Shown here piece by piece: positions 1 through 64,000 of a DNA stretch of 64,000 nt. The notes beneath the pieces were generated by a model. It ran no database searches. It saw nothing but the letters and a program-made list of their open reading frames with translations, and had not been told where the DNA came from. Where the stretch lies: the IMG/VR virus record IMGVR_UViG_3300042860_003432; one strand, given 5' to 3'. The stretch is from an uncultured virus (IMG/VR IMGVR_UViG_3300042860_003432). Lineage: Duplodnaviria; Heunggongvirae; Uroviricota; Caudoviricetes. How positions within the stretch are numbered: position 1 is the stretch's first letter; each line of letters opens with the position of its first letter. The position numbers and the translations under genes are program-made.

Positions 1-164
1 CCTTGTTTATTGGTAAGCATCATTTTACAAAATGCGCGCTCAACGTCTGTTCCATTGAACAGCTTATCCATATAAATTTGAGCTAGTAATTCTTCACATC
101 TTTTTTCCGCTTCTGTTTTTATAACAGACTCAAAATTTGAATCATCGTTGGCATTTTTCGTCAT
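1..164 (-). CDS. hypothetical protein, partial (runs off window start)
   Basis: ATG at 164 overlaps the stop of the 161..439 ORF (ATGA); frame MTKNANDDSNF... is open to position 1. Confidence 0.55.
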   Translation of the reverse strand, partial: MTKNANDDSNFESVIKTEAEKRCEELLAQIYMDKLFNGTDVERAFCKMMLTNKQ

Positions 165-439
165 GTTTTTATTTGCTTCTCCAAATATTTTTTTAGTTTG
201 AGCATGCTATTTTTGCTCAAAATAACTTCATCGCCATATGGTCTGCCGTATTTAATAATATGCCAAATACACTTTAGACGATATTTCCAAGGTGTATCTG
301 AAGCATATCCTCGTTGCCAAAATGAAACATACCACACGCCAAGTTCATCATCATCTCTCTCAAAATGAAGTTCGTGTGTATGACAATCGCAAGTGATGTG
401 TAGTTCGTTTTCTTTATTCATTTCAGGCAGTCGTTTCAT
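161..439 (-). CDS. hypothetical phage protein
   Basis: 92-aa ORF coupled to neighbours; CxCH motif. Confidence 0.6.
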   Translation of the reverse strand: MKRLPEMNKENELHITCDCHTHELHFERDDDELGVWYVSFWQRGYASDTPWKYRLKCIWHIIKYGRPYGDEVILSKNSMLKLKKYLEKQIKT

Positions 440-773
440 CTTCTTCGTCTTTTTCTTGACGAATAAAGAGCATATATTCTTTTTCGTCCTTGATTTTGTC
501 GAACTTCATTCCGTTGTAGCCAAAACTTTCAGTCAATGAAGTAAGTTCATGATCGCGTGGAACAATCTCGTATGCCGATCCTTGACCCGGTCGGGGAGCA
601 TTATCATCATAATCTTCATCCACACTCAATTTGTTTGAGTTTTCATATGCCCACTTGGCGATTTCTTCTCCAGTTTTGCCCTGTAGCTCTGGGAAGTTTT
701 CCAAATCAATAACATAATCGTCAAATCCACAATATGTGACAAATGACTCAGCATACATTAGACGCATTTTCAT
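423..773 (-). CDS. hypothetical protein, paralog of 775..1152
   Basis: Start reassigned to ATG at 773 (MKMRLMYAESF...); N-terminus aligns with the neighbouring ORF. Confidence 0.7.
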   Translation of the reverse strand: MKMRLMYAESFVTYCGFDDYVIDLENFPELQGKTGEEIAKWAYENSNKLSVDEDYDDNAPRPGQGSAYEIVPRDHELTSLTESFGYNGMKFDKIKDEKEYMLFIRQEKDEEDETTA

Positions 774-774
774 A

Positions 775-1152
775 TTATTTCTCTTCGTCCTCATCCTCGT
801 CTTCGTCAAGTTCTTCATCTTCATCTTCATCAGACTCTTCGTCTTCGTCGTCATCCTCGTCATCGTCACCAAGATACTCAAACCAGTTTTCGCTGTCTGT
901 GGTCTTCTCACTCTGAATGCCACCTTCGGTCAATGTGTCAGCAAGAATAGCAAGATTGCTGTCATATGGAACAATCTCCAGTTTTCCACCTTCGTATTTT
1001 ACAGACAAGTTTTCCGAGTTCTCGACCACCCACTGAGTCACATACTCATAGTCCAAGTTTTCCAGTTCTGGAAAATTATCTGTATCAATCGTGTATTTGT
1101 CGTATCGCAGAAAAGTCCGAAAGGACTCGCAGTATTGAACGTCCATTTTCAT
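775..1152 (-). CDS. hypothetical protein with acidic C-terminal tail
   Basis: 125-aa ORF with a D/E-rich tail; TTGACA-N16-TAGCGT promoter upstream. Confidence 0.7.
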   Translation of the reverse strand: MKMDVQYCESFRTFLRYDKYTIDTDNFPELENLDYEYVTQWVVENSENLSVKYEGGKLEIVPYDSNLAILADTLTEGGIQSEKTTDSENWFEYLGDDDEDDDEDEESDEDEDEELDEDEDEDEEK

Positions 1153-1228
1153 AAATTTTTATGTATTCTGTATATACGCTACACATTTTTTATGGTTTGT
1201 CAAACACTTTGTTACTATTTATAATATT

Positions 1229-1882
1229 ATGGAAAATGTATCTTGGATAATGGATTCTATCAAAACTGGCGCTCCAGCACTTGTTGGATTTCTCGTCAAA
1301 TACCTATGGGATTATTACAATAGCAGAAAGCAGTTGAAGCAGGAAAGAATACGCAAACTTGAAGATTTGAAGAGTATGCTTGAAGAAAGTAAGAATCTTT
1401 TTGTGATGCAGAACAAGTTGCTTCGTAGATTGTCAAATGAAGTATGCGAACGTATAAAATGCGACGCCACATACAATACAAGAGGATATGAGCATTTTCT
1501 TTCTCAAAATTATGATAATATGACCGATGTTGAAAGAGATACTCACTCAGTCATACGTGGCACAACCACCAACTCTATCAATATTGTAAATCAAGAGTTG
1601 GAGAAATGGATACAAGCGGACAGAGAGTTCAAGATAAATAGCGTAAAGGAATTACGCACTATTGATTTTGGCAGTGAGTTTGCCAAACAACTAAATCAAC
1701 TTGAACTACATCTAAACTTATGGCGAGACAAGTATAATGTATGGATGAACAACGAAAAACATTGTGTTGTATATCTTGATGATGAAATAGAACACGGTGT
1801 TGGTTTTCCAAAAGGCATAGAAGATATGGTAAATAAGGCATTATCTATACTAAGCAGTAAAGCCAAGTATAGTATCAAGTAA
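1229..1882 (+). CDS. hypothetical protein with N-terminal hydrophobic segment and coiled coil
   Basis: 217-aa ORF; TATTTATA motif just upstream. Confidence 0.7.
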   Translation: MENVSWIMDSIKTGAPALVGFLVKYLWDYYNSRKQLKQERIRKLEDLKSMLEESKNLFVMQNKLLRRLSNEVCERIKCDATYNTRGYEHFLSQNYDNMTDVERDTHSVIRGTTTNSINIVNQELEKWIQADREFKINSVKELRTIDFGSEFAKQLNQLELHLNLWRDKYNVWMNNEKHCVVYLDDEIEHGVGFPKGIEDMVNKALSILSSKAKYSIK

Positions 1883-2738
1883 GATTATTCATCTCACTCT
1901 CGTTGATTGATATAGTACCAGCGTCTCTTAGATTTACGTGATGCATACTATCGTATATCTCAACGACGCCATTTTCAATAACCATATAGTGATTACTGTC
2001 TGTATCTAAAGCATAATTTACGCTGAGTGGGTTCTTGAACTTGCGTTTATAGTATTCTGTGATTGGGCCTTGATATATGCCGCCGCCTTTTTGCTGCACA
2101 AGTATATGCGGCACTCTATGTCTGCTATGTCCAACGATTTGATTTATATTCTTGATAGGAGAAAATGAATCCCAATCAACCCAGTTTATGCCACCGTATC
2201 TTTGCATACCACCTCTGTCCCATCCTGCACTAAACAGCATAGCATTTTCTCCATTTTTTGCTCGTTCTATGTCTTCGGCTACTGCTTCTGACAGCACTTC
2301 ATCTACAAACTCAAGTGAGTATTCTCTATCTGCATCCATAGCATCCGCCCACACTTGCCATATAGGCTTGGTCAATCCCGCGTGGCTAAAAAGAAAGTTT
2401 TGCTCAATATGATATACTTTGAATCTGCTTTTATCTTCGTCAGTAAGTATCTTGTTTATTTGAATGTTTTTGCTGGTAGAATATCCACTACAGCGAAAGT
2501 TGATATTGTCTTTGTAGATGTATGAAGTATCGTGATTGCCAGTTAGAGCAATAATTTTGTCATTATACAACACTTTATCACGCAGCCAATTGGCAGTGTC
2601 AATGGCCTCGTAATCACTATCACCCCACGCATCAAAATAGTCACCCAGTAAAATACACTTGTCGTGTTTTACATTTTCTATTAGGTGCTGTACCCTTCTG
2701 TATCTATGATGTATGTCACTAAGTACCAGTATTCTCAT
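1875..2738 (-). CDS. calcineurin-like metallophosphoesterase
   Basis: Motifs SDIH, GDYFD, GNHD, SHAG, GHS. Confidence 0.9.
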   Translation of the reverse strand: MRILVLSDIHHRYRRVQHLIENVKHDKCILLGDYFDAWGDSDYEAIDTANWLRDKVLYNDKIIALTGNHDTSYIYKDNINFRCSGYSTSKNIQINKILTDEDKSRFKVYHIEQNFLFSHAGLTKPIWQVWADAMDADREYSLEFVDEVLSEAVAEDIERAKNGENAMLFSAGWDRGGMQRYGGINWVDWDSFSPIKNINQIVGHSRHRVPHILVQQKGGGIYQGPITEYYKRKFKNPLSVNYALDTDSNHYMVIENGVVEIYDSMHHVNLRDAGTISINESEMNNLT

Positions 2739-2768
2739 AAAAACAATATAGGGGGTACCTAAATTTTG

Positions 2769-3137
2769 TCAAGAACGTTTCTTCTTTATATAATCGCTGT
2801 TTATGAAATCTTCTGGATTCATTGCTGCTTTCTTTTGATTGCAACTATGACAGCATACAGCAAAGTTAGATGGACTAAATGGGTCACCTCCACCTGACTT
2901 GGGCATATAATGATCTACCGTGGCTTGTTCTCCACGTTTGGTAGATTTCATCTTTAGATTTGTTTTACCGCAATAAGAACAAATCAAACAGCCCTTGATT
3001 TTTATTTCTTGTTTGAGAAAAGCGGCTCGGGCTCTATTCCATCGCTTACTCTCCATACTGGAATATACTTTGTTCAGTAATACCAGATGTGCATAACTTT
3101 TTATATGCACATCTTCCATATGGATAGTATGTTTCAT
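2769..3137 (-). CDS. HNH endonuclease
   Basis: CSYCG ... TVDHYMPKSGGG ... N ... CCHSCNQKK. Confidence 0.85.
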   Translation of the reverse strand: MKHTIHMEDVHIKSYAHLVLLNKVYSSMESKRWNRARAAFLKQEIKIKGCLICSYCGKTNLKMKSTKRGEQATVDHYMPKSGGGDPFSPSNFAVCCHSCNQKKAAMNPEDFINSDYIKKKRS

Positions 3138-3452
3138 TTACCCAACCCGTGACGTTGGACCAGCCCAACCATAACCTTCATCTCCTTTATCCATCTGGTC
3201 GCAAAGCAGTTGCTTCTTCTTAGGAGTGTTGTCAGGCTTGGTTGCTTCCCAAGTAATCTTGATGCTGTTCATATGCTTTTCTGGCATATACGCCACACGA
3301 ATACCATTTGTGGCAAACGTATGGGCAAAATCTTGCAGCGTCATTTTCTTCAGTTGTTCAATATCAAACTTGCCGCCAGATTCAACGATGGAATTTCCCA
3401 TCATATGATAAAAATCATCTTTACAAAGTTGTTTTCTAATATCGTTATTCAT
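3138..3452 (-). CDS. hypothetical protein
   Basis: ORF in the coupled run; start probably MNNDIRK at 3452. Confidence 0.55.
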   Translation of the reverse strand: MNNDIRKQLCKDDFYHMMGNSIVESGGKFDIEQLKKMTLQDFAHTFATNGIRVAYMPEKHMNSIKITWEATKPDNTPKKKQLLCDQMDKGDEGYGWAGPTSRVG

Positions 3453-3456
3453 AAAA

Positions 3457-4203
3457 TTATGCCCAGAAGAAGTTTCTGTTTTCAACAATCCATACAAGCC
3501 ACTTGGTGTCAAGTTCTTCTAGTTCTTTTTCAAGACGATTGACTTCACCATATGCTTCTTCATATGTAGCAGATGCGTTGATAGACATTTCCGCACTTGG
3601 ATATGATGCTTCTATCTTTTTTTCATATTCGCCGCGATCAAACTTGATATAATCATAACACTCTCTAAGTTCTTTCTCAAACTTGGCGTGAATCTCACTT
3701 GAGTTGATATAATCAACAGTCTCAAAGCAGTTTTCCTGCTCTACAAAATGTAGCACCATCGTAAAATTTACGTGTGGAATGAGCCATACTTTATCTGTCC
3801 AAGTATTTGGAATATCCTTGTTCAGCCAACGTTGTTTAGGAAACATAGTACATTCTATGTTTCTATAAAACCAATCGTGCATTCGACGATACGTAAAGCG
3901 AACAAGTATCTTGTTTCGTATAAAATACTGAACTGGATACTTCTTTCGTAGATACTTGTTTACTTCGCTGTCGCTGCGAAAAAGTTCTCTAACATCGCTG
4001 GTATGCGGCTTTAGATACCAGAAATACCATAGATGTCTATCCTTATATGGCAACTTCTTGTAATCTTCCAATGTGTCGCAACATACATATTCGTATAGTA
4101 TATCGTCCATACTCTCTAGAACATTTACAATCTTGTCCTTTAGCGTAGGCTTGTATTCGCCGTCTGGCATTTTGATTGCCTGCATTCTTTGTTGAAAACT
4201 CAT
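3457..4203 (-). CDS. hypothetical protein
   Basis: 248-aa ORF overlapping the upstream stop (ATGA). Confidence 0.7.
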   Translation of the reverse strand: MSFQQRMQAIKMPDGEYKPTLKDKIVNVLESMDDILYEYVCCDTLEDYKKLPYKDRHLWYFWYLKPHTSDVRELFRSDSEVNKYLRKKYPVQYFIRNKILVRFTYRRMHDWFYRNIECTMFPKQRWLNKDIPNTWTDKVWLIPHVNFTMVLHFVEQENCFETVDYINSSEIHAKFEKELRECYDYIKFDRGEYEKKIEASYPSAEMSINASATYEEAYGEVNRLEKELEELDTKWLVWIVENRNFFWA

Positions 4204-5048
4204 AAGTCATTTACTTTGTGCGGGTTGATAAACTTGACGCCGCTGTATTTGTTGTTCTCTACAAGATTGTTATAGTTGTAGCGACCAGACAAATGAGCAG
4301 CAATCATATTTTTAGCACGAATACCTTGGCAGAAATTATATGCTTCGTCAAGAGTAAAATGCGTAGGATCATCTCTATCTTTAGCATCAAGAAAAGTACA
4401 ATCCATTATAATATCCTTCACATCCATCAATTCGGTAGTATCACCGATTTGATAAGCATCAAGGCAATAAGCAAACAGATTAGCACGATAAGTTTCGTTG
4501 AGTTTATCGCTGGTAACTCCTCTGCGAATAAAAGAAGGAATGTCCAATCCTTGATACTCTTTCTTTAGTCGAGTACGGTTCTCGTAAATGACATAACCAA
4601 GTGTGCTTTTGTTCTTTTGATGCTTCATATCAACCGCACGCAAAAACTGCTTGTTGCCAAGATCAAGTTCAAATCCAGATGAAATAGGCACAAACTTCAG
4701 ATCATAACGCAACCAGTTGCCAGCACGAAGTTTGCAAAACTGAATAAGGTCGTTCATCAAATAGTTGTCTTCTGGATAATATACCGTAAGAGGTTTGTTA
4801 TTATCCATTGTATCAACATTGCGACTCATACCTCTGCCAGCATTTCGGCAACCAATAATACTTGGCAATCCAAGAGTATGATCACCGTGATCGTGGGAAA
4901 TGAAAATCTTATCAATACCAGCAAGAAAGTTGCCAATGCTTGTAGCAGCACCCTCGCCGCAATCAAACATAAGATTGCGAGTTTTGTCGTGACACCAGTT
5001 GCTATATAGTGCCTTGCTAAAAACAGAAATGTTGAGACCGTTATTCAC
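4200..5048 (-). CDS. MBL-fold metallo-hydrolase, RNase Z/BN-like
   Basis: FDCGEG, ISHDHGDHTLGL (HxHxDH), MKH...GY, DCTFL, AHLSGRY motifs typical of the tRNase Z family. Confidence 0.8.
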   Translation of the reverse strand: MNNGLNISVFSKALYSNWCHDKTRNLMFDCGEGAATSIGNFLAGIDKIFISHDHGDHTLGLPSIIGCRNAGRGMSRNVDTMDNNKPLTVYYPEDNYLMNDLIQFCKLRAGNWLRYDLKFVPISSGFELDLGNKQFLRAVDMKHQKNKSTLGYVIYENRTRLKKEYQGLDIPSFIRRGVTSDKLNETYRANLFAYCLDAYQIGDTTELMDVKDIIMDCTFLDAKDRDDPTHFTLDEAYNFCQGIRAKNMIAAHLSGRYNYNNLVENNKYSGVKFINPHKVNDL

Positions 5049-5080
5049 AGCCTATACATTGATCTAGTTTTTATAGAATG

Positions 5081-5797
5081 TCAAGAGATTTTCGCAACTT
5101 CTACGCAAGATAATCTAACTCTATTATTATAAAACGGAAAATACACATAGAAATTATCAGGTAATGAAATTCCACTTGCCCAAGGAACGGTTCCACTTCC
5201 AGATGGCAATGATGCCCAACCTGTATCATCTGTTACCAATTTTGAATGCAAGTCGTTCAAAGAGGTACCGGCTGAAGCAGTTAATTTTTTATATGAAATT
5301 GCCACGTTTTGGGAAGCAGACCCAGAATTTTGCAAAACAAGTTTTAACCCGTAAAATGCTGTATTTGTTGTTGCGTTATTGGTCTCTATGGAAGTTGTTG
5401 TTCCGGTGCCGGATGTTGGTGCGTATATGCCAGCGGAACCAGATGATGCACCGGCAAACATATGAGTTACACTTGATACGGTTTGACCGGCTCGCGCTGT
5501 GCTTGCCATACTAGACGTAGTCACGGTCATAGCACCTATAAAATTGGTACCGCTTGTTCCAGGAAAATCGCTTCCATCGGACTTAAGTCCAAAATAAATT
5601 CTATCAGAATTTGACAGCACGCTGACAGTTTCGAACGTAACGGATCCACTGTCTCCAGTCTCACTCGTGTAATTGAATAGCATACCTACTCTAACTTGAT
5701 TCCACGTTCCTAAGTTTAAAGGACGAACGAAAGATTCTCTTACTCCCAACAAAAGTAAATTTTCGGTATTTGAAGATTGATATATTATTTTTGCCAT
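5081..5797 (-). CDS. Ser/Thr/Gly-rich hypothetical protein, probably virion structural
   Basis: 238 aa, beta-rich S/T/G composition. Confidence 0.55.
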   Translation of the reverse strand: MAKIIYQSSNTENLLLLGVRESFVRPLNLGTWNQVRVGMLFNYTSETGDSGSVTFETVSVLSNSDRIYFGLKSDGSDFPGTSGTNFIGAMTVTTSSMASTARAGQTVSSVTHMFAGASSGSAGIYAPTSGTGTTTSIETNNATTNTAFYGLKLVLQNSGSASQNVAISYKKLTASAGTSLNDLHSKLVTDDTGWASLPSGSGTVPWASGISLPDNFYVYFPFYNNRVRLSCVEVAKIS

Positions 5798-5815
5798 ATA
5801 TGTCCTTAATCGTTG

Positions 5816-6670
5816 TTAAAATATTGATCCGCTGTCTCTCCATATTCCACTACCGCTTGTCAGCGTTGTTATGGTTCCAACCGAATACGACTCAAAATTA
5901 TCGCTTCCGGTTGGATAAAATGACGCAGTAATAACCCCATCGCCTCCCCATATTCCACTTCCGCTAGATAACAACGTAATATCTCCCAGAGAATATTCTT
6001 CAAAATCGTCCGATGCTGTTGTATCAACGGTAGTGCTACTAGGTGTTACAGTGGATGTCAGTGTAGGAGTTGGAGAGGGTGTGGTGCTTATTGAGAGAGT
6101 CACAGATGGCGTCACCGTTGGCGTCGGCGTTGTTGTTGCCGTTACTGTTGGAGTTACGGTAGAGGTTAGTGTCGGAGTCACAGATGGCGTCACCGTTGGC
6201 GTCGGCGTTGTTGTTGCCGTTACTGTTGGCGTTACGGTAGAGGTTAGCGTCGGGGTTGGAGAAGGGGTAGTGCTTATTGAAGGAGTGATAGATGGTGTTA
6301 TACTAGGGGTCGGTGTTACGGTGGGCGTTGGAGTTGGAGACCTACCTATCAATTCTTCCGTTTTCAACGATTTATACGCCAAAAACTTCCAACCTACTGC
6401 GTTATTTCCCTCGCCCTGCTTTATCCATAGTTCATATGGTTCTGAAAATACGATATCGTTATTTTGTATAGTAGGAAACCAAGTTTCATTTTGATATGCC
6501 AAAGCAAAACTACGTTTTCTTACGTCTATTTTTTGCCTATCACTACCTCGTATAAGATAAAATCTATCATTACCTTCACGATAAAAGTATGTACCAGGAA
6601 AAGCAGAAATAACTTTTTCTGGATTGGCAAAATCTAACTCAACTTGTAACGTCAAAGGCAAAAATCTCAT
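5816..6670 (-). CDS. protein with mucin-like Pro/Thr/Ser linker and duplicated C-terminal motif, probably virion-associated
   Basis: ~100-aa PTPTVTPS repeats; SDxFExYSxGxITxLxSGSGIW occurs twice; ATATTTATT upstream. Confidence 0.7.
   Translation of the reverse strand: MRFLPLTLQVELDFANPEKVISAFPGTYFYREGNDRFYLIRGSDRQKIDVRKRSFALAYQNETWFPTIQNNDIVFSEPYELWIKQGEGNNAVGWKFLAYKSLKTEELIGRSPTPTPTVTPTPSITPSITPSISTTPSPTPTLTSTVTPTVTATTTPTPTVTPSVTPTLTSTVTPTVTATTTPTPTVTPSVTLSISTTPSPTPTLTSTVTPSSTTVDTTASDDFEEYSLGDITLLSSGSGIWGGDGVITASFYPTGSDNFESYSVGTITTLTSGSGIWRDSGSIF
6097..6247. repeat. near-perfect 78-bp-period tandem duplication inside the Pro/Thr linker
   Basis: gagtcacagatggcgtcaccgttggcgtcggcgttgttgttgccgttactgttgg starts at 6097 and again at 6175. 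Confidence 0.9.
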
Positions 6671-6711
6671 ATATAATAAATATTAGATTGTTACACCTTT
6701 GAGTTATTATA

Positions 6712-7017
6712 TTATTGCTGTGAAGGCGTGGTCAAGTTCTCTATTTCTTTTATGACCTCGTTGAGTACCTTTTTGCGACTATTGATGACAGCGTCGTATT
6801 TCTTCATCTTCTTCAACTTTACGCCAAGTATCTTATCAAACTTATCTTTTTGCTTTTTATAAACCTGAAAAATCTTGTCTTTTTCGGTATTATAATCAGA
6901 TATTTCTTCTTCTACCTTCTTCTTCCACTCATTGAGCAAATACATCTTCTTTTCATCAGTTATTTGATCGTTTGGCGTCGCCTTGATTTCGTCTTGTATA
7001 ACATTTTCTGTGCTCAT
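6712..7017 (-). CDS. hypothetical coiled-coil protein
   Basis: 101-aa K/E-rich ORF. Confidence 0.6.
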   Translation of the reverse strand: MSTENVIQDEIKATPNDQITDEKKMYLLNEWKKKVEEEISDYNTEKDKIFQVYKKQKDKFDKILGVKLKKMKKYDAVINSRKKVLNEVIKEIENLTTPSQQ

Positions 7018-7640
7018 GGTTGGTTTTCGTTTTGAACTTGTATCTTGATGTCGTTTAATTCTTCTTCAGATAGTTGTATGTTTTCTGGCGATATTTCATT
7101 TGGCTGCGGCGTTCCATCTTCTTCGCCATCTTCAACTGCTGTATCAAGTTCTTTTATCTTAAATGTCTTTTTACAACCAAACGGATTATTTACATATAAA
7201 AAGTAGCAGTTATAGCACAATAGTTCAAGATTGTCTCGCAGTTTGTTTTTTCTGTTGCCGTCTATATAGTTCAGCAATAATGGCGTGGCATTATCTATTC
7301 TGCGTGTATCAAAATTACACTTATTACATTTTTCTTCTATGCGATTAGAACGTATTAATCTTACTTTGAGCCTGTTTGTGCTATAGTTTGGATGTTTGTT
7401 GGCTAATATTTGAGCAAGTGGATACTTTCCGCTGTCTTCATTTTTGATGGCTTTGCTTATTCCTTTACCAGCCATATTGGCAACTCTGCCATATACTCCA
7501 TACATTTTGGCATATTTTCTATATGTCATGAACGAAACGCCCAACTTGCGGGCACATTCGGCTTCTGTCTTGCTTATGCTTTGTGCCGCAAGAACTTCGC
7601 TTTCAAGCAGCATTTTTCTTGGTCTTCCTTTTATTAGCAT
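7014..7640 (-). CDS. HTH plus degenerate HNH-like (homing endonuclease-type) protein
   Basis: ECARKLGVSF HTH; CNKC ... IDGNRKNKLRDNLELLCYNC, with the catalytic His positions apparently altered. Confidence 0.6.
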   Translation of the reverse strand: MLIKGRPRKMLLESEVLAAQSISKTEAECARKLGVSFMTYRKYAKMYGVYGRVANMAGKGISKAIKNEDSGKYPLAQILANKHPNYSTNRLKVRLIRSNRIEEKCNKCNFDTRRIDNATPLLLNYIDGNRKNKLRDNLELLCYNCYFLYVNNPFGCKKTFKIKELDTAVEDGEEDGTPQPNEISPENIQLSEEELNDIKIQVQNENQP

Positions 7641-7643
7641 ATA

Positions 7644-7922
7644 TTATACAACCTTTTTATTGTTTGCTTTTGAAATGATAGTATCTGTTGGATTTACTAC
7701 AGCGACAAAGTCGCCAAGGTGTTTTTTATTTACAAGAAAACTTTCATTCTTTGTCCATATGAAAATATAGTTGTCTTGTTCGTGATAGCAGCATTGCTTG
7801 AATACTTGTGTGCCTACATCCTTGATATGTAGATAAAGCGTTTCACTAAAGTCTTCTGGTGTTATATGACTTCCCCAATCTGATTGTAGTTGTAACGCTT
7901 GTTTTTTTGTCATTTGTCCCAC
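7644..7922 (-). CDS. hypothetical protein
   Basis: ORF track, coupled gene run. Confidence 0.55.
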   Translation of the reverse strand: MGQMTKKQALQLQSDWGSHITPEDFSETLYLHIKDVGTQVFKQCCYHEQDNYIFIWTKNESFLVNKKHLGDFVAVVNPTDTIISKANNKKVV

Positions 7923-8269
7923 TCCGACATTCCCATATCATCAACAGCCAAATCGTTTCCGGTTTGTGCCTTGTAGTTTTTTCGCAAATCTTGTGCCAAT
8001 GAGTATTGAGCCGCATTGTTTAGACACAGATAGGCATTCACAAACTTTTCCGTCTTTGCTTTCTTGCTTTTTCTAATTACAAGCATGGCACCAATATTGA
8101 AATTGTCTGTCTTCTCCATTTCTTGTTCAATGGCTCGTGTGCCCGCTTCGATGATTTGAACTTCTTCTGTATCAAATGCATTAGTATCCAATGATACTGT
8201 TTGTACCCAGTCCGGGCCTTCAACATAGTATGTTACATTCTTTGTTTTAGAACTCATTTCATTATTCAT
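7910..8269 (-). CDS. hypothetical protein
   Basis: ORF with ATATTTATA immediately upstream. Confidence 0.6.
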   Translation of the reverse strand: MNNEMSSKTKNVTYYVEGPDWVQTVSLDTNAFDTEEVQIIEAGTRAIEQEMEKTDNFNIGAMLVIRKSKKAKTEKFVNAYLCLNNAAQYSLAQDLRKNYKAQTGNDLAVDDMGMSEWDK

Positions 8270-8278
8270 ATATAAATA

Positions 8279-9958
8279 TCAGTTAAAATCTGTTCCTATT
8301 GAAACATCGCCATCATTTATTGTGTCGAGTGCTTGTAGTTTTATTTTTACTTTTTCGCATACTTCTTCTTCGACGGTGTTGGCAACAAACACTATTTTTT
8401 GTAGTGCCTTTGTCTTACCACCTTCACGCCATACTCTACCAAGTGCCTGGCGTAAGTCAACAGCAGAAGGTGTTGGAGACAATAAAGCTATTCTTGGATA
8501 GTTTCCATTTAGATCGTGCAGAGATAAGCCAGCACCGCCAGCCTTTACATTGATTATAATAACTCTTTTTTTATCTGCTTGGAAGTCGGCAATGTTTCTA
8601 TCACGCTCTTCGCCCTTGTTTTCTCCCCATACAACGCAGTTTGTATCCAATCTCTTGCTAAGTGCTCGCACAGTTTCGCTGAAGTTTACAAATATTGCCA
8701 CACTCATGCCATCTTCTATCGCATCCTCTGCCATTTCAACAAACAACGGAACCTTGATAAGTTCTGCCTGCTGTCTGGCACGCAGCATTATTGTCATAGC
8801 ATTTAGTTTATATTCTTTGGTATTCTTACATACAGCCTTTAGATATGCGAGTTCTTTGTCCATTTCCTCGTATATCTTCTTTAGTTCTTTCTCTGATTGT
8901 TCATCTATGTTATATGCTTCAGCAAGCACATCGCAGTCGGGAAATCCTTTGATGTCTTCACGGCGTATTCTTACGCCACGTTCCAAAAACAAATCAGCGT
9001 GTAGTTTTCTCAATACATCCTTGTCTCCATTGAACTCCCAACCAAATCTACCTTTTTCACAACCGTGTTCACGCAAAAATGTTGTCCATTTGCCGTTCTT
9101 GTATATTCCTGTAATAAGTCCTACAGTTTTTAGTTCTATAGGATTGATGGCATTAGTGGCACTACAACATAGTATCTTATATCCTTGCTTGTATGCTGCA
9201 ATAGCAATTTCGGAGTTGATAGTGCCGTGTCCTTTTAGACGATGACTTTCATCAAATATGATAAGAGTATTCTTGGCTATGTTCCATTGAAAATACTCTC
9301 GGTTGCTTGTGCGGCTGACTGGCTTCCAACAACCAATCTCCTTATATTTCCCCGTCTTTACCGACTCATAGTTGAGTATAAACTCTGGCTTCAATCCATA
9401 ATGCTTGGTAATAACTTTTTGCCACGAAGATATAACTGCCTTGGGACATACCACTGCGATTTTCATACCAAGCTCTCTTGCCACAGCAACCGCAGCATAT
9501 GTTTTTCCTGCACCAGTATCACTGCCATCAAGTGCTGCTCCGTGAACCTTGATCGCCGCACACAACTTGCCTACGATGGGAACTTGAAACTCTCTTAGCC
9601 CCGTCGTCTGCTTAACCTGATAATCTTCAAGATTGCTCTGTGTAGGAATATCAACCTTCTTAGCAGGATTATCTTGCCCAAAATCTTGCCGAAAATCTGA
9701 CTTATAAGTCTGCCATTCATATAATGCCCATTGATTGAGTTTGTTTTTTCCGATGCTATATCCCTGTGCCTTCAACTTTACTTTATTATTGTTCCAAAAT
9801 ACAAAAAACCCCTCAAGATAATCTTGAGGTATAACCCACCAGCGAACCCACTTTTGACCATACTTAGTGTATGTCTTGTTGGGTTCTGACCAGTTGATGA
9901 ATAGTTTTTTGTCAGTTCCCATGAACGTCTTTGCTGCGAATAAATCTGTCCGCTTCAA
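8279..9958 (-). CDS. superfamily 2 (SNF2-like) helicase
   Basis: DTGAGKT, DESH, SAT, GGAGLSL, QALGRVWR motifs; exact start uncertain. Confidence 0.9.
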   Translation of the reverse strand: MKRTDLFAAKTFMGTDKKLFINWSEPNKTYTKYGQKWVRWWVIPQDYLEGFFVFWNNNKVKLKAQGYSIGKNKLNQWALYEWQTYKSDFRQDFGQDNPAKKVDIPTQSNLEDYQVKQTTGLREFQVPIVGKLCAAIKVHGAALDGSDTGAGKTYAAVAVARELGMKIAVVCPKAVISSWQKVITKHYGLKPEFILNYESVKTGKYKEIGCWKPVSRTSNREYFQWNIAKNTLIIFDESHRLKGHGTINSEIAIAAYKQGYKILCCSATNAINPIELKTVGLITGIYKNGKWTTFLREHGCEKGRFGWEFNGDKDVLRKLHADLFLERGVRIRREDIKGFPDCDVLAEAYNIDEQSEKELKKIYEEMDKELAYLKAVCKNTKEYKLNAMTIMLRARQQAELIKVPLFVEMAEDAIEDGMSVAIFVNFSETVRALSKRLDTNCVVWGENKGEERDRNIADFQADKKRVIIINVKAGGAGLSLHDLNGNYPRIALLSPTPSAVDLRQALGRVWREGGKTKALQKIVFVANTVEEEVCEKVKIKLQALDTINDGDVSIGTDFN

Positions 9959-10229
9959 AGATATTGCATTTTACAGGACTAGAGTCCTTACGAATAACGC
10001 CAATATTGAAATATTGTTCCATCATTTCGTAAAATGCTCTGCCAGTAGGTTCGTCGGCAGAATGACCAACACTTTCAGCATTGTTCATATATTGAGCACG
10101 AGTGTGCTTAAACTGACGCTGACACATTACTTCCAAATGCTTAATAACGCCAGGTATGCTTTCAAATAGCATTACTGGATTTTTACCGTTTTGTTTGACG
10201 GTACTATCTACGATATAATATTTTGACAT
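9912..10229 (-). CDS. hypothetical protein
   Basis: 105-aa ORF. Confidence 0.6.
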   Translation of the reverse strand: MSKYYIVDSTVKQNGKNPVMLFESIPGVIKHLEVMCQRQFKHTRAQYMNNAESVGHSADEPTGRAFYEMMEQYFNIGVIRKDSSPVKCNIFEADRFIRSKDVHGN

Positions 10230-10251
10230 ATGACCTTTGTATAAGTTGTTT

Positions 10252-10407
10252 TTAGCCTAATCTCAAATCGCCTGTAATCTTGATAAGATGACTGGCATCA
10301 TTCTTGAGCCAAATATCACCATTTGCGTCAACGTCTATTAGATTGAGATCAACAGCCTGCTGAACAGTGATAGGATTGTTTTGATAATAGATTTGTCCGG
10401 TGTACAT
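10252..10407 (-). CDS. small hypothetical protein (51 aa, not in ORF track)
   Basis: MYTGQIYYQNNPITVQQAVDLNLIDVDANGDIWLKNDASHLIKITGDLRLG*; ATACTTAT motif upstream. Confidence 0.55.
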   Translation of the reverse strand: MYTGQIYYQNNPITVQQAVDLNLIDVDANGDIWLKNDASHLIKITGDLRLG

Positions 10408-10495
10408 AATGTGATATATATGGTTGTATATATAAGTATAAGCTTGAAACCATAATGAACGTTGATAATGTGTTTGTCAACATATATTTATATAC

Positions 10496-10897
10496 ATGGC
10501 TCTATTAAAGAAAATACTAGAACAGCAAGGTGCTGATATAGAAAATAAAGTGGCGGCGTTTGAACGCACGCTGCAATCGTTATATCCAGAGTTGGATAAA
10601 GTAGGTATGTATTATGATCGTAGTAATGGCAGTTTGTTTCTTAGCGACCTTTATGTAAAAGAAGAGCACAGAGGAACTGGAGTGGGCACAAAAGTAATGA
10701 ATAGCATTATAAAGTTTGCTGATACTGAAAACTTGCCTATGGTGCTAATACCAGAGCCGGATGATGACAATATCTCACCAAAAAAGTTGATGGATTTTTA
10801 TAAGAAGTTTGGATTTATAATAAACAAAGGCAAACGTATGGATTATACATTCAGTATGCCTTTCGCTACAACGATGTATAGAATGCCAAGAAGTTGA
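10496..10897 (+). CDS. GNAT family N-acetyltransferase
   Basis: LYVKEEHRGTGVGT motif A and FYKKFGF motif B. Confidence 0.9.
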   Translation: MALLKKILEQQGADIENKVAAFERTLQSLYPELDKVGMYYDRSNGSLFLSDLYVKEEHRGTGVGTKVMNSIIKFADTENLPMVLIPEPDDDNISPKKLMDFYKKFGFIINKGKRMDYTFSMPFATTMYRMPRS

Positions 10898-10898
10898 T

Positions 10899-12014
10899 TT
10901 ACTTCTTTTTGGTTGTTAGTCTACCGTATTCCGCCAGTTTCTTGTCTATATACTTCTCGACGGTTTTGTCTGCTACTTCAACAACTTCTCCACTCTTGTT
11001 GGTCTTGTATTTTGTGTTCCATTCTTGCAGGCTCTTTTTTACCTGACCATATGTTTCGCCAGAGTTTTCCTTGAGGTCTTGTATGGCGTTTACCATATTG
11101 TCATTACTTGTTTCAGCAATGTTATGTTTGTATAATACAAAACCAATAGCAGCAGCGGCTCCAACCAATCCAACAGTCAATACCATCCAAGGCTGAATAT
11201 ACATTATTGCTACTGCTACAAATGCAAGCACAAATGATATAACTGCCAATCCACCCTTACCAACCGGAGAATACACCGCACCAGCCATTGCTATTGCTGC
11301 TCCTATGCCACACCATATCATTATTTCACGTTTGGTCTTTTCAAGTTTCTCAGCACTTTCGCGTCTTTCTTTTTCAGCAGTAATAGCAGCGGCGGATGAA
11401 GCAAGTGCTTCGCTGTTTGCTTGATTTACTTTTTCTTGTGCTACTGTTATTTGTTTGGCAGCAGTTTCTTTGATTTCTTCTTTTTGTACTTGAAGTTGTT
11501 TTACTTCTTGCTTTGCTTCTTCTGTAGTTTTTACTAATACTCCCTTTTCCGCCAACAACTTTTTGTTTTCTTCCTGTAGACGCTTTATTTCATCCTTGTT
11601 ATCTTTATCAAACGCATCAATATATTCTTGTAGTTTTTTTGGACCATTCAATATTTCGTCGATAGTTGGAGATTTACCAAGAGCCGCAAAACCAAGCCCA
11701 GTTTCGCGCTTTGAATACTCAAATGCACCAACCTTTGGAAAAAAAGCATATGCTTGATTTATGGAATATAACGAGTTTGCCGCACTCTGTATCTGCTTTT
11801 CTTGAGCGGTTATAACACTGTCTTTTGCGGCTGATATGCGTTCTTGAACTTCAATCAAATCCTTGTTGTATTTGTCTTTTAGTTCTTTTAATTGCGACTC
11901 TGCTTGTGCTTTTTTGACATACTTATCTTCCAAGTCTTTTTGTGTCATTGCCACATATGATTGGCAACCAGTAAGCATTACTAGCATCGTAAACAATAAA
12001 ACCATTACTTTCAT
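10899..12014 (-). CDS. lipoprotein with long coiled coil and C-terminal transmembrane segments
   Basis: Lipobox LTG-C at residue 17; heptad K/E/Q-rich region; ~3 hydrophobic helices near the C-terminus. Confidence 0.7.
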   Translation of the reverse strand: MKVMVLLFTMLVMLTGCQSYVAMTQKDLEDKYVKKAQAESQLKELKDKYNKDLIEVQERISAAKDSVITAQEKQIQSAANSLYSINQAYAFFPKVGAFEYSKRETGLGFAALGKSPTIDEILNGPKKLQEYIDAFDKDNKDEIKRLQEENKKLLAEKGVLVKTTEEAKQEVKQLQVQKEEIKETAAKQITVAQEKVNQANSEALASSAAAITAEKERRESAEKLEKTKREIMIWCGIGAAIAMAGAVYSPVGKGGLAVISFVLAFVAVAIMYIQPWMVLTVGLVGAAAAIGFVLYKHNIAETSNDNMVNAIQDLKENSGETYGQVKKSLQEWNTKYKTNKSGEVVEVADKTVEKYIDKKLAEYGRLTTKKK

Positions 12015-12015
12015 A

Positions 12016-12723
12016 TTATTGCAGTGTTAGGTCGCCTTGAAACTTTACACCCAAAACTTTTTCTACGAGTTTTAGTGCGGCATTTTGATTTCCAGCATTC
12101 ACGAGATTGTCAAACTGCTGTTTTTCAGCGTCAGTTGCTTTCTCAAAAAACTTGAACACTTCCATTATACCGGCATTATTGGCATAAATCGCTTCGGTTA
12201 CTTTCGCATTTCGTATATTTGGAAATATTTTCGGAAGCATTCTTTCAAGTTCTGCGAAAGTATTATAATGATACCAAACTTCAGCTTCTTCTTCTCTCCA
12301 TCCACCTTCGTGATATGTTATAAACAATACTATTTTTTTATCTTTCGGATCAATGTATACCTCCGCCGTATGGCTATCTTCCCCACTACGATTGGTGCCT
12401 TTGTAATATTGTTCCCATCCTCCTCTAGATGGTCCCCAGCCAACATGGCTTCCCCACTCAAACCCAAACTTTCTCATAGCTTCTTGTTGTTCTTTAGTCC
12501 AATCATTGTCTGGATTCGAATCGGTTGATACTTTCTTTTTCGCTTCTTTCATCGCGGGCGTTTCCTTCTTATTATGCTTGTCAGTATCAAATGCATTTAT
12601 TGTCCAGCGACCAGACATATCGCTAGTAATTCCAGCGTGAGGTTCTTTTATCTTTGAACCTCCTTCGTTTATTGCTTCCTGTATCAGAAAGCAATAATGG
12701 TCGATTGGATCATAGTTTACCAT
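12016..12723 (-). CDS. hypothetical protein
   Basis: 235-aa ORF. Confidence 0.65.
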   Translation of the reverse strand: MVNYDPIDHYCFLIQEAINEGGSKIKEPHAGITSDMSGRWTINAFDTDKHNKKETPAMKEAKKKVSTDSNPDNDWTKEQQEAMRKFGFEWGSHVGWGPSRGGWEQYYKGTNRSGEDSHTAEVYIDPKDKKIVLFITYHEGGWREEEAEVWYHYNTFAELERMLPKIFPNIRNAKVTEAIYANNAGIMEVFKFFEKATDAEKQQFDNLVNAGNQNAALKLVEKVLGVKFQGDLTLQ

Positions 12724-13769
12724 TTTTCACTTATAGCCGCCTGTATCTGGCTGGCAAAATGATTGAGTGGATCTGCTGTATGAGTGACTGGAGGAGTTTT
12801 GGTCACAGCAACAGTGTTTTTATTGTTGATTACCTTGGTTTCTGGGGCAGTCAGGTTGGTTGGCTTCAGATTGGTAGCAGCACCTTTGCCAAGACCAGAA
12901 GTTTTTAAAGTAGTTTGCGCTGGTTCTTGGGCTGGAGCAGCTAGCGTGATGCTAACTACACTTGGTTCTCCCAAATCATCCATATCGCCCATATCACCAC
13001 ATTCTTCAAGACCAGCAGCCTTGAGTTTGCTATAGTACTTTGGATCTTCTGCCAAATGATCCATAGCAATCTTCTTTGCTAGTGCTTCATCTTGAGTATG
13101 TTCTTTTTCAACTGCCATACCCATTTCCAGTTCTTTAGGGTCAACGTTTTCCATAATTTTTCCTTGTTTGTCTGATTTAAAATACATATCCAAGTCGCTA
13201 TAATACTTGGGATTGGTTTGTAGATTTTTGATTACGATTGGGCGAGCAACATCCTTACTTGGATATTCCATATGTTTCATTTCCCAACGCAGCCCCGCCA
13301 TAATTTCATCTGAATCAAATCTGTCATCTTTCAGGTCATCTTGAGTGATTGTATCATATAATGAACTACCAATCACAGTATTGCCCTGCATGTATGTGTA
13401 TCTACGGCTTGCTGGATAATCTTTTAGGCGGCGTGATGTTTGATTGCTTGAGAACGTGCCTGCCCAGTTTGTTGGTGCTACAGCACCTCCGGCCATTGCT
13501 CCGCCGCCATATCCAGCAGATTGACCAACGTAATATTCTATCAATGATATATCCGGTTCGGTCGGTTTCAAGTCTTGTATTCGTACCATCAAGCCGTCGT
13601 TTGTATCATCAAGTTTCACCAAGCAGTTTTCACCATTTATCTGTACTACCTTACCTGTTCTTTGGTGCCAATCCAAATCATCCGGCGTATTGATTTCAAC
13701 GTAGTCGCCAACTTTTATTGTGTTTTCAGTATCATCCATAAAGCATTCCTTTTTTGATTGTTGGCTCAT
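12717..13769 (-). CDS. hypothetical phage protein with KOW/SH3-like N-terminus and DUF5661-like motif
   Basis: IKVGDYVEI...GKVVQI; ELEMGMAVEKEHT...KIAMDHLAEDPKYYSKL plus a degenerate copy; start may be 13739. Confidence 0.65.
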   Translation of the reverse strand: MSQQSKKECFMDDTENTIKVGDYVEINTPDDLDWHQRTGKVVQINGENCLVKLDDTNDGLMVRIQDLKPTEPDISLIEYYVGQSAGYGGGAMAGGAVAPTNWAGTFSSNQTSRRLKDYPASRRYTYMQGNTVIGSSLYDTITQDDLKDDRFDSDEIMAGLRWEMKHMEYPSKDVARPIVIKNLQTNPKYYSDLDMYFKSDKQGKIMENVDPKELEMGMAVEKEHTQDEALAKKIAMDHLAEDPKYYSKLKAAGLEECGDMGDMDDLGEPSVVSITLAAPAQEPAQTTLKTSGLGKGAATNLKPTNLTAPETKVINNKNTVAVTKTPPVTHTADPLNHFASQIQAAISEKW

Positions 13770-14025
13770 TACGCACTCCCATTTTTCCTTTTAGCATATT
13801 GAGTGCTGCTCTTGGATTCATCTTGCCAAAATTCACGCCAAGAATACCGTGTTCATTACAAAATTTTTCCAGTTCCTTTACATCTTCAGAATTATATTCC
13901 ATAGTGGCTGGTTCAGATGAACGATTCTTCAGCATATTTGTAATATCTGATAAAGATACTTCGTCCTTTGCTTTACCAGATGGTCTAAGCATAGATGTAT
14001 TTAGCATTGGCCAAGATTCGTTCAT
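13732..14025 (-). CDS. hypothetical protein
   Basis: Start reassigned to MNESW at 14025, after ATATTTATA. Confidence 0.55.
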   Translation of the reverse strand: MNESWPMLNTSMLRPSGKAKDEVSLSDITNMLKNRSSEPATMEYNSEDVKELEKFCNEHGILGVNFGKMNPRAALNMLKGKMGVRNEPTIKKGMLYG

Positions 14026-14068
14026 ATATATGGTCTTATATAAATATAATCCAACAGCACTAATACGA

Positions 14069-14494
14069 TTATTTATAACTGCCAAGACCCAACTTCTTCT
14101 TTTCGTCGTCTGTTAGTATATTTTTGATGAAATGTTTGGTGTATCTGCCAGAAAGTATGTTTGCCTCATCTTCTATCTCGCCGCCGATCTCTTGTTGTGG
14201 ACCAGATATTCTGCCATCAACATCCTGCTTCATATGAGCCAGTTCATGTGCAATTGTTCTACAATAATCTACAAGATGTCGCCCGCCCGCTATACTACTT
14301 ACTGTTTTATCTTTTGGACTATATGCCCCAGTAGTAATAGGTTCATTTGGATTAGGTCCAAGCAATCTGATAGTAATAGGTGTATCATCCAATCCAAGTT
14401 GCTCAACGGCATATTTTACATACTTGGCAATAAGACGTTGACTATCTTCGTCTATTTTAGGGCATCCTTTGACTATTACTAATTTGGCGTTCAT
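14069..14494 (-). CDS. zincin-like metallopeptidase
   Basis: RTIAHELAHMKQ (HExxH) with downstream EDEAN. Confidence 0.75.
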   Translation of the reverse strand: MNAKLVIVKGCPKIDEDSQRLIAKYVKYAVEQLGLDDTPITIRLLGPNPNEPITTGAYSPKDKTVSSIAGGRHLVDYCRTIAHELAHMKQDVDGRISGPQQEIGGEIEDEANILSGRYTKHFIKNILTDDEKKKLGLGSYK

Positions 14495-14539
14495 ATATAC
14501 AATATAAGTATAATAAAGATAAATAAAGATTATTACATA

Positions 14540-14567
14540 TTGACATTTTTTTAGGTGCCCCTAAAAT
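14540..14567 (+). promoter_or_regulatory. sigma70-type promoter
   Basis: TTGACA-N16-TAAAAT upstream of guaC. Confidence 0.7.
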
Positions 14568-14586
14568 AGGTGACCTAAAATAAATT

Positions 14587-15666
14587 ATGCAAAAAACACA
14601 ATATCTATCATATCAGGACGTTTTTCTAAAGCCGCACTACTCAAAGTATCATTCTCGTTCAGACGCAGATGTTTCTGTAGAATTTGGACCAAAGAAGTTC
14701 AAGTTGCCTGTTACTCCCGCTAATATGAAATGCACCATTGATGCCAAGACGGCAAAATGGATGAGTGAAAATGACTATTTTTATGTAATGCATCGCTTCA
14801 ATATCAACCATCACGACACTCCTAATACTGATAATATCAACTTCATTGAAAAAGCCAACGAAGAGAACTGGAAGAATATCAGCATCAGTCTTGGCGTAAA
14901 GCAAGAAGATATGGATCTGGTTGAGCATTGTATCAAAAAGAATCTTCGTGTTGATTATATCACTATTGATATTGCTCACGCACACAGCGTGCGAATGAAG
15001 GAAATGCTTGCTTATATTATGCGAATGTATCGCAGTAGTATTTGCTCGGTTGAAAAGCCTTTTATTATTGCGGGAAATGTGGCAACGCCAGCAGCGGTCG
15101 TTGATCTTGAAAATTGGGGAGCAGACAGCGTGAAGGTTGGCATTGCTCAAGGCGATGCCTGCACTACATATGGTCAGACTGGATTTGGTATGCCAATGTT
15201 CACTTGCATGCTAGAATGTTCTGCTGCTGCCAGAAAGCCGTTGGTCGCTGATGGTGGAATTAGAATGAATGGAGATATTGCCAAGGCGATTCGTTCTGGC
15301 GGTCAGATGGTTATGGTCGGTAGTGTGTTTGCTGCTTGCGTTGATTCGCCAGCCGAAACTATCCAAAAGGTTGTAAGAATGAACGAACTCAAAGAAACAA
15401 TGAAGGTCAGTCCAAAAGGAGTTCTTGAACAAAGTCTAGATGAAATGCTTGCCAAGAAAAAGTATAAGCAGTATTACGGCTCTGCTTCTGCCATTAACAA
15501 GGGATCAAATACTCACGTCGAGGGAAGATTGGTTACGCTCGAATGTAATGGAGTTACATACGAACAGAAACTCAAGGAAATGACCGAAAGCCTACAAAGC
15601 AGTATGTCATATGCCGGTGGAGACATTCGCCTCGCTGATTGGGGAGTTATCTACCACAAACACTAA
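14587..15666 (+). CDS. guaC: GMP reductase (IMPDH/GMPR family)
   Basis: PANMKCTID, YVMHRF, ITIDIAHAHS, IAGNVATP, KVGIAQGDACTT, ADGGIR, YYGSAS, HVEG motifs. Confidence 0.9.
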   Translation: MQKTQYLSYQDVFLKPHYSKYHSRSDADVSVEFGPKKFKLPVTPANMKCTIDAKTAKWMSENDYFYVMHRFNINHHDTPNTDNINFIEKANEENWKNISISLGVKQEDMDLVEHCIKKNLRVDYITIDIAHAHSVRMKEMLAYIMRMYRSSICSVEKPFIIAGNVATPAAVVDLENWGADSVKVGIAQGDACTTYGQTGFGMPMFTCMLECSAAARKPLVADGGIRMNGDIAKAIRSGGQMVMVGSVFAACVDSPAETIQKVVRMNELKETMKVSPKGVLEQSLDEMLAKKKYKQYYGSASAINKGSNTHVEGRLVTLECNGVTYEQKLKEMTESLQSSMSYAGGDIRLADWGVIYHKH

Positions 15667-15724
15667 AGCAACTTACGGAGAAAATCCAAGTGATTTACTC
15701 CCTCATACTTGCTCAAATAATAAC

Positions 15725-15758
15725 AAAACGCCGCTACAACAGCGGCGTTTTCTTTTTT
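15725..15758. terminator. intrinsic (probably bidirectional) terminator
   Basis: aaaacgccgct-acaac-agcggcgtttt followed by a T-run, between convergent genes. Confidence 0.8.
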
Positions 15759-15825
15759 CAATAGTTCCGATAGTTCCAGATACTTGGCATCACGGAACAA
15801 TTCAAGATAATCTACACACTTATCA

Positions 15826-15987
15826 TCAACGCTCATCTTCTTCTATATGAGTGTCTTTTTGTTTAGGCTTATTCTTTCCTTTTTTCTTGGGACGAAATTT
15901 TTCAAACTTTTCAGTTTCAATTTCGTCGAGTTCTTCTACGTCAATGTTTGAATAATCTTCTTTGTATCTATAATTATTTTTGCTCAT
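15826..15987 (-). CDS. small charged hypothetical protein (53 aa, not in ORF track)
   Basis: MSKNNYRYKEDYSNIDVEELDEIETEKFEKFRPKKKG...; ATATTTATA upstream. Confidence 0.5.
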   Translation of the reverse strand: MSKNNYRYKEDYSNIDVEELDEIETEKFEKFRPKKKGKNKPKQKDTHIEEDER

Positions 15988-16051
15988 GTTATTCTGCAAT
16001 AAACTTTACAAATATAAATATAAGGCAAAAAATAAAACAATTAACTATAAA

Positions 16052-16705
16052 TTATAGTTTTACAATTAGAGTTTTGGAATAAGGATGAACTGTACCAGAA
16101 TCATCCACAACACAAAGTCCTTTCATTCCACTTTCTTCATACTCATATATTTCACCATGAAAATTTCCCATATAAACTTCAACTTTTTCCATGTTGAGTT
16201 CTCCGGTTTTATTTTCCGCAAAAAACTTTTTAACGGTTGTTGCTTTTTTTAGAGTGAATTTTTGAAATGTTGGTTTGGATGGTTTATCTGTTGAACCAAA
16301 TCCGCCGTCACCCCGTTGAGTATTATCAAGCCCAGTCGTTTCAACAAAATCAACAGGATTATAAAACTCAAATATAATCTGGGCAATCTTGTCTCCAATA
16401 ACGACGTTGACATCTTCTTGACCAAGATTGATAAGAATAACTCCAATTTCTCCGCGATAATCTTCATCAATAACACCGGCCATAACATCTATTCCCTTTT
16501 TGTATGCGAGACCGCTTCTTGGTGCAATTCTACCATACATTCCAGACCAAATAGACATCGATAGTCCCGTCTTGAACAGTTTTCTCTCGTTGGGCTTTAA
16601 AGTATGAGATTCTGTGGTATACAGGTCATATCCCGCCGCTCCAGTACTTCCCCGTGTGGGAATTATTGCTTTGCTTTCTAGTTTTGTAATAGATACTTTT
16701 TTCAT
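16052..16705 (-). CDS. dut: trimeric dUTPase with C-terminal extension
   Basis: AAGYDL, RIAPRSGLA, GVIDEDYRGEI, KIAQII, RGDGGFGST motifs. Confidence 0.95.
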   Translation of the reverse strand: MKKVSITKLESKAIIPTRGSTGAAGYDLYTTESHTLKPNERKLFKTGLSMSIWSGMYGRIAPRSGLAYKKGIDVMAGVIDEDYRGEIGVILINLGQEDVNVVIGDKIAQIIFEFYNPVDFVETTGLDNTQRGDGGFGSTDKPSKPTFQKFTLKKATTVKKFFAENKTGELNMEKVEVYMGNFHGEIYEYEESGMKGLCVVDDSGTVHPYSKTLIVKL

Positions 16706-16711
16706 AAAATT

Positions 16712-17020
16712 TTAATATACACTAACTACCAAATCTGTATGTGTCAATCCATAATCACCTTTCCAGCCTTCCTCACTAACTCCAAATATTATATGTTCTT
16801 CGGTACCTTCTACTCTGTATATCACCATATTTGGATGTTCTTCTGATGTTACTTTCTTGTATTTCACAAACTTAGCTATTTCTGGGTCCAATAAAAAATC
16901 ATCAAACAACTTAGTAATCTGGTCTAATGGAGTTTTTCTTACAATAATAACTCCGCGACCATTTCCACCAAGGTTTCGAACATATTCGACTGCAAATATA
17001 AAAAGATTTCTAGGGTTCAT
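16712..17020 (-). CDS. hypothetical protein
   Basis: ORF track; start probably MNPRN. Confidence 0.5.
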   Translation of the reverse strand: MNPRNLFIFAVEYVRNLGGNGRGVIIVRKTPLDQITKLFDDFLLDPEIAKFVKYKKVTSEEHPNMVIYRVEGTEEHIIFGVSEEGWKGDYGLTHTDLVVSVY

Positions 17021-17621
17021 AATTAAATTTATCAAACATATACTTTTCAGTTTTATATATTATTTCTTTTGATTTATCTGATATTGTGCGATTATATTCT
17101 TGCATGTTTTTACTTTTTAACAATTTTGGATCGGTGTTAATAATGCATAATAAATGCTGAAATCTTTTTTCTGCAAATTCTTCCTCTGCGAGTGTCAAAG
17201 CTTTATGCAAATCTCCGAAAAGATTTTCTGTTTTGCCAATAAAATTCATCTTTATATTTGAATTGTATAACGGGTCATCTCCAGTATATCTGGATACGAG
17301 TTTAGAATAATGCCCCATCCAAAAAGGACCATATTCTTGGACCCAAGTATCGAAATCCGGGCATGTTCTTTCCATCAAACTCAATCTGTCTTGTTTGCTC
17401 CATTGCCAGAAAGATGGCCACCAAGTATACGGATGACGAACAAAGCAAAAATTGTATGTATTTTCGCTTTCAATCATTTGATGAAGAAATAAATGACCAT
17501 TTTGTGGAGAGTTGTACCTTTTTTTAGCCAATTTCAATCTAAACAAAAGATTTTGCACAACAGTGCCTCCACACTTGGGTATATGAATAAAACTTGATTT
17601 ATTTAACAAAAGATTGCTCAT
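17010..17621 (-). CDS. sulfotransferase family 2-like protein
   Basis: FIHIPKCGGT (5'-PSB loop), FVRHPY..W.S, FIGKTENL. Confidence 0.8.
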   Translation of the reverse strand: MSNLLLNKSSFIHIPKCGGTVVQNLLFRLKLAKKRYNSPQNGHLFLHQMIESENTYNFCFVRHPYTWWPSFWQWSKQDRLSLMERTCPDFDTWVQEYGPFWMGHYSKLVSRYTGDDPLYNSNIKMNFIGKTENLFGDLHKALTLAEEEFAEKRFQHLLCIINTDPKLLKSKNMQEYNRTISDKSKEIIYKTEKYMFDKFNYEP

Positions 17622-18802
17622 AGTTTAATAAGCGAGGGTGTAATGTCTCTTAATTCTCCATTTGTTTTTAGTTTAAATATTCCAAGCATCATTTCGGAAT
17701 CTGGCTCATACCCATCCGATATGATTGTGCCAAGATTTTGTATGATGCTCATATTTTCCATAGGACTATTGGCTATAAAATCCTTCTGTGAAAAATACAA
17801 TAGCATATTGTTTTTGTTTTGCTCAATATAATCGTGATTGAATATGCGAGTTCGTAAATCTACATTAGAATTTGGCTGTTCTCTGGCTATATATCGTTCT
17901 GCCAATATAGAGTTGTCGATATAGATGTGTGTGGCATATGGCTCTATATGATAAATAAAGTTTTCATCAGTAACATCTGTAACTACAAATCCAATATTCA
18001 GTTTCTTTGATATGATTGGATGTTGATATTGATTATTCTGAATCCAACTCTGCCACTTTCTCATATAATATCTGGCAGAACGATTTCGCATAGCGTGAAA
18101 CTTTGGATCTTGTGTTTGCTTTTCGACGCCATCTTGAAACTGCCCACCTCTACAAGTAAAATGATATACAAGAGCATCCCACGATTGTATCATTTTACAT
18201 CCACTCAATATCATTCTCTGGAATATATCAGAGTCTTCATAATATGAATGCAGCGTTTCATCGTGCATACCAATATCTGTCAATGTCTTTTTGTATGTCA
18301 GCCACGGTGCAAATATTCCGTTGGTAATAACATCCTTGTTTTTGACATTCAAGTTATCAACATAAGCATCAAACTCACTCTTCTTGAAATCTTCAGGATA
18401 CATTCCAAAATGCTCTACTATCTTTTCTTTTCCCGCTGGATGTAATGGCGGTTCTATTCTCGTCGCAGCCACAACCGTATCCGCCTTTAGATGCTTTATT
18501 AGATTAATATCAAATCCCTTGCCCATATACATATCAGCGTGGAACATGCACACAACATCCGAAGTAGATTGTTCTATGCAGCGATTATATCCATAAGCAA
18601 TACCTTTATACTCACCTGTAGTATTTTTTGTATATTTTACTTCGGGAGCATTATACTTCAGCCATTCTTCGGTTCCATCATTGTCGGCATCTATATACAC
18701 AACTATTTCATACTGAAGTATAGAGTTTTCCTTAATAGATTGTACAGAACCCTTCAAATATCTAAGGTTGTTTTTTGTTGGCAGGCAGTATGATATTTTC
18801 AT
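17618..18802 (-). CDS. GT2-like glycosyltransferase
   Basis: ISYCLPTKN, DADNDGT, FHADM, EDSD, YHF motifs. Confidence 0.85.
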   Translation of the reverse strand: MKISYCLPTKNNLRYLKGSVQSIKENSILQYEIVVYIDADNDGTEEWLKYNAPEVKYTKNTTGEYKGIAYGYNRCIEQSTSDVVCMFHADMYMGKGFDINLIKHLKADTVVAATRIEPPLHPAGKEKIVEHFGMYPEDFKKSEFDAYVDNLNVKNKDVITNGIFAPWLTYKKTLTDIGMHDETLHSYYEDSDIFQRMILSGCKMIQSWDALVYHFTCRGGQFQDGVEKQTQDPKFHAMRNRSARYYMRKWQSWIQNNQYQHPIISKKLNIGFVVTDVTDENFIYHIEPYATHIYIDNSILAERYIAREQPNSNVDLRTRIFNHDYIEQNKNNMLLYFSQKDFIANSPMENMSIIQNLGTIISDGYEPDSEMMLGIFKLKTNGELRDITPSLIKL

Positions 18803-18984
18803 GTTTTTCCGTGTTCTATTCCGACTATGTCAAGTAGTTGTTGTTCTTTTTCAGTCATTTCGTTGTATACTCTATACAACTCTTTTCGTGTCTTGTTGGC
18901 AAGTAATCCATCCTTCTCGCCTTCATCAATGCAGCGTTGTAGTTTATAATACAACTCAAAATATTTTTTAGCAGCCTCTGTCAT
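18799..18984 (-). CDS. small hypothetical protein
   Basis: 61-aa coupled ORF starting MTEAAKKY. Confidence 0.5.
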   Translation of the reverse strand: MTEAAKKYFELYYKLQRCIDEGEKDGLLANKTRKELYRVYNEMTEKEQQLLDIVGIEHGKT

Positions 18985-19277
18985 AATTTTTCATTTACTA
19001 TAGTTGCTTCAAATTCTTCAATATAGCACCATTCACCATCCCACCGTTCTTCTCCAACGGCATAACCAATGTTCTGTTCGCCAACATTATCTTCACATAC
19101 CCGAACTCCTCTAACAAATAGACCTGCCTCCTTTATTGCCGTTTGCCATTGCTCTAATGTAATGCGATACAAATCATTCGGCGGATTGGAATAATAATCA
19201 TATACTTCGGTTCCTGCTTTGAACCAAGTATCATGTTTGGCGATCAATTTTACATATTTTTTAGCAGCCTCTGTCAT
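18981..19277 (-). CDS. hypothetical protein
   Basis: 98-aa coupled ORF starting MTEAAKKY. Confidence 0.55.
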   Translation of the reverse strand: MTEAAKKYVKLIAKHDTWFKAGTEVYDYYSNPPNDLYRITLEQWQTAIKEAGLFVRGVRVCEDNVGEQNIGYAVGEERWDGEWCYIEEFEATIVNEKL

Positions 19278-20151
19278 ATAATTCTGGATTGTTATTATAG
19301 CGAGTTCGCATTTGTTCTGACACTTTTATGAAACCAACTTCATCATATGATGGCGGTTCTCCCCATAATGTCAACCAAGTTTTAAAGTTTTTCTGTTCGC
19401 TTAACTTTTGTCTATCGGATGTACCAACCAGTTTGTCGTGCTGTCCAAGAAAATGACTACTACGTGCTCCAAAATGCCATACAAGTGCTTTTGAAGTAAC
19501 CACAAAGTCGTATCCTTTTATCTGCATCAATACATTCTGCATCATATCCTCATACGATGTAGGAGCAAATCGAGCATCGTTATTTATGAAATACTTGGTT
19601 CGCATCATATATGATACGCCTTCTACTTTTCTAAAACCAGATGGGTTTGGCGATTGTACGAAATGATCGGCCCAATATAGAAACTCCTCTTTTAGAAAAT
19701 CGTGATGATATACACCAAAACCACCATTTACGGGGGCAAACATTGTTCCAACCCTATCTTCGTTGTTGAATATGTTGGGCTCAAGACGCCAAGCACAAGC
19801 AACTAACGGTTTTTCTGTGCTTGAAACAAGATCAAGTAATGGCTTATCGTAATGGCGGCTAATATAAAAATCACTATGAATGAGGCTAAAGTATTCTGTT
19901 TTGACTTGCTTGATTGCTTCATTTACACCTCCTCCTATACCTTTTGGGACTTGGTTATATTCTACAATGGAAGTTATGTCACCCTGATGTTTCAACCATT
20001 CTGCGGTTTCTTCATCATTTTCAACATATACCAAAATTGGTTGTTTTTTATAAAAAGCATTTTCTCGTATGGACTCCACCGCGAGCTTGAGATATGGAAG
20101 TGAGCGAAAAGTATTAATCAGCCAAGAGAACTTTATATCATTATTATTCAT
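19261..20151 (-). CDS. GT2-like glycosyltransferase (paralog of 17618..18802)
   Basis: LIHSDF, RLEP, SYED, LVWHFG motifs. Confidence 0.8.
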   Translation of the reverse strand: MNNNDIKFSWLINTFRSLPYLKLAVESIRENAFYKKQPILVYVENDEETAEWLKHQGDITSIVEYNQVPKGIGGGVNEAIKQVKTEYFSLIHSDFYISRHYDKPLLDLVSSTEKPLVACAWRLEPNIFNNEDRVGTMFAPVNGGFGVYHHDFLKEEFLYWADHFVQSPNPSGFRKVEGVSYMMRTKYFINNDARFAPTSYEDMMQNVLMQIKGYDFVVTSKALVWHFGARSSHFLGQHDKLVGTSDRQKLSEQKNFKTWLTLWGEPPSYDEVGFIKVSEQMRTRYNNNPELYDRGC

Positions 20152-20929
20152 ATTTTTCAGCTTCTGCTCTAAGAGCCATATAATCGTTGTACATATTTGT
20201 TTTTACAAAGAAATTCTTCATTCCAGTTTCAGCAAGGCGGCAATATGTTGGAATATCCAGTCCAGCTACACCTCTTTTTACTGTAAGAGAATTGTGATGT
20301 AGAATACAGGCTCTATCAACTACACCAATCTTATATCCAAGTTTTTTAGCAGTCAGAGCAAACAGCCAATCTGGTCCCCATCCGTACATAAGGTCCGAAT
20401 CTATATTTCCAACCGCTTCAATCAATCTACGAGAAATAAGAGGGCACTGAAAATCGGAATATACAACTTGTCTTATTTCCTTAGAACATCTGCTATGCAT
20501 TCCTTTCCAATGACATTGTTGATTTGGTTCTATGTTATAGAAAGATGGAGCAACAATATCATACTTTATTTCTAGACTTCCCCACTTTCCGGCGAATATC
20601 TCATCGAACATTTCTTCTCTTAGCGTTCTTACAAACTCATATGGATGAATTGTAAGGTCATTGCTAAGAAACAATAAAGAATCATATTGCGGATTTTCTT
20701 TTACAAACTCCATCGAGGCATTCAATCCGCCTCCAAAATATACATTTGTTTCCAACTGAAATGAAGTATATTTGCTTCTACCTTCAGGTTTAGATGCGTT
20801 ATCTAATACAAACAACTCATAATCGTCTCTTTCATACGGCTTTAGAGACTCATACAGCATATCTGTATAGTCTGGTAAGTTGTGATTTAGAATGATTGCG
20901 GCGGTTTTACCCATAACTGGTTCCTCCAT
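20144..20929 (-). CDS. GT2-like glycosyltransferase
   Basis: IILNHN, VLDNAS, NVYFGGGLN, FLSND, GWGPD. Confidence 0.8.
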   Translation of the reverse strand: MEEPVMGKTAAIILNHNLPDYTDMLYESLKPYERDDYELFVLDNASKPEGRSKYTSFQLETNVYFGGGLNASMEFVKENPQYDSLLFLSNDLTIHPYEFVRTLREEMFDEIFAGKWGSLEIKYDIVAPSFYNIEPNQQCHWKGMHSRCSKEIRQVVYSDFQCPLISRRLIEAVGNIDSDLMYGWGPDWLFALTAKKLGYKIGVVDRACILHHNSLTVKRGVAGLDIPTYCRLAETGMKNFFVKTNMYNDYMALRAEAEKYE

Positions 20930-21332
20930 TGAATATTTTCATTTTGATACTTTTGCCAGACATCTCGGCGGGTTCTATAAAGAACTTCTTGTCTGGTTGC
21001 GTAATGCTAAAAAACAGCTCAAGTTCTTCTTCGTCATCCGCAAACATCATAAACGATTCTTCTGTTCCACTTTCTCTGCATTTGAACAGGTTGTATTTCG
21101 TAGTTGCTACAGTAGTATATCCTTCTCTATGCTTCATTGCCTCGGATATAATCATAAATTCGGCTGCAATGATTGCTGCTACTTGTATAGTTGTTACAAT
21201 ATTAGTGCGCCAAGTGTCATTCAGTATAGCGTCCTTTATATAGAATAAAGACATACCCATTAGCGGCAGACCAATGATGGAAAATATAACCATCAAATAA
21301 AAATACAAACTTTTCTTTGGTTTAGAAGTCAT
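20907..21332 (-). CDS. membrane hypothetical protein
   Basis: Two N-terminal hydrophobic helices; TTGACA-N16-TATGAT upstream. Confidence 0.6.
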   Translation of the reverse strand: MTSKPKKSLYFYLMVIFSIIGLPLMGMSLFYIKDAILNDTWRTNIVTTIQVAAIIAAEFMIISEAMKHREGYTTVATTKYNLFKCRESGTEESFMMFADDEEELELFFSITQPDKKFFIEPAEMSGKSIKMKIFNGGTSYG

Positions 21333-21380
21333 ACGATATTTAAATCATAGCTAATTATGCCATATTGTCAATCTATAGTA

Positions 21381-22259
21381 TTATATGGATTTTATTATAT
21401 CTATGATTTGTTGAGCACGAGTTTCTGCACGATGATGTACATTTACTTTGCTGTATATTCTTTCTGCCATAGTTTCACGAACATATTCGTTATTTAACAA
21501 ATACTCTATTTTTTCAACAGCTTCTTTTGGAGTAGAATAATACATTATATCTTTACCATCTACAAATAGGTCATATATCCCCGTGGATGTAGATATTCTA
21601 TTTGTAACTACGGCAAGTTTGCAGCCGCCCGCCTCAAATAATCTACGAGTTACTTCGTCGTATCTGGCATACTGAAACGCAACTGTGCCAGAATTATAAA
21701 ATGATGTATTTTCTTGAGCAGGTATTTTTTTGTTTATGAACTTATCACCAAGCGCAGATTGAACATAATCCACACCGGGTCTATCTCCACAAGTTGTGAT
21801 ACATACGTTCTTTCTGGGAATTTCTTCTTTATATTTAAATAAAAACTCATCTCCCCAGTGGTTGAGCCAATGAACGTGTTTAAATCCCATCTCCTTATAT
21901 CTTGCACAACATCTCGCGTCCGGTGTATATATCGCATCCGCTATTTTTGCTCGCTCAAATCCCTGACCAAATGTCTGTGGCTCGTCTCCCATATCAAGTA
22001 TCAGTTTTGTTTTACTAATAGTCTTTAGTTTATTTAGAGAACTATCGAGAGAAGGCGATGTCCAAGGCCAAAAAACGCTTACGAAGTCATATTTTTCTAT
22101 ATTTGGATACAATCTATCCAAATTACAGTTAGCGGCATCAAACTTATATACATCTACGTTATGTCCCAATCGCTTGAAGGCAAATGAAAGTCCGAGAGGA
22201 CAGTTCCAATACTCCTCTGGTTGATTTTCATCTCCGTGCCACAACATTGCTATGTTCAT
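21381..22259 (-). CDS. GT-B glycosyltransferase (CgeB-like)
   Basis: RRLFEAGGC..., LFVDGKDIMYY, KIEYLL...RETMA. Confidence 0.8.
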   Translation of the reverse strand: MNIAMLWHGDENQPEEYWNCPLGLSFAFKRLGHNVDVYKFDAANCNLDRLYPNIEKYDFVSVFWPWTSPSLDSSLNKLKTISKTKLILDMGDEPQTFGQGFERAKIADAIYTPDARCCARYKEMGFKHVHWLNHWGDEFLFKYKEEIPRKNVCITTCGDRPGVDYVQSALGDKFINKKIPAQENTSFYNSGTVAFQYARYDEVTRRLFEAGGCKLAVVTNRISTSTGIYDLFVDGKDIMYYSTPKEAVEKIEYLLNNEYVRETMAERIYSKVNVHHRAETRAQQIIDIIKSI

Positions 22260-23080
22260 AGTTTTTCAAGTATCTTATCCACCGCCTGAAATATAGTGTA
22301 TTTTTGACGAAATCCAAGATTTCTTATCTTTTCGCAATCCATAAAGAAGTTCGGTGCTTGAACTATTTGATGAAACTCTGGTACATCAACGTATGTTATT
22401 TTACTTGTAGATCCGGTTTTTTTGATTGCATAATCAATGATTTCGACAAGTTTAATGCTTTCTTCTGTACCTATGTTATATATTTCATTCAATTTTCCAC
22501 TGTAAGTCACCAAGTTTATCGCAGCGCATACATCTTCAACGTGCATGAAGTTTCTGTAATTGTCACCTTTGTATATGCTTACTGGCTCGTTTCTGACAAT
22601 GTTTCCGATAAGATATTCCAATGCGTTTTTCTTTTTTCCTGCACCAACATCTCCGCCAATTACATTACACAAACGTAATATTCTATAATTTCTGTGGAAT
22701 GTGCGGCAAAACGACTCTGTTAAGTCTTCTGCTGTTTTTTTGGTGATTGAATAAAATCCTTTGGGATTACACGGGTCTCCTTCCTTGGCTGGGCGATATT
22801 TGGTGTATCCCTCGCCATATACAAACCAGCTACTTACAAAGTTGAACGTGCCTTGAACGTTTGGCAATACATCCATTAGCTTATTGAGATTGGTATTGAT
22901 ATCCTTATGAAGATCATCAAAGACATGATAATTGTGAGTTGTGCTAATAAGATACAGCACATCTTTCAAATTCTCGGACCAATTTTCGTCGCGAGGCATT
23001 ATTATGCTTTTTTGCGGATATAGTTTGGCAAAATTGCTGCCAACAAATCCAGAGCCGCCGAATATTGTTAGTTCGTCCAT
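22256..23080 (-). CDS. NAD-dependent epimerase/dehydratase
   Basis: GGSGFVG, SSWFVYG, YSITK (YxxxK), RNFMHVED. Confidence 0.9.
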   Translation of the reverse strand: MDELTIFGGSGFVGSNFAKLYPQKSIIMPRDENWSENLKDVLYLISTTHNYHVFDDLHKDINTNLNKLMDVLPNVQGTFNFVSSWFVYGEGYTKYRPAKEGDPCNPKGFYSITKKTAEDLTESFCRTFHRNYRILRLCNVIGGDVGAGKKKNALEYLIGNIVRNEPVSIYKGDNYRNFMHVEDVCAAINLVTYSGKLNEIYNIGTEESIKLVEIIDYAIKKTGSTSKITYVDVPEFHQIVQAPNFFMDCEKIRNLGFRQKYTIFQAVDKILEKL

Positions 23081-24378
23081 GTTGATAATACGGTTTCAAT
23101 ATGATTTAGATTATCCGAAGATATTGTTGGAGCACAGCCTAAAAAGAATACAAGATCAAGAACTTTGTTTGATTCTGGATATTTCTTATAATCGTCGAGA
23201 TGCTTGTATCCATTATGCACAAGCAAGTTTCCAGCAAAATAGTTTCTTGTCTGAACACCGTTCTTTTCCAAGAACGTAACGAGCGTTTCTTTTTGCTTTT
23301 TATCTCTGCAAATAATAGGCACGCCAAAAGGAACCCAATCTGTTTCAGCAAATGTGTTTGGAAAATTCAAACCATCGACATACTTCTTCAATGCAGATTG
23401 TATTGCGTCTTTATTAGATTGTCTTGTCTTACAGATATAATCAAGTTTCTTTAACTGCTCTAGTCCTATAGCGCCTTGGAGGTCCAGCGGTTTCAAGTTC
23501 CAGCCGATTCTATTAAACACATATTTATGATCAATGATAAGCTCTGGGAACTCTGGTAACCAGTTTGAAAATCTCTTATTACACGAACCGTTACACAACA
23601 AGTTGGCTGCTCCCACGCAATAGCAATCTCTACCCCAAGTAGCAAAACTTCTGGCCAAATCAACAATTTCCTGTATATCCGAGGATACCATTCCACCTTC
23701 AAGTGTTGTTATTTCGTGTGCTGGATAAAAAGAACAACTGGATACTACGGCATATTCGTTCAAATATTTCCCTCGCCACTTAGAACCAAGAGAATCGCAA
23801 TTATCCAACAAAAGTTTAAGGTTATGCTTTTTGGTAATAGCGAGCATTTCATCCATGTCAGGAGGATTCCCCAATACTGGACTCAAAAATACTGCTCTGG
23901 TTTTTTCATTTATCTTTTCTTCGATCTTTACCAAATCAAAGTTCAATGTAGACCATTCAATGTCTATAAACACAGGCTTTAGATTATTGTGTACAATTGC
24001 AGATACAGTAGTTGGAAATCCTACCGCAGAAACAATGATTTCATCGCCATCTTTCCATCCAAAATACTCTTTGCACGCAGCAATCAATAGTAAGTTGGCA
24101 CTTGATCCGCTATTGCAAAAGAACGAAAACTTATTATTGATATGTCTTCCAAACTCTCGCTCAAATCTTGCACAAGTTTCTCCGGACGAAGACCATTTGC
24201 CAAAAAGCAAAGTTTCTATCGCAGCAACAAGTTCTGTTTCATCAAAGTATGGGCCAGAATAATACACTCTCTTTTTGTCTTTCGCCACAAGATTGTGGGC
24301 AAATTTGGGAACAACCCCGTGTTTTTGTTGCATGCTAGCAACAAATTCTTGTATGTCTTTAGTATAGTCTGAATTCAT
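23068..24378 (-). CDS. rfbH: CDP-4-keto-6-deoxyglucose 3-dehydrase (RfbH/DdhC-like, DegT family)
   Basis: NSGSSANLL, GFPTT, DNCDSLGS, SFYPAH (His at the usual Lys), GRDCYC..C Fe-S motif, QTRNYFAGNL. Confidence 0.85.
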   Translation of the reverse strand: MNSDYTKDIQEFVASMQQKHGVVPKFAHNLVAKDKKRVYYSGPYFDETELVAAIETLLFGKWSSSGETCARFEREFGRHINNKFSFFCNSGSSANLLLIAACKEYFGWKDGDEIIVSAVGFPTTVSAIVHNNLKPVFIDIEWSTLNFDLVKIEEKINEKTRAVFLSPVLGNPPDMDEMLAITKKHNLKLLLDNCDSLGSKWRGKYLNEYAVVSSCSFYPAHEITTLEGGMVSSDIQEIVDLARSFATWGRDCYCVGAANLLCNGSCNKRFSNWLPEFPELIIDHKYVFNRIGWNLKPLDLQGAIGLEQLKKLDYICKTRQSNKDAIQSALKKYVDGLNFPNTFAETDWVPFGVPIICRDKKQKETLVTFLEKNGVQTRNYFAGNLLVHNGYKHLDDYKKYPESNKVLDLVFFLGCAPTISSDNLNHIETVLSTWTN

Positions 24379-24383
24379 AACTT

Positions 24384-25100
24384 TTATGGTAAAGATTTAT
24401 TGTTTTCAAAGTCCGCCGGGGCGTCGCTCATATATATATGCGAAGGATACAAATCACTGTGGTGACTTTTTGGATGAGAACTGTGGAAAGAGAATGGATT
24501 AAATTCCGGCGATTCTCCTATCCAAAATTCATAATAAAATCTGTCAAATATTTGAGGAGGTGTTCTCAACGTTCTTGCGTATTGGGATGTCGTCCACCAC
24601 ATATTACCAGAAAAATGAGGAGATACACGTTTGCTGCAATTTATTCCCGCACAATTATATTTACCAGAGCGGAGAATAGTAGCACAATCTTTGTATCTGG
24701 TTATATAAAAATAGTTTAGAAGATTTCTCCAATCCGTTTCTTGTGGCCGAGACTGCGTCGTTCCTTTGGTATGCACATAAAGAATTAAAGAATCATTTGT
24801 TTTTGAAAAATCCGACGCTCCTTTTATTCCATTATATACCGTATTATATTTCTCTAGATTACCATTCGGGTTTAAAAACTCTCCAACGTTGCTGGGGGTT
24901 GTAATTTTTACAACCACCTTCGGTTTGTTTAAAATAATCTGCCGATACTCTTCTATTTCGGCGTCTCCGCCGATTAAATACGCATAAATTTGTTCACATT
25001 CATCATACAACCCAGACTTATGCATTAATTCAAACTGTTCTGTTACAACTTCTCTCCAATTATTAATCAAATAGCAATGATAGAATACGTTAATTTTCAT
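24384..25100 (-). CDS. putative glycosyltransferase-associated protein
   Basis: FYHC, LYVHTKG, HFSGNMWW, E.WIG motifs; sits inside the glycan cluster. Confidence 0.55.
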   Translation of the reverse strand: MKINVFYHCYLINNWREVVTEQFELMHKSGLYDECEQIYAYLIGGDAEIEEYRQIILNKPKVVVKITTPSNVGEFLNPNGNLEKYNTVYNGIKGASDFSKTNDSLILYVHTKGTTQSRPQETDWRNLLNYFYITRYKDCATILRSGKYNCAGINCSKRVSPHFSGNMWWTTSQYARTLRTPPQIFDRFYYEFWIGESPEFNPFSFHSSHPKSHHSDLYPSHIYMSDAPADFENNKSLP

Positions 25101-25821
25101 AGTTTTGTAATTTTTTAAATATATTTTCCCAATTTACGACGGGGCTCATGAAATCCGGTTCACAGTGTGTTGAATAACCCGGTATTGGATTGATCAGAGT
25201 TTTTCCCGTTGATGTAAGTTCATAAAACTTATCAAAGTCTCTCGTTAGACCGCCCGCAACATCGCAGTACTTTACGTGAATAGCAAAGTCCCGTTTGAAT
25301 GTTTTACCCAAACAAGCATATGTGTTTGTTGTATTAGGAATCGTTTTCCAGTGAACACTTGGCGTAAGTCCTACTTTTGACATAAGGTCTTCGTACATCT
25401 CAAAAAAATATTTATCGTTATGATCGTATAATGTTATATAGTCTACGTCAATATATTTAAATCCCTCTCTCAATATTTTTGGCCAACCTATATTATGTAG
25501 ATAATCATCTTCAACAAAATATAAAATATCATAGTCCGAGAAGTCGGATGCTTTGACTGTATCTAATAAGTTCAAAAAGCTTTTGGCATCATTTCCACCT
25601 TGCTTTTCATATAACTTGAACTTTCCTTTATACTTGTCGTTCTCCAAGAAATGCCCACTCCCCGTCAAAGTACCGTCAAAGCATATGTTTAGTTCACAGT
25701 CTGTATCAAGCGTATTGATAAAACTGTTGAAACAACCTTCTCTAGTAAACCAGCTTGGTCTGGCCTTATTGGCTGAGTTACTGGAGAACTTACAATGTCT
25801 GGCAAATATCCTTATTTTCAT
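25090..25821 (-). CDS. GT-A fold glycosyltransferase-like protein
   Basis: YFVEDDYLH, LYDH.DKY, PIPGYSTH. Confidence 0.7.
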   Translation of the reverse strand: MKIRIFARHCKFSSNSANKARPSWFTREGCFNSFINTLDTDCELNICFDGTLTGSGHFLENDKYKGKFKLYEKQGGNDAKSFLNLLDTVKASDFSDYDILYFVEDDYLHNIGWPKILREGFKYIDVDYITLYDHNDKYFFEMYEDLMSKVGLTPSVHWKTIPNTTNTYACLGKTFKRDFAIHVKYCDVAGGLTRDFDKFYELTSTGKTLINPIPGYSTHCEPDFMSPVVNWENIFKKLQNYEN

Positions 25822-27176
25822 ACTCGCTCAAATATTACAAAATTATTTTTGATCCACGAGACTGTTGACGCCATTCTGGCTTTTATAGACTCTTCCTTTA
25901 ACACAGCAAAACCTTTTTTCTCAAATATGGAAACGACTTCATTTATATTCTTTTCATTGAAATGCCCCCACCCTCCTTGACCACGGTATGCCCAGCTTAT
26001 GAAGAGATATTTATCGCAGTGTCTAACGATATTATCTATTGCGGCGTCTTCAAATTCGGCAGGTATATGCTCCAGTACTTCTATACACATCACAGTTCCT
26101 TTTTTGTTGAGGTCAAAAGGAGCCCCCAAATTATAGTCGAGAATATTTTTATATTCCAGATTTGAATGACTTGACGCATGCGGTTCAACTCCAATTAGTT
26201 CTAGTCCTTGTGTTCTTTCCGATATATATTTCAGAAAATAGCCAGTAGCGCAACCAAAATCCATTATTATTTTTTGATTTTTGTCTTTTAAGAATGTTAA
26301 CAAATAGTCCATTAACCCAGTATCCAAGTTTTCTGAATGATTTTCTGAACTATCGTTCCAGTTCCATGAACCTTTATCTAATATTTTTATACCCATAGCA
26401 CCATCGTCGGTGACGGAAAATTGCTTTAAATAAGGCTCAACGACCTCATACTCTCGGTTATCACCGAATATGACATCCTTTCCTCTAAAAGGTTTTTCAA
26501 ATTCTTCATGTACCAAAGCAATCCAGTTTTTATCTCTATTGTGACTCCATGCGGTAACTTTTTTTAACATCGCTTGCTTACTTCTTACCCACGAATAGTG
26601 ATGAATAAATGGCTTGCCGTCCAGCATACAATTTCTGGCTCTTTTCGGGCAGGCGTCGAATATACCAGATCGTTCGTGTTCATGAAATATTAAAGAATCA
26701 TCTCGTACCAAAGGTCCGTTTTTGACTAGAACAATTGAATCCTCCGTGTGCTTGGTTCTATACTTGAAATCTCTAAAATAAAAATAGTTGGCTATTTTAT
26801 AACCATCCAACATATTCCCACCTGCTTTTTGTTGAGAAAACCATTCAACGAATTTATCCGACTCAATTATTTCGTCAGTGTCCAACAACAAAAAATAATC
26901 AACATCCGATGATGCCAGCTCAAATCCAAGTTTTCTGGAAGCATTACAATGCCATCTAGAAGTCATTGATGGTTCATATGAAAATTCGACGAACTGAACT
27001 CCCGTATTTTCTCGAATGGATCGGCTTAATAGGTCTTTATTTTCTGGTGTTCCGTCGTGAAACCGATCACAGTATGGCACAATTATCTCCGATGAAAATG
27101 ATCTTACACCGTCTATACACGGTTTAAGATACATGTAGTCATTTGTACAGTAATTTATTATAGTTGCTATTTTCAT
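25818..27176 (-). CDS. GT2-like glycosyltransferase fused to class I SAM methyltransferase
   Basis: LLDTDE and HHYSWVR in the N-half; MDFGCATG and EVLEHI in the C-half. Confidence 0.8.
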   Translation of the reverse strand: MKIATIINYCTNDYMYLKPCIDGVRSFSSEIIVPYCDRFHDGTPENKDLLSRSIRENTGVQFVEFSYEPSMTSRWHCNASRKLGFELASSDVDYFLLLDTDEIIESDKFVEWFSQQKAGGNMLDGYKIANYFYFRDFKYRTKHTEDSIVLVKNGPLVRDDSLIFHEHERSGIFDACPKRARNCMLDGKPFIHHYSWVRSKQAMLKKVTAWSHNRDKNWIALVHEEFEKPFRGKDVIFGDNREYEVVEPYLKQFSVTDDGAMGIKILDKGSWNWNDSSENHSENLDTGLMDYLLTFLKDKNQKIIMDFGCATGYFLKYISERTQGLELIGVEPHASSHSNLEYKNILDYNLGAPFDLNKKGTVMCIEVLEHIPAEFEDAAIDNIVRHCDKYLFISWAYRGQGGWGHFNEKNINEVVSIFEKKGFAVLKEESIKARMASTVSWIKNNFVIFERV

Positions 27177-27180
27177 TATA

Positions 27181-27615
27181 TTATATGTTTATGTCGTCTA
27201 CACATACACCATGTATTTTGTGTGTATATCTATATGTTCTCATAAAAGTTTTATCAGGTAATACCAATATTCCACTGGAGGTATAATAATTTGGATATGC
27301 CCAAATAATTCCTTTGGACGTTAACGTGTATTTATCTTGGTCGTGCCAAAAACAATGCATTCCTATATCTCTTAATTTTTCCAATGCTTCTATGTTTTTG
27401 GCGTGGCACCATAAGTGCGATTCGTTCTGTTTTAAAAAAGACTCTTCAATTTTATATTGAGGAAAATCGTGCCCCAAAAACCAAACTCCATCAACTAATC
27501 TTACATCTATTTCTACATCAATACCCTTTGATATAACCAATTCAATTTGATCAGGTGTATTTTCCACACTGTGGTCTGGACCGTACAAATTTCCTCGGTG
27601 ACTTACTATAATCAT
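27181..27615 (-). CDS. PLC/GDPD-like phosphodiesterase (short)
   Basis: SHRGN, EN, DVEIDV, LGHD, WCHAKN. Confidence 0.75.
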   Translation of the reverse strand: MIIVSHRGNLYGPDHSVENTPDQIELVISKGIDVEIDVRLVDGVWFLGHDFPQYKIEESFLKQNESHLWCHAKNIEALEKLRDIGMHCFWHDQDKYTLTSKGIIWAYPNYYTSSGILVLPDKTFMRTYRYTHKIHGVCVDDINI

Positions 27616-27616
27616 A

Positions 27617-28984
27617 TTACTTTTTCAGATACAAGTCCAGGTCTTCTGGCGTACCCAGACCCCACATTTTGTCAACAGTGTATGTTTTAAAAATTTTTCC
27701 ATCAGCAATTGCTTCGTTATATACCGGACAAATATAAAACTCGTTGTTCACTCTTAGGTTTTTGGATATCATATTTTCGGCATACTTTACATAGTCTTGA
27801 CCCTTAGACCAGTAGTATATTCCCACCGAAGCCTTGTCCGATATTGGATTTTTTTCAGCAACCTCCGTTATGACTCCCATTTCATCTGTTTTACAAAAAG
27901 ACCATTTTGGGTGTGTGGAAGTGAATGTCAGAATACCACCGTCGATACCGTCGGCTTCCATACTATACATAAATTTGGAAGACTCCCATTCAACATATTG
28001 ATCCGAATTCGCAATCAAAAGTGGCTGTTCATTATCTATATACTCCTTTGCCAGCAAAGTTGTACAGGCGGCACCCTCAGTAACAGAGTCTATTTGTATT
28101 ATTTTACAACCCGGTGCAACATTGTTTAATACCGTTTCCAGACTATATCTGGAATAGTGTTCTTTCAATACCAAAAATATATAATTGGCTTCTATGTTTA
28201 TGTTTTCAACCACCAACTGTATCATCGGCTTTCCTTCAACGTCAATAAGTGGTTTTGGGAATGTATATCCAGCCTTCTCAAATCTGCTCCCTCTACCGGC
28301 CATAGGAACTAAAATATTCAGTTTATTATTTTTCCATTTCATAGAATTTTCTTTTTTGTTTAAAAAGTTATACGCGAACGAAATTATAGAATTGTCGTTT
28401 AAATCTTTTGGGCTACTAACTGGAAATAGCCTTGCTCCAGATGCTTCGGCGGCGGATCTTCCCACATAAGAGTCTTCAACTATTATAGTATTTTTTGGAG
28501 ATACGTTTGCTATTATCATCGCACGCAAAAAAATTTCAGGGCTTGGTTTTGAGTGAGAAACATCCTCGTTTGATAGAAAAAAATCCACGTATGGGATAAG
28601 TCCAAGTTTCAATAACGAAATGTTTACTGTCTGTCTGATAGAGTTGGAGCAGACGGCAATAGTATAACCAAGTTCTTTCAACTGTTTGAACTTATCTACA
28701 AGACTATCATTTTTTTCTACTGCACTCAACATTTCATACGTGAACAGTTGTTTATTTTTCCATACCTGCTCGTGAACATGCTCAGGTAATTGCTTATCTT
28801 TTTTCAGAAAATCCAATTTTGTCTTGGTACTCAATCCATCATATTTGAAGAGATGTTCTTTTCTGGATATGATATATCTATAATCTATTTGAGCCAACGC
28901 CTTATTCAAAGCATTATAATGAATTTCCTTGGCGTCTAACAACACGCCATCCAAATCAAATATAATTAAACGAGATGGTATCAT
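27617..28984 (-). CDS. HAD phosphatase fused to sugar-phosphate nucleotidyltransferase-like domain
   Basis: FDLDGVL, KPSPEIF, VEDS; then PMAGRGSRF..PKPLI, TEGAACT, ANSDQ, AEK, LGTPEDL. Confidence 0.9.
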   Translation of the reverse strand: MIPSRLIIFDLDGVLLDAKEIHYNALNKALAQIDYRYIISRKEHLFKYDGLSTKTKLDFLKKDKQLPEHVHEQVWKNKQLFTYEMLSAVEKNDSLVDKFKQLKELGYTIAVCSNSIRQTVNISLLKLGLIPYVDFFLSNEDVSHSKPSPEIFLRAMIIANVSPKNTIIVEDSYVGRSAAEASGARLFPVSSPKDLNDNSIISFAYNFLNKKENSMKWKNNKLNILVPMAGRGSRFEKAGYTFPKPLIDVEGKPMIQLVVENINIEANYIFLVLKEHYSRYSLETVLNNVAPGCKIIQIDSVTEGAACTTLLAKEYIDNEQPLLIANSDQYVEWESSKFMYSMEADGIDGGILTFTSTHPKWSFCKTDEMGVITEVAEKNPISDKASVGIYYWSKGQDYVKYAENMISKNLRVNNEFYICPVYNEAIADGKIFKTYTVDKMWGLGTPEDLDLYLKK

Positions 28985-29802
28985 TAATATACTTCAAATC
29001 CCCCGTAATTTATTTCTTTTTGCCAATCAGTTCTATCAAAATTCAACTTTACAGATTTTCCGTCTACGATTTGTATTGGATACCCAACGTCCTTCATTAT
29101 AATATCAAGTAAATCTTTTTTCTCTCTTGGAATAGCTACGTGATCACACGGATATTCATTGTTTATTCGGACCAGTATATAATCCAACGACAAAATTTTA
29201 TTGAGCAATGTTTCTGAACTCTGCCCAAAACAATTCAACCACTGGTTTTCGACTTCAATAAACATAATAGGTCTAGAATTTTGAATAAGTTTTTCGGCAC
29301 CTTCCAATAAAAATATCTCAGATCCTTGTACATCTATTTTCAAGAATGATACACCCGAACTTATAACTTCGTCAATTTTTATCATTTGTACTACATCCCC
29401 GCCACCACCAATTTTAGTTGCTCCTATATTAATTCCTTGAGGTCTATCTACGTCAACATAGTCCATTTGAATCATTTTGTTCTCATTCCCTAACGCCACA
29501 TTGAAACAAAATACATTTCGTAGGTCGTTGATGAATACATTACCACATAGCTGTTGATATATTACTCTCAATGGTTCAAATGCCAAAACTTTTCCGGCGG
29601 GTCCAACCATTTTTGCCATCGTTACTGCATGATATCCCAAGTTTGCTCCGCAATCCAAACAAATATCTCCGGGTTTTATTACGTTTTTGGCTACATTATA
29701 AAAATGTGGCTCAAAATCTCCATTGTTCATCAATGCCTGCCCCAGTGCGTCGTTTGGCAATATCAAAAACTTACCGTGTCTGGCTTCTATTATGTTTGGC
29801 AT
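28984..29802 (-). CDS. FkbM family methyltransferase
   Basis: LDCGANLGYH, AFEP, LKIDVQGSE. Confidence 0.9.
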   Translation of the reverse strand: MPNIIEARHGKFLILPNDALGQALMNNGDFEPHFYNVAKNVIKPGDICLDCGANLGYHAVTMAKMVGPAGKVLAFEPLRVIYQQLCGNVFINDLRNVFCFNVALGNENKMIQMDYVDVDRPQGINIGATKIGGGGDVVQMIKIDEVISSGVSFLKIDVQGSEIFLLEGAEKLIQNSRPIMFIEVENQWLNCFGQSSETLLNKILSLDYILVRINNEYPCDHVAIPREKKDLLDIIMKDVGYPIQIVDGKSVKLNFDRTDWQKEINYGGFEVY

Positions 29803-29803
29803 A

Positions 29804-30748
29804 TTATTTTATGAATACTTCTTCAAATTGCTTCATCACGTTGGATGGAGAAAATTTTAATGAATAACAATCCCAGTCTATATCTTTAACATACTCTTTG
29901 TCAATTTGTAATAAGTATGAAGTTAGTTCTTGTTCGTTTTTATATTTCAACGCCTTTTCACCAAGCATATGCAAGTGCGCTTTCATATACCACCCATATC
30001 CACCGTCATATGTAAGTACTGGTTTGTTGAAAGAAGAAAATTCCGCGACCGCCAACCCGAACGTTTCGCCGTCACTTCGAGCGTGTATCATGGCATCGCA
30101 CGTATTTATAAACTCACTTTTATACATCAAATTTGGATTGAATGGTAAAAATTTTACTTTTGGGTGAGAAACAAATGGTTTAGTATTCAAAAATACGGCA
30201 TATAAATCGTTTCTTTTTTCAATCGCAGTTATCAATGCTCGGTGCGCGATTTGTAAATCAAATTGATTGTATCCACCCAATCTTCCCAATACGAAAGCAT
30301 TTTTTGGTATTCCAAGTTCGTCGTGCAGACTTTCGTTTGTTTTTGGTAGATTTATTATATGCGGAACCCATAATGGCTGATTAAACATTTTTGCTAACCA
30401 TTCGCTTACGCCAGCGTATACATTGCCATGTGGTTCTGTCATACTGAATATACAGTGGATTGCGGTTTTACAATTTGATGGGGTAGTTCCTTCATTTTTT
30501 CCGCCCGCCTTTATCATATAAAACAGATCTATTTTTTCACGTTCTACCAGAATTGGAATCTCACTTTCATTTTCATATAGATGATAGTTCAACCCATCAA
30601 ACTTTTCCATTGGGCAAGTTGATTTTGATCTAGAACTCATTATGATTGGGTTATGACCAAGGCAGTCTCTTATTCCCATATAATAGTCGTATGGCACTGT
30701 ACCACAGCCTCGGTGATCAAGTTGTTCTACATGTATTGCTATTTTCAT
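29804..30748 (-). CDS. GT-B glycosyltransferase
   Basis: Start reassigned to MKIAIH at 30748; HARSDGETFGLAVAEF. Confidence 0.85.
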   Translation of the reverse strand: MKIAIHVEQLDHRGCGTVPYDYYMGIRDCLGHNPIIMSSRSKSTCPMEKFDGLNYHLYENESEIPILVEREKIDLFYMIKAGGKNEGTTPSNCKTAIHCIFSMTEPHGNVYAGVSEWLAKMFNQPLWVPHIINLPKTNESLHDELGIPKNAFVLGRLGGYNQFDLQIAHRALITAIEKRNDLYAVFLNTKPFVSHPKVKFLPFNPNLMYKSEFINTCDAMIHARSDGETFGLAVAEFSSFNKPVLTYDGGYGWYMKAHLHMLGEKALKYKNEQELTSYLLQIDKEYVKDIDWDCYSLKFSPSNVMKQFEEVFIK

Positions 30749-31482
30749 TAGGTCATTCTTCGTAGAGTATAAATCTCCTTGGATAAATCCTTGAAGTTTC
30801 TCCAACAATCCCACTTTGCACTTATAAATTTACCAGAAACACCGTCACTTTCATCGGAAATTAACCATTCGACCAACTGCATAGCCGGTTCGGGGTCATC
30901 TCCGCTTTCGCTTTGACGCTTGGCTTTTTCGTATTCCTGAATACCAATTATTTCTTGCCCAGCATTTATTGGACCATCAACGATTCCGGTCTTTATAGCG
31001 CCGGGAGCTATTGCGTTAATATCCAAGGTTGGCTCTTCCAAAGCCATCGTTTCCACCAATCTAACTACGGCAGTTTTTGCTACTGCGTATGCAGAAAAAT
31101 ATGCTCTGCCATTTCCAGCACCACCTCCAGCCATGCATACTATCTTTTGACGTTTGTTGGTACACATCAATGGATAAAATTCTTTCAAAACATTATATGT
31201 TCCATCCAAGTTTATTCTTATTGTTTGTGACCAATTTTCTGGATTTGTCTTTGACACCTTTCCCAATTCACCCTGCGTCCCCGCACACGTAATGATTGCA
31301 TCAAAATAAACATCGCAATCAAGAAAGTAGTTAGACCATCCACGTACTTCTTCTATATTTGACACATCGCAAGGATATTTTGAAGAACGAGAAAGACCAT
31401 AGACATTGTGTCCATTTTTCTCAAATCTATCGGACAGCATCTTTCCAATACCAAAAGTATTACCTGTTATTAGAATGTTCAT
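30748..31482 (-). CDS. SDR family oxidoreductase
   Basis: Start MNILITGNTFGIG at 31482; YAVAK (YxxxK); NAIAPG. Confidence 0.9.
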   Translation of the reverse strand: MNILITGNTFGIGKMLSDRFEKNGHNVYGLSRSSKYPCDVSNIEEVRGWSNYFLDCDVYFDAIITCAGTQGELGKVSKTNPENWSQTIRINLDGTYNVLKEFYPLMCTNKRQKIVCMAGGGAGNGRAYFSAYAVAKTAVVRLVETMALEEPTLDINAIAPGAIKTGIVDGPINAGQEIIGIQEYEKAKRQSESGDDPEPAMQLVEWLISDESDGVSGKFISAKWDCWRNFKDLSKEIYTLRRMT

Positions 31483-32203
31483 CGTTCGATTTCTTGATTG
31501 ATGGGATGAGAGACAGTCCAAGATTGTATTTTTGATCCAATTGAATGAGGTTATGTATTTCTCTTCCAAGTGTGTCGTTGGTATATGGACCACCGGCTTT
31601 TAGATAAGACAACTTACCTATGCGTTTGTCTGTTTGCAATCCTGCGGTTATATCTGACGAATTTGCTCCCACCGCCTTTGCAACTTTATCTATTTCATTT
31701 ATAAATGCAATAGACATTGCCAAATATGAATTCAATGCGTGTTTTACCATTTCAGCAGATTCCAAACTCATCCAAATTATATTAGAAGACAATGGACGAA
31801 ACAATTCGGTAAGTACATCTTTTGAGAATCTATCACATCCAACAACAATTCGTTCTGGGTTCAGAAAATCATTTATTGCTCTACCTCGCCTTAGATTTTC
31901 TGGAGAACAGGCAATTCTGATATCTGTATATACGTTCTCTAGCATTCTGCACGTTCCAACTGGAACTTGGGTAGATATCAAAGCAATAGCATTATTTTTG
32001 GCAAATGGAAGTACTCTTCCCAACCATTCAAATATGATTCTTGAATCTGGCTTTCCGTCCTTATCGACCGGTGTATCATAGCAAACCCAAATAACGTCAC
32101 TATCTCCAACCTTAGAATCATCAACATTTACTTGATGAAATTGTTCCATACAAGCGGCAGTTATATATGCCAAATGTCCGTGTCCTATTACTGATATTTT
32201 CAT
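31460..32203 (-). CDS. UDP-glucose/GDP-mannose dehydrogenase-like, lacking the C-terminal domain
   Basis: IGHGHL, DTPVD, STQVPVGT, SPENLRRG, AEMVKHALN, FINEI, DKRIG. Confidence 0.8.
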   Translation of the reverse strand: MKISVIGHGHLAYITAACMEQFHQVNVDDSKVGDSDVIWVCYDTPVDKDGKPDSRIIFEWLGRVLPFAKNNAIALISTQVPVGTCRMLENVYTDIRIACSPENLRRGRAINDFLNPERIVVGCDRFSKDVLTELFRPLSSNIIWMSLESAEMVKHALNSYLAMSIAFINEIDKVAKAVGANSSDITAGLQTDKRIGKLSYLKAGGPYTNDTLGREIHNLIQLDQKYNLGLSLIPSIKKSNDEHSNNR

Positions 32204-32206
32204 AAT

Positions 32207-32890
32207 TTATCCTTGTCCCATGTTAGCTTGTTTGGACCAGTTTTGGTTATAAAACAGGTTTTGCGCACGTTGCCTGTCTATTGTTTTGTCATGAATAATA
32301 GACCATTCAACTTCTTTAGGAAGCATAGTTACATACTCAGCACCAATCACAGTCTCGTGTAGCGGTTTTTGCCATTGTACCTTTAGGCTATTTTTATATA
32401 TACGAGATTGATAATCACCGTGATTCCAGTTTACTATTGGCTCATTACCAAAATATTCTGGTAGTGTACTAAGATGCCATCCCCACATAGCTGCATCTTG
32501 TGAAGTAGCTCCTCTTACAATATTTACTCTTGGAACTCTGTACAATTCAACTTTTGGATTAGACATTATCAATTCTTGCATATTATACAACAGTTCAGGC
32601 CACAGATATTCATCCGCGTCCAACTGGACTATATAATCTCCTACACAACGTTTACTTCCATAGTTTTTATGTTCGGAAAAGTTTTTATTTAGTGCATGTT
32701 GAATTATACTAAAGCCATAGTTTTTAGCTTTTTCCAGTATCTTTTTAGTACCTTCGTTATCAGAAAAATCATCAAGAATGACAACTTCGTCGTTCGGAGC
32801 ATTAAAATCGATGTGAGTCTTGAGCTTCTCGATTAGTTCAAGAAGCTCAAGTGTCTCATTTTTACACGTAACCAAATAACTTATTTTCAC
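32207..32890 (-). CDS. GT2 glycosyltransferase
   Basis: LDDFSD, LDADE, PRVN, DYQSRI, LHE. Confidence 0.85.
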   Translation of the reverse strand: MKISYLVTCKNETLELLELIEKLKTHIDFNAPNDEVVILDDFSDNEGTKKILEKAKNYGFSIIQHALNKNFSEHKNYGSKRCVGDYIVQLDADEYLWPELLYNMQELIMSNPKVELYRVPRVNIVRGATSQDAAMWGWHLSTLPEYFGNEPIVNWNHGDYQSRIYKNSLKVQWQKPLHETVIGAEYVTMLPKEVEWSIIHDKTIDRQRAQNLFYNQNWSKQANMGQG

Positions 32891-34185
32891 GACGTTGTCG
32901 GAGTTATTTTTTTGAATTTTGGAAGCGTAATTCCTACCTTCTTCTCAAACACGGGGAGATGTTTGTCTAAGACATCTACCAATACTTTTCCAGCAGCTTC
33001 AAGACTAAACTTTTCTGCATTTTGAACACGCAGTTTTTCGGCGTTTGGAATATAATTGATATAGTTTGTGTATATATCTTCCAATTTCTGTGCAGCAACG
33101 CTGTAGTTTGCATTAAACCACTGACCTTCTTTTACCAGCCATTCGTTGCACGCACTCGGAGGTACGTTGACCATTGTACCGGGTAACAAGTTTGCAAGAT
33201 TATCTGGAAGAAAATCTACGTGACCGCTCCAATTAGTAGTAAGTAGTGGTTTTCCGCTTAGAGTTGCCTCTAGCAACGGTCTTCCGAAACCTTCTCCGTG
33301 AGTAAGACTGACGTGAGCTTTTACCTTTGGATGGTTATACAAACGATTCAATTCAGTCGGAGCCAGTTCGCCGTGTATAATATATATATTTGGAAGAGTT
33401 CCAGACAGTGGGGCACGAATGTCATTTATTTTCTTAAGTATTTCGGTTTTATCTATTTTGGAGAATGTTGCTCCGCTAGTCTTGAGAATTAACGCGGGTG
33501 CATTTTTCTTGTTTTTAAATACTTCGCTGAAGATCTTGATCAACATTCCGACATCTTTTCTATCTGCACCTAGGTCGCCTTGGATCCAATGTCCTACGAA
33601 TAGATAGCAGAATGTTTCTGGGATCGCATTTAGCGCAGAATCTATTTCTTCGGACGGTTCATTAGTTTTTTTGTAAATACTTGTATCTACTCCTTCAAAT
33701 ACAACTTCAATAGGTTTATTGAGTTGAATCTTGTCCGTCATTCCCGTTCTTTCATCTCTACGGTCGTATGCAGTTTTTACAAATACTTCCTTAGAAAAGT
33801 TTGAAGGAACAATATTCAAGTTCATTCTATTCAGACCTTCAACCCATTCTGGCTTTGGTACAGTACTTTCAATACCTGCCGTAACGCCAATATTATATTT
33901 TCCGCGTGGCTGGAACTCGTTGGGAATAGATACTTGAACAAATAATTCAGGCTGTGCGGTTAAGTTGGTAGTTAGTATTCTGCTCTTTATTTCTTTGACC
34001 ATAGGACGACTTTCGTCATCCAACATCGTATTGGGACACACTCCCCATCGCATTGGTACGATCTTAACGTCAAACTTATCATACTTTATGATGTCTGCCG
34101 CAATTGCAAATGTATGGTCGCCATATCCAGAGCGAGATGCTATTGGACCTTGTATGACACATACTGGTTTAATTTCGTTGCTCAT
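32887..34185 (-). CDS. GT4-like glycosyltransferase
   Basis: SRSGYG, RKDVG, HGEGFGRPLLEA, TNWSGH. Confidence 0.85.
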   Translation of the reverse strand: MSNEIKPVCVIQGPIASRSGYGDHTFAIAADIIKYDKFDVKIVPMRWGVCPNTMLDDESRPMVKEIKSRILTTNLTAQPELFVQVSIPNEFQPRGKYNIGVTAGIESTVPKPEWVEGLNRMNLNIVPSNFSKEVFVKTAYDRRDERTGMTDKIQLNKPIEVVFEGVDTSIYKKTNEPSEEIDSALNAIPETFCYLFVGHWIQGDLGADRKDVGMLIKIFSEVFKNKKNAPALILKTSGATFSKIDKTEILKKINDIRAPLSGTLPNIYIIHGELAPTELNRLYNHPKVKAHVSLTHGEGFGRPLLEATLSGKPLLTTNWSGHVDFLPDNLANLLPGTMVNVPPSACNEWLVKEGQWFNANYSVAAQKLEDIYTNYINYIPNAEKLRVQNAEKFSLEAAGKVLVDVLDKHLPVFEKKVGITLPKFKKITPTTS

Positions 34186-34204
34186 TTATATAACCTTTTT
34201 TTTA

Positions 34205-34396
34205 TTATGGTGCTGTACCGGGTGTGTTTTGACCTTCTTGTTCTTGAATAATCGCTTCCATCTCGGACTTAACATCGTTGATGCGATCCTTGAAGTCAGT
34301 CATAACAACTCGCTTTTCCATTTCGATTTCACGAAGTTGCTTGGCAAGTTCGTAGATTTTTGTCTTTGCTTCTTCTTTAGTCAATGCTTTAGCCAT
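34205..34396 (-). CDS. small coiled-coil hypothetical protein
   Basis: 63-aa ORF. Confidence 0.55.
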   Translation of the reverse strand: MAKALTKEEAKTKIYELAKQLREIEMEKRVVMTDFKDRINDVKSEMEAIIQEQEGQNTPGTAP

Positions 34397-34404
34397 AATA
34401 TTAT

Positions 34405-35883
34405 TTATTTGTTATATTTTTTTAGTACTTCATCTTTGTTAATCTTTGGAATCGGAAATCCAAGACTGTTGTTTGGCATATTGTGCCCAACATATTCGTC
34501 GTGACGATGAAGATTAAATCTTTCGCGACCTTTCCAGTTTGCCATCATATTTTCTAAGCCAGATGCCATTTTTTCACACATGCTTTCTGCACTTAGTCCA
34601 CCAACTCCGCACATCCATTCTCTACCTTCCAGTGCATACTCAAGGCGCTTTTCCTTGCTGGTCAAATACCAATACATAAATGCTTCAGCACAATCTTCCC
34701 ACTTGGCATAATCGGCAAGAATATATGGAGTAGGAATACTACCTTGCATCATTCTTGCACCCGGAAAGATTGGTGTAACCCATCTACCGTGTTTCTTATA
34801 TCTACCATCGGCATTAGTTCCCCATCCATTTTCAAATTGGACAGGATTTCCGGCATCGTCTGTAAATCCGCACTGGTCCTGAAGTCCTCCCGTAACCGTG
34901 ACGATGATTGGAGTACCCGCCATTACACTCTCCGCAGTGGCAATACCAAATCCCTCGTTGTCGGAAAGATTTACCGTCACATCTGCCATGTTGTAAAGTT
35001 GATTCATTCTTTCTGGCAGAACCTTTTCAACACTGAACACTACATCATAATTCGGGCAAAATGCCTGCTTACACGCGGGCAAATCAGTGCCTGCTTCATC
35101 TACTGGGTGTGTATGTAGAAACAATACGCACTTTGCTGCTTCTTCTTTTGGTAGATTGTCGCAGAATGCTCTGTAGGCAAGCATTATTGTACTGGTTTGC
35201 TTACGACGAATATTTCTATTGTTATAGAATATTACAAACTTATAGTCCTTCTTGAAATACTGTCTACGTATTAGTTGCAGTTCACTTAGTTCAGCATCTG
35301 TGGTCAACGGTCTAAACATCTTGCGATTGATGCCGTGCGGTACATACGATACAGTTGTAGGATTATTTAGTGTAGTTCCAAGAATATTCTTTACGATATT
35401 TTCTGTCTGCTTGCTGATACAACCAATCCAATCGCACGATTCATAATATGGACGATTATACATAGGATATGGAAGATCGTCCCAGATGCTATAGAACCCG
35501 ATTGGAATCTTCTGACGCAATTCACGCTCGATTTGATATAACCAGATCCAAAAACGCGGATCAGTAAAATGAAGCAGCGCATCAGGCTTTTCCATCTTAA
35601 TAACTTCGTTTAGAAGATTGGCGTCGCCATAACCATCAACCGGATATAGGCGAACGTATGCGTCGTCTATGCCAGCAACTTGGTTGGTGGCTTGGTCAAG
35701 ATTCATTATCTTGCCTTTTTCAGGATGCGTAACGCTACCTGCCATTTGTACCCAGTTGTATTTGCCTGCCAAGCCTGTAACAAACTCTCTTGCCATTGTA
35801 GCAATACCAGAATGCATTCTCAGGTCATCGCAAAGCAGTATAATCTTCTTTCTGTCCTTCTGAGGAATATAACTATTTACCAT
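34405..35883 (-). CDS. GT4-like glycosyltransferase
   Basis: HSGIAT, VPHGIN, RNIRRK, NEGFGIATAESVMAGTP; TTGACA-N16-CATAAT upstream. Confidence 0.9.
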   Translation of the reverse strand: MVNSYIPQKDRKKIILLCDDLRMHSGIATMAREFVTGLAGKYNWVQMAGSVTHPEKGKIMNLDQATNQVAGIDDAYVRLYPVDGYGDANLLNEVIKMEKPDALLHFTDPRFWIWLYQIERELRQKIPIGFYSIWDDLPYPMYNRPYYESCDWIGCISKQTENIVKNILGTTLNNPTTVSYVPHGINRKMFRPLTTDAELSELQLIRRQYFKKDYKFVIFYNNRNIRRKQTSTIMLAYRAFCDNLPKEEAAKCVLFLHTHPVDEAGTDLPACKQAFCPNYDVVFSVEKVLPERMNQLYNMADVTVNLSDNEGFGIATAESVMAGTPIIVTVTGGLQDQCGFTDDAGNPVQFENGWGTNADGRYKKHGRWVTPIFPGARMMQGSIPTPYILADYAKWEDCAEAFMYWYLTSKEKRLEYALEGREWMCGVGGLSAESMCEKMASGLENMMANWKGRERFNLHRHDEYVGHNMPNNSLGFPIPKINKDEVLKKYNK

Positions 35884-35928
35884 ATATAACCTTGTATTAT
35901 GTTTTAAATCTGCGTTATGTCAAATTAT

Positions 35929-36138
35929 TTAAAATGCAGAACCGCTGATTTGTAAAGAATTTTCTTCGTTGAGCTTCTTTCTGAACTCTGGATCGTTGAT
36001 ATAAAGATATACACAACGATTTACGAGTTTTTGCAGCGTCATTCCACTTGATACACCTGCTTCCTTGAACGCAGTATATTTGTCCTTGAACAGGTGTACA
36101 GAAGTGAATGATGTTTCGTGGCTAGTTTTTAGTTTCAT
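35929..36138 (-). CDS. small hypothetical protein (possible ribbon-helix-helix DNA binder)
   Basis: TSVHL beta strand followed by two helices. Confidence 0.45.
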   Translation of the reverse strand: MKLKTSHETSFTSVHLFKDKYTAFKEAGVSSGMTLQKLVNRCVYLYINDPEFRKKLNEENSLQISGSAF

Positions 36139-36207
36139 ATATATGATTGTTAGATTTCTCTATATACATATATATGAAACTAGGTTTTCCGTATATATAA
36201 AAAACTA

Positions 36208-37218
36208 TTAGCCTTCTTTTCCGTTACAATATAGTTCGCCTTTATCGTTCTTGAGTGTCTTGAAGATGCAATATTTACAGTTTTTGCGGCCTTTGCCAGG
36301 ATTCTTTAGAAACACAGCGTCTTTATTATATTCGCCGTTGTCATCAAAACCATTTTTTATAAAGTCAAGAAAAGCAGATTCTACTTCTTTCATGTTCATC
36401 TTTCCATCTGGCGGCGATATACGTTGAATACGCTGCTGCGGAAACTCAGCATCTTCAAGCAACTTACGCTTGACTACAAAGAACTCAACTTCTATATCAG
36501 ACATAGGCACCTTGAATACCTGATGATAAAATCTCTTATATAGCAGTAGTTGGTCTATCTTTGTTCTATCTGCCTTTTGATATTTGTTCCAGCCCAGACG
36601 ACTTGTCTTGAAATCTAAAATAAGTATCTTGTTGGTCGTTTTATCCTTGAACACAATATCCAGAAAGCCTTTGTATGTTATAGTATTGTTCTTTAGCGGT
36701 ATTTCAAGCGGCAGTTCTATTCCCACTACCTCATACTTCTTTGACGGAAAATGTTTGCTGCGTATGGCATAACTGGTTACGTGGTCAAGAATAGTTCTGC
36801 CATCTGACTTGAACTCTGCTACTTGAGATGGTGTGGTCAAGCCAAGTTCTTCTATATCTTCGGCAGACAATGTAGATACTTGCTCGTCTGTTGCCAGTTT
36901 GAGTTGTTTTAGTTCTTCATCAAACGCTGATATGAACTTGGCATAACAATCAAACTCATCGGCAGCAGAAGAGCCTACATTATATAACAATCTAAGATAT
37001 TCTTGTAATGCTTCGTGAATGCCCGTTCCAAACGCAGTATTGATATTGGCTTCATACGGAGCAAGTTTGTCTATATACGACAACTTCCATTGCTGCGGGC
37101 ACTTTAGCCACATAGCATATTGAGAAAAACTTACGGTCTTGTTCTTCTTTTTTTCTTCAGTTGGAGTTACAGTAGGCACTTCTGCTACTGGTTCGGCGTA
37201 AAAATCATTTATAGACAT
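36208..37218 (-). CDS. PD-(D/E)XK nuclease, RecB/Cas4-like
   Basis: SFSQ...CP..W, GTGIH, GFLD, DFKT, QLLLY, CKYC...C; TTGACA-N16-TATACT upstream. Confidence 0.85.
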   Translation of the reverse strand: MSINDFYAEPVAEVPTVTPTEEKKKNKTVSFSQYAMWLKCPQQWKLSYIDKLAPYEANINTAFGTGIHEALQEYLRLLYNVGSSAADEFDCYAKFISAFDEELKQLKLATDEQVSTLSAEDIEELGLTTPSQVAEFKSDGRTILDHVTSYAIRSKHFPSKKYEVVGIELPLEIPLKNNTITYKGFLDIVFKDKTTNKILILDFKTSRLGWNKYQKADRTKIDQLLLYKRFYHQVFKVPMSDIEVEFFVVKRKLLEDAEFPQQRIQRISPPDGKMNMKEVESAFLDFIKNGFDDNGEYNKDAVFLKNPGKGRKNCKYCIFKTLKNDKGELYCNGKEG

Positions 37219-37299
37219 AAAATCAGTATATATCAAGTATTGTTGATGTCAATTGTAAAGAGTTTATATTTATTTAGATAAACAAAAAATATATCATAT

Positions 37300-37758
37300 A
37301 TGGATAACAAAACATTCACACACGTTCTACAGAAAAAGGGAGTATTACGTACTTTTTCAGTGGCAAAGGTTGTAAAGAAAAAAGACATAGATGAGTTGAA
37401 AAGTTTAATTAAAAGTATTGCGGCAAATGATGCAGAGTATAATCAGATGCTAAAGGAAGAAATGGCTAAACTATCCGACATGCATAGCGATAAAAATCCA
37501 ATACCTGGCATCATATACAACAATGATGAGTTGTCGGCACGCAGAAACTTGATATATACCATCGCAAACAAGTTCTCAAAAAATATCAAGAGCATGAACT
37601 TTGATAAGGGAGAACTTGCTTTCTTGATTTCTTCTATCGTAGCCAAACTTGAGTTAGAGCACGAAGATTTTATCAAACTAAGTGAAGAACTTGATAATGA
37701 ACTTGGTGAAGATGACGATGAAGATCAAGAAGAAGATGGTGATGAATACAAATACTAA
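37300..37758 (+). CDS. hypothetical protein with acidic tail
   Basis: 152-aa ORF; ATATTTATT upstream. Confidence 0.65.
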   Translation: MDNKTFTHVLQKKGVLRTFSVAKVVKKKDIDELKSLIKSIAANDAEYNQMLKEEMAKLSDMHSDKNPIPGIIYNNDELSARRNLIYTIANKFSKNIKSMNFDKGELAFLISSIVAKLELEHEDFIKLSEELDNELGEDDDEDQEEDGDEYKY

Positions 37759-38372
37759 AACTTTTGTATCCAGATCTTCATAAACTTTTCTACGTGTTCA
37801 TTCAGTTTTGGATTCAGTAATAGTTCCTCGGTTGTCATCTTGCCTTCATCTTCCCATTCTATGCGATGCTGTGCGGCGCTTCTGATTCTTGGATTGTTGG
37901 CTTCTTCGTGTTCGTTGGCGGGCAATACAAACTTCTTTACGCCATCAACAATGCTATACTTGCTGATATGACACAGCACTCCTTTGGTTTCTTTCTTCAA
38001 GAAGTATAGTTCATCTTTTTCATATACATCATATCGCACATCCGTAACGATATAAAAGTCATAGTCTGATTCATCAATCGTTTTCTTGGCAAGATCAATC
38101 CAGTATCTACCATCTGTGCGTCTGCGTTGAGCATCGCCATACCATACAAGCATAGGACGAATAAGAATCTTTTCTTCAGGATCTTGTGTAAAAGCAGATA
38201 TGCCAAGATTTTCCAATAAAAACTTATCGCAATGCTGCTTTAGCGGGTCGGCAAATGCGACCTTCTTGACGCTATAACCAGCCTGCTGTAATTTCATTTC
38301 TACAATAGAAGCAAATGTATCTTTACCGCTGCGGGCTGCGCCTCCAACTCCTATAACATTTTTAGTAGACAT
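37755..38372 (-). CDS. deoxynucleoside monophosphate kinase-like P-loop protein
   Basis: Start MSTKN at 38372; GGAARSGKDT, AFADPLK, TDVRY. Confidence 0.8.
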   Translation of the reverse strand: MSTKNVIGVGGAARSGKDTFASIVEMKLQQAGYSVKKVAFADPLKQHCDKFLLENLGISAFTQDPEEKILIRPMLVWYGDAQRRRTDGRYWIDLAKKTIDESDYDFYIVTDVRYDVYEKDELYFLKKETKGVLCHISKYSIVDGVKKFVLPANEHEEANNPRIRSAAQHRIEWEDEGKMTTEELLLNPKLNEHVEKFMKIWIQKF

Positions 38373-38376
38373 ATGT

Positions 38377-38811
38377 TTATTCCCATTTACGGTGATCTTC
38401 TGCCACCCACTCCCAACCATCATATTCAGCAATATGCCATTTTACATCGTCGGGCACTTCAACGATTTTTATTTTACAACTGCTTCCGCTTGCTGCCTCT
38501 GACCCAAGTTCTTCAATCGCCTCAATCAAAAACTTATTGGTTCTGTCATCTGTAAACCCGTCGCCTATGCGATAATCATGTGGATTTTTTTGCTCTTGAG
38601 GATTTGGTATAGAAAACGCAAGATTGTCGCGGCTATATTTTCCATGGTCAGTCAGATCATATGCAGGAACAAGTTTGCTCCTGAGCGTGGGTTCAGTAGT
38701 ATATTCATACTTGAAGAAATAACAACTTATGCCTGCTTTTTCGCAGTATAGTTTTAGTGCTTCAGGTGATAGACCAAACCCTCCATAAGATGCGTTGATG
38801 GCTACTTTCAT
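38377..38811 (-). CDS. hypothetical phage protein
   Basis: KVAIN.SYGGFGLS ... IVEVPDDV.W.I.EYDG.EWVAE.H. Confidence 0.7.
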   Translation of the reverse strand: MKVAINASYGGFGLSPEALKLYCEKAGISCYFFKYEYTTEPTLRSKLVPAYDLTDHGKYSRDNLAFSIPNPQEQKNPHDYRIGDGFTDDRTNKFLIEAIEELGSEAASGSSCKIKIVEVPDDVKWHIAEYDGWEWVAEDHRKWE

Positions 38812-38814
38812 ATG

Positions 38815-39285
38815 TTATGCCTCCATTAGTTCTTTGATTTGCTTTTCGTTATATCCGTATTTGCCAACAATGCCAACAATATCGGCCTTTGTCAAGATGG
38901 ATATATACTCAAGCACATTTCTTTCGCTGTCTTGAAAATGGTTGGAGAGCAAACTAAGCAAGGCAGGATTATACTTCTCACTCTTGCTCTTGATATATGG
39001 ATAAAATGCCTTACGCTTTGGCACAAAAGCAATCAGCACCTTATAAAACTCTTTGGGAGATAATACGCCGCTATATTTCTGTACGTGATTCAATGTATCA
39101 ATAAGTTCGGGTTGCATGCTTAGAAAACGGCACACCATAAAGTTGGACCAACTCTTTTTGTCGGCGTCGGTAAGTTTGTCAAAATAATCAATGTCCTGCT
39201 TTTCGCGGACATGATTGATATGATCAAACAATCCCTTGGGCTTTGTTATAGCAGCACCAGTTTCTGTTGCTTTTTTTCTTGGCAT
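38815..39285 (-). CDS. T4 gp62-like clamp loader small subunit
   Basis: LFDHIN ... FMVCRFLSM ... FY..L...VPKRK.F.PYIK pattern; start MPRKK at 39285. Confidence 0.65.
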   Translation of the reverse strand: MPRKKATETGAAITKPKGLFDHINHVREKQDIDYFDKLTDADKKSWSNFMVCRFLSMQPELIDTLNHVQKYSGVLSPKEFYKVLIAFVPKRKAFYPYIKSKSEKYNPALLSLLSNHFQDSERNVLEYISILTKADIVGIVGKYGYNEKQIKELMEA

Positions 39286-39286
39286 T

Positions 39287-39496
39287 TTACGATTTAGTCC
39301 AGACACGCTTATCGTATTGTACAAAGGTTGTCAATCCAAAGCCATTCTTGGCATTGGACCATACACCAGCATCATTTTTTGACGATGTAATCTTTGTGAA
39401 TACAGCAGAAGTTGATTCTACAGGCTTAGTCAAGTAAAACTTGCTGCCAATAGCCAACTTGCCAAACTCAATCTGCTTTGTTGTTTCGTCGCTCAT
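39287..39496 (-). CDS. small hypothetical protein
   Basis: Start probably MSDET. Confidence 0.5.
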   Translation of the reverse strand: MSDETTKQIEFGKLAIGSKFYLTKPVESTSAVFTKITSSKNDAGVWSNAKNGFGLTTFVQYDKRVWTKS

Positions 39497-39812
39497 TTTT
39501 GTTTTCCTCTTTTGGTAGTTCAACAGATTCTTTGTCTTTGGATAAAAGACGCTGAACGTGCTGTTCTAATCTATGAAATCGTGATTGATATTCTGTATGT
39601 TTGCCTGATAGTTTATCCACCTTACTGGTTTGACGCTTTAGATTGTCAAATATTATTCTTAGTGTTTCTGTGATGGCGTTGCCATTTTCAACTATAGTAG
39701 TTTTATTTGTCTTATCCATCTTCTTTATCATAAGATAAAACTTATAACAAGAATACGCCAGACACAACTCAATTATGAATATCGCAGCCAGAAGTATATA
39801 AAAAAAGGTCAT
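39468..39812 (-). CDS. membrane-anchored coiled-coil protein
   Basis: N-terminal TM helix plus heptad repeats. Confidence 0.6.
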   Translation of the reverse strand: MTFFYILLAAIFIIELCLAYSCYKFYLMIKKMDKTNKTTIVENGNAITETLRIIFDNLKRQTSKVDKLSGKHTEYQSRFHRLEQHVQRLLSKDKESVELPKEENKNERRNNKAD

Positions 39813-39853
39813 AAATAAATACCCCGATAATATAGATCAGGGTATAGTTGTTG

Positions 39854-40513
39854 TCAAGATGCTATTTCTTGTCTTACTTCGGTGACATTATCCAAGAAAT
39901 GTATCCAACTTGGATGATGTGCGATTTGTATGGTTGAACTTACTGGCACAGCCCTTGGTGCCTTTGGCTTGCGAATAAGTTTTAGCCCAGCCTGTTCTGG
40001 CGTTTTATCACCTTTCTTGCTGTTGATTTCTTTATGACACCATACCATATTCTCAAACGTATTCTTGCCGCCCTTGGTACGAGGAATAACGTGGTCAATG
40101 TTGCCATCTTTCCAAGAAATCTGACGACCTGTATATTGACATACTCCACCATCACGTTTACGAATGCTTTCTTTGGTCGGACGAGGAGTAACTACAGGCA
40201 TCTTGCTATAGTTTGGCTGAATAATGACACGCGGAGCCCGAATAGTCATATTAGAGGTATGTATAGCAAGATCATAATCTCTTATAGGCAGATTCTTCCA
40301 AGTTTCCCAATCAACTGGCTGTACATATTCTGGATTATCCCAATCTACGCTGCCATTTTCATCCACACGAAAGTTCATATCTATGGCAAGAGCAGGCGGA
40401 TTATTACCATCAACTCCACCCAGCATAGAAATAAGAGCCTCCTTGACAGTCTTTGTATTCAAAGCCTGCCATAAGTTATTTAGGCACAATACTGGTTGGG
40501 AGATAACATTCAT
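39854..40513 (-). CDS. HNH endonuclease
   Basis: RDGGVCQYTG, IDHVIPRTKGG, N...IN..KG.KTPEQAG. Confidence 0.9.
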   Translation of the reverse strand: MNVISQPVLCLNNLWQALNTKTVKEALISMLGGVDGNNPPALAIDMNFRVDENGSVDWDNPEYVQPVDWETWKNLPIRDYDLAIHTSNMTIRAPRVIIQPNYSKMPVVTPRPTKESIRKRDGGVCQYTGRQISWKDGNIDHVIPRTKGGKNTFENMVWCHKEINSKKGDKTPEQAGLKLIRKPKAPRAVPVSSTIQIAHHPSWIHFLDNVTEVRQEIAS

Positions 40514-40565
40514 AATATATCCTTTCAGATATAACTATGACTACAATAATATAAAAAGTCAAGCC

Positions 40566-40769
40566 TTATTTCTTGATAGGTATAACTTTTTCAATCCTGA
40601 AGTATGGGTCAAAGTCAATCTCCATATCATCATCAAATAATACAACAGTTCTATTAACCTTTTGTATTACGGCGGTTACTTTCATTTTTTTACCTGTTGA
40701 AGATATTACAACATCTCCAACTTCAAGACGCTTGGCGATTTTGTCTGTATGTGCTGTTTTTGTCATCAT
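40566..40769 (-). CDS. small beta-barrel hypothetical protein
   Basis: AKRLEVGDVV; ATATTTATT upstream. Confidence 0.5.
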   Translation of the reverse strand: MMTKTAHTDKIAKRLEVGDVVISSTGKKMKVTAVIQKVNRTVVLFDDDMEIDFDPYFRIEKVIPIKK

Positions 40770-40778
40770 AAATAAATA

Positions 40779-40970
40779 TTAGTATTTTGTAGCAAGATGC
40801 CAATATCCGCAATAACTACATTTGTATGGTATTCTATCACTACGATACTCTGTCAGTATTCTTTTAGCATCACGAATAGCATCGTTGCGAGATTCATAGT
40901 TTGTTTTAGTTTCGCAGGAAAGTTTGTGATGATCATTTAAGAACTTGGTATAAGATTTTCTTGTAGTCAT
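40779..40970 (-). CDS. small zinc-ribbon protein
   Basis: YKCSYCGYWHL. Confidence 0.55.
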   Translation of the reverse strand: MTTRKSYTKFLNDHHKLSCETKTNYESRNDAIRDAKRILTEYRSDRIPYKCSYCGYWHLATKY

Positions 40971-42048
40971 CTGCTGTTATTGGCTTACCGTCAAGCACTT
41001 TGAATACAATCGCAGATCTGCCTGTGCTGCCATGTGCTTGTAATATTTCTGCGGCAGCAAACTTGCGTGGCATTTTAGAACGAGCGGCGGCAAAAGCAAA
41101 CAGTGCGTTCATTATGGTATGAACTTCTTTCATCGCATCGCATATGCGTGAAATATGCCCGATTGCCATATTTGCTATTTCGTAGTCAAACTTATGCGTA
41201 AGATAATCAAAGAACTCAGTATAGCCAGTAGGTTCGTGAGATAGTGTATGACGGTCCATAAACCAATCAATATATACATCAATTACCTTTTCTATGCTTG
41301 AGATTTCACTCTTGGCGCGATGCAGATACAAGTATTGAGCACTCTTGATCTTTAGAATATCCTGTTCGTCGTTGTAATACAGGCATATGCCCTCAAAGTC
41401 CCGCATATCAACCACTGCCTTCTGTAATTCGTCGATGGAGTTATAATTATAAAACTTTGGGCGGCGAAAGTTATAGTTTCTGGCAATATGGTTTAGTGAG
41501 TGCTGGTCTACAAGCGAATAGTCATCGTGTACAATTGCGGCAATAAGAACCATATCGGGCTCTTTGCCATAATCTAATACAATACGATTGGTAGGAGATA
41601 GCCACTCAAAGATATAAGAATGCTGAGTGGTGTCTTGCTTTTCAAGATATGATATAAACTTGGCATACTTATTTAGCAATACATCTATTTCGTGTGCGTT
41701 TTCTTGCCTACGAGCATCTGTCGTTCCTCTTGTACGAATAACAGTATGCCCCTTATATCTTGAGAATATAAGCGTAGAACCGTCCAACTTCTCAATCATT
41801 CTTGAACCAACGAGAGAAGACGGTGTGGGTGATATGTCAGGCTTTTCACCAAGGTTAAAAAACTTCTTGAAACTCAGTGAAACGGGATTTCCTTCCTTAT
41901 CCCACAGTGAAGATCTAAAGATAAGATTCTGCTTGTTCCAAGTCGCTCCGATATGAATAGGTTGAATCAAATAGCACTCGTGCTCACCAACGAGATGCTG
42001 GTGAACCATAAAAGAGTTTCTATCTATAGACTGTATGTCTATTTTCAT
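40933..42048 (-). CDS. T4 Rnl1-like RNA ligase
   Basis: KKFFNLGE, EKLDGS (motif I), FEW.SP.NRIV, EG, KIKS..Y; TTGACA-N16-TATGCT upstream. Confidence 0.85.
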   Translation of the reverse strand: MKIDIQSIDRNSFMVHQHLVGEHECYLIQPIHIGATWNKQNLIFRSSLWDKEGNPVSLSFKKFFNLGEKPDISPTPSSLVGSRMIEKLDGSTLIFSRYKGHTVIRTRGTTDARRQENAHEIDVLLNKYAKFISYLEKQDTTQHSYIFEWLSPTNRIVLDYGKEPDMVLIAAIVHDDYSLVDQHSLNHIARNYNFRRPKFYNYNSIDELQKAVVDMRDFEGICLYYNDEQDILKIKSAQYLYLHRAKSEISSIEKVIDVYIDWFMDRHTLSHEPTGYTEFFDYLTHKFDYEIANMAIGHISRICDAMKEVHTIMNALFAFAAARSKMPRKFAAAEILQAHGSTGRSAIVFKVLDGKPITADDYKKILYQVLK

Positions 42049-42083
42049 AGAACAAGCATACTATGGATATACTAAGTGTCAAT

Positions 42084-42114
42084 AAAAAATCCCCCAAAAT
42101 AACTTGGGGGATTT
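42084..42114 (-). terminator. intrinsic terminator
   Basis: aaaaaatcccccaa-aataac-ttgggggatttt. Confidence 0.75.
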
Positions 42115-42137
42115 TGATATATCAATATTCTACAATA

Positions 42138-42353
42138 TTACTTGGTAAGAATACGGCGCAAAGCAGCAACTGCTCTACCATCAAGGCGAACCTTGTTCAT
42201 CTTCTTGGTGACGGGATTGATACCAGTCACACTAAGATGCATAATCTCATCCTTTACACCCTTTACAGGGCGAGTAAAAGAAAGAGAATACTTTCCGTTC
42301 TTGACGAATGTATTGATTTTGCGGCCATTCTTTGTCTTGGTTGTCTTAGTCAT
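42138..42353 (-). CDS. small basic hypothetical protein
   Basis: 71-aa K/R-rich ORF followed by a terminator. Confidence 0.6.
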   Translation of the reverse strand: MTKTTKTKNGRKINTFVKNGKYSLSFTRPVKGVKDEIMHLSVTGINPVTKKMNKVRLDGRAVAALRRILTK

Positions 42354-42414
42354 ATGCGTATATTTTTTGTTTTTTATTATTCTTATGTTGAATAAGATAA
42401 ATACAGTATGTAGA

Positions 42415-43374
42415 TTACTCGCAGATTGTCAATAAACTTTCGCGTGAAATCTTATTTATAGCAAGTTCTTTCATCTTGAACTCAAAGTCGAGATGTAGAT
42501 TGCCTTTGTAGTTGGCATAAATAGACGGCATCATAGTAGGAAAGTCGGCGTGAGCACGCGGATTTTTGCCGGGCAATGATTCGCTGAAATGAAACAACGG
42601 AATAACTCCAGTTGGCCAAGTTGATAGTGCTGTATCAAACGCAAACTCTTCGCTGGTTGAGTCTGGATTACACATATGGTGCAGATTATCAAATGTAATT
42701 GGAATACCCAGTCGCTTGTATGTGTTTTCATATAATGCCATTACACTCCAACTCTTTAGTTTGTCTTCGTTCTCCAACACTAAACGACTACGCACACCGT
42801 CGCTCATATTATGATATACTTTCTGGAATCTATCTGTTGTTTCGGCATAGTTACCATTGTTATAACAGTTCATATGAATATTAATCGGTGCTTCGTATGA
42901 ACGAGGTAAATTAAGCATATCCATAATCATGGCGTGTTGATCCAAGTCTCGTATAGAGTTTTCAACAACTTTTGGATTTGGACTGGCAGGTACAACAAAC
43001 TGGTCAGGATGCATGCTACAACGAATGTTATTGTCCTGTATGATCTTAGCGGCTGCTCTGAATTCCGAGTATATTTCTTCGGCGTTATAAAAATCATCCA
43101 CAGTAAACTCCAGATCTGGGTGCGTCATCAATGGAAAAACATTACTACCAATGCGGTAATTCCAGTTATTAACCGCACACTCTCCAAGAACAGCACGAAT
43201 AGTCTTAATATTATTCAATGAACGATCAGCAAGCACTTTCATAGCAACCTTGCTACCCAACTTCTTATATTGGGCATATGTCATTACATTGAACTTGATT
43301 TTATGCTCTTGTAGTCCTGTATGGATACAGCATAGCGATGGAGTAATATTAGATGGTAAAATCATAGCATACAT
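42415..43374 (-). CDS. uvsE: UV damage endonuclease
   Basis: YRIGSN.FP, SMHPDQF, INIH, RLVLENED, FDNLHH, FHFSES, RAHAD, EFKMKE. Confidence 0.9.
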   Translation of the reverse strand: MYAMILPSNITPSLCCIHTGLQEHKIKFNVMTYAQYKKLGSKVAMKVLADRSLNNIKTIRAVLGECAVNNWNYRIGSNVFPLMTHPDLEFTVDDFYNAEEIYSEFRAAAKIIQDNNIRCSMHPDQFVVPASPNPKVVENSIRDLDQHAMIMDMLNLPRSYEAPINIHMNCYNNGNYAETTDRFQKVYHNMSDGVRSRLVLENEDKLKSWSVMALYENTYKRLGIPITFDNLHHMCNPDSTSEEFAFDTALSTWPTGVIPLFHFSESLPGKNPRAHADFPTMMPSIYANYKGNLHLDFEFKMKELAINKISRESLLTICE

Positions 43375-43405
43375 ATTATACGGTAAAATGCTGTTGTCAA
43401 ATCAA

Positions 43406-43432
43406 TAAAAAAGAGCCTCGTGTGAGGCTCTT
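43406..43432 (-). terminator. intrinsic terminator
   Basis: aaaaaagagcctc-gtgt-gaggctctt. Confidence 0.75.
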
Positions 43433-43458
43433 GATTATAACCAGTTTATGATATGTTA

Positions 43459-44175
43459 TTAAAACTTGACGGTAACAAATCCACCAAGCCAACTATTGTT
43501 GGTTGTGACAGAGTTGTTGAGGTAGTTATGGCGATAGCCAGCACCAACAACAACATTCTTGGCTTCATACACCAAGTCCAGTTTACCAGTTAGGTAATAA
43601 TACGAATCCTTGACTGGGCCACCACGGCGCTCTGGTAGAGCATCCTTGGCACCAACCCATCCAAGAGTAGCAGCAGGAACCAGCTTGAATCCCTTGGCGA
43701 GCAGGAAGAGGTTGATTGGCTGGCTGAGAGAGCCTTCAGCAAACACCTGACGCAGATTCAGGTCATATCCTGCTGCTACGGTTGGGCTCAAAAAAGCATC
43801 GTAAGCCAGAGATCCGAACACTTCAACACTATAATTTGTTTCGCCCTTTGCTGGTGCAGCCTTGGGGTAAAAATATCCCACGCCACCAACCTTGAGTGTA
43901 GTTGCCTTGTCAATAGTATATCCTTGAGTCAAGGCCACATCAAGTTCACGAACGGTTGTATTTAGATTATCAAAATCCCATAGACCGACGACACTCAAGC
44001 TGGTCTTAGATGGTAGATTGACGGTGACTTCGGAAGTACCTACATTGGTTCCTCCAGCTACACCACGAAATACATAGTCACTCTCAAATCCAGCAGTAGC
44101 CGATACTGTCTGGGAGAAAGAAACTGATGTGATCGCAATCAATCCTACGATTAGTTTAGTAATATATTTCTTCAT
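43459..44175 (-). CDS. outer-membrane beta-barrel protein (TorF/TIGR02001-like)
   Basis: Sec signal peptide, ESDYVFRG, alternating beta-strand pattern, C-terminal Phe. Confidence 0.75.
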   Translation of the reverse strand: MKKYITKLIVGLIAITSVSFSQTVSATAGFESDYVFRGVAGGTNVGTSEVTVNLPSKTSLSVVGLWDFDNLNTTVRELDVALTQGYTIDKATTLKVGGVGYFYPKAAPAKGETNYSVEVFGSLAYDAFLSPTVAAGYDLNLRQVFAEGSLSQPINLFLLAKGFKLVPAATLGWVGAKDALPERRGGPVKDSYYYLTGKLDLVYEAKNVVVGAGYRHNYLNNSVTTNNSWLGGFVTVKF

Positions 44176-44265
44176 ATTTATTTTATATTTAGTTATTATT
44201 CTTCACGGTTTTCGCAAAGTACCGATAACTATATGATATAAAATCTTTTATGTCAATATATAAAA

Positions 44266-44646
44266 TGGTGGACGTGAGGGGAGTTGAACCCCTGTGCTGT
44301 ATAATATAACTACAACCATATACATGCTTATCTCTTATAATCCGACTAAGTTTGGTAGAGCACCACTTAGAAGTTGAGGACTCGTGTTTCTCGCTGTTGT
44401 TACGACCCTCGTCCTTACAACAGCAAGCAGATGGTCGAGCGTTTTATTCTATATATCTGCGTCAATAGATAAAACGGGTAGCAACTTAGGCTACAGCAAC
44501 TTCGCTCTTACGGCTTACGCTTAGGAACGATGTCTTAGCAAGATTTCTCTTAGCATTTATTTTTTCCAACGGGTATTATACAGAGACATTAGACTCTGTG
44601 CATGCGGACTGCATCTACACTATATAGTAGAATCCAGAACACGCCC
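44266..44646 (-). ncRNA. ssrA: tmRNA
   Basis: 5' GGGCGUG pairs with 3' CACGUCC-A-CCA including G3:U70; T-arm GGGGUUCAACUCCCC; tag frame 44554..44486 encodes AKRNLAKTSFLSVSRKSEVAVA*. Confidence 0.93.
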
Positions 44647-44660
44647 ATAATAAAAAATAG

Positions 44661-44838
44661 AAAACGTGTAGGGGCTAGGTGTTTGGGCACCGGCACCGGA
44701 AATACATTCGGGTATTTCATCCTATCCCAACAACTTCGGCTATTTAGACAAGAATAAAACTTGATGCCTACTATGATGTTATGTGAGAATAGTCGCAAGT
44801 TTTACAAACAACGACTCTTTTAACTACCCTACACGCTT
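44661..44838 (-). ncRNA. candidate structured ncRNA (~175 nt), family unknown
   Basis: Closing stem CGTGTAGGG/CCCTACACG, internal hairpins, lies between promoter+boxA and the tmRNA. Confidence 0.55.
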
Positions 44839-44848
44839 CTAAAAGTGA

Positions 44849-44858
44849 TTCAAAGAAC
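44849..44858 (-). promoter_or_regulatory. boxA-like antitermination motif
   Basis: GTTCTTTGAA directly downstream of a TTGACA promoter. Confidence 0.55.
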
Positions 44859-44973
44859 GACAACTATAATTATCTAGATATATGGTCTTGTCAATACTTT
44901 TTATTTCAGGAAATTTTTATAAAAATTATATTCTGGTTGACATATACAATACTTAGAATAATATTTTATTTTT

Positions 44974-45327
44974 ATGTATAAACTATTTCTTGATGATGTA
45001 AGAGAACCAGAACAAGTGACTTGGGTAAAACTACCAGATGGTCCTTGGGAAATTGTGCGTAATTATGATCAATTCGTTGAGCATATCTCAAAGAATGGCA
45101 TTCCATCGTTTGTTGCCTTTGATCACGACCTTGCAGAAGAGCATTATGGTGCCAATCCAAGAAGTGAATTCAAAGAGAAAACGGGATATCATTGTGCCAA
45201 GTGGCTGATTGAAAAGTGTATGAATGAAGACACAAACTTTCCACACTATGTTGTTCATAGCATGAACCCAGTAGGAAAGATGAATATTACCAGTTTGGTT
45301 GAAAACTTCAAGAACACCATCAAGTGA
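44974..45327 (+). CDS. cyclic-phosphate-processing receiver-like domain protein
   Basis: LFLDDVR, FDHDL, KTGY.CAKWL, VHSMNPVG; TTGACA-N16-TAATAT upstream. Confidence 0.8.
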   Translation: MYKLFLDDVREPEQVTWVKLPDGPWEIVRNYDQFVEHISKNGIPSFVAFDHDLAEEHYGANPRSEFKEKTGYHCAKWLIEKCMNEDTNFPHYVVHSMNPVGKMNITSLVENFKNTIK

Positions 45328-45974
45328 AAAAGATCAGCCTTAAAAGTGCAGACCAAAAGATGTGGTTTGTTTCCGATCTGCACCTTGGTCATAACAAGCC
45401 ATTCATTCTTGGCCCAAGAAACTATTCCAATATAAATGAAGCATACGAACATACGCACAAAATGTTGGACGAACATATCGGACCAAATGACATTGTGTTT
45501 AATCTCGGTGATGTTGTGATTGGTGCATTTGATAATTCTCTAGCGTATGCCAAAAGAATTGTGCATATTCCGTGCAAACATCAGTATTTTATTTGGGGAA
45601 ATCATAATGCCGGAATTCAACAGATATACGACGATTATAGAAAAGAACTAGGTTTATTGGCGGATGATATTGAAATGTATCCTCTCACAATTCCAAACAC
45701 AAACTTTACTTTTCTAGGACATTATGCAGAAATAAGTATAGACACCAAAAAAGTTGTTCTTACCCATTATCCAATTGCTTCGTGGCACGGCATAAGTAAA
45801 GGTGCTTATAATATCCACGGTCATTGTCATAGAAATTTAAAGGAAGATCTTTCTCTTGCTAGACTTGATGTTGGTTGGGAATGGAAGAGACGCCCCGTGG
45901 AATGGAGCGAAATTGTAGAAGAATTAAGTCCAAGAAAAACGATTCCTCCAGATCATCATGGTAAAGATGAATAA
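45324..45974 (+). CDS. calcineurin-like metallophosphoesterase
   Basis: SDLHLGH, LGD, GNH, THYP, HGHCH, DVG. Confidence 0.9.
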   Translation: MKKISLKSADQKMWFVSDLHLGHNKPFILGPRNYSNINEAYEHTHKMLDEHIGPNDIVFNLGDVVIGAFDNSLAYAKRIVHIPCKHQYFIWGNHNAGIQQIYDDYRKELGLLADDIEMYPLTIPNTNFTFLGHYAEISIDTKKVVLTHYPIASWHGISKGAYNIHGHCHRNLKEDLSLARLDVGWEWKRRPVEWSEIVEELSPRKTIPPDHHGKDE

Positions 45975-45979
45975 AATTT

Positions 45980-46462
45980 ATGAAAAAACTAATACACAAG
46001 GATGGCAATCTACTTACTGCAACAGACGTTGAAGTAATTGCTCATCAAGCCAACTGCCAAAACATATTTGGCGCAGGTATTGCTAAGAGTATAAAAGAAA
46101 TGTATCCCAAGGCATATCACGCAGATAGTATGGCATACAAGGATGGCAAAGCAGTGCTTGGAAGTTATAGTTTTTGTCATATGAATGGCAATCCTTTCAA
46201 GAAGATATTCAACCTATATGGGCAAAACTTGTATGGCTCAAAAACCAGAATGACAAACTACAATGCGTTGTATGATTCTCTTGAAGGAATGAAAAACTAT
46301 CTAGTAGAGAATGATGAAGATTTACCAGTTCCAAATATTGGATTTCCATATCTTATGGGATGTGGCCTTGGAGGCGGCGATTGGAGAATAGTAGAAAGAT
46401 TGATTGAAGTTGCCTTTCACAATTATGAAGGTGATATAATAATCTATAAATTCAAAGGATAA
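45980..46462 (+). CDS. macro domain protein (ADP-ribose binding/hydrolase)
   Basis: GNLL, IAHQANC, GAGIA, NLYGQ, P..MGCGLGGGDW. Confidence 0.9.
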   Translation: MKKLIHKDGNLLTATDVEVIAHQANCQNIFGAGIAKSIKEMYPKAYHADSMAYKDGKAVLGSYSFCHMNGNPFKKIFNLYGQNLYGSKTRMTNYNALYDSLEGMKNYLVENDEDLPVPNIGFPYLMGCGLGGGDWRIVERLIEVAFHNYEGDIIIYKFKG

Positions 46463-46463
46463 T

Positions 46464-46497
46464 AAAAAAGCCCCGAGAAATCGGGGCTTTTGTTTTT
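46464..46497. terminator. bidirectional intrinsic terminator
   Basis: aaaaagccccga-gaaa-tcggggcttttgttttt between convergent genes. Confidence 0.85.
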
Positions 46498-46512
46498 AGT
46501 AAATTTACTTAT

Positions 46513-47199
46513 TTACCAAGTAACAGTTACCATTCCTGCACCACCGGTTCCCTCGGTTTTGACAGGAGTACTGCTTTCTCCGGAGTATCCGCCGCCACCA
46601 CCGCCGCCCGGCAAATCACCATCGGTTGCGGTGATGAGTCTTGAACATGGACCTGCATCGTAATATGCAGCATTTCCACCGTTTCCGCCGCCCGCTGCTG
46701 CTCCAGATGCACCAAGAGATCCGGTTGGAGAGTGACCAAATTGGGAGAAAGATGCACCCGTGTCCAATCCATCTCCTGCGGCGATTCCATTTCCTAGCCC
46801 GCCAGCCGCTGATCCGCCGCCAGCAGCGCCATAATTTCCATATGCGCCCAAGAATGTTCCTCCTGTTCCTCCTGTGTATTTTGTACTTCCGGTGTTAAAT
46901 GCCGTTTGACCGGTAATTGTTCCGTCGGATCTTCCTCCAGCAGCCTGAAGACGAATTACGCTGGCAGATATAAAATTGGATACTCCACCATTTCCAAGAC
47001 CATCGGAGTTTGGTACACCGACATTTATTGTGTACGATCCAGATGGAACCGTAAACGCTATTGTTGCATAAGAAGCACCGGATCCCCCAGTACCGTTAGT
47101 ATTTCCGTTTCCACCGGCTCCCCAGCACGAAGCAGTAACGTTTCTCAGAGATTCTGTGACGGCTAATGTTCCGGATGTATAGTATGTTGTTGTAGGCAT
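46513..47199 (-). CDS. glycine-rich protein (tail-fibre-associated type)
   Basis: WGAGG, GGSGA, GGGGGG, GAGMVTVTW motifs. Confidence 0.7.
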   Translation of the reverse strand: MPTTTYYTSGTLAVTESLRNVTASCWGAGGNGNTNGTGGSGASYATIAFTVPSGSYTINVGVPNSDGLGNGGVSNFISASVIRLQAAGGRSDGTITGQTAFNTGSTKYTGGTGGTFLGAYGNYGAAGGGSAAGGLGNGIAAGDGLDTGASFSQFGHSPTGSLGASGAAAGGGNGGNAAYYDAGPCSRLITATDGDLPGGGGGGGYSGESSTPVKTEGTGGAGMVTVTW

Positions 47200-47286
47200 A
47201 ATTTATGATATGATTATTGTTCAGTTATAATTATAATATAGTTTCAATAAAACTTAACTTTTGTCGTATATACGAAATATTCTACT

Positions 47287-47694
47287 TTATGGTAAGTTTT
47301 TGTCTGAAATATCTAACGGAGTTGGCGTGACTTCTGGGGATGGAGGTGGGTTTGCCCACGGAGGAGGTAAATACGCAATTGGAGGATTTATCATGTTTTC
47401 TATTTGCTGATTAATATCCGCTTGCATCTGACTTAACTTATCTGGCCCTATAGATTCTTCGACCCACTCTTGAACCATAGCTTCTGTGAGTTGTTCGTAT
47501 GGTATAAATGGACGACTGCCGGAAACGAATGGAGCAATTGTTTGTGCACCGAATGTTTGGTGGCTATAGCTACTAGATACAACCTCTCGTGTTCCAGTAT
47601 AGTACCAATGTACTACATATACAACGTTTTCTAATCCATTTTGTTGTGTATATGTTTGCAGTGTAGGAAATGTCCAAGCGTATGTGGTTGCCAT
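47287..47694 (-). CDS. phage protein, probably tail-fibre associated
   Basis: TYAW..., VVHW, FIPYEQLTE..V.EWV, C-terminal Pro-rich. Confidence 0.65.
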   Translation of the reverse strand: MATTYAWTFPTLQTYTQQNGLENVVYVVHWYYTGTREVVSSSYSHQTFGAQTIAPFVSGSRPFIPYEQLTEAMVQEWVEESIGPDKLSQMQADINQQIENMINPPIAYLPPPWANPPPSPEVTPTPLDISDKNLP

Positions 47695-47724
47695 AAGTTT
47701 AATTTTTTAAGTTTTATATAATAA

Positions 47725-48579
47725 CTAAAACTTCTTATTTCTAAAGCGTTTTGCTGCTTGTCCCTGAAACTTTCTTATGTCTGTTCCTGCGTTCGTTTTT
47801 AGGAACTCTATGATCTTTTTCAATACTTGCATAAGCATTTTGACATCTTCTTTGGCATCGTGCCATCCATCAATCTTTACTCCAAGTGCTTGACCTAACT
47901 TACCAAGGCTTGAGCTATAGCTTTTGTATTTTGTTTTAGCGAGCAGTCCATCAAGCACTTGTTTGGCTTCTGGATTTGTTTCTAATGCTTGTAATGCTGG
48001 GATGAAGAAGAATCTGGATATATTCACTGTATCCAACACAGGATATCTCTTCATTGGCGGCAAGCCGTGTAGTTTTCTTCTCGCCGCAATAACTTTCATA
48101 TCAAATGTAGCGTTGTGTGCTAGTATCACAACATTCTGATATCTATCTAAAAACTTCTCAAACTCAATTAGTGCTTCTTTTTCATCAAGCTTTTCTGCGT
48201 TTGGTACATCATAGCCAGTCATCTTTAGTGCGTCTCGTGGATGTAGATCTGGCTTACCATACTTCTTTTCTCTGCGTGCCATTTCTTTACCAAGATGTTT
48301 TGCTTCAGCACTATTTGGATCATTCAATGCGTTGTTCAATGCAGGTCCAATGTTTATCTTTTTGCTAAACTCGCCGATTTCATTAAATGTTGAACCATCA
48401 TATACCATAGCAGCAATATGTGTTACTTGAATATATGATGTGTTTGGTTCTAAGCCAACGGTTTCTGTGTCAAACAATACTATTGTTTTACCGTCAAACT
48501 GCAAAAACTTTTCTAATACTTCACTTATATTGAAGGAATATAGCTTGGCTTCTTTTAGTATGTCTTTGAGTTTGATCAT
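47725..48579 (-). CDS. DEDDh 3'-5' exonuclease
   Basis: FDTETVGL, AHNATFD, LDT, HDAKEDV; start MIKLKDILKE at 48579. Confidence 0.9.
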   Translation of the reverse strand: MIKLKDILKEAKLYSFNISEVLEKFLQFDGKTIVLFDTETVGLEPNTSYIQVTHIAAMVYDGSTFNEIGEFSKKINIGPALNNALNDPNSAEAKHLGKEMARREKKYGKPDLHPRDALKMTGYDVPNAEKLDEKEALIEFEKFLDRYQNVVILAHNATFDMKVIAARRKLHGLPPMKRYPVLDTVNISRFFFIPALQALETNPEAKQVLDGLLAKTKYKSYSSSLGKLGQALGVKIDGWHDAKEDVKMLMQVLKKIIEFLKTNAGTDIRKFQGQAAKRFRNKKF

Positions 48580-48600
48580 ATCTATAAATATAAAGATATA

Positions 48601-48629
48601 AAAAAAGAGGGTGGAGAAATCCACCCTCT
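48601..48629 (-). terminator. intrinsic terminator
   Basis: aaaaaagagggtgga-gaaa-tccaccctct. Confidence 0.75.
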
Positions 48630-48850
48630 ACTGGTTTTCTTTTTTATTGGCTTATTTTGAGTAATCTTGGTCGAAAATAATGACCAAGCCCAAAACTGCC
48701 CAACATACAACGGCTGCTACCATGATATGTTTCTCCTATCTTAGAGCCACAGACCCATAGGTTTGGTGGCTGTTATAACTGAGCATATAACTATATACCC
48801 GATATTATAATAAATCGCTAAAATAGCAAGTATATTTTACTTTTTATAAA

Positions 48851-50350
48851 CTAACCTATGACTGAAAGCTTGAGGTTTCGTATCAACACATCATTCTTGA
48901 AGTTTACAAGTTTGAGTTGAAGTTCGAACTTATCGCCGTTTGGTATAACTTCTTTCATCTTTCCAAGATGTCCAACAGTCATAGTAAATGAGTGTGTAAT
49001 GGTTTTGTTTGTTGTACTCGGATCTCCATCCATTATCTTTACTCGACCAATATACTTTCCATTTACATATGCTTTGATGGCACATTTTCCAACGTGAAAT
49101 ACTGGTCCTGTTTCTATTTCCAATAATGATGTTCCGCCGTCTATTGCCTTACTAATCAAATCTTTTAACGTATTTTGCGGGCGAACATACAAAGATAACC
49201 CTTCACGTACTGTAGCATATTGATTTATTGGAGCAGATACACTGGCGTAGTTTGTTGATACGCTTGTGGGAACAGTCAAATTATTATCGGATGGTACAGC
49301 ATATGATACTGTGTTCATCTTTGTCATAATATCTTTGATTGTTACAGTAACAGGAGAACCATCAATGTCTGGGAATGTATATACTTGTTGACCCCACGGA
49401 CCATCAAGATCTGGCATTGGATTTCTGTATAGTGAGAATATGCGATCTATATTTCCGTGATGCATAAAGAATATAGGATCATTTGCCGCATATCTTAGAG
49501 TTCCCATATTACGATTCTTACCATAACGAGTACCTACCCAATCGTGGCCATCATTGTGTGGTCCAGATTCCACCAACCCTTGGCCAGTTGCTCTATCTGT
49601 AACAGGCTTCCCGCCAAATTGTTCCCAAGGGGTTGTAAGAACAAGATTGATATATTCTGGACTCATATAGTTTTTGCACTCTTGAACGTGAGCTTTTGAA
49701 TCTTGTGAAACTTCGTTGTTTGGATCCATTTTGCTCTTTTGTATTGTTGGTCCACGATTTCCGTCAAACAATGCAATGTTGTCAAATCCAAGATTATCGG
49801 CGTTTACCATATTCTCTTGAGTAAGATCATATCCAAACAGCGGACTCGCCAAACCTCTTGCTTCACGTTCTTTTGTGTTTGGTATTTCTTGATGTGCACA
49901 CCAATCCCAGAATGGATATGCAAAGGGTACACCGTTGTATCCCAACTTATCCAAACAGTTTGCGAGTATTCTTTCTAAGAAGAAAATATAGCCACGATGC
50001 CAAGGTAGAAAATGCCAACCCCAATGTACTTGAGGGTTTGCTGCATCCGAAGCTGTGCAGTGTTTCATATGAATATTTGCATATGATTCCCATTGGGTAG
50101 GTGTTCCCATAGGAAGAGTATTTCGCATATAGTCAACTGCTTTACACAGCGTTCTTACTTCTTCGTCGGTAAGATCATAAAAGCTTTTGCGAACTCTGTT
50201 TGGTTCTTTTCCAAATACAAAAGGTTTTGCGTTTGGATCACACAGTTCAACGGGCTTATTTATTCCACCCGGTTGAGCCGAATTCAATGTAGCTACACTG
50301 GTCAACCCGATGGCACCAGTACCAATAAATTTTCTTCTTGATATTTTCAT
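48851..50350 (-). CDS. Tat-exported tyrosinase/polyphenol oxidase (type-3 copper)
   Basis: SRRKFI twin-Arg signal; CuA H...QVHWGWHFLPWHRGY; PFWDW; CuB PHNDGH...DPIFFMHHGNIDRI; C-terminal beta domain. Confidence 0.9.
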   Translation of the reverse strand: MKISRRKFIGTGAIGLTSVATLNSAQPGGINKPVELCDPNAKPFVFGKEPNRVRKSFYDLTDEEVRTLCKAVDYMRNTLPMGTPTQWESYANIHMKHCTASDAANPQVHWGWHFLPWHRGYIFFLERILANCLDKLGYNGVPFAYPFWDWCAHQEIPNTKEREARGLASPLFGYDLTQENMVNADNLGFDNIALFDGNRGPTIQKSKMDPNNEVSQDSKAHVQECKNYMSPEYINLVLTTPWEQFGGKPVTDRATGQGLVESGPHNDGHDWVGTRYGKNRNMGTLRYAANDPIFFMHHGNIDRIFSLYRNPMPDLDGPWGQQVYTFPDIDGSPVTVTIKDIMTKMNTVSYAVPSDNNLTVPTSVSTNYASVSAPINQYATVREGLSLYVRPQNTLKDLISKAIDGGTSLLEIETGPVFHVGKCAIKAYVNGKYIGRVKIMDGDPSTTNKTITHSFTMTVGHLGKMKEVIPNGDKFELQLKLVNFKNDVLIRNLKLSVIG

Positions 50351-50387
50351 AACCTATATAACTATAACTATAAAAAATAACAAAATA

Positions 50388-50996
50388 TCATCTAACTACT
50401 AAACTTGTAGTTTCACTTTTTACAAGTCCAGCAGTATTGCGTGCTTCTACTTTATAGTTTCCTGAATCAGCAGTTGTAATATTGGCTAGTTTTAGGCTTG
50501 CATTTGTTTTTCCCGCTAAAACTACATTATTTTTATACCAAGTAAATCTCAACGGTCCAGTTGCAGCAGCATCAACATTTGCTTTTATAGTAATATCATC
50601 GCCAACATATGCATCTGCTTGCAAACTATATAAATCACCTTCAAGCAACCAAAAGTTTCTGCTTATTCTGGTTAGTTTCCATTGCGAACCCATTTTTCGC
50701 GTTCTAAAAGCATCATCCGATTGTAGTATAATAACACCGTTTTCTCCAACAATATTTATTGTACCATCCGATAATGCTGTGCCATATATTTCTGTGCCTG
50801 TGCCAAATACATTAGTTCTTTCAAATGGCACAACAAATCTAACCGTTGAGTTATTTGGCGTCTGCATCGCAATCAAATAACCAGAATCTCTGTTTGTTAT
50901 TTTATATTCGGTGCTTGTGCTTATGGTTTTTACATCCAAAGCATATGATGTAAGAGCAACTGTCAAGAATGTCAGTAATAGAAATATCTTTTTCAT
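50388..50996 (-). CDS. secreted protein with C-terminal immunoglobulin domain
   Basis: Signal peptide; FTWYKN...L.L.NIT.ADSGNY.V.A.N..G. Confidence 0.8.
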   Translation of the reverse strand: MKKIFLLLTFLTVALTSYALDVKTISTSTEYKITNRDSGYLIAMQTPNNSTVRFVVPFERTNVFGTGTEIYGTALSDGTINIVGENGVIILQSDDAFRTRKMGSQWKLTRISRNFWLLEGDLYSLQADAYVGDDITIKANVDAAATGPLRFTWYKNNVVLAGKTNASLKLANITTADSGNYKVEARNTAGLVKSETTSLVVR

Positions 50997-51113
50997 ATAC
51001 CGTATAAATATAATATATACGGTATGAAAATATTATAAACCGTTGATTAGTTTCTAATCATACTGATTTTCACGCCACTAATATATGGCGTGAATAATCA
51101 AACCTCAATAATT

Positions 51114-51449
51114 TTATCCGCGAATAATTTGGATTCTAACCTGATTAGGAGCAACTGGCGTAACAACAACAATAGCAAGAGGATCGCTATCAGCAGTGCC
51201 CCAGTTATTGGTTGCACGAAGCTTGTATGTGCCAGCATCTGTTAGAGCAATGGCATTGAATACAAGATTTGCACCAGTAGCAACTTGAACATCATTCTTG
51301 AACCACGCAAATGTGATTGGAGTTGTGCCCTGTGCTTCACCAGCAAGTGTGATTTTTGTGCCAGTATATTCTGTTGATTGTGTTTGAGCAAACAAACTCG
51401 TAGCTGAAACTAACAACGCTAAAATGCCTGAGACTAGTAGTTTTTTCAT
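51114..51449 (-). CDS. secreted single immunoglobulin-domain protein
   Basis: Signal peptide; GT.PITFAWFKN...DAGTY..RATNNWG. Confidence 0.8.
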   Translation of the reverse strand: MKKLLVSGILALLVSATSLFAQTQSTEYTGTKITLAGEAQGTTPITFAWFKNDVQVATGANLVFNAIALTDAGTYKLRATNNWGTADSDPLAIVVVTPVAPNQVRIQIIRG

Positions 51450-51697
51450 AATTTATGGATTTTATCTTTCAACCATAAATATCTTCGTATATATGAAAAA
51501 CGTATATATAAAAACTCATTGGAAAAATTCACCAGCGATGTATTACACCAGCAATAATAAACATATTGGTGACGATGTAAAAAAGTACAATGAGCGTGCG
51601 AACAAATGCAACTTTATCTGCTTCACAATTATCTTCACTTGCTTTTTCACCAAGTGATTTTGCCCATATTCTCCAAAATGATTTTAGCATAAATTAT

Positions 51698-51784
51698 TGG
51701 TGGGCATACTCGGACTTGAACCGAGACTCGCGTTACGCGAAACTCATTTTAAGTGAGTTGTGGCTACCATTACACCATATGCCC
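51698..51784 (-). tRNA. tRNA-Leu(UAA)
   Basis: Cloverleaf, anticodon arm ACTCA-CTTAAAA-TGAGT, long V arm, CCA. Confidence 0.92.
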
Positions 51785-51794
51785 GTATATTAAA

Positions 51795-52370
51795 TTAAAC
51801 TCTTCCCTTAGTAAAACCTTTTGGTATTGGGTCGCTTTTGGGAACTAACTTACTTATTTTTCCATCAGTAATCCAATGCTTTCCATAAGATGGATTATTT
51901 TTTCCATCCACTTTTCCTTTTCTCGACTCGCTAATTTTTTTCTTGGTTTCTTCTTTGTGCTTTCTTCCTTTCCAACCGTTACCACCGATACTCATTTTAT
52001 ATAAGTGAAGTCTTGCTCTGTTTTTTTCTGCAAACTCTTCTCTCCACACAGGATCATTTTCTCTTAACCATTTTATTTTTTTTCTCGCGAAATCTATATC
52101 TCCGACTCCCCCCAAACTAACATTATACGTATCGTCTCTTGCTATAAATTCTTGATCTACAATGTCCGCTTCTTTTTGCCACATTTCTTTTTCGGAAGAA
52201 CATTCTGTTATTATTTCTTTCTTAAAGAAATCTCTTCCATATTTTTTAATGGCACGCATAATTAGCACTCCGGAACCAAGATAAGAATCTTCTTTGTTTA
52301 GAGTTTTGTGTGCTCCTATATAAATTTTATTATTAATCGTGTTGGTAATTTTGTATATGATGTAATGCAT
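51795..52370 (-). CDS. GIY-YIG homing endonuclease (Seg-like, NUMOD3)
   Basis: IIYKITN..N.KIYIG, YLGSG, E..., YN, KGRKHKEETKKKISES; free-standing between tRNA genes. Confidence 0.9.
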   Translation of the reverse strand: MHYIIYKITNTINNKIYIGAHKTLNKEDSYLGSGVLIMRAIKKYGRDFFKKEIITECSSEKEMWQKEADIVDQEFIARDDTYNVSLGGVGDIDFARKKIKWLRENDPVWREEFAEKNRARLHLYKMSIGGNGWKGRKHKEETKKKISESRKGKVDGKNNPSYGKHWITDGKISKLVPKSDPIPKGFTKGRV

Positions 52371-52427
52371 ATACAAATAAATATAGTCCAAGTCGGAAAA
52401 AACAATGAACTCGGACTTATTATATGA

Positions 52428-52439
52428 TGTTAAAGAACA
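52428..52439 (-). promoter_or_regulatory. boxA-like antitermination motif
   Basis: TGTTCTTTAACA, one mismatch to E. coli rrn boxA TGCTCTTTAACA. Confidence 0.6.
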
Positions 52440-52446
52440 AAGTTAT

Positions 52447-52530
52447 TGGTAGCCAGAGCGGGGATCGAACCCGCAACCCTTTCGGGAGCAGTTTTTGAGA
52501 CTGCCGTGTATACCATTCCACCATCTGGCC
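52447..52530 (-). tRNA. tRNA-Leu(CAA)
   Basis: GCAGT-CTCAAAA-ACTGC anticodon arm, V arm, TTCGA, CCA. Confidence 0.92.
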
Positions 52531-52536
52531 AAAAAA

Positions 52537-52613
52537 TGGTAGTCGCGAAGGGACTCGAACCCCTGACCCTCTCGGTGTAAACGAGATGCTCTAACCAACT
52601 GAGCTACACGACC
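52537..52613 (-). tRNA. tRNA-Val(UAC)
   Basis: TCTCG-TTTACAC-CGAGA, canonical D and T arms, CCA. Confidence 0.95.
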
Positions 52614-52619
52614 ATAATT

Positions 52620-52708
52620 TGGTGGGCGAGACAGGACTCGAACCTGCACAGAATTTAATCTAATGGCTTCTAAGACCATCGCGTATTAGCCAATTCCGCC
52701 ACTCGCCC
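52620..52708 (-). tRNA. tRNA-Leu(UAG)
   Basis: ATGGT-CTTAGAA-GCCAT, V arm, TTCGA, CCA. Confidence 0.92.
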
Positions 52709-52710
52709 AA

Positions 52711-52754
52711 TTCAAAGAACACCTATACTCTACACACTTTATTTATTTCGTCAA
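52711..52754 (-). promoter_or_regulatory. sigma70-type promoter plus boxA-like motif for the tRNA operon
   Basis: TTGACG-N16-TAGAGT followed by TGTTCTTTGAA directly before tRNA-Leu(UAG). Confidence 0.65.
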
Positions 52755-53087
52755 GAACTTTCTGCGATAAACTGCATATCCCAATCCAATCATTCCTGCA
52801 AACAATGCATATGTAGACGGTTCAGGTACAGCAGGACCGCAATAATCTTTATCATAACCACCTCCACCGCCATAATATGGACGCTTGTATTTATCGTCAT
52901 CATCGTCATCATCTTCATCGTCATCATCCCAATCATAACTGCTGCTCATACTAATCATCTGCACAGGGTCTGTATATGACGGCTGAAATGTGCTCATAAT
53001 ATCATAATTACCAAAATCTACAACAGAGTCATTGGCAAAAATGCCGCTAACAAACATAGTAAAGATAAACAATAGTTTCTTATTCAT
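52743..53087 (-). CDS. PEP-CTERM sorting domain protein
   Basis: Signal peptide, poly-Asp tract, C-terminal VPEPSTYALFAGMIGLGYAVYRRK. Confidence 0.9.
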   Translation of the reverse strand: MNKKLLFIFTMFVSGIFANDSVVDFGNYDIMSTFQPSYTDPVQMISMSSSYDWDDDDEDDDDDDDKYKRPYYGGGGGYDKDYCGPAVPEPSTYALFAGMIGLGYAVYRRKFLTK

Positions 53088-53153
53088 ATGCTATAACTAT
53101 ACAGGTTTTTATGCTATACTCAAGCATAAAATCTATAATAAGTAATAATACGG

Positions 53154-53600
53154 TTATATCTTATAATCTTCGTGCTGTATGCTTTTTAGATTATTGTATA
53201 TGTAATGTACCCAATAATCAAGTTCGTGTGATTCATCTACTTTCAGATGATAATCAGTTGGTTGTGTAAATAACTTTGTTGTATCAGTAAAATCTCTAAC
53301 TGGTTTTCTTGCCATTAATATTACATAAGCATCTTTGGCGCCAAATGCCTCTCGTGCTGCTGCCGTAGGGCATACAAAATCTGCTATGGCATATACACCT
53401 GTTCTATTTACTATATCACATAATACTCCCATTCTTCTGGCGTGTTCTATTCTATCAGCTACATCAAACGTAAGGTCTTTATTTATTTTAGTTCTTATTT
53501 CGTCGGCGTTGAAATGAACAGCGTTCAATATTTTTGATAACGCAGTAGATAATGTTGTTTTACCCGAACCAGGCAAACCCATAACAAGTATCTTTTTCAT
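53154..53600 (-). CDS. adenylyl-sulfate kinase-like P-loop protein
   Basis: GLPGSGKTT, NADEIR, DR..HARR, DFVCPT...R. Confidence 0.75.
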   Translation of the reverse strand: MKKILVMGLPGSGKTTLSTALSKILNAVHFNADEIRTKINKDLTFDVADRIEHARRMGVLCDIVNRTGVYAIADFVCPTAAAREAFGAKDAYVILMARKPVRDFTDTTKLFTQPTDYHLKVDESHELDYWVHYIYNNLKSIQHEDYKI

Positions 53601-53656
53601 AACTACGGTTAGTGTTAATATTTATGTAAATTTTTACAGATTAAAAAACCAGTTCA

Positions 53657-54169
53657 TCAAACTTTACAATTTGTAAACAATTTTTTTTCTTTTACGTGCT
53701 CAACTGGGCATTCGTAAAAATATCTTATTCTGTTTTTAAATCTATCTCTTTTTGAAACTTTTTTCCAATATTCGGAAGAGCTTGTAGTTACTATAAGAGC
53801 CGTAGTCATAGTGTCATTTAATATAACATATGCATACGGTTTTGGATCAGCATTATCGAATGTATGACATACGTCAACTATGATTGTTTTATAAGGAAAA
53901 TCTTTTAGACCAGAAAATTTTAAAGATTTTCTATGTTTTACTTCTATTCTTTTACTTCCATTCAATTCATCAACAATTTCGAGATCTCCGTCGTCTGCAT
54001 ATTCTGCCATTTTCTCTACGCTTGGCCTTTCCTTGACTTCGAATATATTTACTTTTTTTCCTAATGAACGAAGCCAATCGGCGACGACTTCTACGGATTT
54101 TTTGCTTTCTCTCAAATCGGAGATAAAATTGGGATCTTCCTTTTCATACTTGGAAAAACTATATTTCAT
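53657..54169 (-). CDS. putative PD-(D/E)XK-fold protein
   Basis: DDGDL...RIEVKH; start moved to 54169 because the longer ORF overlaps a tRNA. Confidence 0.55.
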   Translation of the reverse strand: MKYSFSKYEKEDPNFISDLRESKKSVEVVADWLRSLGKKVNIFEVKERPSVEKMAEYADDGDLEIVDELNGSKRIEVKHRKSLKFSGLKDFPYKTIIVDVCHTFDNADPKPYAYVILNDTMTTALIVTTSSSEYWKKVSKRDRFKNRIRYFYECPVEHVKEKKLFTNCKV

Positions 54170-54173
54170 ATAA

Positions 54174-54248
54174 TGGTAGTGGGTGCGGCGTTTGAATCCG
54201 CTATCTTGGCTTATGAGACCAGCATTATACCACATTAATTAACCCACC
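54174..54248 (-). tRNA. tRNA with CAU anticodon (Met or Ile2), atypical and possibly degenerate
   Basis: Acceptor GGTGGGT/ACCCACT-A-CCA, loop CTCATAA; weak D arm and mismatched T stem. Confidence 0.7.
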
Positions 54249-54257
54249 CTAACAATT

Positions 54258-54351
54258 TGGTAGTCCCAGAGGGAATCGAACCCCCGCTCGGCACTAATCA
54301 GGTGCGCACAGTTTATAAGGCTGTCGGTGCTTCCAGTTACACTATGGGACC
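54258..54351 (-). tRNA. tRNA with UAU anticodon (nominally Ile) and long variable arm
   Basis: GGTCCCA/TGGGACT-A-CCA; ACAGC-CTTATAA-ACTGT; V-arm hairpin GCAC-CTGATTA-GTGC; TTCGA. Confidence 0.8.
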
Positions 54352-54401
54352 AAATCAACTAACAATGGCTAGTATGGATATTTTCTATCAGAAGTCAATA
54401 A

Positions 54402-55394
54402 CTATTTTTCAATTAAGTTTTGTTTGAATATTTTCCAGCAATTTTCCCAAGTCCAATATGAACCATTCATCGCGACTATATCACGGTTTAGTTTTAGCGA
54501 TTTGTTGATACAATCTTCAAGATTATCTCCCATATATCCAGTCAACCCATCTTGAACAATATCTATTGGACCAGAAACGGGATATGCGGCTATTGGCGTG
54601 CCTAAACTCATTGCTTCTATCAAAACTATACCAAATGTGTCTGTTTTGCTGGGAAAACAAAATACATCTGCGTTTATATATTCATTTGCTAAATCTTTTC
54701 CGGTTTTGTATCCAAGGAACTTTACATTTTTATATTTTTTCTCTAAATGTTTTCTATATGGACCATCACCAACCAAGCGAACTTCATATTTGTCTTGTAG
54801 AACACACAAGTCATCCAGATTTTTTTCAAGGGATATTCTGCCAACATATAACACAACAGGAACTTCATTATTTTTTCTTTGAGTTGTTGGCGTCAGCAGA
54901 TTCTTATCAACTCCTCTTGTCCATATAACCATCTCAACGTCAAAATTGTTTTTACTCAGTTCATTCATCATTGACTTGGTAGTAACCAATACTCTACCAG
55001 AATGTTTATGAAACCATCTTACATAAGAATATGTGATACACTTTGGTATTTTATACATTTCATTCACATACTCTGGAAACTTTGTATGATATGAAGTGTT
55101 GTATTTGTATTTCTTACTATCACAATATAGTTTGGCAAAAAGTCCAAGCGGGCCTTCTGTAGAAATATGAATATAATCTGGATTGTATTCTTCTATCTTT
55201 TTTCCTAATCCAAATGGCAGGCTCATTTTTACTTCCGGATATCTTGGCATACTAAAATGCTTATACATTTCCGGTGAAATAAAGCATACCGTATGTCCAT
55301 CATTTTCCGCCTGTATCTTTATATTCTTGTATGTAGTTACAACGCCATTTATTTGCGTGAAAAGATTATCCGTTACTATTAGTATCTTTTTCAT
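54402..55394 (-). CDS. GT4 glycosyltransferase, Agt-like (diacylglycerol glycosyltransferase)
   Basis: ILIVTD...QINGVVTT, HISTEGPLG, TSYHTKFPEY, WTRGVD, YVGRIS.EKN, PSKTDTFG.V.IEA, AAYPVSGP. Confidence 0.8.
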   Translation of the reverse strand: MKKILIVTDNLFTQINGVVTTYKNIKIQAENDGHTVCFISPEMYKHFSMPRYPEVKMSLPFGLGKKIEEYNPDYIHISTEGPLGLFAKLYCDSKKYKYNTSYHTKFPEYVNEMYKIPKCITYSYVRWFHKHSGRVLVTTKSMMNELSKNNFDVEMVIWTRGVDKNLLTPTTQRKNNEVPVVLYVGRISLEKNLDDLCVLQDKYEVRLVGDGPYRKHLEKKYKNVKFLGYKTGKDLANEYINADVFCFPSKTDTFGIVLIEAMSLGTPIAAYPVSGPIDIVQDGLTGYMGDNLEDCINKSLKLNRDIVAMNGSYWTWENCWKIFKQNLIEK

Positions 55395-56133
55395 TGTAGT
55401 GTATCAACTCAAATGTTCCATTGTGATGCTCTACTATGGCGGTCAATGATTCTACCCAATCGCCGCAGTTCATATAATGAACATCATTTATATGTTTCAT
55501 TTCTGGATGATGTATATGACCGCATATTACGCCAACATATCCTTTTCTTTTACAATGATTAGATATATTAGTCTCAAACTTGAATATAAAATCAACGGCC
55601 TTTTTGACGCGATGCTTCAAAAACTTGCTGAAACTCCAATAACCAAATCCAAGTTTATGTCTTATCCAGTTATATTTTGTATTTAGGGCAAGAATAAAAT
55701 CATAACTTTTGTCTCCAAGAAAACTAAGCCACGGAGCCAATCTTGTTATACCATCAAATAAATCTCCGTGAACAACAAGATATTTTTCACCATATACACT
55801 AATATGTTCTATTTCATTACATAACTTGATGTTTCCTACTTCAAGTTCATATGGCAGCATCAATCTGAAAAACTCATCGTGATTGCCAATAACATATACT
55901 ATTTTGGTATCATTACGATGTAGTTTCAACAATCTTCTGATTACTTCAGAATGGCTGTTTTTCCATTTTGACCTGTTTTGTTGAAACTTCCAACCATCTA
56001 TGACATCACCGACGAGATAAAGAGTCTCGCAACTGTTACATTTTAGAAAATTTTCTACCTCTTTCGCCTTGCTATTTTTAGAACCGAGATGTAGGTCGGA
56101 TATAAAAATAGAGCGATATTTAGGTAGTTTCAT
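55366..56133 (-). CDS. PlcP-like metallophosphoesterase (LpxH/UDP-2,3-diacylglucosamine hydrolase superfamily)
   Basis: YRSIFISDLHLG, LYLVGDVIDGW, GNHDE, HGDLFD, YWSFS...K.RVK.AV, ICGHIH, NCGDWVES.TA.VE. Confidence 0.8.
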   Translation of the reverse strand: MKLPKYRSIFISDLHLGSKNSKAKEVENFLKCNSCETLYLVGDVIDGWKFQQNRSKWKNSHSEVIRRLLKLHRNDTKIVYVIGNHDEFFRLMLPYELEVGNIKLCNEIEHISVYGEKYLVVHGDLFDGITRLAPWLSFLGDKSYDFILALNTKYNWIRHKLGFGYWSFSKFLKHRVKKAVDFIFKFETNISNHCKRKGYVGVICGHIHHPEMKHINDVHYMNCGDWVESLTAIVEHHNGTFELIHYNEKDTNSNG

Positions 56134-56385
56134 TTAGTCCGCTTTATCTCCAAACATGAACTTGTTGGCAATAACATCTATGTTATGAAATGCTATGCTA
56201 ACCTTATCTATAATCCAAGGATCTAACTTTACAGTTTCACTTGCCATAATCTCTTTTATACGCTTACACTTTTCTTCTATGGCAGTTAGTTGATATTCAA
56301 TCATATCCTGCTGGCGTTCTGGATTTAATGTTACCATTTCATCCATTACTTCTTTGATAAGGTCTTTGAGTTCTGATTTTTTCAT
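56134..56385 (-). CDS. hypothetical protein
   Basis: Start MKKSELKDLIKE at 56385 after TATATTTATT. Confidence 0.6.
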   Translation of the reverse strand: MKKSELKDLIKEVMDEMVTLNPERQQDMIEYQLTAIEEKCKRIKEIMASETVKLDPWIIDKVSIAFHNIDVIANKFMFGDKAD

Positions 56386-56411
56386 ATAATAATAAATATA
56401 TACACATAAAC

Positions 56412-56438
56412 AAAAACCCAGCATTTACGCTGGGTTTT
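56412..56438 (-). terminator. intrinsic terminator
   Basis: aaaaacccagc-attta-cgctgggtttt downstream of the FHA-like gene. Confidence 0.7.
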
Positions 56439-56463
56439 CGTGAGTTGATATATATTAACTATA

Positions 56464-58428
56464 TCAAGGCTTTGGAGGCAGGAATGTGCCTGTACCAGCA
56501 TTGACTGGATATACTCCACTCAAGTTGGTAGCAAAACTCAATGCACTCAAATCTGTTACTCCCTTGGCATTGAACGTAAGTGCCGAGGTCTTTAGCAGAT
56601 TGGATAGTGTAATATTTCCGCCAGCAGTTAGTGTTAGAGCACCAACCAACGAGTTTGTAGAAGCGGCAGAAGTATTGAAAATATCTCCACCACTTACAAC
56701 GCTGGTAGTTCCACCGTTCAATGAACCAATGTTTGTACTATTGAGTTCATTTAGGTTGATTGCTCCAGTGCCAGCAGCGACTGACACCAATCCAAAGTTG
56801 TTGTTTGGTTGAGTCAGGCTAACTTCAGCATTATTGGTATTGACGACCAAGTTTCCACGAACATCCATAGAAGTTGTAGGAACTTGAGTAACTGCTGCTC
56901 CAGCAATACCTGTGGTAGAAACGGTAAGGTTTCCGCCAACATTAGTCGTACCAAGCGAAGTAGCACGAGCCTGTGTCAGTACCGCATCAGTTGTAGCAGT
57001 TAGTGTAACATTTCCGAGGTTGTTTAGACCGGCGGGATCGTTAAGATTTACATTTGTCGCAGTAAGATTGCTTGCGCCAGCAGTAACGCGGCTAGTAGCG
57101 AGCAATTGCACAATGTCATTCTTACTTGTGGCAACCAGATTGCCAGTTACAGCAACACGGTTTAGGTTGAGTGTAGCGTCCTCAACGATAGTAGCATTAC
57201 CACGAACATCAAGGCTTACTGGACCAAAACTATGCTTTGCACGAGCAATATTGACATCACCAGTTGTAACAAATGATGTCGGACCGTACACGAACTGCTT
57301 TTCTGCTGTATCAACTACAGTAGGAGCGGTAAATGTAGTATTACCAGAACTTCCCAAGGCAACGCCAGTCAAGGCGATGCGGGACAGTGCCGTTACAGTT
57401 GTATCACCAGTTCCGCTGTTAGTAACATTGGCAAGAGTAACCGCACCACCACCAAGAGTGATGTTGCCAGCCGCCATTACATTATAGTTTGTAGAAGCGG
57501 CGGTACTTGCAGCAACAATGTTATTGCCACTAACCGTAACATTTGTGCTGGTCAAGCGTGGAAGCGAAACATCCTTACCAGAGACAGTCAGGTTTGTTAC
57601 GTTGAGCGTACCAGTACCTTGTGTGACAGCACCAGCGGTCAAAGCGCCAGTAGCATTGATGGTGATATTTCCAGTAGAAGTAATAAAGCCGTTAGGAGCA
57701 ATGATTACATTTCCGCCGGAAGTATTGATGTCGGTCTTGCCATTTAGCACAGCAGGAGCAGCAAAACTGGAACCCAGAACGGCATTACCGCCGTATGTAT
57801 TGACTACAAGATTTCCAGTAACAATGGCACCTCCAATGTTTGTGTTACGAGAAGCAATGGTAATGTTCTCCGAAACTGCCTGCAACACCGCGCCATCAGT
57901 AACGGTTACTCCATTTGTGAGAACGCTCGTGGGCAGGTTGTCTTGGCTGGGCAACTTTGCGTTGGTATTCCAGTATCCAAGAGAAACAGTAGGATCGTCA
58001 ACGGTGCTGACGTATAATCCAGCAACATTGATGGTGCTAGTACCACCGATAAGTACGCCGTTTGGATTTAGAATGAACACTCGTCCATTCGACTCGATGG
58101 CACCGTTGATGGTGCTGGCTGCTCCACCGGAGACGATATTCAGCACAGACGAGTTGGTTGCAGGCAATGTGTATTCAATGCGCTGACCGGCGTCAATCGT
58201 GTTCGTTCCACTGCCAAAAGCCTGCCAGTTAAGCACAGCCTTGTTTGGTGCAGAAATGCTCAGTGTGTTTGCAGTTCCATTTACTAAAACACCCGCTGTC
58301 GTTTGTAGATTGGTGGCGTCGATGCTCGGAAGAGCAAAGACATGCGCCACGGCGAATACAAACACCATCAACGAAGACAATGTCTTCGTCCACAGCGAGT
58401 TATTATGTGTATTTTTATTGTATTTCAT
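56464..58428 (-). CDS. filamentous-haemagglutinin-like beta-helical exoprotein (TPS N-terminal domain)
   Basis: Signal peptide; AVLNWQAF, SVLNIVSGG..S.ING.IESNGRVFILNPNGVLIG; T/N/G/V-rich repeats. Confidence 0.85.
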   Translation of the reverse strand: MKYNKNTHNNSLWTKTLSSLMVFVFAVAHVFALPSIDATNLQTTAGVLVNGTANTLSISAPNKAVLNWQAFGSGTNTIDAGQRIEYTLPATNSSVLNIVSGGAASTINGAIESNGRVFILNPNGVLIGGTSTINVAGLYVSTVDDPTVSLGYWNTNAKLPSQDNLPTSVLTNGVTVTDGAVLQAVSENITIASRNTNIGGAIVTGNLVVNTYGGNAVLGSSFAAPAVLNGKTDINTSGGNVIIAPNGFITSTGNITINATGALTAGAVTQGTGTLNVTNLTVSGKDVSLPRLTSTNVTVSGNNIVAASTAASTNYNVMAAGNITLGGGAVTLANVTNSGTGDTTVTALSRIALTGVALGSSGNTTFTAPTVVDTAEKQFVYGPTSFVTTGDVNIARAKHSFGPVSLDVRGNATIVEDATLNLNRVAVTGNLVATSKNDIVQLLATSRVTAGASNLTATNVNLNDPAGLNNLGNVTLTATTDAVLTQARATSLGTTNVGGNLTVSTTGIAGAAVTQVPTTSMDVRGNLVVNTNNAEVSLTQPNNNFGLVSVAAGTGAINLNELNSTNIGSLNGGTTSVVSGGDIFNTSAASTNSLVGALTLTAGGNITLSNLLKTSALTFNAKGVTDLSALSFATNLSGVYPVNAGTGTFLPPKP

Positions 58429-58563
58429 ATGTATTTTGTTTTTTATTATGCAGTTGTTTAACTGATAGTAAGAGCCAATAAATATACACGTATATACGAC
58501 CGCGTCAAGTAAAAACTTCTTATATATATTTTTATATATACGATTTGATATATATTATCACTT

Positions 58564-58989
58564 ATGTACACATATAAATGCCGCATCAACAAAGTTTTAG
58601 ACGGTGACACCGTTGAAATAGATTTGGACTTGGGTTTCAATACAACCCTAGCTAACCAAAAAGTAAGATTGCTTGGTATAGACGCACCAGAATCTCGTAC
58701 AACAAACAAAGAAGAAAAAGTGCGTGGTGCTCTTTCTAAAAAGAAACTACAAGAAAAACTACCTGTAGGTTGTTCTGTAAAGATTATTACTCACAAGAAT
58801 GATAATAACGACGACAAGTTTGGCCGCATACTTGGCGAGTTTATTCTTGATGATGGCACCAATCTAAACAAGTGGATGATAGAGAATAACTATGCTGTAC
58901 CTTATCTTGGTGAAAATAAGGAACTGGTGCAAGAAGCACATCAAATCAATAAGAAGAAACTTATTGAGCGTGGCGAGTTGACTGCTTAA
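58564..58989 (+). CDS. thermonuclease (SNase-like) family protein
   Basis: KVLDGDT, RLLGIDAPESR, DKFGRILG, N..MI....A. Confidence 0.9.
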   Translation: MYTYKCRINKVLDGDTVEIDLDLGFNTTLANQKVRLLGIDAPESRTTNKEEKVRGALSKKKLQEKLPVGCSVKIITHKNDNNDDKFGRILGEFILDDGTNLNKWMIENNYAVPYLGENKELVQEAHQINKKKLIERGELTA

Positions 58990-59666
58990 TTGTCCAACTC
59001 TCTTGGGTCAAATACATTCCAGCCATCTGGCTTTCTTGTATCGCCAAACTTACGATTATACATCCAATATAGTTTGGTGATTATTTCTGGCCATACAAAC
59101 ACTTTTGCGTTTGTGCCAATCAAATTTAGTGTATTCTTATCAAAATATCTGCCACGAATAATGATTGGACCGCCATCTTTGTTTTTACAGTTGATAAAAG
59201 TAAATCTGCGTGTCTTTGGACGATCTTGCTGGTCATAGATGCTATAATCACCAAGTAGTATGTCATTGAATACACAACTACTAAAAGTAACATCGTGTAC
59301 GCCGCCTTTTATACCAATATCACACACTTCATTTAGAGCATATGGCGATTTGATTGTTTGACGCACGCCATCATTTATAAATGTGCAATCTGTAAAAGCA
59401 ACATTGCCGCCACGAACCATATCAAATGCTCGTGCAGTTCCATTTTTGAATATACAGTACTTATATTCAAGACCAAAAGTTAGTGATGCTTTACCACCCC
59501 ATCTAGTGTCTTGACCATCTATAGTACAGTTATTTACAGCACTATCATCATTTTGACTAAAGCAGAAAACAGATAGTCCATCGGTTCTGTTGTCTGGTGT
59601 GTTTGGGTTGAACGTGTTTGATTTATCAAACGTTTGATTTTCTATTACGATATTTGTTGTAGCCAT
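58986..59666 (-). CDS. hypothetical protein with beta-helix-like repeats
   Basis: NCTID, YCIFKN, DCTF, SCVF, INC repeats; ATATTTATA upstream. Confidence 0.6.
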   Translation of the reverse strand: MATTNIVIENQTFDKSNTFNPNTPDNRTDGLSVFCFSQNDDSAVNNCTIDGQDTRWGGKASLTFGLEYKYCIFKNGTARAFDMVRGGNVAFTDCTFINDGVRQTIKSPYALNEVCDIGIKGGVHDVTFSSCVFNDILLGDYSIYDQQDRPKTRRFTFINCKNKDGGPIIIRGRYFDKNTLNLIGTNAKVFVWPEIITKLYWMYNRKFGDTRKPDGWNVFDPRELDN

Positions 59667-59707
59667 AATGGCTATAAATATCGTTTTTGAGGAAAAATTT
59701 ACACGGC

Positions 59708-59959
59708 TTAGTTTGTAGGCGTGCTACTCGGTGTTACGGTAGGGGTAACCGTTGGAATTAATGTGTCACGCTCTGCTTTTCTTACGTTTACTATAAATAA
59801 ATCTCTGACTTGAGTCATTATTAATCCAGCCGCAGTTGCTAATGGATATACATAAGTTGATCTATTTTCTTGGGTATTTTCATAACCTCCAAGCTTATCC
59901 AACAAGTGACTCATATTCCATGAAGATGATACTGCTGATATAAATTCTTGTGGTGTCAT
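59708..59959 (-). CDS. hypothetical protein with Pro/Thr tail
   Basis: Ends PTVTPTVTPSSTPTN; ATATTTATA upstream. Confidence 0.55.
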   Translation of the reverse strand: MTPQEFISAVSSSWNMSHLLDKLGGYENTQENRSTYVYPLATAAGLIMTQVRDLFIVNVRKAERDTLIPTVTPTVTPSSTPTN

Positions 59960-60012
59960 AATGTATATAAATATAATGAATATTATATAAATACGTTTTT
60001 ATTATATAAAAT

Positions 60013-60102
60013 TGGCGGAAGAGGTGAGATTCGAACTCACGGTGACATTACTGCCACGACGGTTTTCAAGACCGTTGCCTTAAACCACTCAGCCACTCTT
60101 CC
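60013..60102 (-). tRNA. tRNA-Ser(UGA)
   Basis: ACGGT-CTTGAAA-ACCGT, long V arm, G73, CCA. Confidence 0.95.
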
Positions 60103-60113
60103 ATAAAATATTT

Positions 60114-60205
60114 TGGCGGTGAGTATAGGATTTGAACCTATGGTAGAATTTTACTCCTACAACGCTTTAGCAAAGCGCCGCTATAGACCACTCAGCCAAC
60201 TCACC
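60114..60205 (-). tRNA. tRNA-Ser(GCU)
   Basis: GCGCT-TTGCTAA-AGCGT, long V arm, G73, CCA. Confidence 0.95.
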
Positions 60206-60267
60206 ATATAACAAAAGAACCCTACGATATAAGTAGGGTTCTGTCAAGATTATAAATTTATTATATC

Positions 60268-60654
60268 TTATTTAGAAATGCTTACTTCTGGAGCATCTAA
60301 TGGTGTAGGTGCGGTTGTATAGCCAGGCTTTTTTGTTTCTCTTGCTCTACAACAATCGGCACATTTACAGGTAGTTGAACTGCCGCCGCCAACAAAAAAT
60401 CCATATTCATGTTTTTCTGTGTTGGCAAATATACCAAACTCTTTTCTGCCACCAAGCAACAACAATCCGCATAGCAAAATAACAAGCAGTAGTATTACCA
60501 CAGGAGTAATCTTTGTTTTGCATTTGCCTGTGCAGCAATCTGGTTCGGATACAAACAATGATACAATAAATGCCCATATTGCCAAAATAGCATTACGAAC
60601 TGCACGAACAACACTACCAATCAATCCTAGTATATAGTTTATTATAGTTTTCAT
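60268..60654 (-). CDS. membrane protein with Cys clusters
   Basis: Two hydrophobic segments; DCCTGKC and TCKCADCC. Confidence 0.6.
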   Translation of the reverse strand: MKTIINYILGLIGSVVRAVRNAILAIWAFIVSLFVSEPDCCTGKCKTKITPVVILLLVILLCGLLLLGGRKEFGIFANTEKHEYGFFVGGGSSTTCKCADCCRARETKKPGYTTAPTPLDAPEVSISK

Positions 60655-60696
60655 ATGTGTAAAAAGTTATATAATATATAAATATGGATATAAAAA

Positions 60697-60864
60697 CTAT
60701 TTATCTAGCCTTGTGTATCTAGAATATACAGACTCTAGTACAGAGTTCTGTTTCAAGAACTTATCTGCCATCTTGGAAATTTTTTTATGACATACTCCGT
60801 CATAAAATGCGTCAGATATTTCTTTCGCAGTTATTGGCTTTATAGACTTTTTCTTTTTTGGCAT
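60697..60864 (-). CDS. small basic hypothetical protein (55 aa, not in ORF track)
   Basis: MPKKKKSIKPITAKEISDAFYDG... Confidence 0.4.
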   Translation of the reverse strand: MPKKKKSIKPITAKEISDAFYDGVCHKKISKMADKFLKQNSVLESVYSRYTRLDK

Positions 60865-60915
60865 ATGTTTATTTGTATATATTACATATTGCAGATATTA
60901 TGCCAATTATAAAAA

Positions 60916-60993
60916 TGGTACAGGTGGTGAGATTTGAACTCACAATCTTTCCGCCCCAAACGGAACGCGATAACCAGATTACGCTACACCTGT
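60916..60993 (-). tRNA. tRNA-Pro(UGG)
   Basis: TTCCG-TTTGGGG-CGGAA; acceptor ACAGGTG/CACCTGT-A-CCA. Confidence 0.9.
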
Positions 60994-61047
60994 ATAAGTG
61001 GTGTAATCAAATACACTAGTTATATCTATTACACCACGATATAACTA

Positions 61048-61278
61048 TTACTTACTCTCTACAAATCGATAGAGTTTTTCAGCAATTTGCATTGCTTCCT
61101 CTACGCGATTGTCTGGTGCAATCGGTAATGCTCCCTTGTTGGTTTTTTCAGCCTCGTATCGCAGCGCTTCTTGAGAGAAGTGATAACGACCATCAGCCAT
61201 TTCAAGTGCCTTGTTAAGCACTTCCCAACGGATTTCATAACCGCTTTTACCTGTCTTTTGTGTATTCGACTTATTCAT
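61048..61278 (-). CDS. hypothetical phage protein
   Basis: SGYEIR.EVL..A ... AEKLY.FV. Confidence 0.65.
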   Translation of the reverse strand: MNKSNTQKTGKSGYEIRWEVLNKALEMADGRYHFSQEALRYEAEKTNKGALPIAPDNRVEEAMQIAEKLYRFVESK

Positions 61279-61360
61279 TGTGTGTGTATGAAATGATTTG
61301 CGTTATTGCATCTCATTTCACCGCACATATTGAAGTAAAAATCTATTTTGTCAAGTATAT

Positions 61361-61670
61361 AAAAAAGACTTGTCGTTAGTATCGTATGCGACGCCACGAA
61401 GGGACTGCCCTAGTTATGTGTGAAAATATTGGGAGGAATAATGATTACCTCCATTCCAACTCCGATATTTCAGTTATTCAGTCAGATGATACCGTCGCAT
61501 CATAATGGTTCGCAATGTCATATGTTATTCTACATACAAACCATACCTCTGGTAGCTTCGGTTGGCCAACCTAGGCTTCAGCATAGTACCTTACTTACTA
61601 CTCGGAGCAGAAACTTACCTATACTCTTCGTATAGATAATGCGTTAGTCCCATTTGATAAGACTTTTTCC
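61361..61670 (-). ncRNA. candidate large structured ncRNA (~310 nt), family unknown
   Basis: Nested long-range stems, at least five hairpins and a loop-loop complement; directly follows tRNA-Ala. Confidence 0.6.
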
Positions 61671-61680
61671 GCCACAAAAA

Positions 61681-61756
61681 TGGTGGACCCAACAGGGTTC
61701 GAACCTGCGACCTTCTGCTTGCAAAGCAGCTTCTCTACCAACTGAGATATGAGCCC
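61681..61756 (-). tRNA. tRNA-Ala(UGC)
   Basis: G3:U70, CTGCT-TTGCAA-GCAG anticodon arm, TTCGA, CCA. Confidence 0.95.
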
Positions 61757-61760
61757 ATTA

Positions 61761-61806
61761 TTTGAAAGAACGAGAATAACTATGTACTAGTTTAATAGAA
61801 AGTCAA
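61761..61806 (-). promoter_or_regulatory. sigma70-type promoter plus boxA-like motif
   Basis: TTGACT-N16-CATAGT followed by GTTCTTTCAAA before tRNA-Ala. Confidence 0.6.
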
Positions 61807-61839
61807 CAACATTCTATCATTTTATATATATTTATAATT

Positions 61840-62271
61840 GTGAAACTATATCTACTAGCTAAAAAAATATTAGAAAATGATTATAAAGGAACGCATAAAG
61901 CTCCAAGTAAATCAAACGGCTCTCCTTTACACGACCTTACGCAGATATATCCAGATGACATATACTCAAATAAAGCAGTAGCATATTATGGCGATAGAGC
62001 AACAGATTATAGTGACCAGTTGTCTATTAGCATAATGCATAATACCAAAGATAAACCAGACGCTAAAGTAAAGATATATCGTGCAGTTCCTTCAAATATA
62101 CAAGGAGATATAAATGCGAGTGATTGGGTGACTATCAATAAGCAATATGCAGTTACTCACGGCGAAAGAACACTTGGTGGAGATTATAAAATAATAACCA
62201 AAGTTGTGCCAGCAAAGCATCTATATACAGACGCTAATAGTATTCACGAGTTTGGATATGACCCAAGTTAA
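61840..62271 (+). CDS. hypothetical phage protein
   Basis: GTG start after ATATTTATA; HKAP...PLHDL...YPDDIY, IYRAVP, DWVT...YA..HG, HEFGYDP. Confidence 0.7.
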   Translation: MKLYLLAKKILENDYKGTHKAPSKSNGSPLHDLTQIYPDDIYSNKAVAYYGDRATDYSDQLSISIMHNTKDKPDAKVKIYRAVPSNIQGDINASDWVTINKQYAVTHGERTLGGDYKIITKVVPAKHLYTDANSIHEFGYDPS

Positions 62272-62272
62272 A

Positions 62273-62347
62273 TGGTGGTAGAGGTGGATCCTGACACCAC
62301 AACCTGTCCGTTATCAACAGACTGCTCTTCCTTTGAGCTACTCTACC
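62273..62347 (-). tRNA. tRNA-Ile(GAU), non-canonical T loop
   Basis: GTCTG-TTGATAA-CGGAC; T arm GTGGTGTCAGGATCCAC lacks TTC; CCA. Confidence 0.8.
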
Positions 62348-62380
62348 ATAAAAACTATTTATAATTCATATATATGAAAT

Positions 62381-63139
62381 ATGAATAAAGAAAATGTTAT
62401 AGTACACACGGTGTGGGTTGGTGACAGTTTAAGCTTAATGGAACAACTCACAATAAAATTATTGCAGCTACACGGTCACGAAGTACATCTTTGGTGTTAT
62501 GACAAAATAAAAAATGTACCAGACAAAACAATCTTACGAGACGCGGCGGATATAATGCCCAAAAGTTCAATTTTCTCATTTCAAGGAGAATATTTACCAT
62601 ATATTCCAAACGGGGGTATAGGTTCATTAAGTCATTGGTCTGATCAGTTTCAATGTAAGCTTCTTGCTATGGAAGGTGGAATATATTCCCAATTGGATGT
62701 AGCTTATTTGGCACCAATTAATTATAACCCAGAATATCTATTTGTTGATATTTTGGATGCAAGAAAAACATTAAGCACTTTCTTGATGAAATGTCCAAAA
62801 GGTTCTTCATTTGCGATTGAAGCATACAAAGAATTATCCATGAAAATAAATTATTTAACAATGCCATATCTACATTGGGATTGTTCTATGAATTTGTGTA
62901 TGGACATACTGGTAAACAGAACAAATATAACCACAAAGAAATGTCGAGAATGTTTTTTGCATCAAAAACATTATTTGGACCTTGGATGTAAAAAAACTGG
63001 CCCATTTTTTGGACCTTTCGAATTTCCGAAGGATTTATTGGCAATACACTGGTCGAATGCGACATTGAATGTATATAAAAATCATCCTATACCAAATTCA
63101 TTTTACGAATCACTATTGAGATTCGTTGGACTAGTTTAG
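62381..63139 (+). CDS. glycosyltransferase (GT32/capsular polysaccharide synthesis-like)
   Basis: VWVG..LS.ME.L, GHEVHLWCY, DA..I.P, SD.F..KLL...GG.Y..LD. Confidence 0.75.
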   Translation: MNKENVIVHTVWVGDSLSLMEQLTIKLLQLHGHEVHLWCYDKIKNVPDKTILRDAADIMPKSSIFSFQGEYLPYIPNGGIGSLSHWSDQFQCKLLAMEGGIYSQLDVAYLAPINYNPEYLFVDILDARKTLSTFLMKCPKGSSFAIEAYKELSMKINYLTMPYLHWDCSMNLCMDILVNRTNITTKKCRECFLHQKHYLDLGCKKTGPFFGPFEFPKDLLAIHWSNATLNVYKNHPIPNSFYESLLRFVGLV

Positions 63140-63313
63140 ATCAAGATCAGTAAAATCATTGAGTATACCTTCATATCGCTTATCTTGCTTGTATATTTCA
63201 AGTATACGTTGATGCTCATAATCACTGGTTGGTATCCATTTAGGCGGTTCACCTTTTAGGAATATAACCGTGTATGCTCTATGTTTATCTACTGCTCTGC
63301 GTATTATTATCAT
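63131..63313 (-). CDS. small hypothetical protein
   Basis: 60-aa ORF. Confidence 0.5.
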   Translation of the reverse strand: MIIIRRAVDKHRAYTVIFLKGEPPKWIPTSDYEHQRILEIYKQDKRYEGILNDFTDLDLN

Positions 63314-63327
63314 ATGAATATATATAG

Positions 63328-63401
63328 TGGCTGTTCCTCATGGATTCGAACCATGACAAAGCGAGTCAAAGTCGCTTGTGCTACCATTACACCAAGGAAC
63401 A
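63328..63401 (-). tRNA. tRNA-Gln(UUG)
   Basis: U1:A72, AGCGA-CTTTGAC-TCGCT, G73, CCA. Confidence 0.93.
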
Positions 63402-63410
63402 ATAATAAAC

Positions 63411-63486
63411 TGGTAGCCCCAGTGGGTCACGATCCCACCTCTCCGCTTTGAAAGAGCGGCGAACTCAACCATTATTCTATGGGGCC
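63411..63486 (-). tRNA. tRNA-Glu(UUC), atypical T loop
   Basis: CCGCT-CTTTCAA-AGCGG; T loop ATCGTGA; CCA. Confidence 0.85.
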
Positions 63487-63490
63487 AAAT

Positions 63491-63565
63491 TGGTAGGAGT
63501 ACTAGGAATTTAACCTAGATTACAACGTCCGTAGCGTTGCGTGTTATACATTACACTATACTCCC
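63491..63565 (-). tRNA. tRNA-Arg(ACG), atypical T loop
   Basis: CAACG-CTACGGA-CGTTG; T loop TTAAATT; CCA. Confidence 0.85.
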
Positions 63566-63648
63566 ATAAATTGGTCCCTTCACTACCATAGGAGATCGCC
63601 ACGGTTGGTAGGACAGCGGATCAGGCTGGTGGCTTCTTCATATGAAGT

Positions 63649-63735
63649 TGGTGGTGCCGATTGGACTCGAACCAATGTAGACCGTTAGGTCGGGAAATTT
63701 ACAGTCTCCTGCAATTGCCACTATGCGACGACACC
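63649..63735 (-). tRNA. tRNA-Tyr(GUA)
   Basis: GGAGA-CTGTAAA-TTTCC, V arm, TTCGA, CCA. Confidence 0.93.
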
Positions 63736-63745
63736 ATTAAAATTT

Positions 63746-63822
63746 TGGCGGGGTGCATCGGATTTGCACCGACTATCTATAGATTGACAATCTATCGCTT
63801 GTGCTTCATAAGCTCCCACCCC
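63746..63822 (-). tRNA. tRNA-Asp(GUC), atypical D and T loops
   Basis: ATAGA-TTGTCAA-TCTAT; T loop TGCAAAT; G73; CCA. Confidence 0.8.
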
Positions 63823-64000
63823 ATAAATGAATTACCAGTGTGGGGCTCTCACCCACCATACACTATTTTTCTCCGTTATGGCCCGAACATATCGTGCACT
63901 CTGTTCTTGGAACATTACCCGCTTCTTTTGCCTTGGCTCACGTTTAGCGAATAATGTCCGGCTTATCGGGCGTCGTACCTGTCACTCGGTCTTGCAGAAA

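What the first reader, a model, noticed from the sequence alone, without database searches (positions are those of the whole stretch)
54402..56133. Phage-borne PlcP-Agt-like membrane-lipid remodelling cassette
Seen: two overlapping, co-oriented genes, a metallophosphoesterase with the full PlcP-type motif set (SDLHLG, GDVIDGW, GNHDE, HGDLFD, YWS, GHIH, NCGDWVES) followed by a GT4 with the Agt-type signature (ILIVTD..Q.NGVV, TEGPLG, TSYHTKFPEY, WTRGVD). Established: in phosphate-starved heterotrophic bacteria, PlcP removes phospholipid head groups to give diacylglycerol and the adjacent Agt glycosylates it into phosphorus-free glycolipid. Inference: a large-genome phage could mine host membrane phosphorus for dNTP synthesis while keeping the membrane intact. 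I cannot tell whether this has been reported in viruses.
Basis: partly seen in the sequence, partly recalled or inferred. Interest (0 to 1): 0.88.

Follow-up and report, generated by a model that had tools for sequence, protein, structure and literature searches.

The report
Phage-borne PlcP-Agt lipid-swap gene pair
A large uncultured lake phage carries its own copies of the two bacterial enzymes that replace phosphate-containing membrane lipids with sugar lipids, so it probably frees phosphorus from its host's membrane during infection.

Summary
Two overlapping minus-strand genes (55366-56133 and 54402-55394) encode a PlcP-type metallophosphoesterase and an Agt/GTcp-type GT4 glycosyltransferase. 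They lie inside T4-like jumbo-phage DNA.

- **Not LpxH.** The phosphoesterase scores 55.9 bits against a cut-off of 134, the same as bacterial paralogues that coexist with a true LpxH. It carries five PlcP-specific residues.
- **Agt-type.** The glycosyltransferase keeps every catalytic, UDP-sugar and diacylglycerol residue mapped by mutagenesis in the SAR11 enzyme.
- **Conserved layout.** The plcP-then-agt order matches 45 of 80 bacterial loci. Among 80 IMG/VR phage loci, 28 have agt and 45 have a GT2/GT21-like transferase directly after plcP.
- **One viral clade each.** Viral PlcP and viral Agt each form a single clade (support 99).
- **Phosphate neighbours.** A sister strain carries PstS and a phosphate porin about 6 kb away.

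Enzyme activity, expression and the phosphorus-mining purpose are inferred, not shown. I found no Pho box here. No paper I could search describes this in a virus; viromics papers list the gene as the lipopolysaccharide gene lpxH. This scan has noted the same cassette before on other DNA (139 notes, at least 124 genomes).

The parts
56410..56441 (-). Terminator-like hairpin directly after the upstream TPS-domain gene; it marks the probable 5' boundary of the transcription unit
   Evidence: 14-pair stem, 6 G-C pairs, followed by a T run. The sequence was read. This is a consensus match only; termination is not shown.
56134..56385 (-). Small gene (83 aa, MKKSELKDL...) of unknown function. Its stop codon abuts the plcP start (TAA then ATG).
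   Evidence: The ATG at 56424 that the ORF listing reports lies inside the hairpin, so I prefer the ATG at 56385. One search finds the gene in the same upstream position in 8 of 80 IMG/VR loci (L003-L010, 48-100% identity) and in none of the others. Pfam and NCBIfam find no family above threshold.
55366..56133 (-). plcP-like gene: a PlcP-type (LpxH-like but not LpxH) metallophosphoesterase, predicted phospholipase C that yields diacylglycerol
   Evidence: See Membership tests for the individual features.
54402..55394 (-). agt-like gene: a GT4 glycosyltransferase of the Agt/GTcp clade, predicted UDP-sugar:diacylglycerol glycosyltransferase. Its start overlaps the end of plcP by 29 nt.
54258..54351 (-). 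tRNA-Ile (anticodon tat) 50 nt downstream of agt; it marks the 3' boundary of the unit and is not part of the pathway

Best explanation
A T4-like jumbo phage of lake water (estimated genome roughly 230-330 kb) carries a captured bacterial 'type 2' plcP-agt lipid-renovation operon as a three-gene unit: orf83, plcP, agt.

The proposed mechanism has five steps.
1. Shown from sequence: the first enzyme is a PlcP-type Mn/metal phosphoesterase with an LpxH-like lipid-binding lid.
2. Inferred: in the infected cell it cuts the phospho-head group off PE/PG-type phospholipids, leaving diacylglycerol in the membrane.
3. Shown from sequence: the second enzyme is an Agt/GTcp-type retaining GT4.
4. Inferred: it transfers glucose and/or glucuronic acid from a UDP-sugar onto that diacylglycerol, giving phosphorus-free glycolipid that keeps the bilayer intact.
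5. Inferred: the released phospho-alcohols are dephosphorylated by host enzymes, and the phosphate supports synthesis of the large phage genome in phosphate-poor water.

The 29-nt overlap suggests translational coupling, so that diacylglycerol is not made without its consumer.
For: **Identity of PlcP**
- LpxH models score 55.9 against 134 and 42.9 against 190.35 bits.
- In 5 of 5 bacterial genomes searched, a true LpxH scores 218-335 bits. In 4 of those 5, a second PlcP-like paralogue scores 49-55 bits, the same as the window protein.
- phmmer of the window protein gives 256-274 bits to those paralogues. It gives 24-35 bits to 3 LpxH proteins and no hit to the other 2.
- LpxH separates at support 100 in a 144-row FastTree and a 68-row IQ-TREE mixture tree.
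- At five positions the state is H85, D46, N222, S167, D127 in 57 of 57 viral and 80 of 80 bacterial PlcP-like rows. In 5 of 5 LpxH rows it is R, E, V, K/A, gap. All seven metal ligands are kept.
- The AF2 model (pLDDT 80.4) has LpxH structures as its first 24 listed PDB matches, over the full length.

**Identity of Agt**
- The motifs are GRISLEKN and FPSKTDTFG. The window has H103/D252 (the His104-Asp256 dyad), T159, R160 and W316 (the diacylglycerol residues), and G17, G81, G84, R186, K191, T253, F254, G255, E260.
- These match every residue shown essential in PMC8231724 (passages read). I verified the numbering on four Pelagibacteraceae loci.

**Linkage of the two genes**
- agt lies directly after plcP in 45 of 80 bacterial loci, including Pelagibacteraceae, Roseibium/Labrenzia, Caulobacter and Pseudomonas, and in 28 of 80 phage loci.
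- A different GT2/GT21-like transferase takes the same place in 45 of 80 phage loci, so 73 of 80 have a glycosyltransferase there.
- All 4 representatives of 564-663 aa (among the 8 longer ones I scanned, out of 150 listed) are GT4-metallophosphoesterase fusions.

**Viral setting**
- The window holds 13 tRNAs and a tmRNA.
- It also holds a clamp loader, T4-type RNA ligase, dNMP kinase, Hoc-like proteins and homing endonucleases.
- Relatives G002 (369,145 bp, terminal repeats) and G003 (359,563 bp) are rated 100% complete and encode Gp23 capsid protein.
- Contigs from lake runs of three different years bridge the cassette and its flanks.

**Phosphate theme**
- Sister strain G004 (PlcP 99% identical) has a PstS-like gene (130 bits) and a phosphate-selective porin O/P gene (36 bits) where the window has a tyrosinase gene.
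- Phage Mosig has pstS next to its plcP-like gene.
- L076 has PstS directly after the transferase, and L060 has PhoH nearby.
- Viral PlcP (57 rows) and viral Agt (22 rows) each form one clade at support 99.
Against: - No activity, lipid or expression data exist. No RNA run holds the stretch, which says nothing either way.
- There is no Pho box near the unit. The consensus CTGTCATNNNNCTGTCAT gave 6 matches in the window against 7.3 expected, none near the cassette. A cyanobacterial-type pattern gave 9 against 21 expected. Phosphate-responsive control is therefore unsupported here.
- No phosphatase that would release phosphate from the phospho-alcohols lies beside the genes.
- The window itself lacks pstS and phoH; only its sister strain and relatives have them.
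- The host is unknown. The best matches of two phage genes to cultured phages are at most 28% identical, so I cannot say whether the host has PE/PG or its own plcP.
- The amount of phosphorus gained is modest by my estimate, about 0.4-2 genome equivalents. I used phospholipid P counts of two marine bacteria from PMC4796936 and 2 P per base pair.
- I could not align the window proteins with the experimentally characterised proteins themselves. I used only homologues from the same genera or families.
- D252 is Glu in 6 of 22 viral Agt rows, and the paper reports that D256E loses more than 90% of activity.
Confidence: 0.7

Rival explanations
1. The biochemistry is the same (phospholipid to diacylglycerol to glycolipid), but the benefit is not phosphorus. 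The phage may remodel the envelope to block superinfection, to change receptor display or membrane-protein function, to resist membrane-active stress, or to stabilise the membrane through a long infection.
For: There is no Pho box in the window, and the window has no pstS or phoH. My estimate of the phosphorus yield is modest (figures). Published work links lipid renovation to changed membrane proteomes, phage receptors and polymyxin sensitivity (PMC9804370 passages). It also links it to grazing susceptibility (PMC9457565, abstract and passages).
Against: Phosphate-acquisition genes recur beside or near the cassette. Sister strain G004 has PstS plus a phosphate porin, Mosig has pstS, and L076 has PstS. 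In bacteria the operon is a phosphate-starvation response (PMC4796936 section 13; PMC8528852 passages).
Confidence: 0.2
2. The database annotation is right. The first gene is LpxH (UDP-2,3-diacylglucosamine hydrolase) and the pair modifies lipid A or LPS, as viromics papers assume when they list viral lpxH under lipopolysaccharide biosynthesis.
For: JGI names on homologues read 'UDP-2,3-diacylglucosamine pyrophosphatase LpxH'. The GenBank annotations of Mosig and S-SRM01 say the same. The predicted fold is LpxH-like. lpxH is listed as an LPS AMG in PMC10653327 and PMC9611531 (passages).
Against: The protein falls below both curated LpxH cut-offs. Its bacterial relatives are second paralogues beside a real LpxH. 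LpxH forms a separate clade on a long branch at support 100. The motif is GNHD rather than GNRD, and four further positions differ. The window has no other lipid A genes. The partner GT4 carries diacylglycerol-site residues rather than an LPS-core signature.
Confidence: 0.03
3. The two enzymes act on non-lipid substrates. For example, they could be a nucleotide or nucleic-acid phosphoesterase and a transferase that glycosylates phage DNA, protein or a polysaccharide, as part of the window's large glycosylation machinery.
For: The window has a 17.6-35.9 kb cluster of glycosyltransferases and sugar-nucleotide enzymes. PHROGs gives only weak hits: 'DNA repair exonuclease' at 41 bits and 'glycosyltransferase' at 38 bits.
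Against: The pair lies about 18 kb from that cluster. It is orthologous as a unit to the bacterial plcP-agt operon. The helical lid and the diacylglycerol residues are conserved.
Confidence: 0.05
4. The stretch is cellular DNA, from a mis-binned bacterial contig or an assembly chimera, and is not phage-borne.
For: Both genes are of bacterial origin. IMG/VR contains some misclassified contigs. All DNA runs that hold the stretch may be its own source.
Against: Phage genes and tRNA arrays lie on both sides within the window. Four IMG/VR contigs hold the same arrangement. Single contigs from runs of 2020, 2023 and 2024 span the cassette and its flanks. Related cassettes sit in complete genomes of 359-369 kb that encode Gp23 capsid protein. 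The best bacterial match in the scan I ran is only 52% identical, against 60-73% among phage contigs.
Confidence: 0.02

Closest known systems
Bacterial plcP-agt lipid-renovation operon, the 'type 2' layout of Sebastian et al. 2016 (PMC4796936). Examples are Pelagibacter HTCC7211 PB7211_983/PB7211_960 and P. aeruginosa PA3219/PA3218 (PMC8528852).
   Same: The two protein families, the gene order and the tight spacing are the same (45 of 80 bacterial loci). All residues shown to be essential in the SAR11 Agt are present. Identity to bacterial members is 43-52% for PlcP and 33-47% for Agt. That is about the distance between the characterised PlcPs themselves (46-47%).
   Different: Here the operon is encoded by a phage. 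The viral copies form their own clades. No Pho box was detected. The genes overlap by 29 nt and are preceded by a small phage-specific gene.
LpxH (UDP-2,3-diacylglucosamine pyrophosphohydrolase of lipid A synthesis)
   Same: The calcineurin-like core with an inserted helical lipid-binding lid is shared. LpxH structures are the best PDB matches to the model, and the metal ligands are shared.
   Different: Identity is 16-23% in the structural alignments. The protein falls below the family cut-offs, lies in a separate clade and has GNHD instead of GNRD. Its bacterial relatives coexist with a real LpxH.
plcP followed by other glycosyltransferases, 'types 3 and 5' of Sebastian et al. 2016. One of these is the processive GT21 enzyme of Devers et al. 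2011, as cited in section 13.
   Same: In 45 of 80 phage loci, plcP is followed by a 236-240 aa GT2 with a weaker GT21 match. The logic is the same with a different transferase.
   Different: The window itself has the GT4 Agt type. The viral GT2 gave no match in the 80 bacterial loci at E<=1e-8.
Mosig_00120 of Pelagibacter phage Mosig EXVC030M and QPX48289.1 of Synechococcus phage S-SRM01, both annotated as LpxH-type enzymes
   Same: These are PlcP-like genes in cultured T4-like phages, 45.6% and 35.0% identical to the window protein. In Mosig the gene lies next to pstS.
   Different: Neither has a glycosyltransferase directly downstream (within 400 nt) of the plcP-like gene, nor an Agt-like GT4 within 4 kb. 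Both lie outside the IMG/VR viral clade, although Mosig is its sister at support 90, which is unstarred.
Phage phosphate-stress auxiliary genes (pstS, phoH, phosphate porins)
   Same: The ecological logic is the same, and these genes co-occur with the cassette in relatives and in the sister strain.
   Different: Those genes import phosphate or are of unknown role. This pair would instead recycle phosphorus already inside the cell. That cyanophage pstS and phoA respond to host PhoB is recalled from memory and was not checked here.

Membership tests
PlcP (metallophosphoesterase-type phospholipase C of lipid renovation) | Calcineurin-like metallophosphoesterase with a complete metal-ligand set | tested here: met
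   Pfam Metallophos scores 46.4 bits. D13, H15, D43, N84, H122, H206 and H208 are present and invariant in 57 viral, 80 bacterial and 2 isolate rows.
PlcP (metallophosphoesterase-type phospholipase C of lipid renovation) | LpxH-like architecture (core plus helical lid) without being the LpxH orthologue | tested here: met
   The model has helices at residues 125-196 inserted in the core, and LpxH structures are its top PDB matches. The score is 55.9 against a cut-off of 134. Bacterial relatives score 49-55 bits beside a true LpxH at 218-335 bits.
PlcP (metallophosphoesterase-type phospholipase C of lipid renovation) | Falls in the clade of bacterial genes that sit upstream of agt or other non-phosphorus-lipid genes | tested here: met
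   The trees show this. The clade includes Pelagibacteraceae, Pseudomonas, Roseibium/Labrenzia and Caulobacter loci with agt downstream.
PlcP (metallophosphoesterase-type phospholipase C of lipid renovation) | Direct similarity to the experimentally characterised proteins (SMc00171, MED193_17359, PB7211_983, PA3219) | not tested
   No tool gave me those sequences. I used homologues from the same families and genera as proxies.
PlcP (metallophosphoesterase-type phospholipase C of lipid renovation) | Phospholipase C activity that releases diacylglycerol from PE, PG or PC | not testable with these tools
   This needs an enzyme assay or lipidomics.
Bacterial plcP-agt operon as a Pho-regulon member | Pho box in the promoter | tested here: not met
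   The consensus from PMC8528852 gave 6 matches in the window against 7.3 expected, none near 56134-56470. A cyanobacterial-type pattern recalled from memory gave 9 against 21 expected. The host's own box is unknown, so this is a weak negative.
Agt/GTcp clade of GT4 (diacylglycerol glucosyl/glucuronosyl-transferases) | GT-B fold, GT4 family | tested here: met
   Pfam gives PF13439 and PF00534. The AF2 model (pLDDT 90.7) matches BshA, MshA, PimB' and PimA.
Agt/GTcp clade of GT4 (diacylglycerol glucosyl/glucuronosyl-transferases) | UDP-sugar motifs GRVAxEKN and FPSxTDTFG (PMC8231724) | tested here: met
   The window has GRISLEKN and FPSKTDTFG.
Agt/GTcp clade of GT4 (diacylglycerol glucosyl/glucuronosyl-transferases) | Catalytic dyad His104-Asp256, with Asp in place of the usual GT4 Glu | tested here: met
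   The window has H103 and D252. The numbering was verified on four Pelagibacteraceae loci.
Agt/GTcp clade of GT4 (diacylglycerol glucosyl/glucuronosyl-transferases) | Diacylglycerol-site residues Thr162, Arg163 and Trp320 | tested here: met
   The window has T159, R160 and W316. R and W are kept in 22 of 22 viral rows, and T in 21 of 22.
Agt/GTcp clade of GT4 (diacylglycerol glucosyl/glucuronosyl-transferases) | Transfers Glc, GlcA or Gal from a UDP-sugar to diacylglycerol; donor specificity | not testable with these tools
   Characterised members differ in donor use, so sequence does not settle the donor.
LpxH | Reaches the curated score of the equivalog models | tested here: not met
   NF003743 scores 55.9 against 134, and TIGR01854 scores 42.9 against 190.35.
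LpxH | LpxH-specific residues, as seen in 5 true LpxH proteins fetched here (GNRD Arg and others) | tested here: not met
   The window has H85, D46, N222, S167 and D127. The 5 LpxH rows have R, E, V, K/A and a gap at those positions.
Viral auxiliary metabolic gene | Host-type metabolic gene inside a viral genome, flanked by viral genes on both sides | tested here: met
Viral auxiliary metabolic gene | Expressed during infection and alters host metabolism | not testable with these tools
   No RNA holder was listed.

The most novel reading that the evidence does not exclude
Membrane phosphorus mining would be a widespread, anciently acquired strategy of freshwater and marine T4-like phages. A single viral plcP lineage has radiated through hundreds of phage genomes, always coupled to a diacylglycerol-consuming glycosyltransferase (GT4 Agt or a GT2/GT21-like enzyme). 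It would impose a phosphorus-sparing lipidome even on hosts that lack the pathway. If so, part of the environmental 'plcP' signal and all of the viral 'lpxH' signal in metagenomes would really be this viral function.
Probability: 0.45. Interest if true: 0.85.

Novelty: new variant of a known kind. Interest (0 to 1): 0.72.

Why it matters
Phosphorus limits both bacterial growth and phage production in many lakes and ocean regions. The known phage answers are genes for phosphate uptake. A phage-encoded lipid swap would add a second route: recycling the phosphorus locked in the host's own membrane while keeping the cell intact long enough to finish a large genome.

It would also correct a systematic mis-annotation. 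Viral copies are labelled LpxH and counted as lipopolysaccharide genes. It would further mean that surveys using plcP abundance as a marker of bacterial phosphorus stress may include viral copies.

The idea is directly testable. Phage Mosig, which carries a plcP-like gene beside pstS, is in culture on Pelagibacter HTCC1062.

Tried and rejected
- **Pho boxes.** Two consensus patterns gave no more matches than shuffled sequence, and none near the cassette.
- **Expression.** No RNA holder was listed. The one run labelled RNA? (X20, wastewater, probably DNA) covered only tRNA-like pieces and two short diverged pieces outside plcP and agt. This says nothing about expression.
- **Host.** tblastn of the window's helicase and RNA ligase against 50,697 phage records gave at most 25.5% identity at 60% or more coverage (33.3% over a short piece) and 27.6% respectively, to phages of unrelated hosts. 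The host stays unknown.
- **Whole genome.** None is held for this window.
- **Broad alignment A1.** It was too diverse for a pattern scan, so I used the narrower A2. The 52% maximum identity to bacteria is therefore the best of what was scored, not a proven ceiling.
- **PHROGs.** It has no specific family for either protein, only weak generic hits.
- **Scan notes by place.** Nothing was recorded for this genome.
- **Literature search.** It was set too loosely (any 2 of 6 terms) and is uninformative.
- **UDP-glucose dehydrogenase-like ORF (31460-32203).** I considered it as a UDP-glucuronate supplier. It lies 22 kb away in the glycan cluster and looks truncated (150 bits against a cut-off of 189.8), so I do not count it as part of the unit.
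- **Complex prediction.** I did not run one, because I make no claim that the two proteins bind.
Full report
**1. The observation**

One search lists two co-oriented minus-strand ORFs at the stated coordinates. One is 55366-56133 (255 aa) and the other is 54402-55394 (330 aa). They overlap by 29 nt.

Pfam calls the first a calcineurin-like metallophosphoesterase (46.4 bits). It calls the second a GT4 glycosyltransferase (Glyco_transf_4 at 47.7 bits, Glycos_transf_1 at 87.3 bits). Both proteins have thousands of homologues.

**2. The DNA is phage DNA**

- The 64-kb window holds 13 tRNA genes and a tmRNA gene.
- It encodes a phage clamp-loader subunit, a T4-type RNA ligase, a dNMP kinase, dUTPase, Hoc-like Ig proteins, and HNH and GIY-YIG homing endonucleases. 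These lie on both sides of the pair.
- Four IMG/VR contigs carry the same arrangement at 99-100% protein identity.
- The nearest records are fragments rated 18% and 32% complete (60,065 and 73,233 bp). That implies a genome of roughly 230-330 kb.
- Two relatives with a plcP homologue are rated complete: G002 (369,145 bp, with terminal repeats) and G003 (359,563 bp). Both encode a T4-type Gp23 capsid protein.
- Neighbours of the homologue in other loci include RegA, gp45, gp44, T4 RNase H and ribonucleotide reductase.
- Nineteen lake-water DNA runs hold the stretch. Single contigs from runs of 2020, 2023 and 2024 span the cassette and its flanks. These runs may be the source of the window, so this shows contiguity and persistence rather than independent confirmation.

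**3. The phosphoesterase is PlcP-type, not LpxH**

- The two curated LpxH models score 55.9 and 42.9 bits, against cut-offs of 134 and 190.35.
- I searched five bacterial genomes that hold a homologue. All five have a true LpxH at 218-335 bits. Four of the five show a second hit at 49-55 bits, which is the homologue of the window protein.
- phmmer of the window protein gives 256-274 bits to those paralogues. It gives 24-35 bits to three of the LpxH proteins and nothing to the other two.
- I built a FastTree of 144 distinct rows: 57 IMG/VR, 80 bacterial, 2 phage isolates and 5 LpxH. Identical rows and duplicate loci L083-L085 and L171-L174 were dropped. LpxH separates at support 100, and all 57 IMG/VR rows form one clade at support 99, nested among the bacterial PlcP-like proteins.
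- An IQ-TREE mixture-model tree of 68 rows that I picked as a spread of the first tree gives the same result: 23 viral rows in one clade at 99, LpxH at 100. The sister of the viral clade is phage Mosig plus one MAG contig, at support 90, which is unstarred.
- Five alignment positions separate the two groups without exception. They read H85, D46, N222, S167 and D127 in 57 of 57 viral and 80 of 80 bacterial rows. They read R, E, V, K/A and a gap in 5 of 5 LpxH rows. The seven metal ligands are shared by all.
- The AF2 model (pLDDT 80.4) has a helical insertion at residues 125-196. Its first 24 listed PDB matches are all LpxH structures at 16-23% identity. So the lipid-binding architecture is kept. 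I saw no PlcP structure among the matches.

**4. The glycosyltransferase is Agt/GTcp-type**

Wei et al. 2021 (PMC8231724; abstract and passages read) define the clade by four kinds of feature:
- the motifs GRVAxEKN and FPSxTDTFG;
- a His104-Asp256 dyad, in which Asp cannot be replaced by Glu;
- donor-site residues Gly16, Gly82, Gly85, Arg190, Lys195, Thr257, Phe258, Gly259 and Glu264;
- diacylglycerol-site residues Thr162, Arg163 and Trp320.

Four Pelagibacteraceae homologues fetched here carry these residues at exactly those numbers, which fixes the alignment. The window protein has the equivalent of every one: G17, G81, G84, H103, T159, R160, R186, K191, D252, T253, F254, G255, E260 and W316.

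The AF2 model (pLDDT 90.7) is a GT-B GT4 fold nearest to BshA, MshA and PimB'. In a tree of 71 rows, the 22 distinct viral Agt proteins form one clade at support 99 against 46 bacterial ones.

**5. The two genes are a unit**

I scanned bacterial genomes with an alignment of the window protein and its relatives. The scan was truncated at 601 candidate stretches, and the best 80 loci were kept. Identity to the window protein in those loci is 43-52%.

In 45 of the 80 loci, an Agt homologue (33-47% identical) lies directly downstream on the same strand. The taxa include Pelagibacteraceae, Roseibium/Labrenzia, Caulobacter, Mesorhizobium and several Pseudomonas. This is the 'type 2' layout of Sebastian et al. 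2016. In that study the SAR11 plcP complemented a plcP mutant, and the SAR11 agt sufficed for MGDG and GADG synthesis in E. coli (PMC4796936, section 13 and passages).

Among the 80 best IMG/VR loci (135 of 141 candidate stretches were confirmed):
- 28 have Agt directly downstream;
- 45 have instead a 236-240 aa GT2 with a weaker GT21 match;
- 6 have neither;
- 1 ends too soon to tell.

So 73 of 80 phage loci place a glycosyltransferase immediately after plcP. This replacement by a non-orthologous enzyme parallels the bacterial 'types 3 and 5'. It argues that selection acts on consuming the diacylglycerol.

Among the 150 listed cluster representatives, I scanned the 8 longer ones. All four of 564-663 aa are GT4-metallophosphoesterase fusions, and the four of 379-413 aa showed only the phosphoesterase domain. 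The GT4 part of the one fusion I compared belongs to a different subclade (29% identity, FPSETETFG).

In the window, a terminator-like hairpin follows the upstream gene. An 83-aa gene then abuts plcP, agt overlaps plcP, and a tRNA-Ile follows. The small gene is conserved in that position only in the window's nearest relatives, 8 of 80 loci.

**6. The phosphate theme**

The window itself has no pstS or phoH, and I found no Pho box. The lineage does carry such genes:
- In sister record G004 (PlcP 99% identical, flanks 93% identical in DNA), the slot where the window has a tyrosinase gene (48851-50350) holds two other genes. One is PstS-like (PBP_like_2, 130 bits) and one is a phosphate-selective porin O/P (36 bits). 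They lie about 6 kb from plcP.
- Phage Mosig has pstS divergently beside its plcP-like gene.
- L076 has PstS directly after the transferase, L060 has PhoH nearby, and L082 has a porin directly upstream.
- A PstS like that of L076 occurs in 4 of the 80 loci within the flanks held.
- G002 and G003 both encode PhoH.

**7. Mechanism and its weak points**

What is shown is family membership, intact active sites, gene linkage and the viral setting. What is inferred is the chemistry and the benefit:
- hydrolysis of host phospholipid to diacylglycerol;
- glycosylation of that diacylglycerol to glycolipid;
- release of phosphate from the phospho-alcohols by host phosphatases;
- use of that phosphate for the phage genome.

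I made a rough phosphorus budget. The two marine bacteria measured by Sebastian et al. lost 0.27 and 0.91 million phospholipid P atoms per cell under starvation. A genome of 230-330 kb needs 0.46-0.67 million P atoms. The gain is therefore about 0.4 to 2 genome copies, which is real but modest. For that reason I keep a rival at 0.2: the same chemistry serving envelope remodelling for another end.

The sugar donor cannot be read from the sequence, because characterised members differ in donor use.

**8. Comparison with the literature**

I searched the library for several term sets:
- PlcP with phage (25 papers, none on a phage gene);
- PlcP, Agt and lipid remodelling;
- lipid-remodelling and AMG terms;
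- PlcP with viral and phosphorus (12 papers, none relevant; passages of two were checked).

None of these papers describes a virus-encoded PlcP or Agt. Sebastian et al. 2016 contains no occurrence of phage, virus or viral. The pelagimyophage survey and the Mosig genome announcement do not mention the gene's function. Eight papers hold both lpxH and 'auxiliary metabolic'. The two I read list viral lpxH under lipopolysaccharide biosynthesis. Subscription-only papers and supplements I did not open could still hold a report.

**9. Earlier notes of this scan**

A word search returned 139 notes in at least 124 other genomes with the same reading; eight were shown. They agree with mine. Their leads on PstS plus a phosphate porin and on Pho boxes were tested here. 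The first holds for the sister strain. The second does not hold for this window.

**10. Verdict**

It is a new, viral variant of a known bacterial pathway. It is widespread among uncultured T4-like phages and is systematically mislabelled in databases.

Noticed in passing
window 48825-50390, compared with L175 2679-4840 (record G004): Strain-level gene swap. The window has a 499-aa tyrosinase-domain gene (48851-50350). The sister strain, with 93% identical flanks, has a PstS-like gene and a phosphate-selective porin O/P gene in the same slot.
   Followed up: yes
L015:6746-7459, L023:6910-7629, L035:6910-7629, L038:6904-7626, L060:6758-7471, L068:6737-7447, L076:6904-7626: In 45 of 80 phage loci, plcP is followed not by Agt but by a 236-240 aa GT2 with a weaker GT21 match. 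Its best NCBIfam hit is sub-threshold, to an arsenosugar-type glycosyltransferase. No counterpart was found in the 80 bacterial loci. It may be a second, virus-typical diacylglycerol glycosyltransferase.
   Followed up: partly
proteins P0246, P0262, P0283, P0332: Metagenomic proteins of 564-663 aa fuse an N-terminal GT4 to a C-terminal PlcP-like domain. The GT4 of P0262 is only 29% identical to the window's Agt and has FPSETETFG.
   Followed up: partly
window 56464-58428 (-): A 654-aa protein with a two-partner-secretion (TPS) domain and DUF5649 repeats lies just upstream of the cassette. It is only 78% identical between strains whose PlcP and Agt are 99-100% identical, so it is a fast-evolving gene, perhaps an adhesin or fibre.
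   Followed up: no
window 52743-53087 (-): A 114-aa protein has a signal-like N-terminus, an Asp-rich tract and a PEP-CTERM sorting motif (22.1 bits). That is unusual for a phage and may hint at a Gram-negative host with an exosortase. The Asp-codon repeat attracts very high contig depth from unrelated DNA.
   Followed up: no
window 44266-44646 (tmRNA); 51698-54351 and 60013-63735 (tRNAs); L011:3027-4834: The phage encodes a tmRNA and 13 tRNAs. Complete relative G002 encodes SmpB and a release-factor-like protein a few kb from its plcP. This suggests phage-borne translation-rescue machinery.
   Followed up: no
window 17618-35883 (-): An 18-kb glycan-synthesis cluster. It holds three GT2 and three GT1/GT4-type transferases, a DegT aminotransferase, an epimerase/dehydratase, an SDR, FkbM and other methyltransferases, a HAD-nucleotidyltransferase fusion and a UDP-glucose-dehydrogenase-like gene. 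The dehydrogenase-like ORF (31460-32203) overlaps the next ORF (30748-31593) and looks truncated or frameshifted.
   Followed up: no
window 40933-42048 and 44974-46462: RNA-repair-type genes: a T4 Rnl1-like RNA ligase, a cyclic-phosphate-processing receiver domain (cREC_REC), a phosphoesterase (phrog_547) and a Macro-domain phosphatase.
   Followed up: no
L101 (contig of a MAG labelled Hyphomonas sp.): Its PlcP-like protein groups with phage Mosig as sister of the viral clade. The 19-kb contig may be a phage contig binned into a MAG.
   Followed up: no
L038:5200-5949 and L082:4193-5910: Other membrane genes lie directly upstream of viral plcP: a fatty-acid desaturase in L038, and a Gram-negative porin plus an OmpA-family protein in L082.
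   Followed up: no

Follow-up and report, generated by a model that had tools for sequence, protein, structure and literature searches.

What does a phage keep directly behind a tRNA gene, in a stretch of some 310 nt on the tRNA strand? The question is raised by positions 61361-61670 of the window, by which we mean the whole 64,000-nt stretch of DNA from an uncultured virus that was analysed. A sequence-only reading had taken this piece of the minus strand for one large non-coding RNA, new or divergent. At gathering score no Rfam family reaches threshold in the flagged stretch, which agrees with the earlier remark that signatures of RNase P, group I introns and tmRNA are missing. According to our analysis the central part of that proposal holds, since a large structured non-coding RNA is encoded here and its fold is kept by compensatory changes in 17 distinct relatives. 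That 61426-61680 of the minus strand is a real structured RNA gene we regard as nearly certain. Our overall reading, which we consider probable, is that of a free-standing structured RNA of ~255 nt at these positions, an enlarged relative of the manA RNA.

The RNA lies, as had been proposed, on the strand of the tRNA-Ala gene, directly behind it and downstream of one promoter-like site. The tRNA-Ala (UGC), with CCA encoded, occupies 61681-61756 (minus strand; ARAGORN, and Rfam tRNA with 63.3 bits), and the base directly after its CCA is the 5' end of the unit that we call the core, the tRNA being 5 nt from the motif start. The core (61426-61680, minus strand) is delimited by alignments, RNAalifold and pair counts as an enlarged manA-like structured RNA of ~255 nt and nine helices, and comparison of close relatives sets apart from it a separate 3' module, or tail, UUUCACAC...GGGCAGUCCC...GGCGUCGCAUACGA...U-run, at 61361-61425 of the same strand. 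The promoter-like site upstream of tRNA-Ala (TTGACT-16 nt-CATAGT, 61779-61806, minus strand, 9 of 12 matches in a consensus scan) belongs to a stretch kept in the relative L007; it is suggestive only, because the scanned region has 9 promoter-like sites vs 4.8 +/- 2.5 in shuffles. A shared leader motif, CATAG...GTTCTTT, considered for the RNA genes of the window, was dropped, as its 9 matches with at most 2 mismatches compare with 9.0 expected. Folding of the full 326 nt gives -86.7 kcal/mol with a z of -1.92, and 4 of 100 shuffles fold equally well; this z is weak, and the evidence for structure is therefore comparative and not thermodynamic.

Relatives were collected by scanning uncultured viral contigs with patterns seeded by the terminal hairpin and the 5' motif, which returned identical copies as well as relatives at 96, 94, 89 and 80% identity. 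A degenerate hairpin pattern gave 37 loci in these contigs, 26 of them distinct, and a metagenome scan added 38 further distinct cores (146 loci in metagenome and genome scans). The terminal hairpin motif, exact or degenerate, retrieves the family, and both classical manA and long forms were recovered by it. A sister subfamily (B), analysed independently on 15 sequences of 285-300 nt, has the same structural plan, with 25 compensatory pairs in 78; by nhmmer each of the two subfamilies retrieves the other (E 1.2e-5 to 2.8e-4), and the subfamily-B HMM matches the window at 61429-61676 with E 2.2e-5. Among GenBank phages no cultured relative was found by blastn in 'distant' mode, where all 142 matching records match within the tRNA (query 37-128) and none covers 80% of the query. 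Bacterial and archaeal genomes yielded 28 pattern matches, none with the 5' motif at family distance, and only 3 weak nhmmer matches, confined to the terminal hairpin, and by these two kinds of scan cellular genomes would seem to offer neither evidence for the long form nor a host clue. The nearest record, G001, shares only 106 nt with the stretch, at a contig end.

The same relatives bear on whether the stretch might be a protein gene, either through the 71-codon frame of the plus strand (61420-61635) or through a small minus-strand ORF. The longest stop-free frame is on the plus strand in all 18 relatives, at 45-83 codons, which would suit such a gene; against it, 11 of the 17 distinct relatives show length differences in the homologous stretch that are not multiples of three and would shift the frame, internal stops occur in most of them, and the substitutions are compensatory for RNA helices. 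The 71-codon frame being broken in this way, the earlier statement that there is no credible ORF is borne out, and we give a coding function practically no credence.

RNAalifold returned identical nine helices from 9 and then from 18 sequences of the window's subfamily. Pair statistics were counted on 17 distinct rows, the relatives coming from uncultured phage contigs, and kinship among the sequences inflates the covariation figures that follow, as well as the loop tallies given further below. Standard pairs make up 98.2% of the cells vs 87.4 +/- 0.6% in shuffles, and 24 of the 64 pairs are changed on both sides vs 16.9 +/- 1.9 in shuffles, with none of 500 shuffles matching either figure. 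When, as a control, the 3' partners were slid by 1-3 columns, no more than 45.9% of the cells paired and no more than 11 pairs were compensatory. The comparison shows that the predicted nine-helix fold is kept through compensatory changes, the strongest covariation being that of the GAAGA-loop hairpin (9/10), of the long-range stem (7/9) and of the 5' hairpins.

All helices are on the minus strand. Helices 1 and 2 (61641-61672), where GCG/CGC closes AGUCUU/GGGACU, form a 5' module shared with manA (GUGGCGGAAAAA...UAACGC); the closing pair of helix 1 goes from G-C to A-U in 7 of 17 sequences, and in helix 2 a C-G pair becomes U-A or A-U in 9 of 17. Helix 3 (61615-61639), with its conserved GAAGA loop, had been recognised as a CTATAC/GTATAG hairpin and is longer than was claimed, reaching 10 bp of which 9 are compensatory; subfamily B also has this hairpin, with GAAGA or GAAAA in the loop. 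Helix 4 is a long-range stem, UUCUGCUCCG/CGGAGUUGGAA, spanning 61454-61612 (61603-61612 with 61454-61464), which encloses helices 5-8 and the single-stranded CUGACUGAAUAACUGAAA; 7 of its 9 pairs are compensatory, 91.4% of its cells are paired, and subfamily B carries an equivalent stem.

The most sequence-conserved part is that of helices 5 and 6 (61545-61599), which are 100% and 99.4% paired and include a 12-nt palindrome, GGUUGGCCAACC, at 61560-61571. Since no pair there changes on both sides, the fold of this region is unsettled. An alternative hairpin carrying UGGCCA in its loop has mismatches and no compensatory change, and for the window's subfamily we set this palindromic-loop hairpin aside as no better than helix 6 of RNAalifold (90.3 vs 99.4% paired). 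Helices 7 (AUGGUUUGU/GCGAACCAU) and 8 (GAUGC-GACG-GUAUC) follow at 61488-61544 with 3 of 9 and 2 of 5 compensatory pairs. The ATGGTT/AACCAT hairpin of the sequence-only reading is recovered here with 9 bp, 3 of them compensatory, and its ATGAT..ATCAT hairpin is equally real; the loop assigned to the latter, GCGACG, has to be shortened to GACG because covariation extends the stem of helix 8 (GAUGC/GUAUC to GGUGU/ACACC). Helix 9 (61432-61452), the terminal hairpin GGAGG-UAAUCAUUAUU-CCUCC, is the 3' module shared with manA. Its GGAGG/CCTCC stem, also pointed out before, is kept in 17 of 17 sequences and invariant within the window's subfamily, and in wider relatives its counterparts vary compensatorily as judged by eye (GGGGG/CCCCC in L027; GTGGG/CCCAC and GCGGG/CCCGC in L032/L081). 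The counts are silent on helices 5, 6 and 9, which never change on both sides within the window's subfamily. As to a proposed GTAGTA/TACTAT hairpin, its inner 4 bp stand and its outer two pairs do not, as these fail in 15 and in 8 of the 17 sequences, and a shifted 7-bp register of this region pairs in 100%.

The conserved unit ends at 61426 and does not extend over a single ~310-nt element, because the last 65 nt are split from the core in L007, L164 and L270 and are absent in distant relatives. In L007 and L164 a complete tRNA-Val stands between ...CCUCCCAAU and UUUCACAC..., in L270 a different module of ~150 nt lies at the junction, and the more distant relatives, which are most of the family, are without the tail. 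This bears directly on the model first drawn for the locus, that of one RNA (61361-61670) held by a terminal AAAAAGUCUU/AAGUCUUUUU pairing, a long-range GGGACU/AGUCCC helix and GCGACG/CGUCGC kissing loops, and closed by a U-run terminator. Every string quoted for it is present in its place on the minus strand, namely GGGACT at 61651-61646, AGTCCC at 61406-61401, GCGACG at ~61497-61492, CGTCGC at 61393-61388 and the U-run ending at 61361. Moreover, GGGACU and AGUCCC are able to pair in each of the 5 sequences with both partners, GCGACG and CGUCGC in 93.3% of cells, and a complement in the window reaches 8 nt (AUGCGACG/CGUCGCAU). Among the close relatives, the only ones in which the tail is seen (L017, L010, L014, L007, L292, L230, L270), its conservation equals that of the core.

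Against this stands the fact that AGTCCC and CGTCGC, like the U-run and the 3' partner of the terminal pairing, belong to the tail, which most relatives lack. In the 5 sequences with both partners the three interactions comprise 22 pairs, none of them with a double-sided change, and the terminal one reaches only 74% pairing. GGGACU already serves as the 3' strand in a local hairpin that covaries, and the GC of GCGACG sits in a covarying stem. Complementary 6-mers between tail and core number 6 vs 4.6 +/- 2.7, and 32.5% of 2000 dinucleotide shuffles have at least 6; the long-range, terminal and kissing complements thus appear compatible with the sequences and no commoner than chance. No intrinsic terminator was called at 61361-61400, where a G+C-rich stem of at least 5 bp with a close U-run was looked for: the hairpin predicted in the tail has an irregular stem, stands 6 nt away from the U-run and is disrupted by the substitutions of L010, L014 and L007, while L017 and L007 no longer have the U-run. 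We therefore consider the single-unit model very improbable.

The tail itself is better described as a portable module. A pattern scan for it found 13 loci, 10 of the same clade and 3 chance matches in unrelated, tRNA-free sequence. Folding of four variants gave z values of -0.77 to +0.62, not beyond shuffles, and against Rfam at E <= 10 (101 nt) the tail matched no ribozyme, the only match being a meaningless one of 17 bits on the other strand. A Pistol or another self-cleaving ribozyme was tried as an identity for the tail and rejected on this lack of a match, true Pistols in relatives scoring 35-52 bits. By its distribution the tail would be a clade-specific module separate from the conserved RNA.

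With the core delimited, its kinship becomes visible. In a scan of 61200-61800 (601 nt), RF01745 matches 61422-61694 with model positions 1-192, end to end, at 33.9 bits and E 4.5e-7, which falls below the manA gathering score of 55.2 bits. The other window-like or GC-rich relatives scanned match as well, 8 of 8 at 21.1-34.8 bits, a classical manA scanned with relatives, L137, reaching 68.8 bits, and in subfamily B none of the 9 loci scanned has a full-length manA match at E <= 0.1, L108 giving a short match of 20.9 bits. Here cmscan aligns the 5' module GUGGCGGAAAAA-GUCUUAUCAAAUGGGAC-UAACGC to manA P2/P2a (in the model GUGAC-UGAAUAA, a hairpin and UAAGGU), and helix 9 to the last manA hairpin (11-nt loop, GGUA..CA.UA.UCC) with posterior '*' throughout. 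The central junction of manA, three short hairpins and the P4 hairpin, was not recovered in this alignment, which has a 90-nt insert and otherwise low posteriors, and the covarying helices 3-8 of the core do not follow the pairs of the manA model. Opposite the outer closing stem of the model, cmscan places UUUUG/CAAUA in the window and flags a non-standard pair there, and subfamily B has AUAG/CUAU with one G-C variant; in the window's subfamily this stem is unconvincing.

We file the core as manA-related and not as a member by the score that Rfam asks for. The sub-threshold match rests on the two terminal modules, and from these alignments the core is very probably related to manA; an alternative to homology of the whole molecule would be that only modules are shared. 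The claim of novelty thus survives in part: the RNA is absent from Rfam at threshold, and has a significant full-length match to manA below it. The core is an enlarged, uncatalogued variant of manA and not a wholly new kind of RNA. The literature searched, in the case of Weinberg et al. 2010 the main text, gave no account of a long manA form or of manA beside a Pistol ribozyme.

The relation to manA raises the possibility of a cis-acting leader or riboswitch, which would sense a ligand and control the 76-codon ORF downstream of the tail (61048-61278) or the downstream tRNAs. The accessible text of Weinberg et al. 2010 (PMC2864571) annotates manA as cis-regulatory, and PMC9964418 and PMC12197685, as far as their accessible text goes, also treat it as a cis-regulatory motif. 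A fold of this complexity could accommodate a ligand pocket, and several classical short manA copies appear by eye to have their own promoter and, directly after them, a tRNA (L022, L029, L042, L052, L064, L077, L102). However, the position of manA as a 5'-UTR element is not found here, where the core follows tRNA-Ala directly and stands behind a tRNA, not in front of one. What lies downstream differs even among close relatives, being the 76-codon ORF in the window, tRNA-Pro in L010 and L144 and tRNA-Val in L007, and over the family it may also be tRNA-Met, a Pistol ribozyme or other RNA modules. Besides, the ORF has a TTGACA box of its own between the tail and itself, and the RNA overlaps nothing that could serve as an expression platform, be it a terminator or a ribosome-binding site hidden in a helix. 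The varied downstream context argues against a cis-acting leader, which we hold to be improbable, and agrees with an RNA gene that owes its ends to processing elements next to it.

These neighbours are of a particular kind. A same-strand tRNA or tmRNA lies within 250 nt at 21 of the 26 distinct viral loci. In L164 and L152 the core is 11-15 nt from a downstream tRNA-Val or tRNA-Met, and in three other relatives it is followed by a Pistol ribozyme (L068, 52.1 bits; L053, 38.0; L027, 35.0; cut-off 34.5), to which L231 adds a Pistol with a compensatory loop/pseudoknot change, seen by eye. In further relatives the RNA is preceded by a promoter-like box of its own and by a short leader. In the window no processing element was found at the 3' end of the core.

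We propose that one transcript, begun at the promoter-like site (61806-61779), would carry both tRNA-Ala and the core, and that the core would be freed at its 5' side by host tRNA-end processing, while in relatives RNase P acting at a downstream tRNA, or self-cleavage of Pistol, would free the 3' side. Such an RNA would act in trans and not as the leader of the next gene. Its release as a separate RNA seems likely to us. One may ask whether the core cuts itself, or is a catalytic RNA of some other sort, being large, with highly conserved unpaired stretches in its centre and with Pistol neighbours in relatives. Yet the 601-nt and 101-nt scans gave no match to any ribozyme family, not even at E <= 10, and the cutting in relatives is supplied by separate, recognisable elements, tRNAs and Pistol, an arrangement that speaks against self-cleavage of the core. 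We found nothing pointing to the ribozyme or the protein decoy that had been offered as possible functions, and a catalytic role strikes us as hardly credible.

The phage DNA is present in lake-water metagenomes, and four metatranscriptome runs, each of a different study, have contigs that fall on the core (61460-61661, 61468-61746, 61439-61642 and 61429-61680), which shows presence only, and not ends, strand or level, given that DNA may occur in RNA libraries. The same contigs leave the tail, 60900-61022 and 61761-62100 uncovered, which says nothing on transcript ends or on DNA contamination, and their depth figures cannot rank genes. In the RNA contig of one relative, at the X18 joint, 61429 is joined to 61680 through 26 foreign letters that form an inverted repeat, the boundaries of the joint being the same as those that the alignment gives. 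In the relative concerned, the joined contig implies either copies in tandem or a molecule that is circular. Two copies at one DNA locus were not seen among the loci fetched, and the 23-letter centre of the X18 spacer has no exact match in viral contigs. The phage encodes an Rnl1-like RNA ligase, and this, together with the joint at 61429-61680, might point to a partly circular form.

Self-assembly of the core is suggested by analogy with what is reported for manA. The accessible part of a 2026 preprint (10.64898/2026.07.01.735769) describes RNA-only 60-mer, decamer and octamer assemblies of short manA RNAs seen by cryo-EM, and intermolecular kissing loops together with a GNRA loop-receptor contact that hold them. 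In this respect the sequence-only reading touched on a sound theme with its loop-loop contacts, although the kissing loops reported for manA are not those that it had paired. The long form retains seven hairpin loops, including the conserved GAAGA loop, and of 58 distinct long-form sequences 46 carry a self-complementary tetramer at the centre of the loop that corresponds to 61560-61571: GGCC in 20 of 20 of the window's subfamily, and in subfamily B (n=38) GUAC in 21 and GAUC in 5, the other 12 having the non-palindromic GUUC or GGAC. As the sequences are related, this tally stands for few independent events, and in the window's subfamily some of the GGCC letters are taken up by helix 6 in the best-supported fold.

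Copies of the core may join one another by contacts between their loops and so build a defined oligomer of RNA alone, with the self-complementary loop at 61560-61571 as a candidate two-fold contact, and by analogy with manA we regard self-assembly as possible rather than probable. We may even suggest, as a speculation that is unlikely to hold in all its parts, that long-form manA-like RNAs constitute a class of phage-made self-assembling particles, released by tRNA processing or Pistol, joined into an oligomer or cage by an interface that short manA would lack, a two-fold contact through the loop with UGGCCA here and with GUAC or GAUC in the sister subfamily, and maybe partly circular.

For 16 years manA was filed as a candidate riboswitch, and the 2026 preprint, in its accessible part, shows RNA-only cages without their biology. 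A larger relative that lies flush with tRNAs or ahead of self-cleaving ribozymes, and that is met with in contigs of four RNA libraries, supports the view that this superfamily consists of free-standing RNA particles which phages make together with their tRNAs. For work on assembly and function the core offers constructs whose boundaries are exactly defined, together with a loop that is a candidate interface, and our scans indicate that a considerable share of the family escapes the Rfam manA model.

Large ornate non-coding RNAs of phages and prophages, often located beside tRNA genes, are known in GOLLD and ROOL, which measure roughly 580-800 nt, are reported to form RNA-only multimers and have no known function. 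The RNA of the window is likewise large, ornate, phage-encoded and tRNA-adjacent, and it is much shorter; neither GOLLD nor ROOL gives an Rfam match in the window at gathering score, nor in 61200-61800 at E <= 10. The tRNA regions of phages T4 and T5 also contain small stable RNAs of unexplained function (T4 species 1 and 2, rnaC/rnaD). These are non-tRNA molecules within a tRNA cluster, co-transcribed with it and released by tRNA-processing enzymes, as is proposed for the core, from which they differ in being shorter and in lacking manA-type modules.

The closest comparison is that with manA itself. Both RNAs have the same 5' module (GUGRC-GAA-AA, a hairpin and the UAA-G/C closing) and a 3' terminal hairpin with a GGUAAUCAUUAnUCC loop, both show a many-hairpin architecture and belong to phages of aquatic bacteria, and some classical manA copies, judged by eye, likewise abut tRNAs. 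In contrast to manA, of ~170-215 nt, the core of the window reaches ~255 nt; its centre is a larger domain made of helices 3-8 with a long-range closing stem, and the outer GGGAG/CUCCC stem of manA is not clearly seen in it. Finally, while manA is typed as a 5' UTR element, the RNA of the window lies behind a tRNA.

Self-cleaving elements are found behind several of the manA-like cores. Matches to the Pistol ribozyme model (RF02679) lie at 490-557 of locus L068 (52.1 bits), at 380-439 of L027 (35.0 bits) and at 222-281 of L053 (38.0 bits), and a further Pistol ribozyme occurs immediately downstream of the core in L231; the ribozyme stands either directly behind the core or about 170 nt behind it. 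In L231 the Pistol loop and its pseudoknot partner co-vary by eye, from ACUAGG/CCUAGU to ACCAAG/CUUGGU. In L053, L283, L241, L250 and L220, core and ribozyme are separated by a conserved module, about 170 nt long and with the 5' start UUUCGAGGCUUGAUCUCC..., which is a further unassigned RNA cassette.

In a 302-nt contig from the metatranscriptome run X18, the core's 3' boundary (61429) is linked to its 5' boundary (61680) by way of an inverted repeat made up of 26 foreign letters, so the relative concerned has either tandem copies or a circular RNA. An ORF of the window at 40933-42048 (minus strand) matches phrog_562 (E 1.9e-38), the T4 Rnl1-type 'RNA ligase and tail fiber attachment catalyst' family, and this 3'-to-5' joint in one RNA contig makes it of interest.

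Downstream of the core and its separate 3' module, the tail, the window carries a 76-codon ORF (61048-61278, minus strand) with its own TTGACA box upstream; it has no PHROG match and lies under RNA-library contigs from two runs. This ORF is absent from the relatives L010 and L144, where tRNA-Pro directly follows the tail instead.

The tRNA array of the window comprises 13 tRNAs by ARAGORN, and two Rfam tRNA matches of about 42 bits each, uncalled by that program (63749-63822 and 54177-54248, both minus strand), may be odd or decayed members of it. A full tmRNA gene is located at 44266-44646 (minus strand), scoring 90.7 bits with Rfam and giving the tag peptide AKRNLAKTSFLSVSRKSEVAVA* by ARAGORN, and in the relatives L093, L152 and L272 a manA-like RNA and tRNA-Met are followed closely by tmRNA. 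Locus L154 (oriented, ~430-721) holds a core of the sister subfamily of long manA-like RNAs whose 5' third is missing and which is joined to part of a tRNA; this looks like a recombination scar within a tRNA array.

The catalogued form of manA is a frequent tRNA neighbour too: in seven loci (L022, L029, L042, L052, L064, L077 and L102) a classical short manA RNA with a TTGACA/TATAAT-type promoter upstream is followed, ~15-80 nt further on, by a tRNA gene (Asn, Gly or Tyr).
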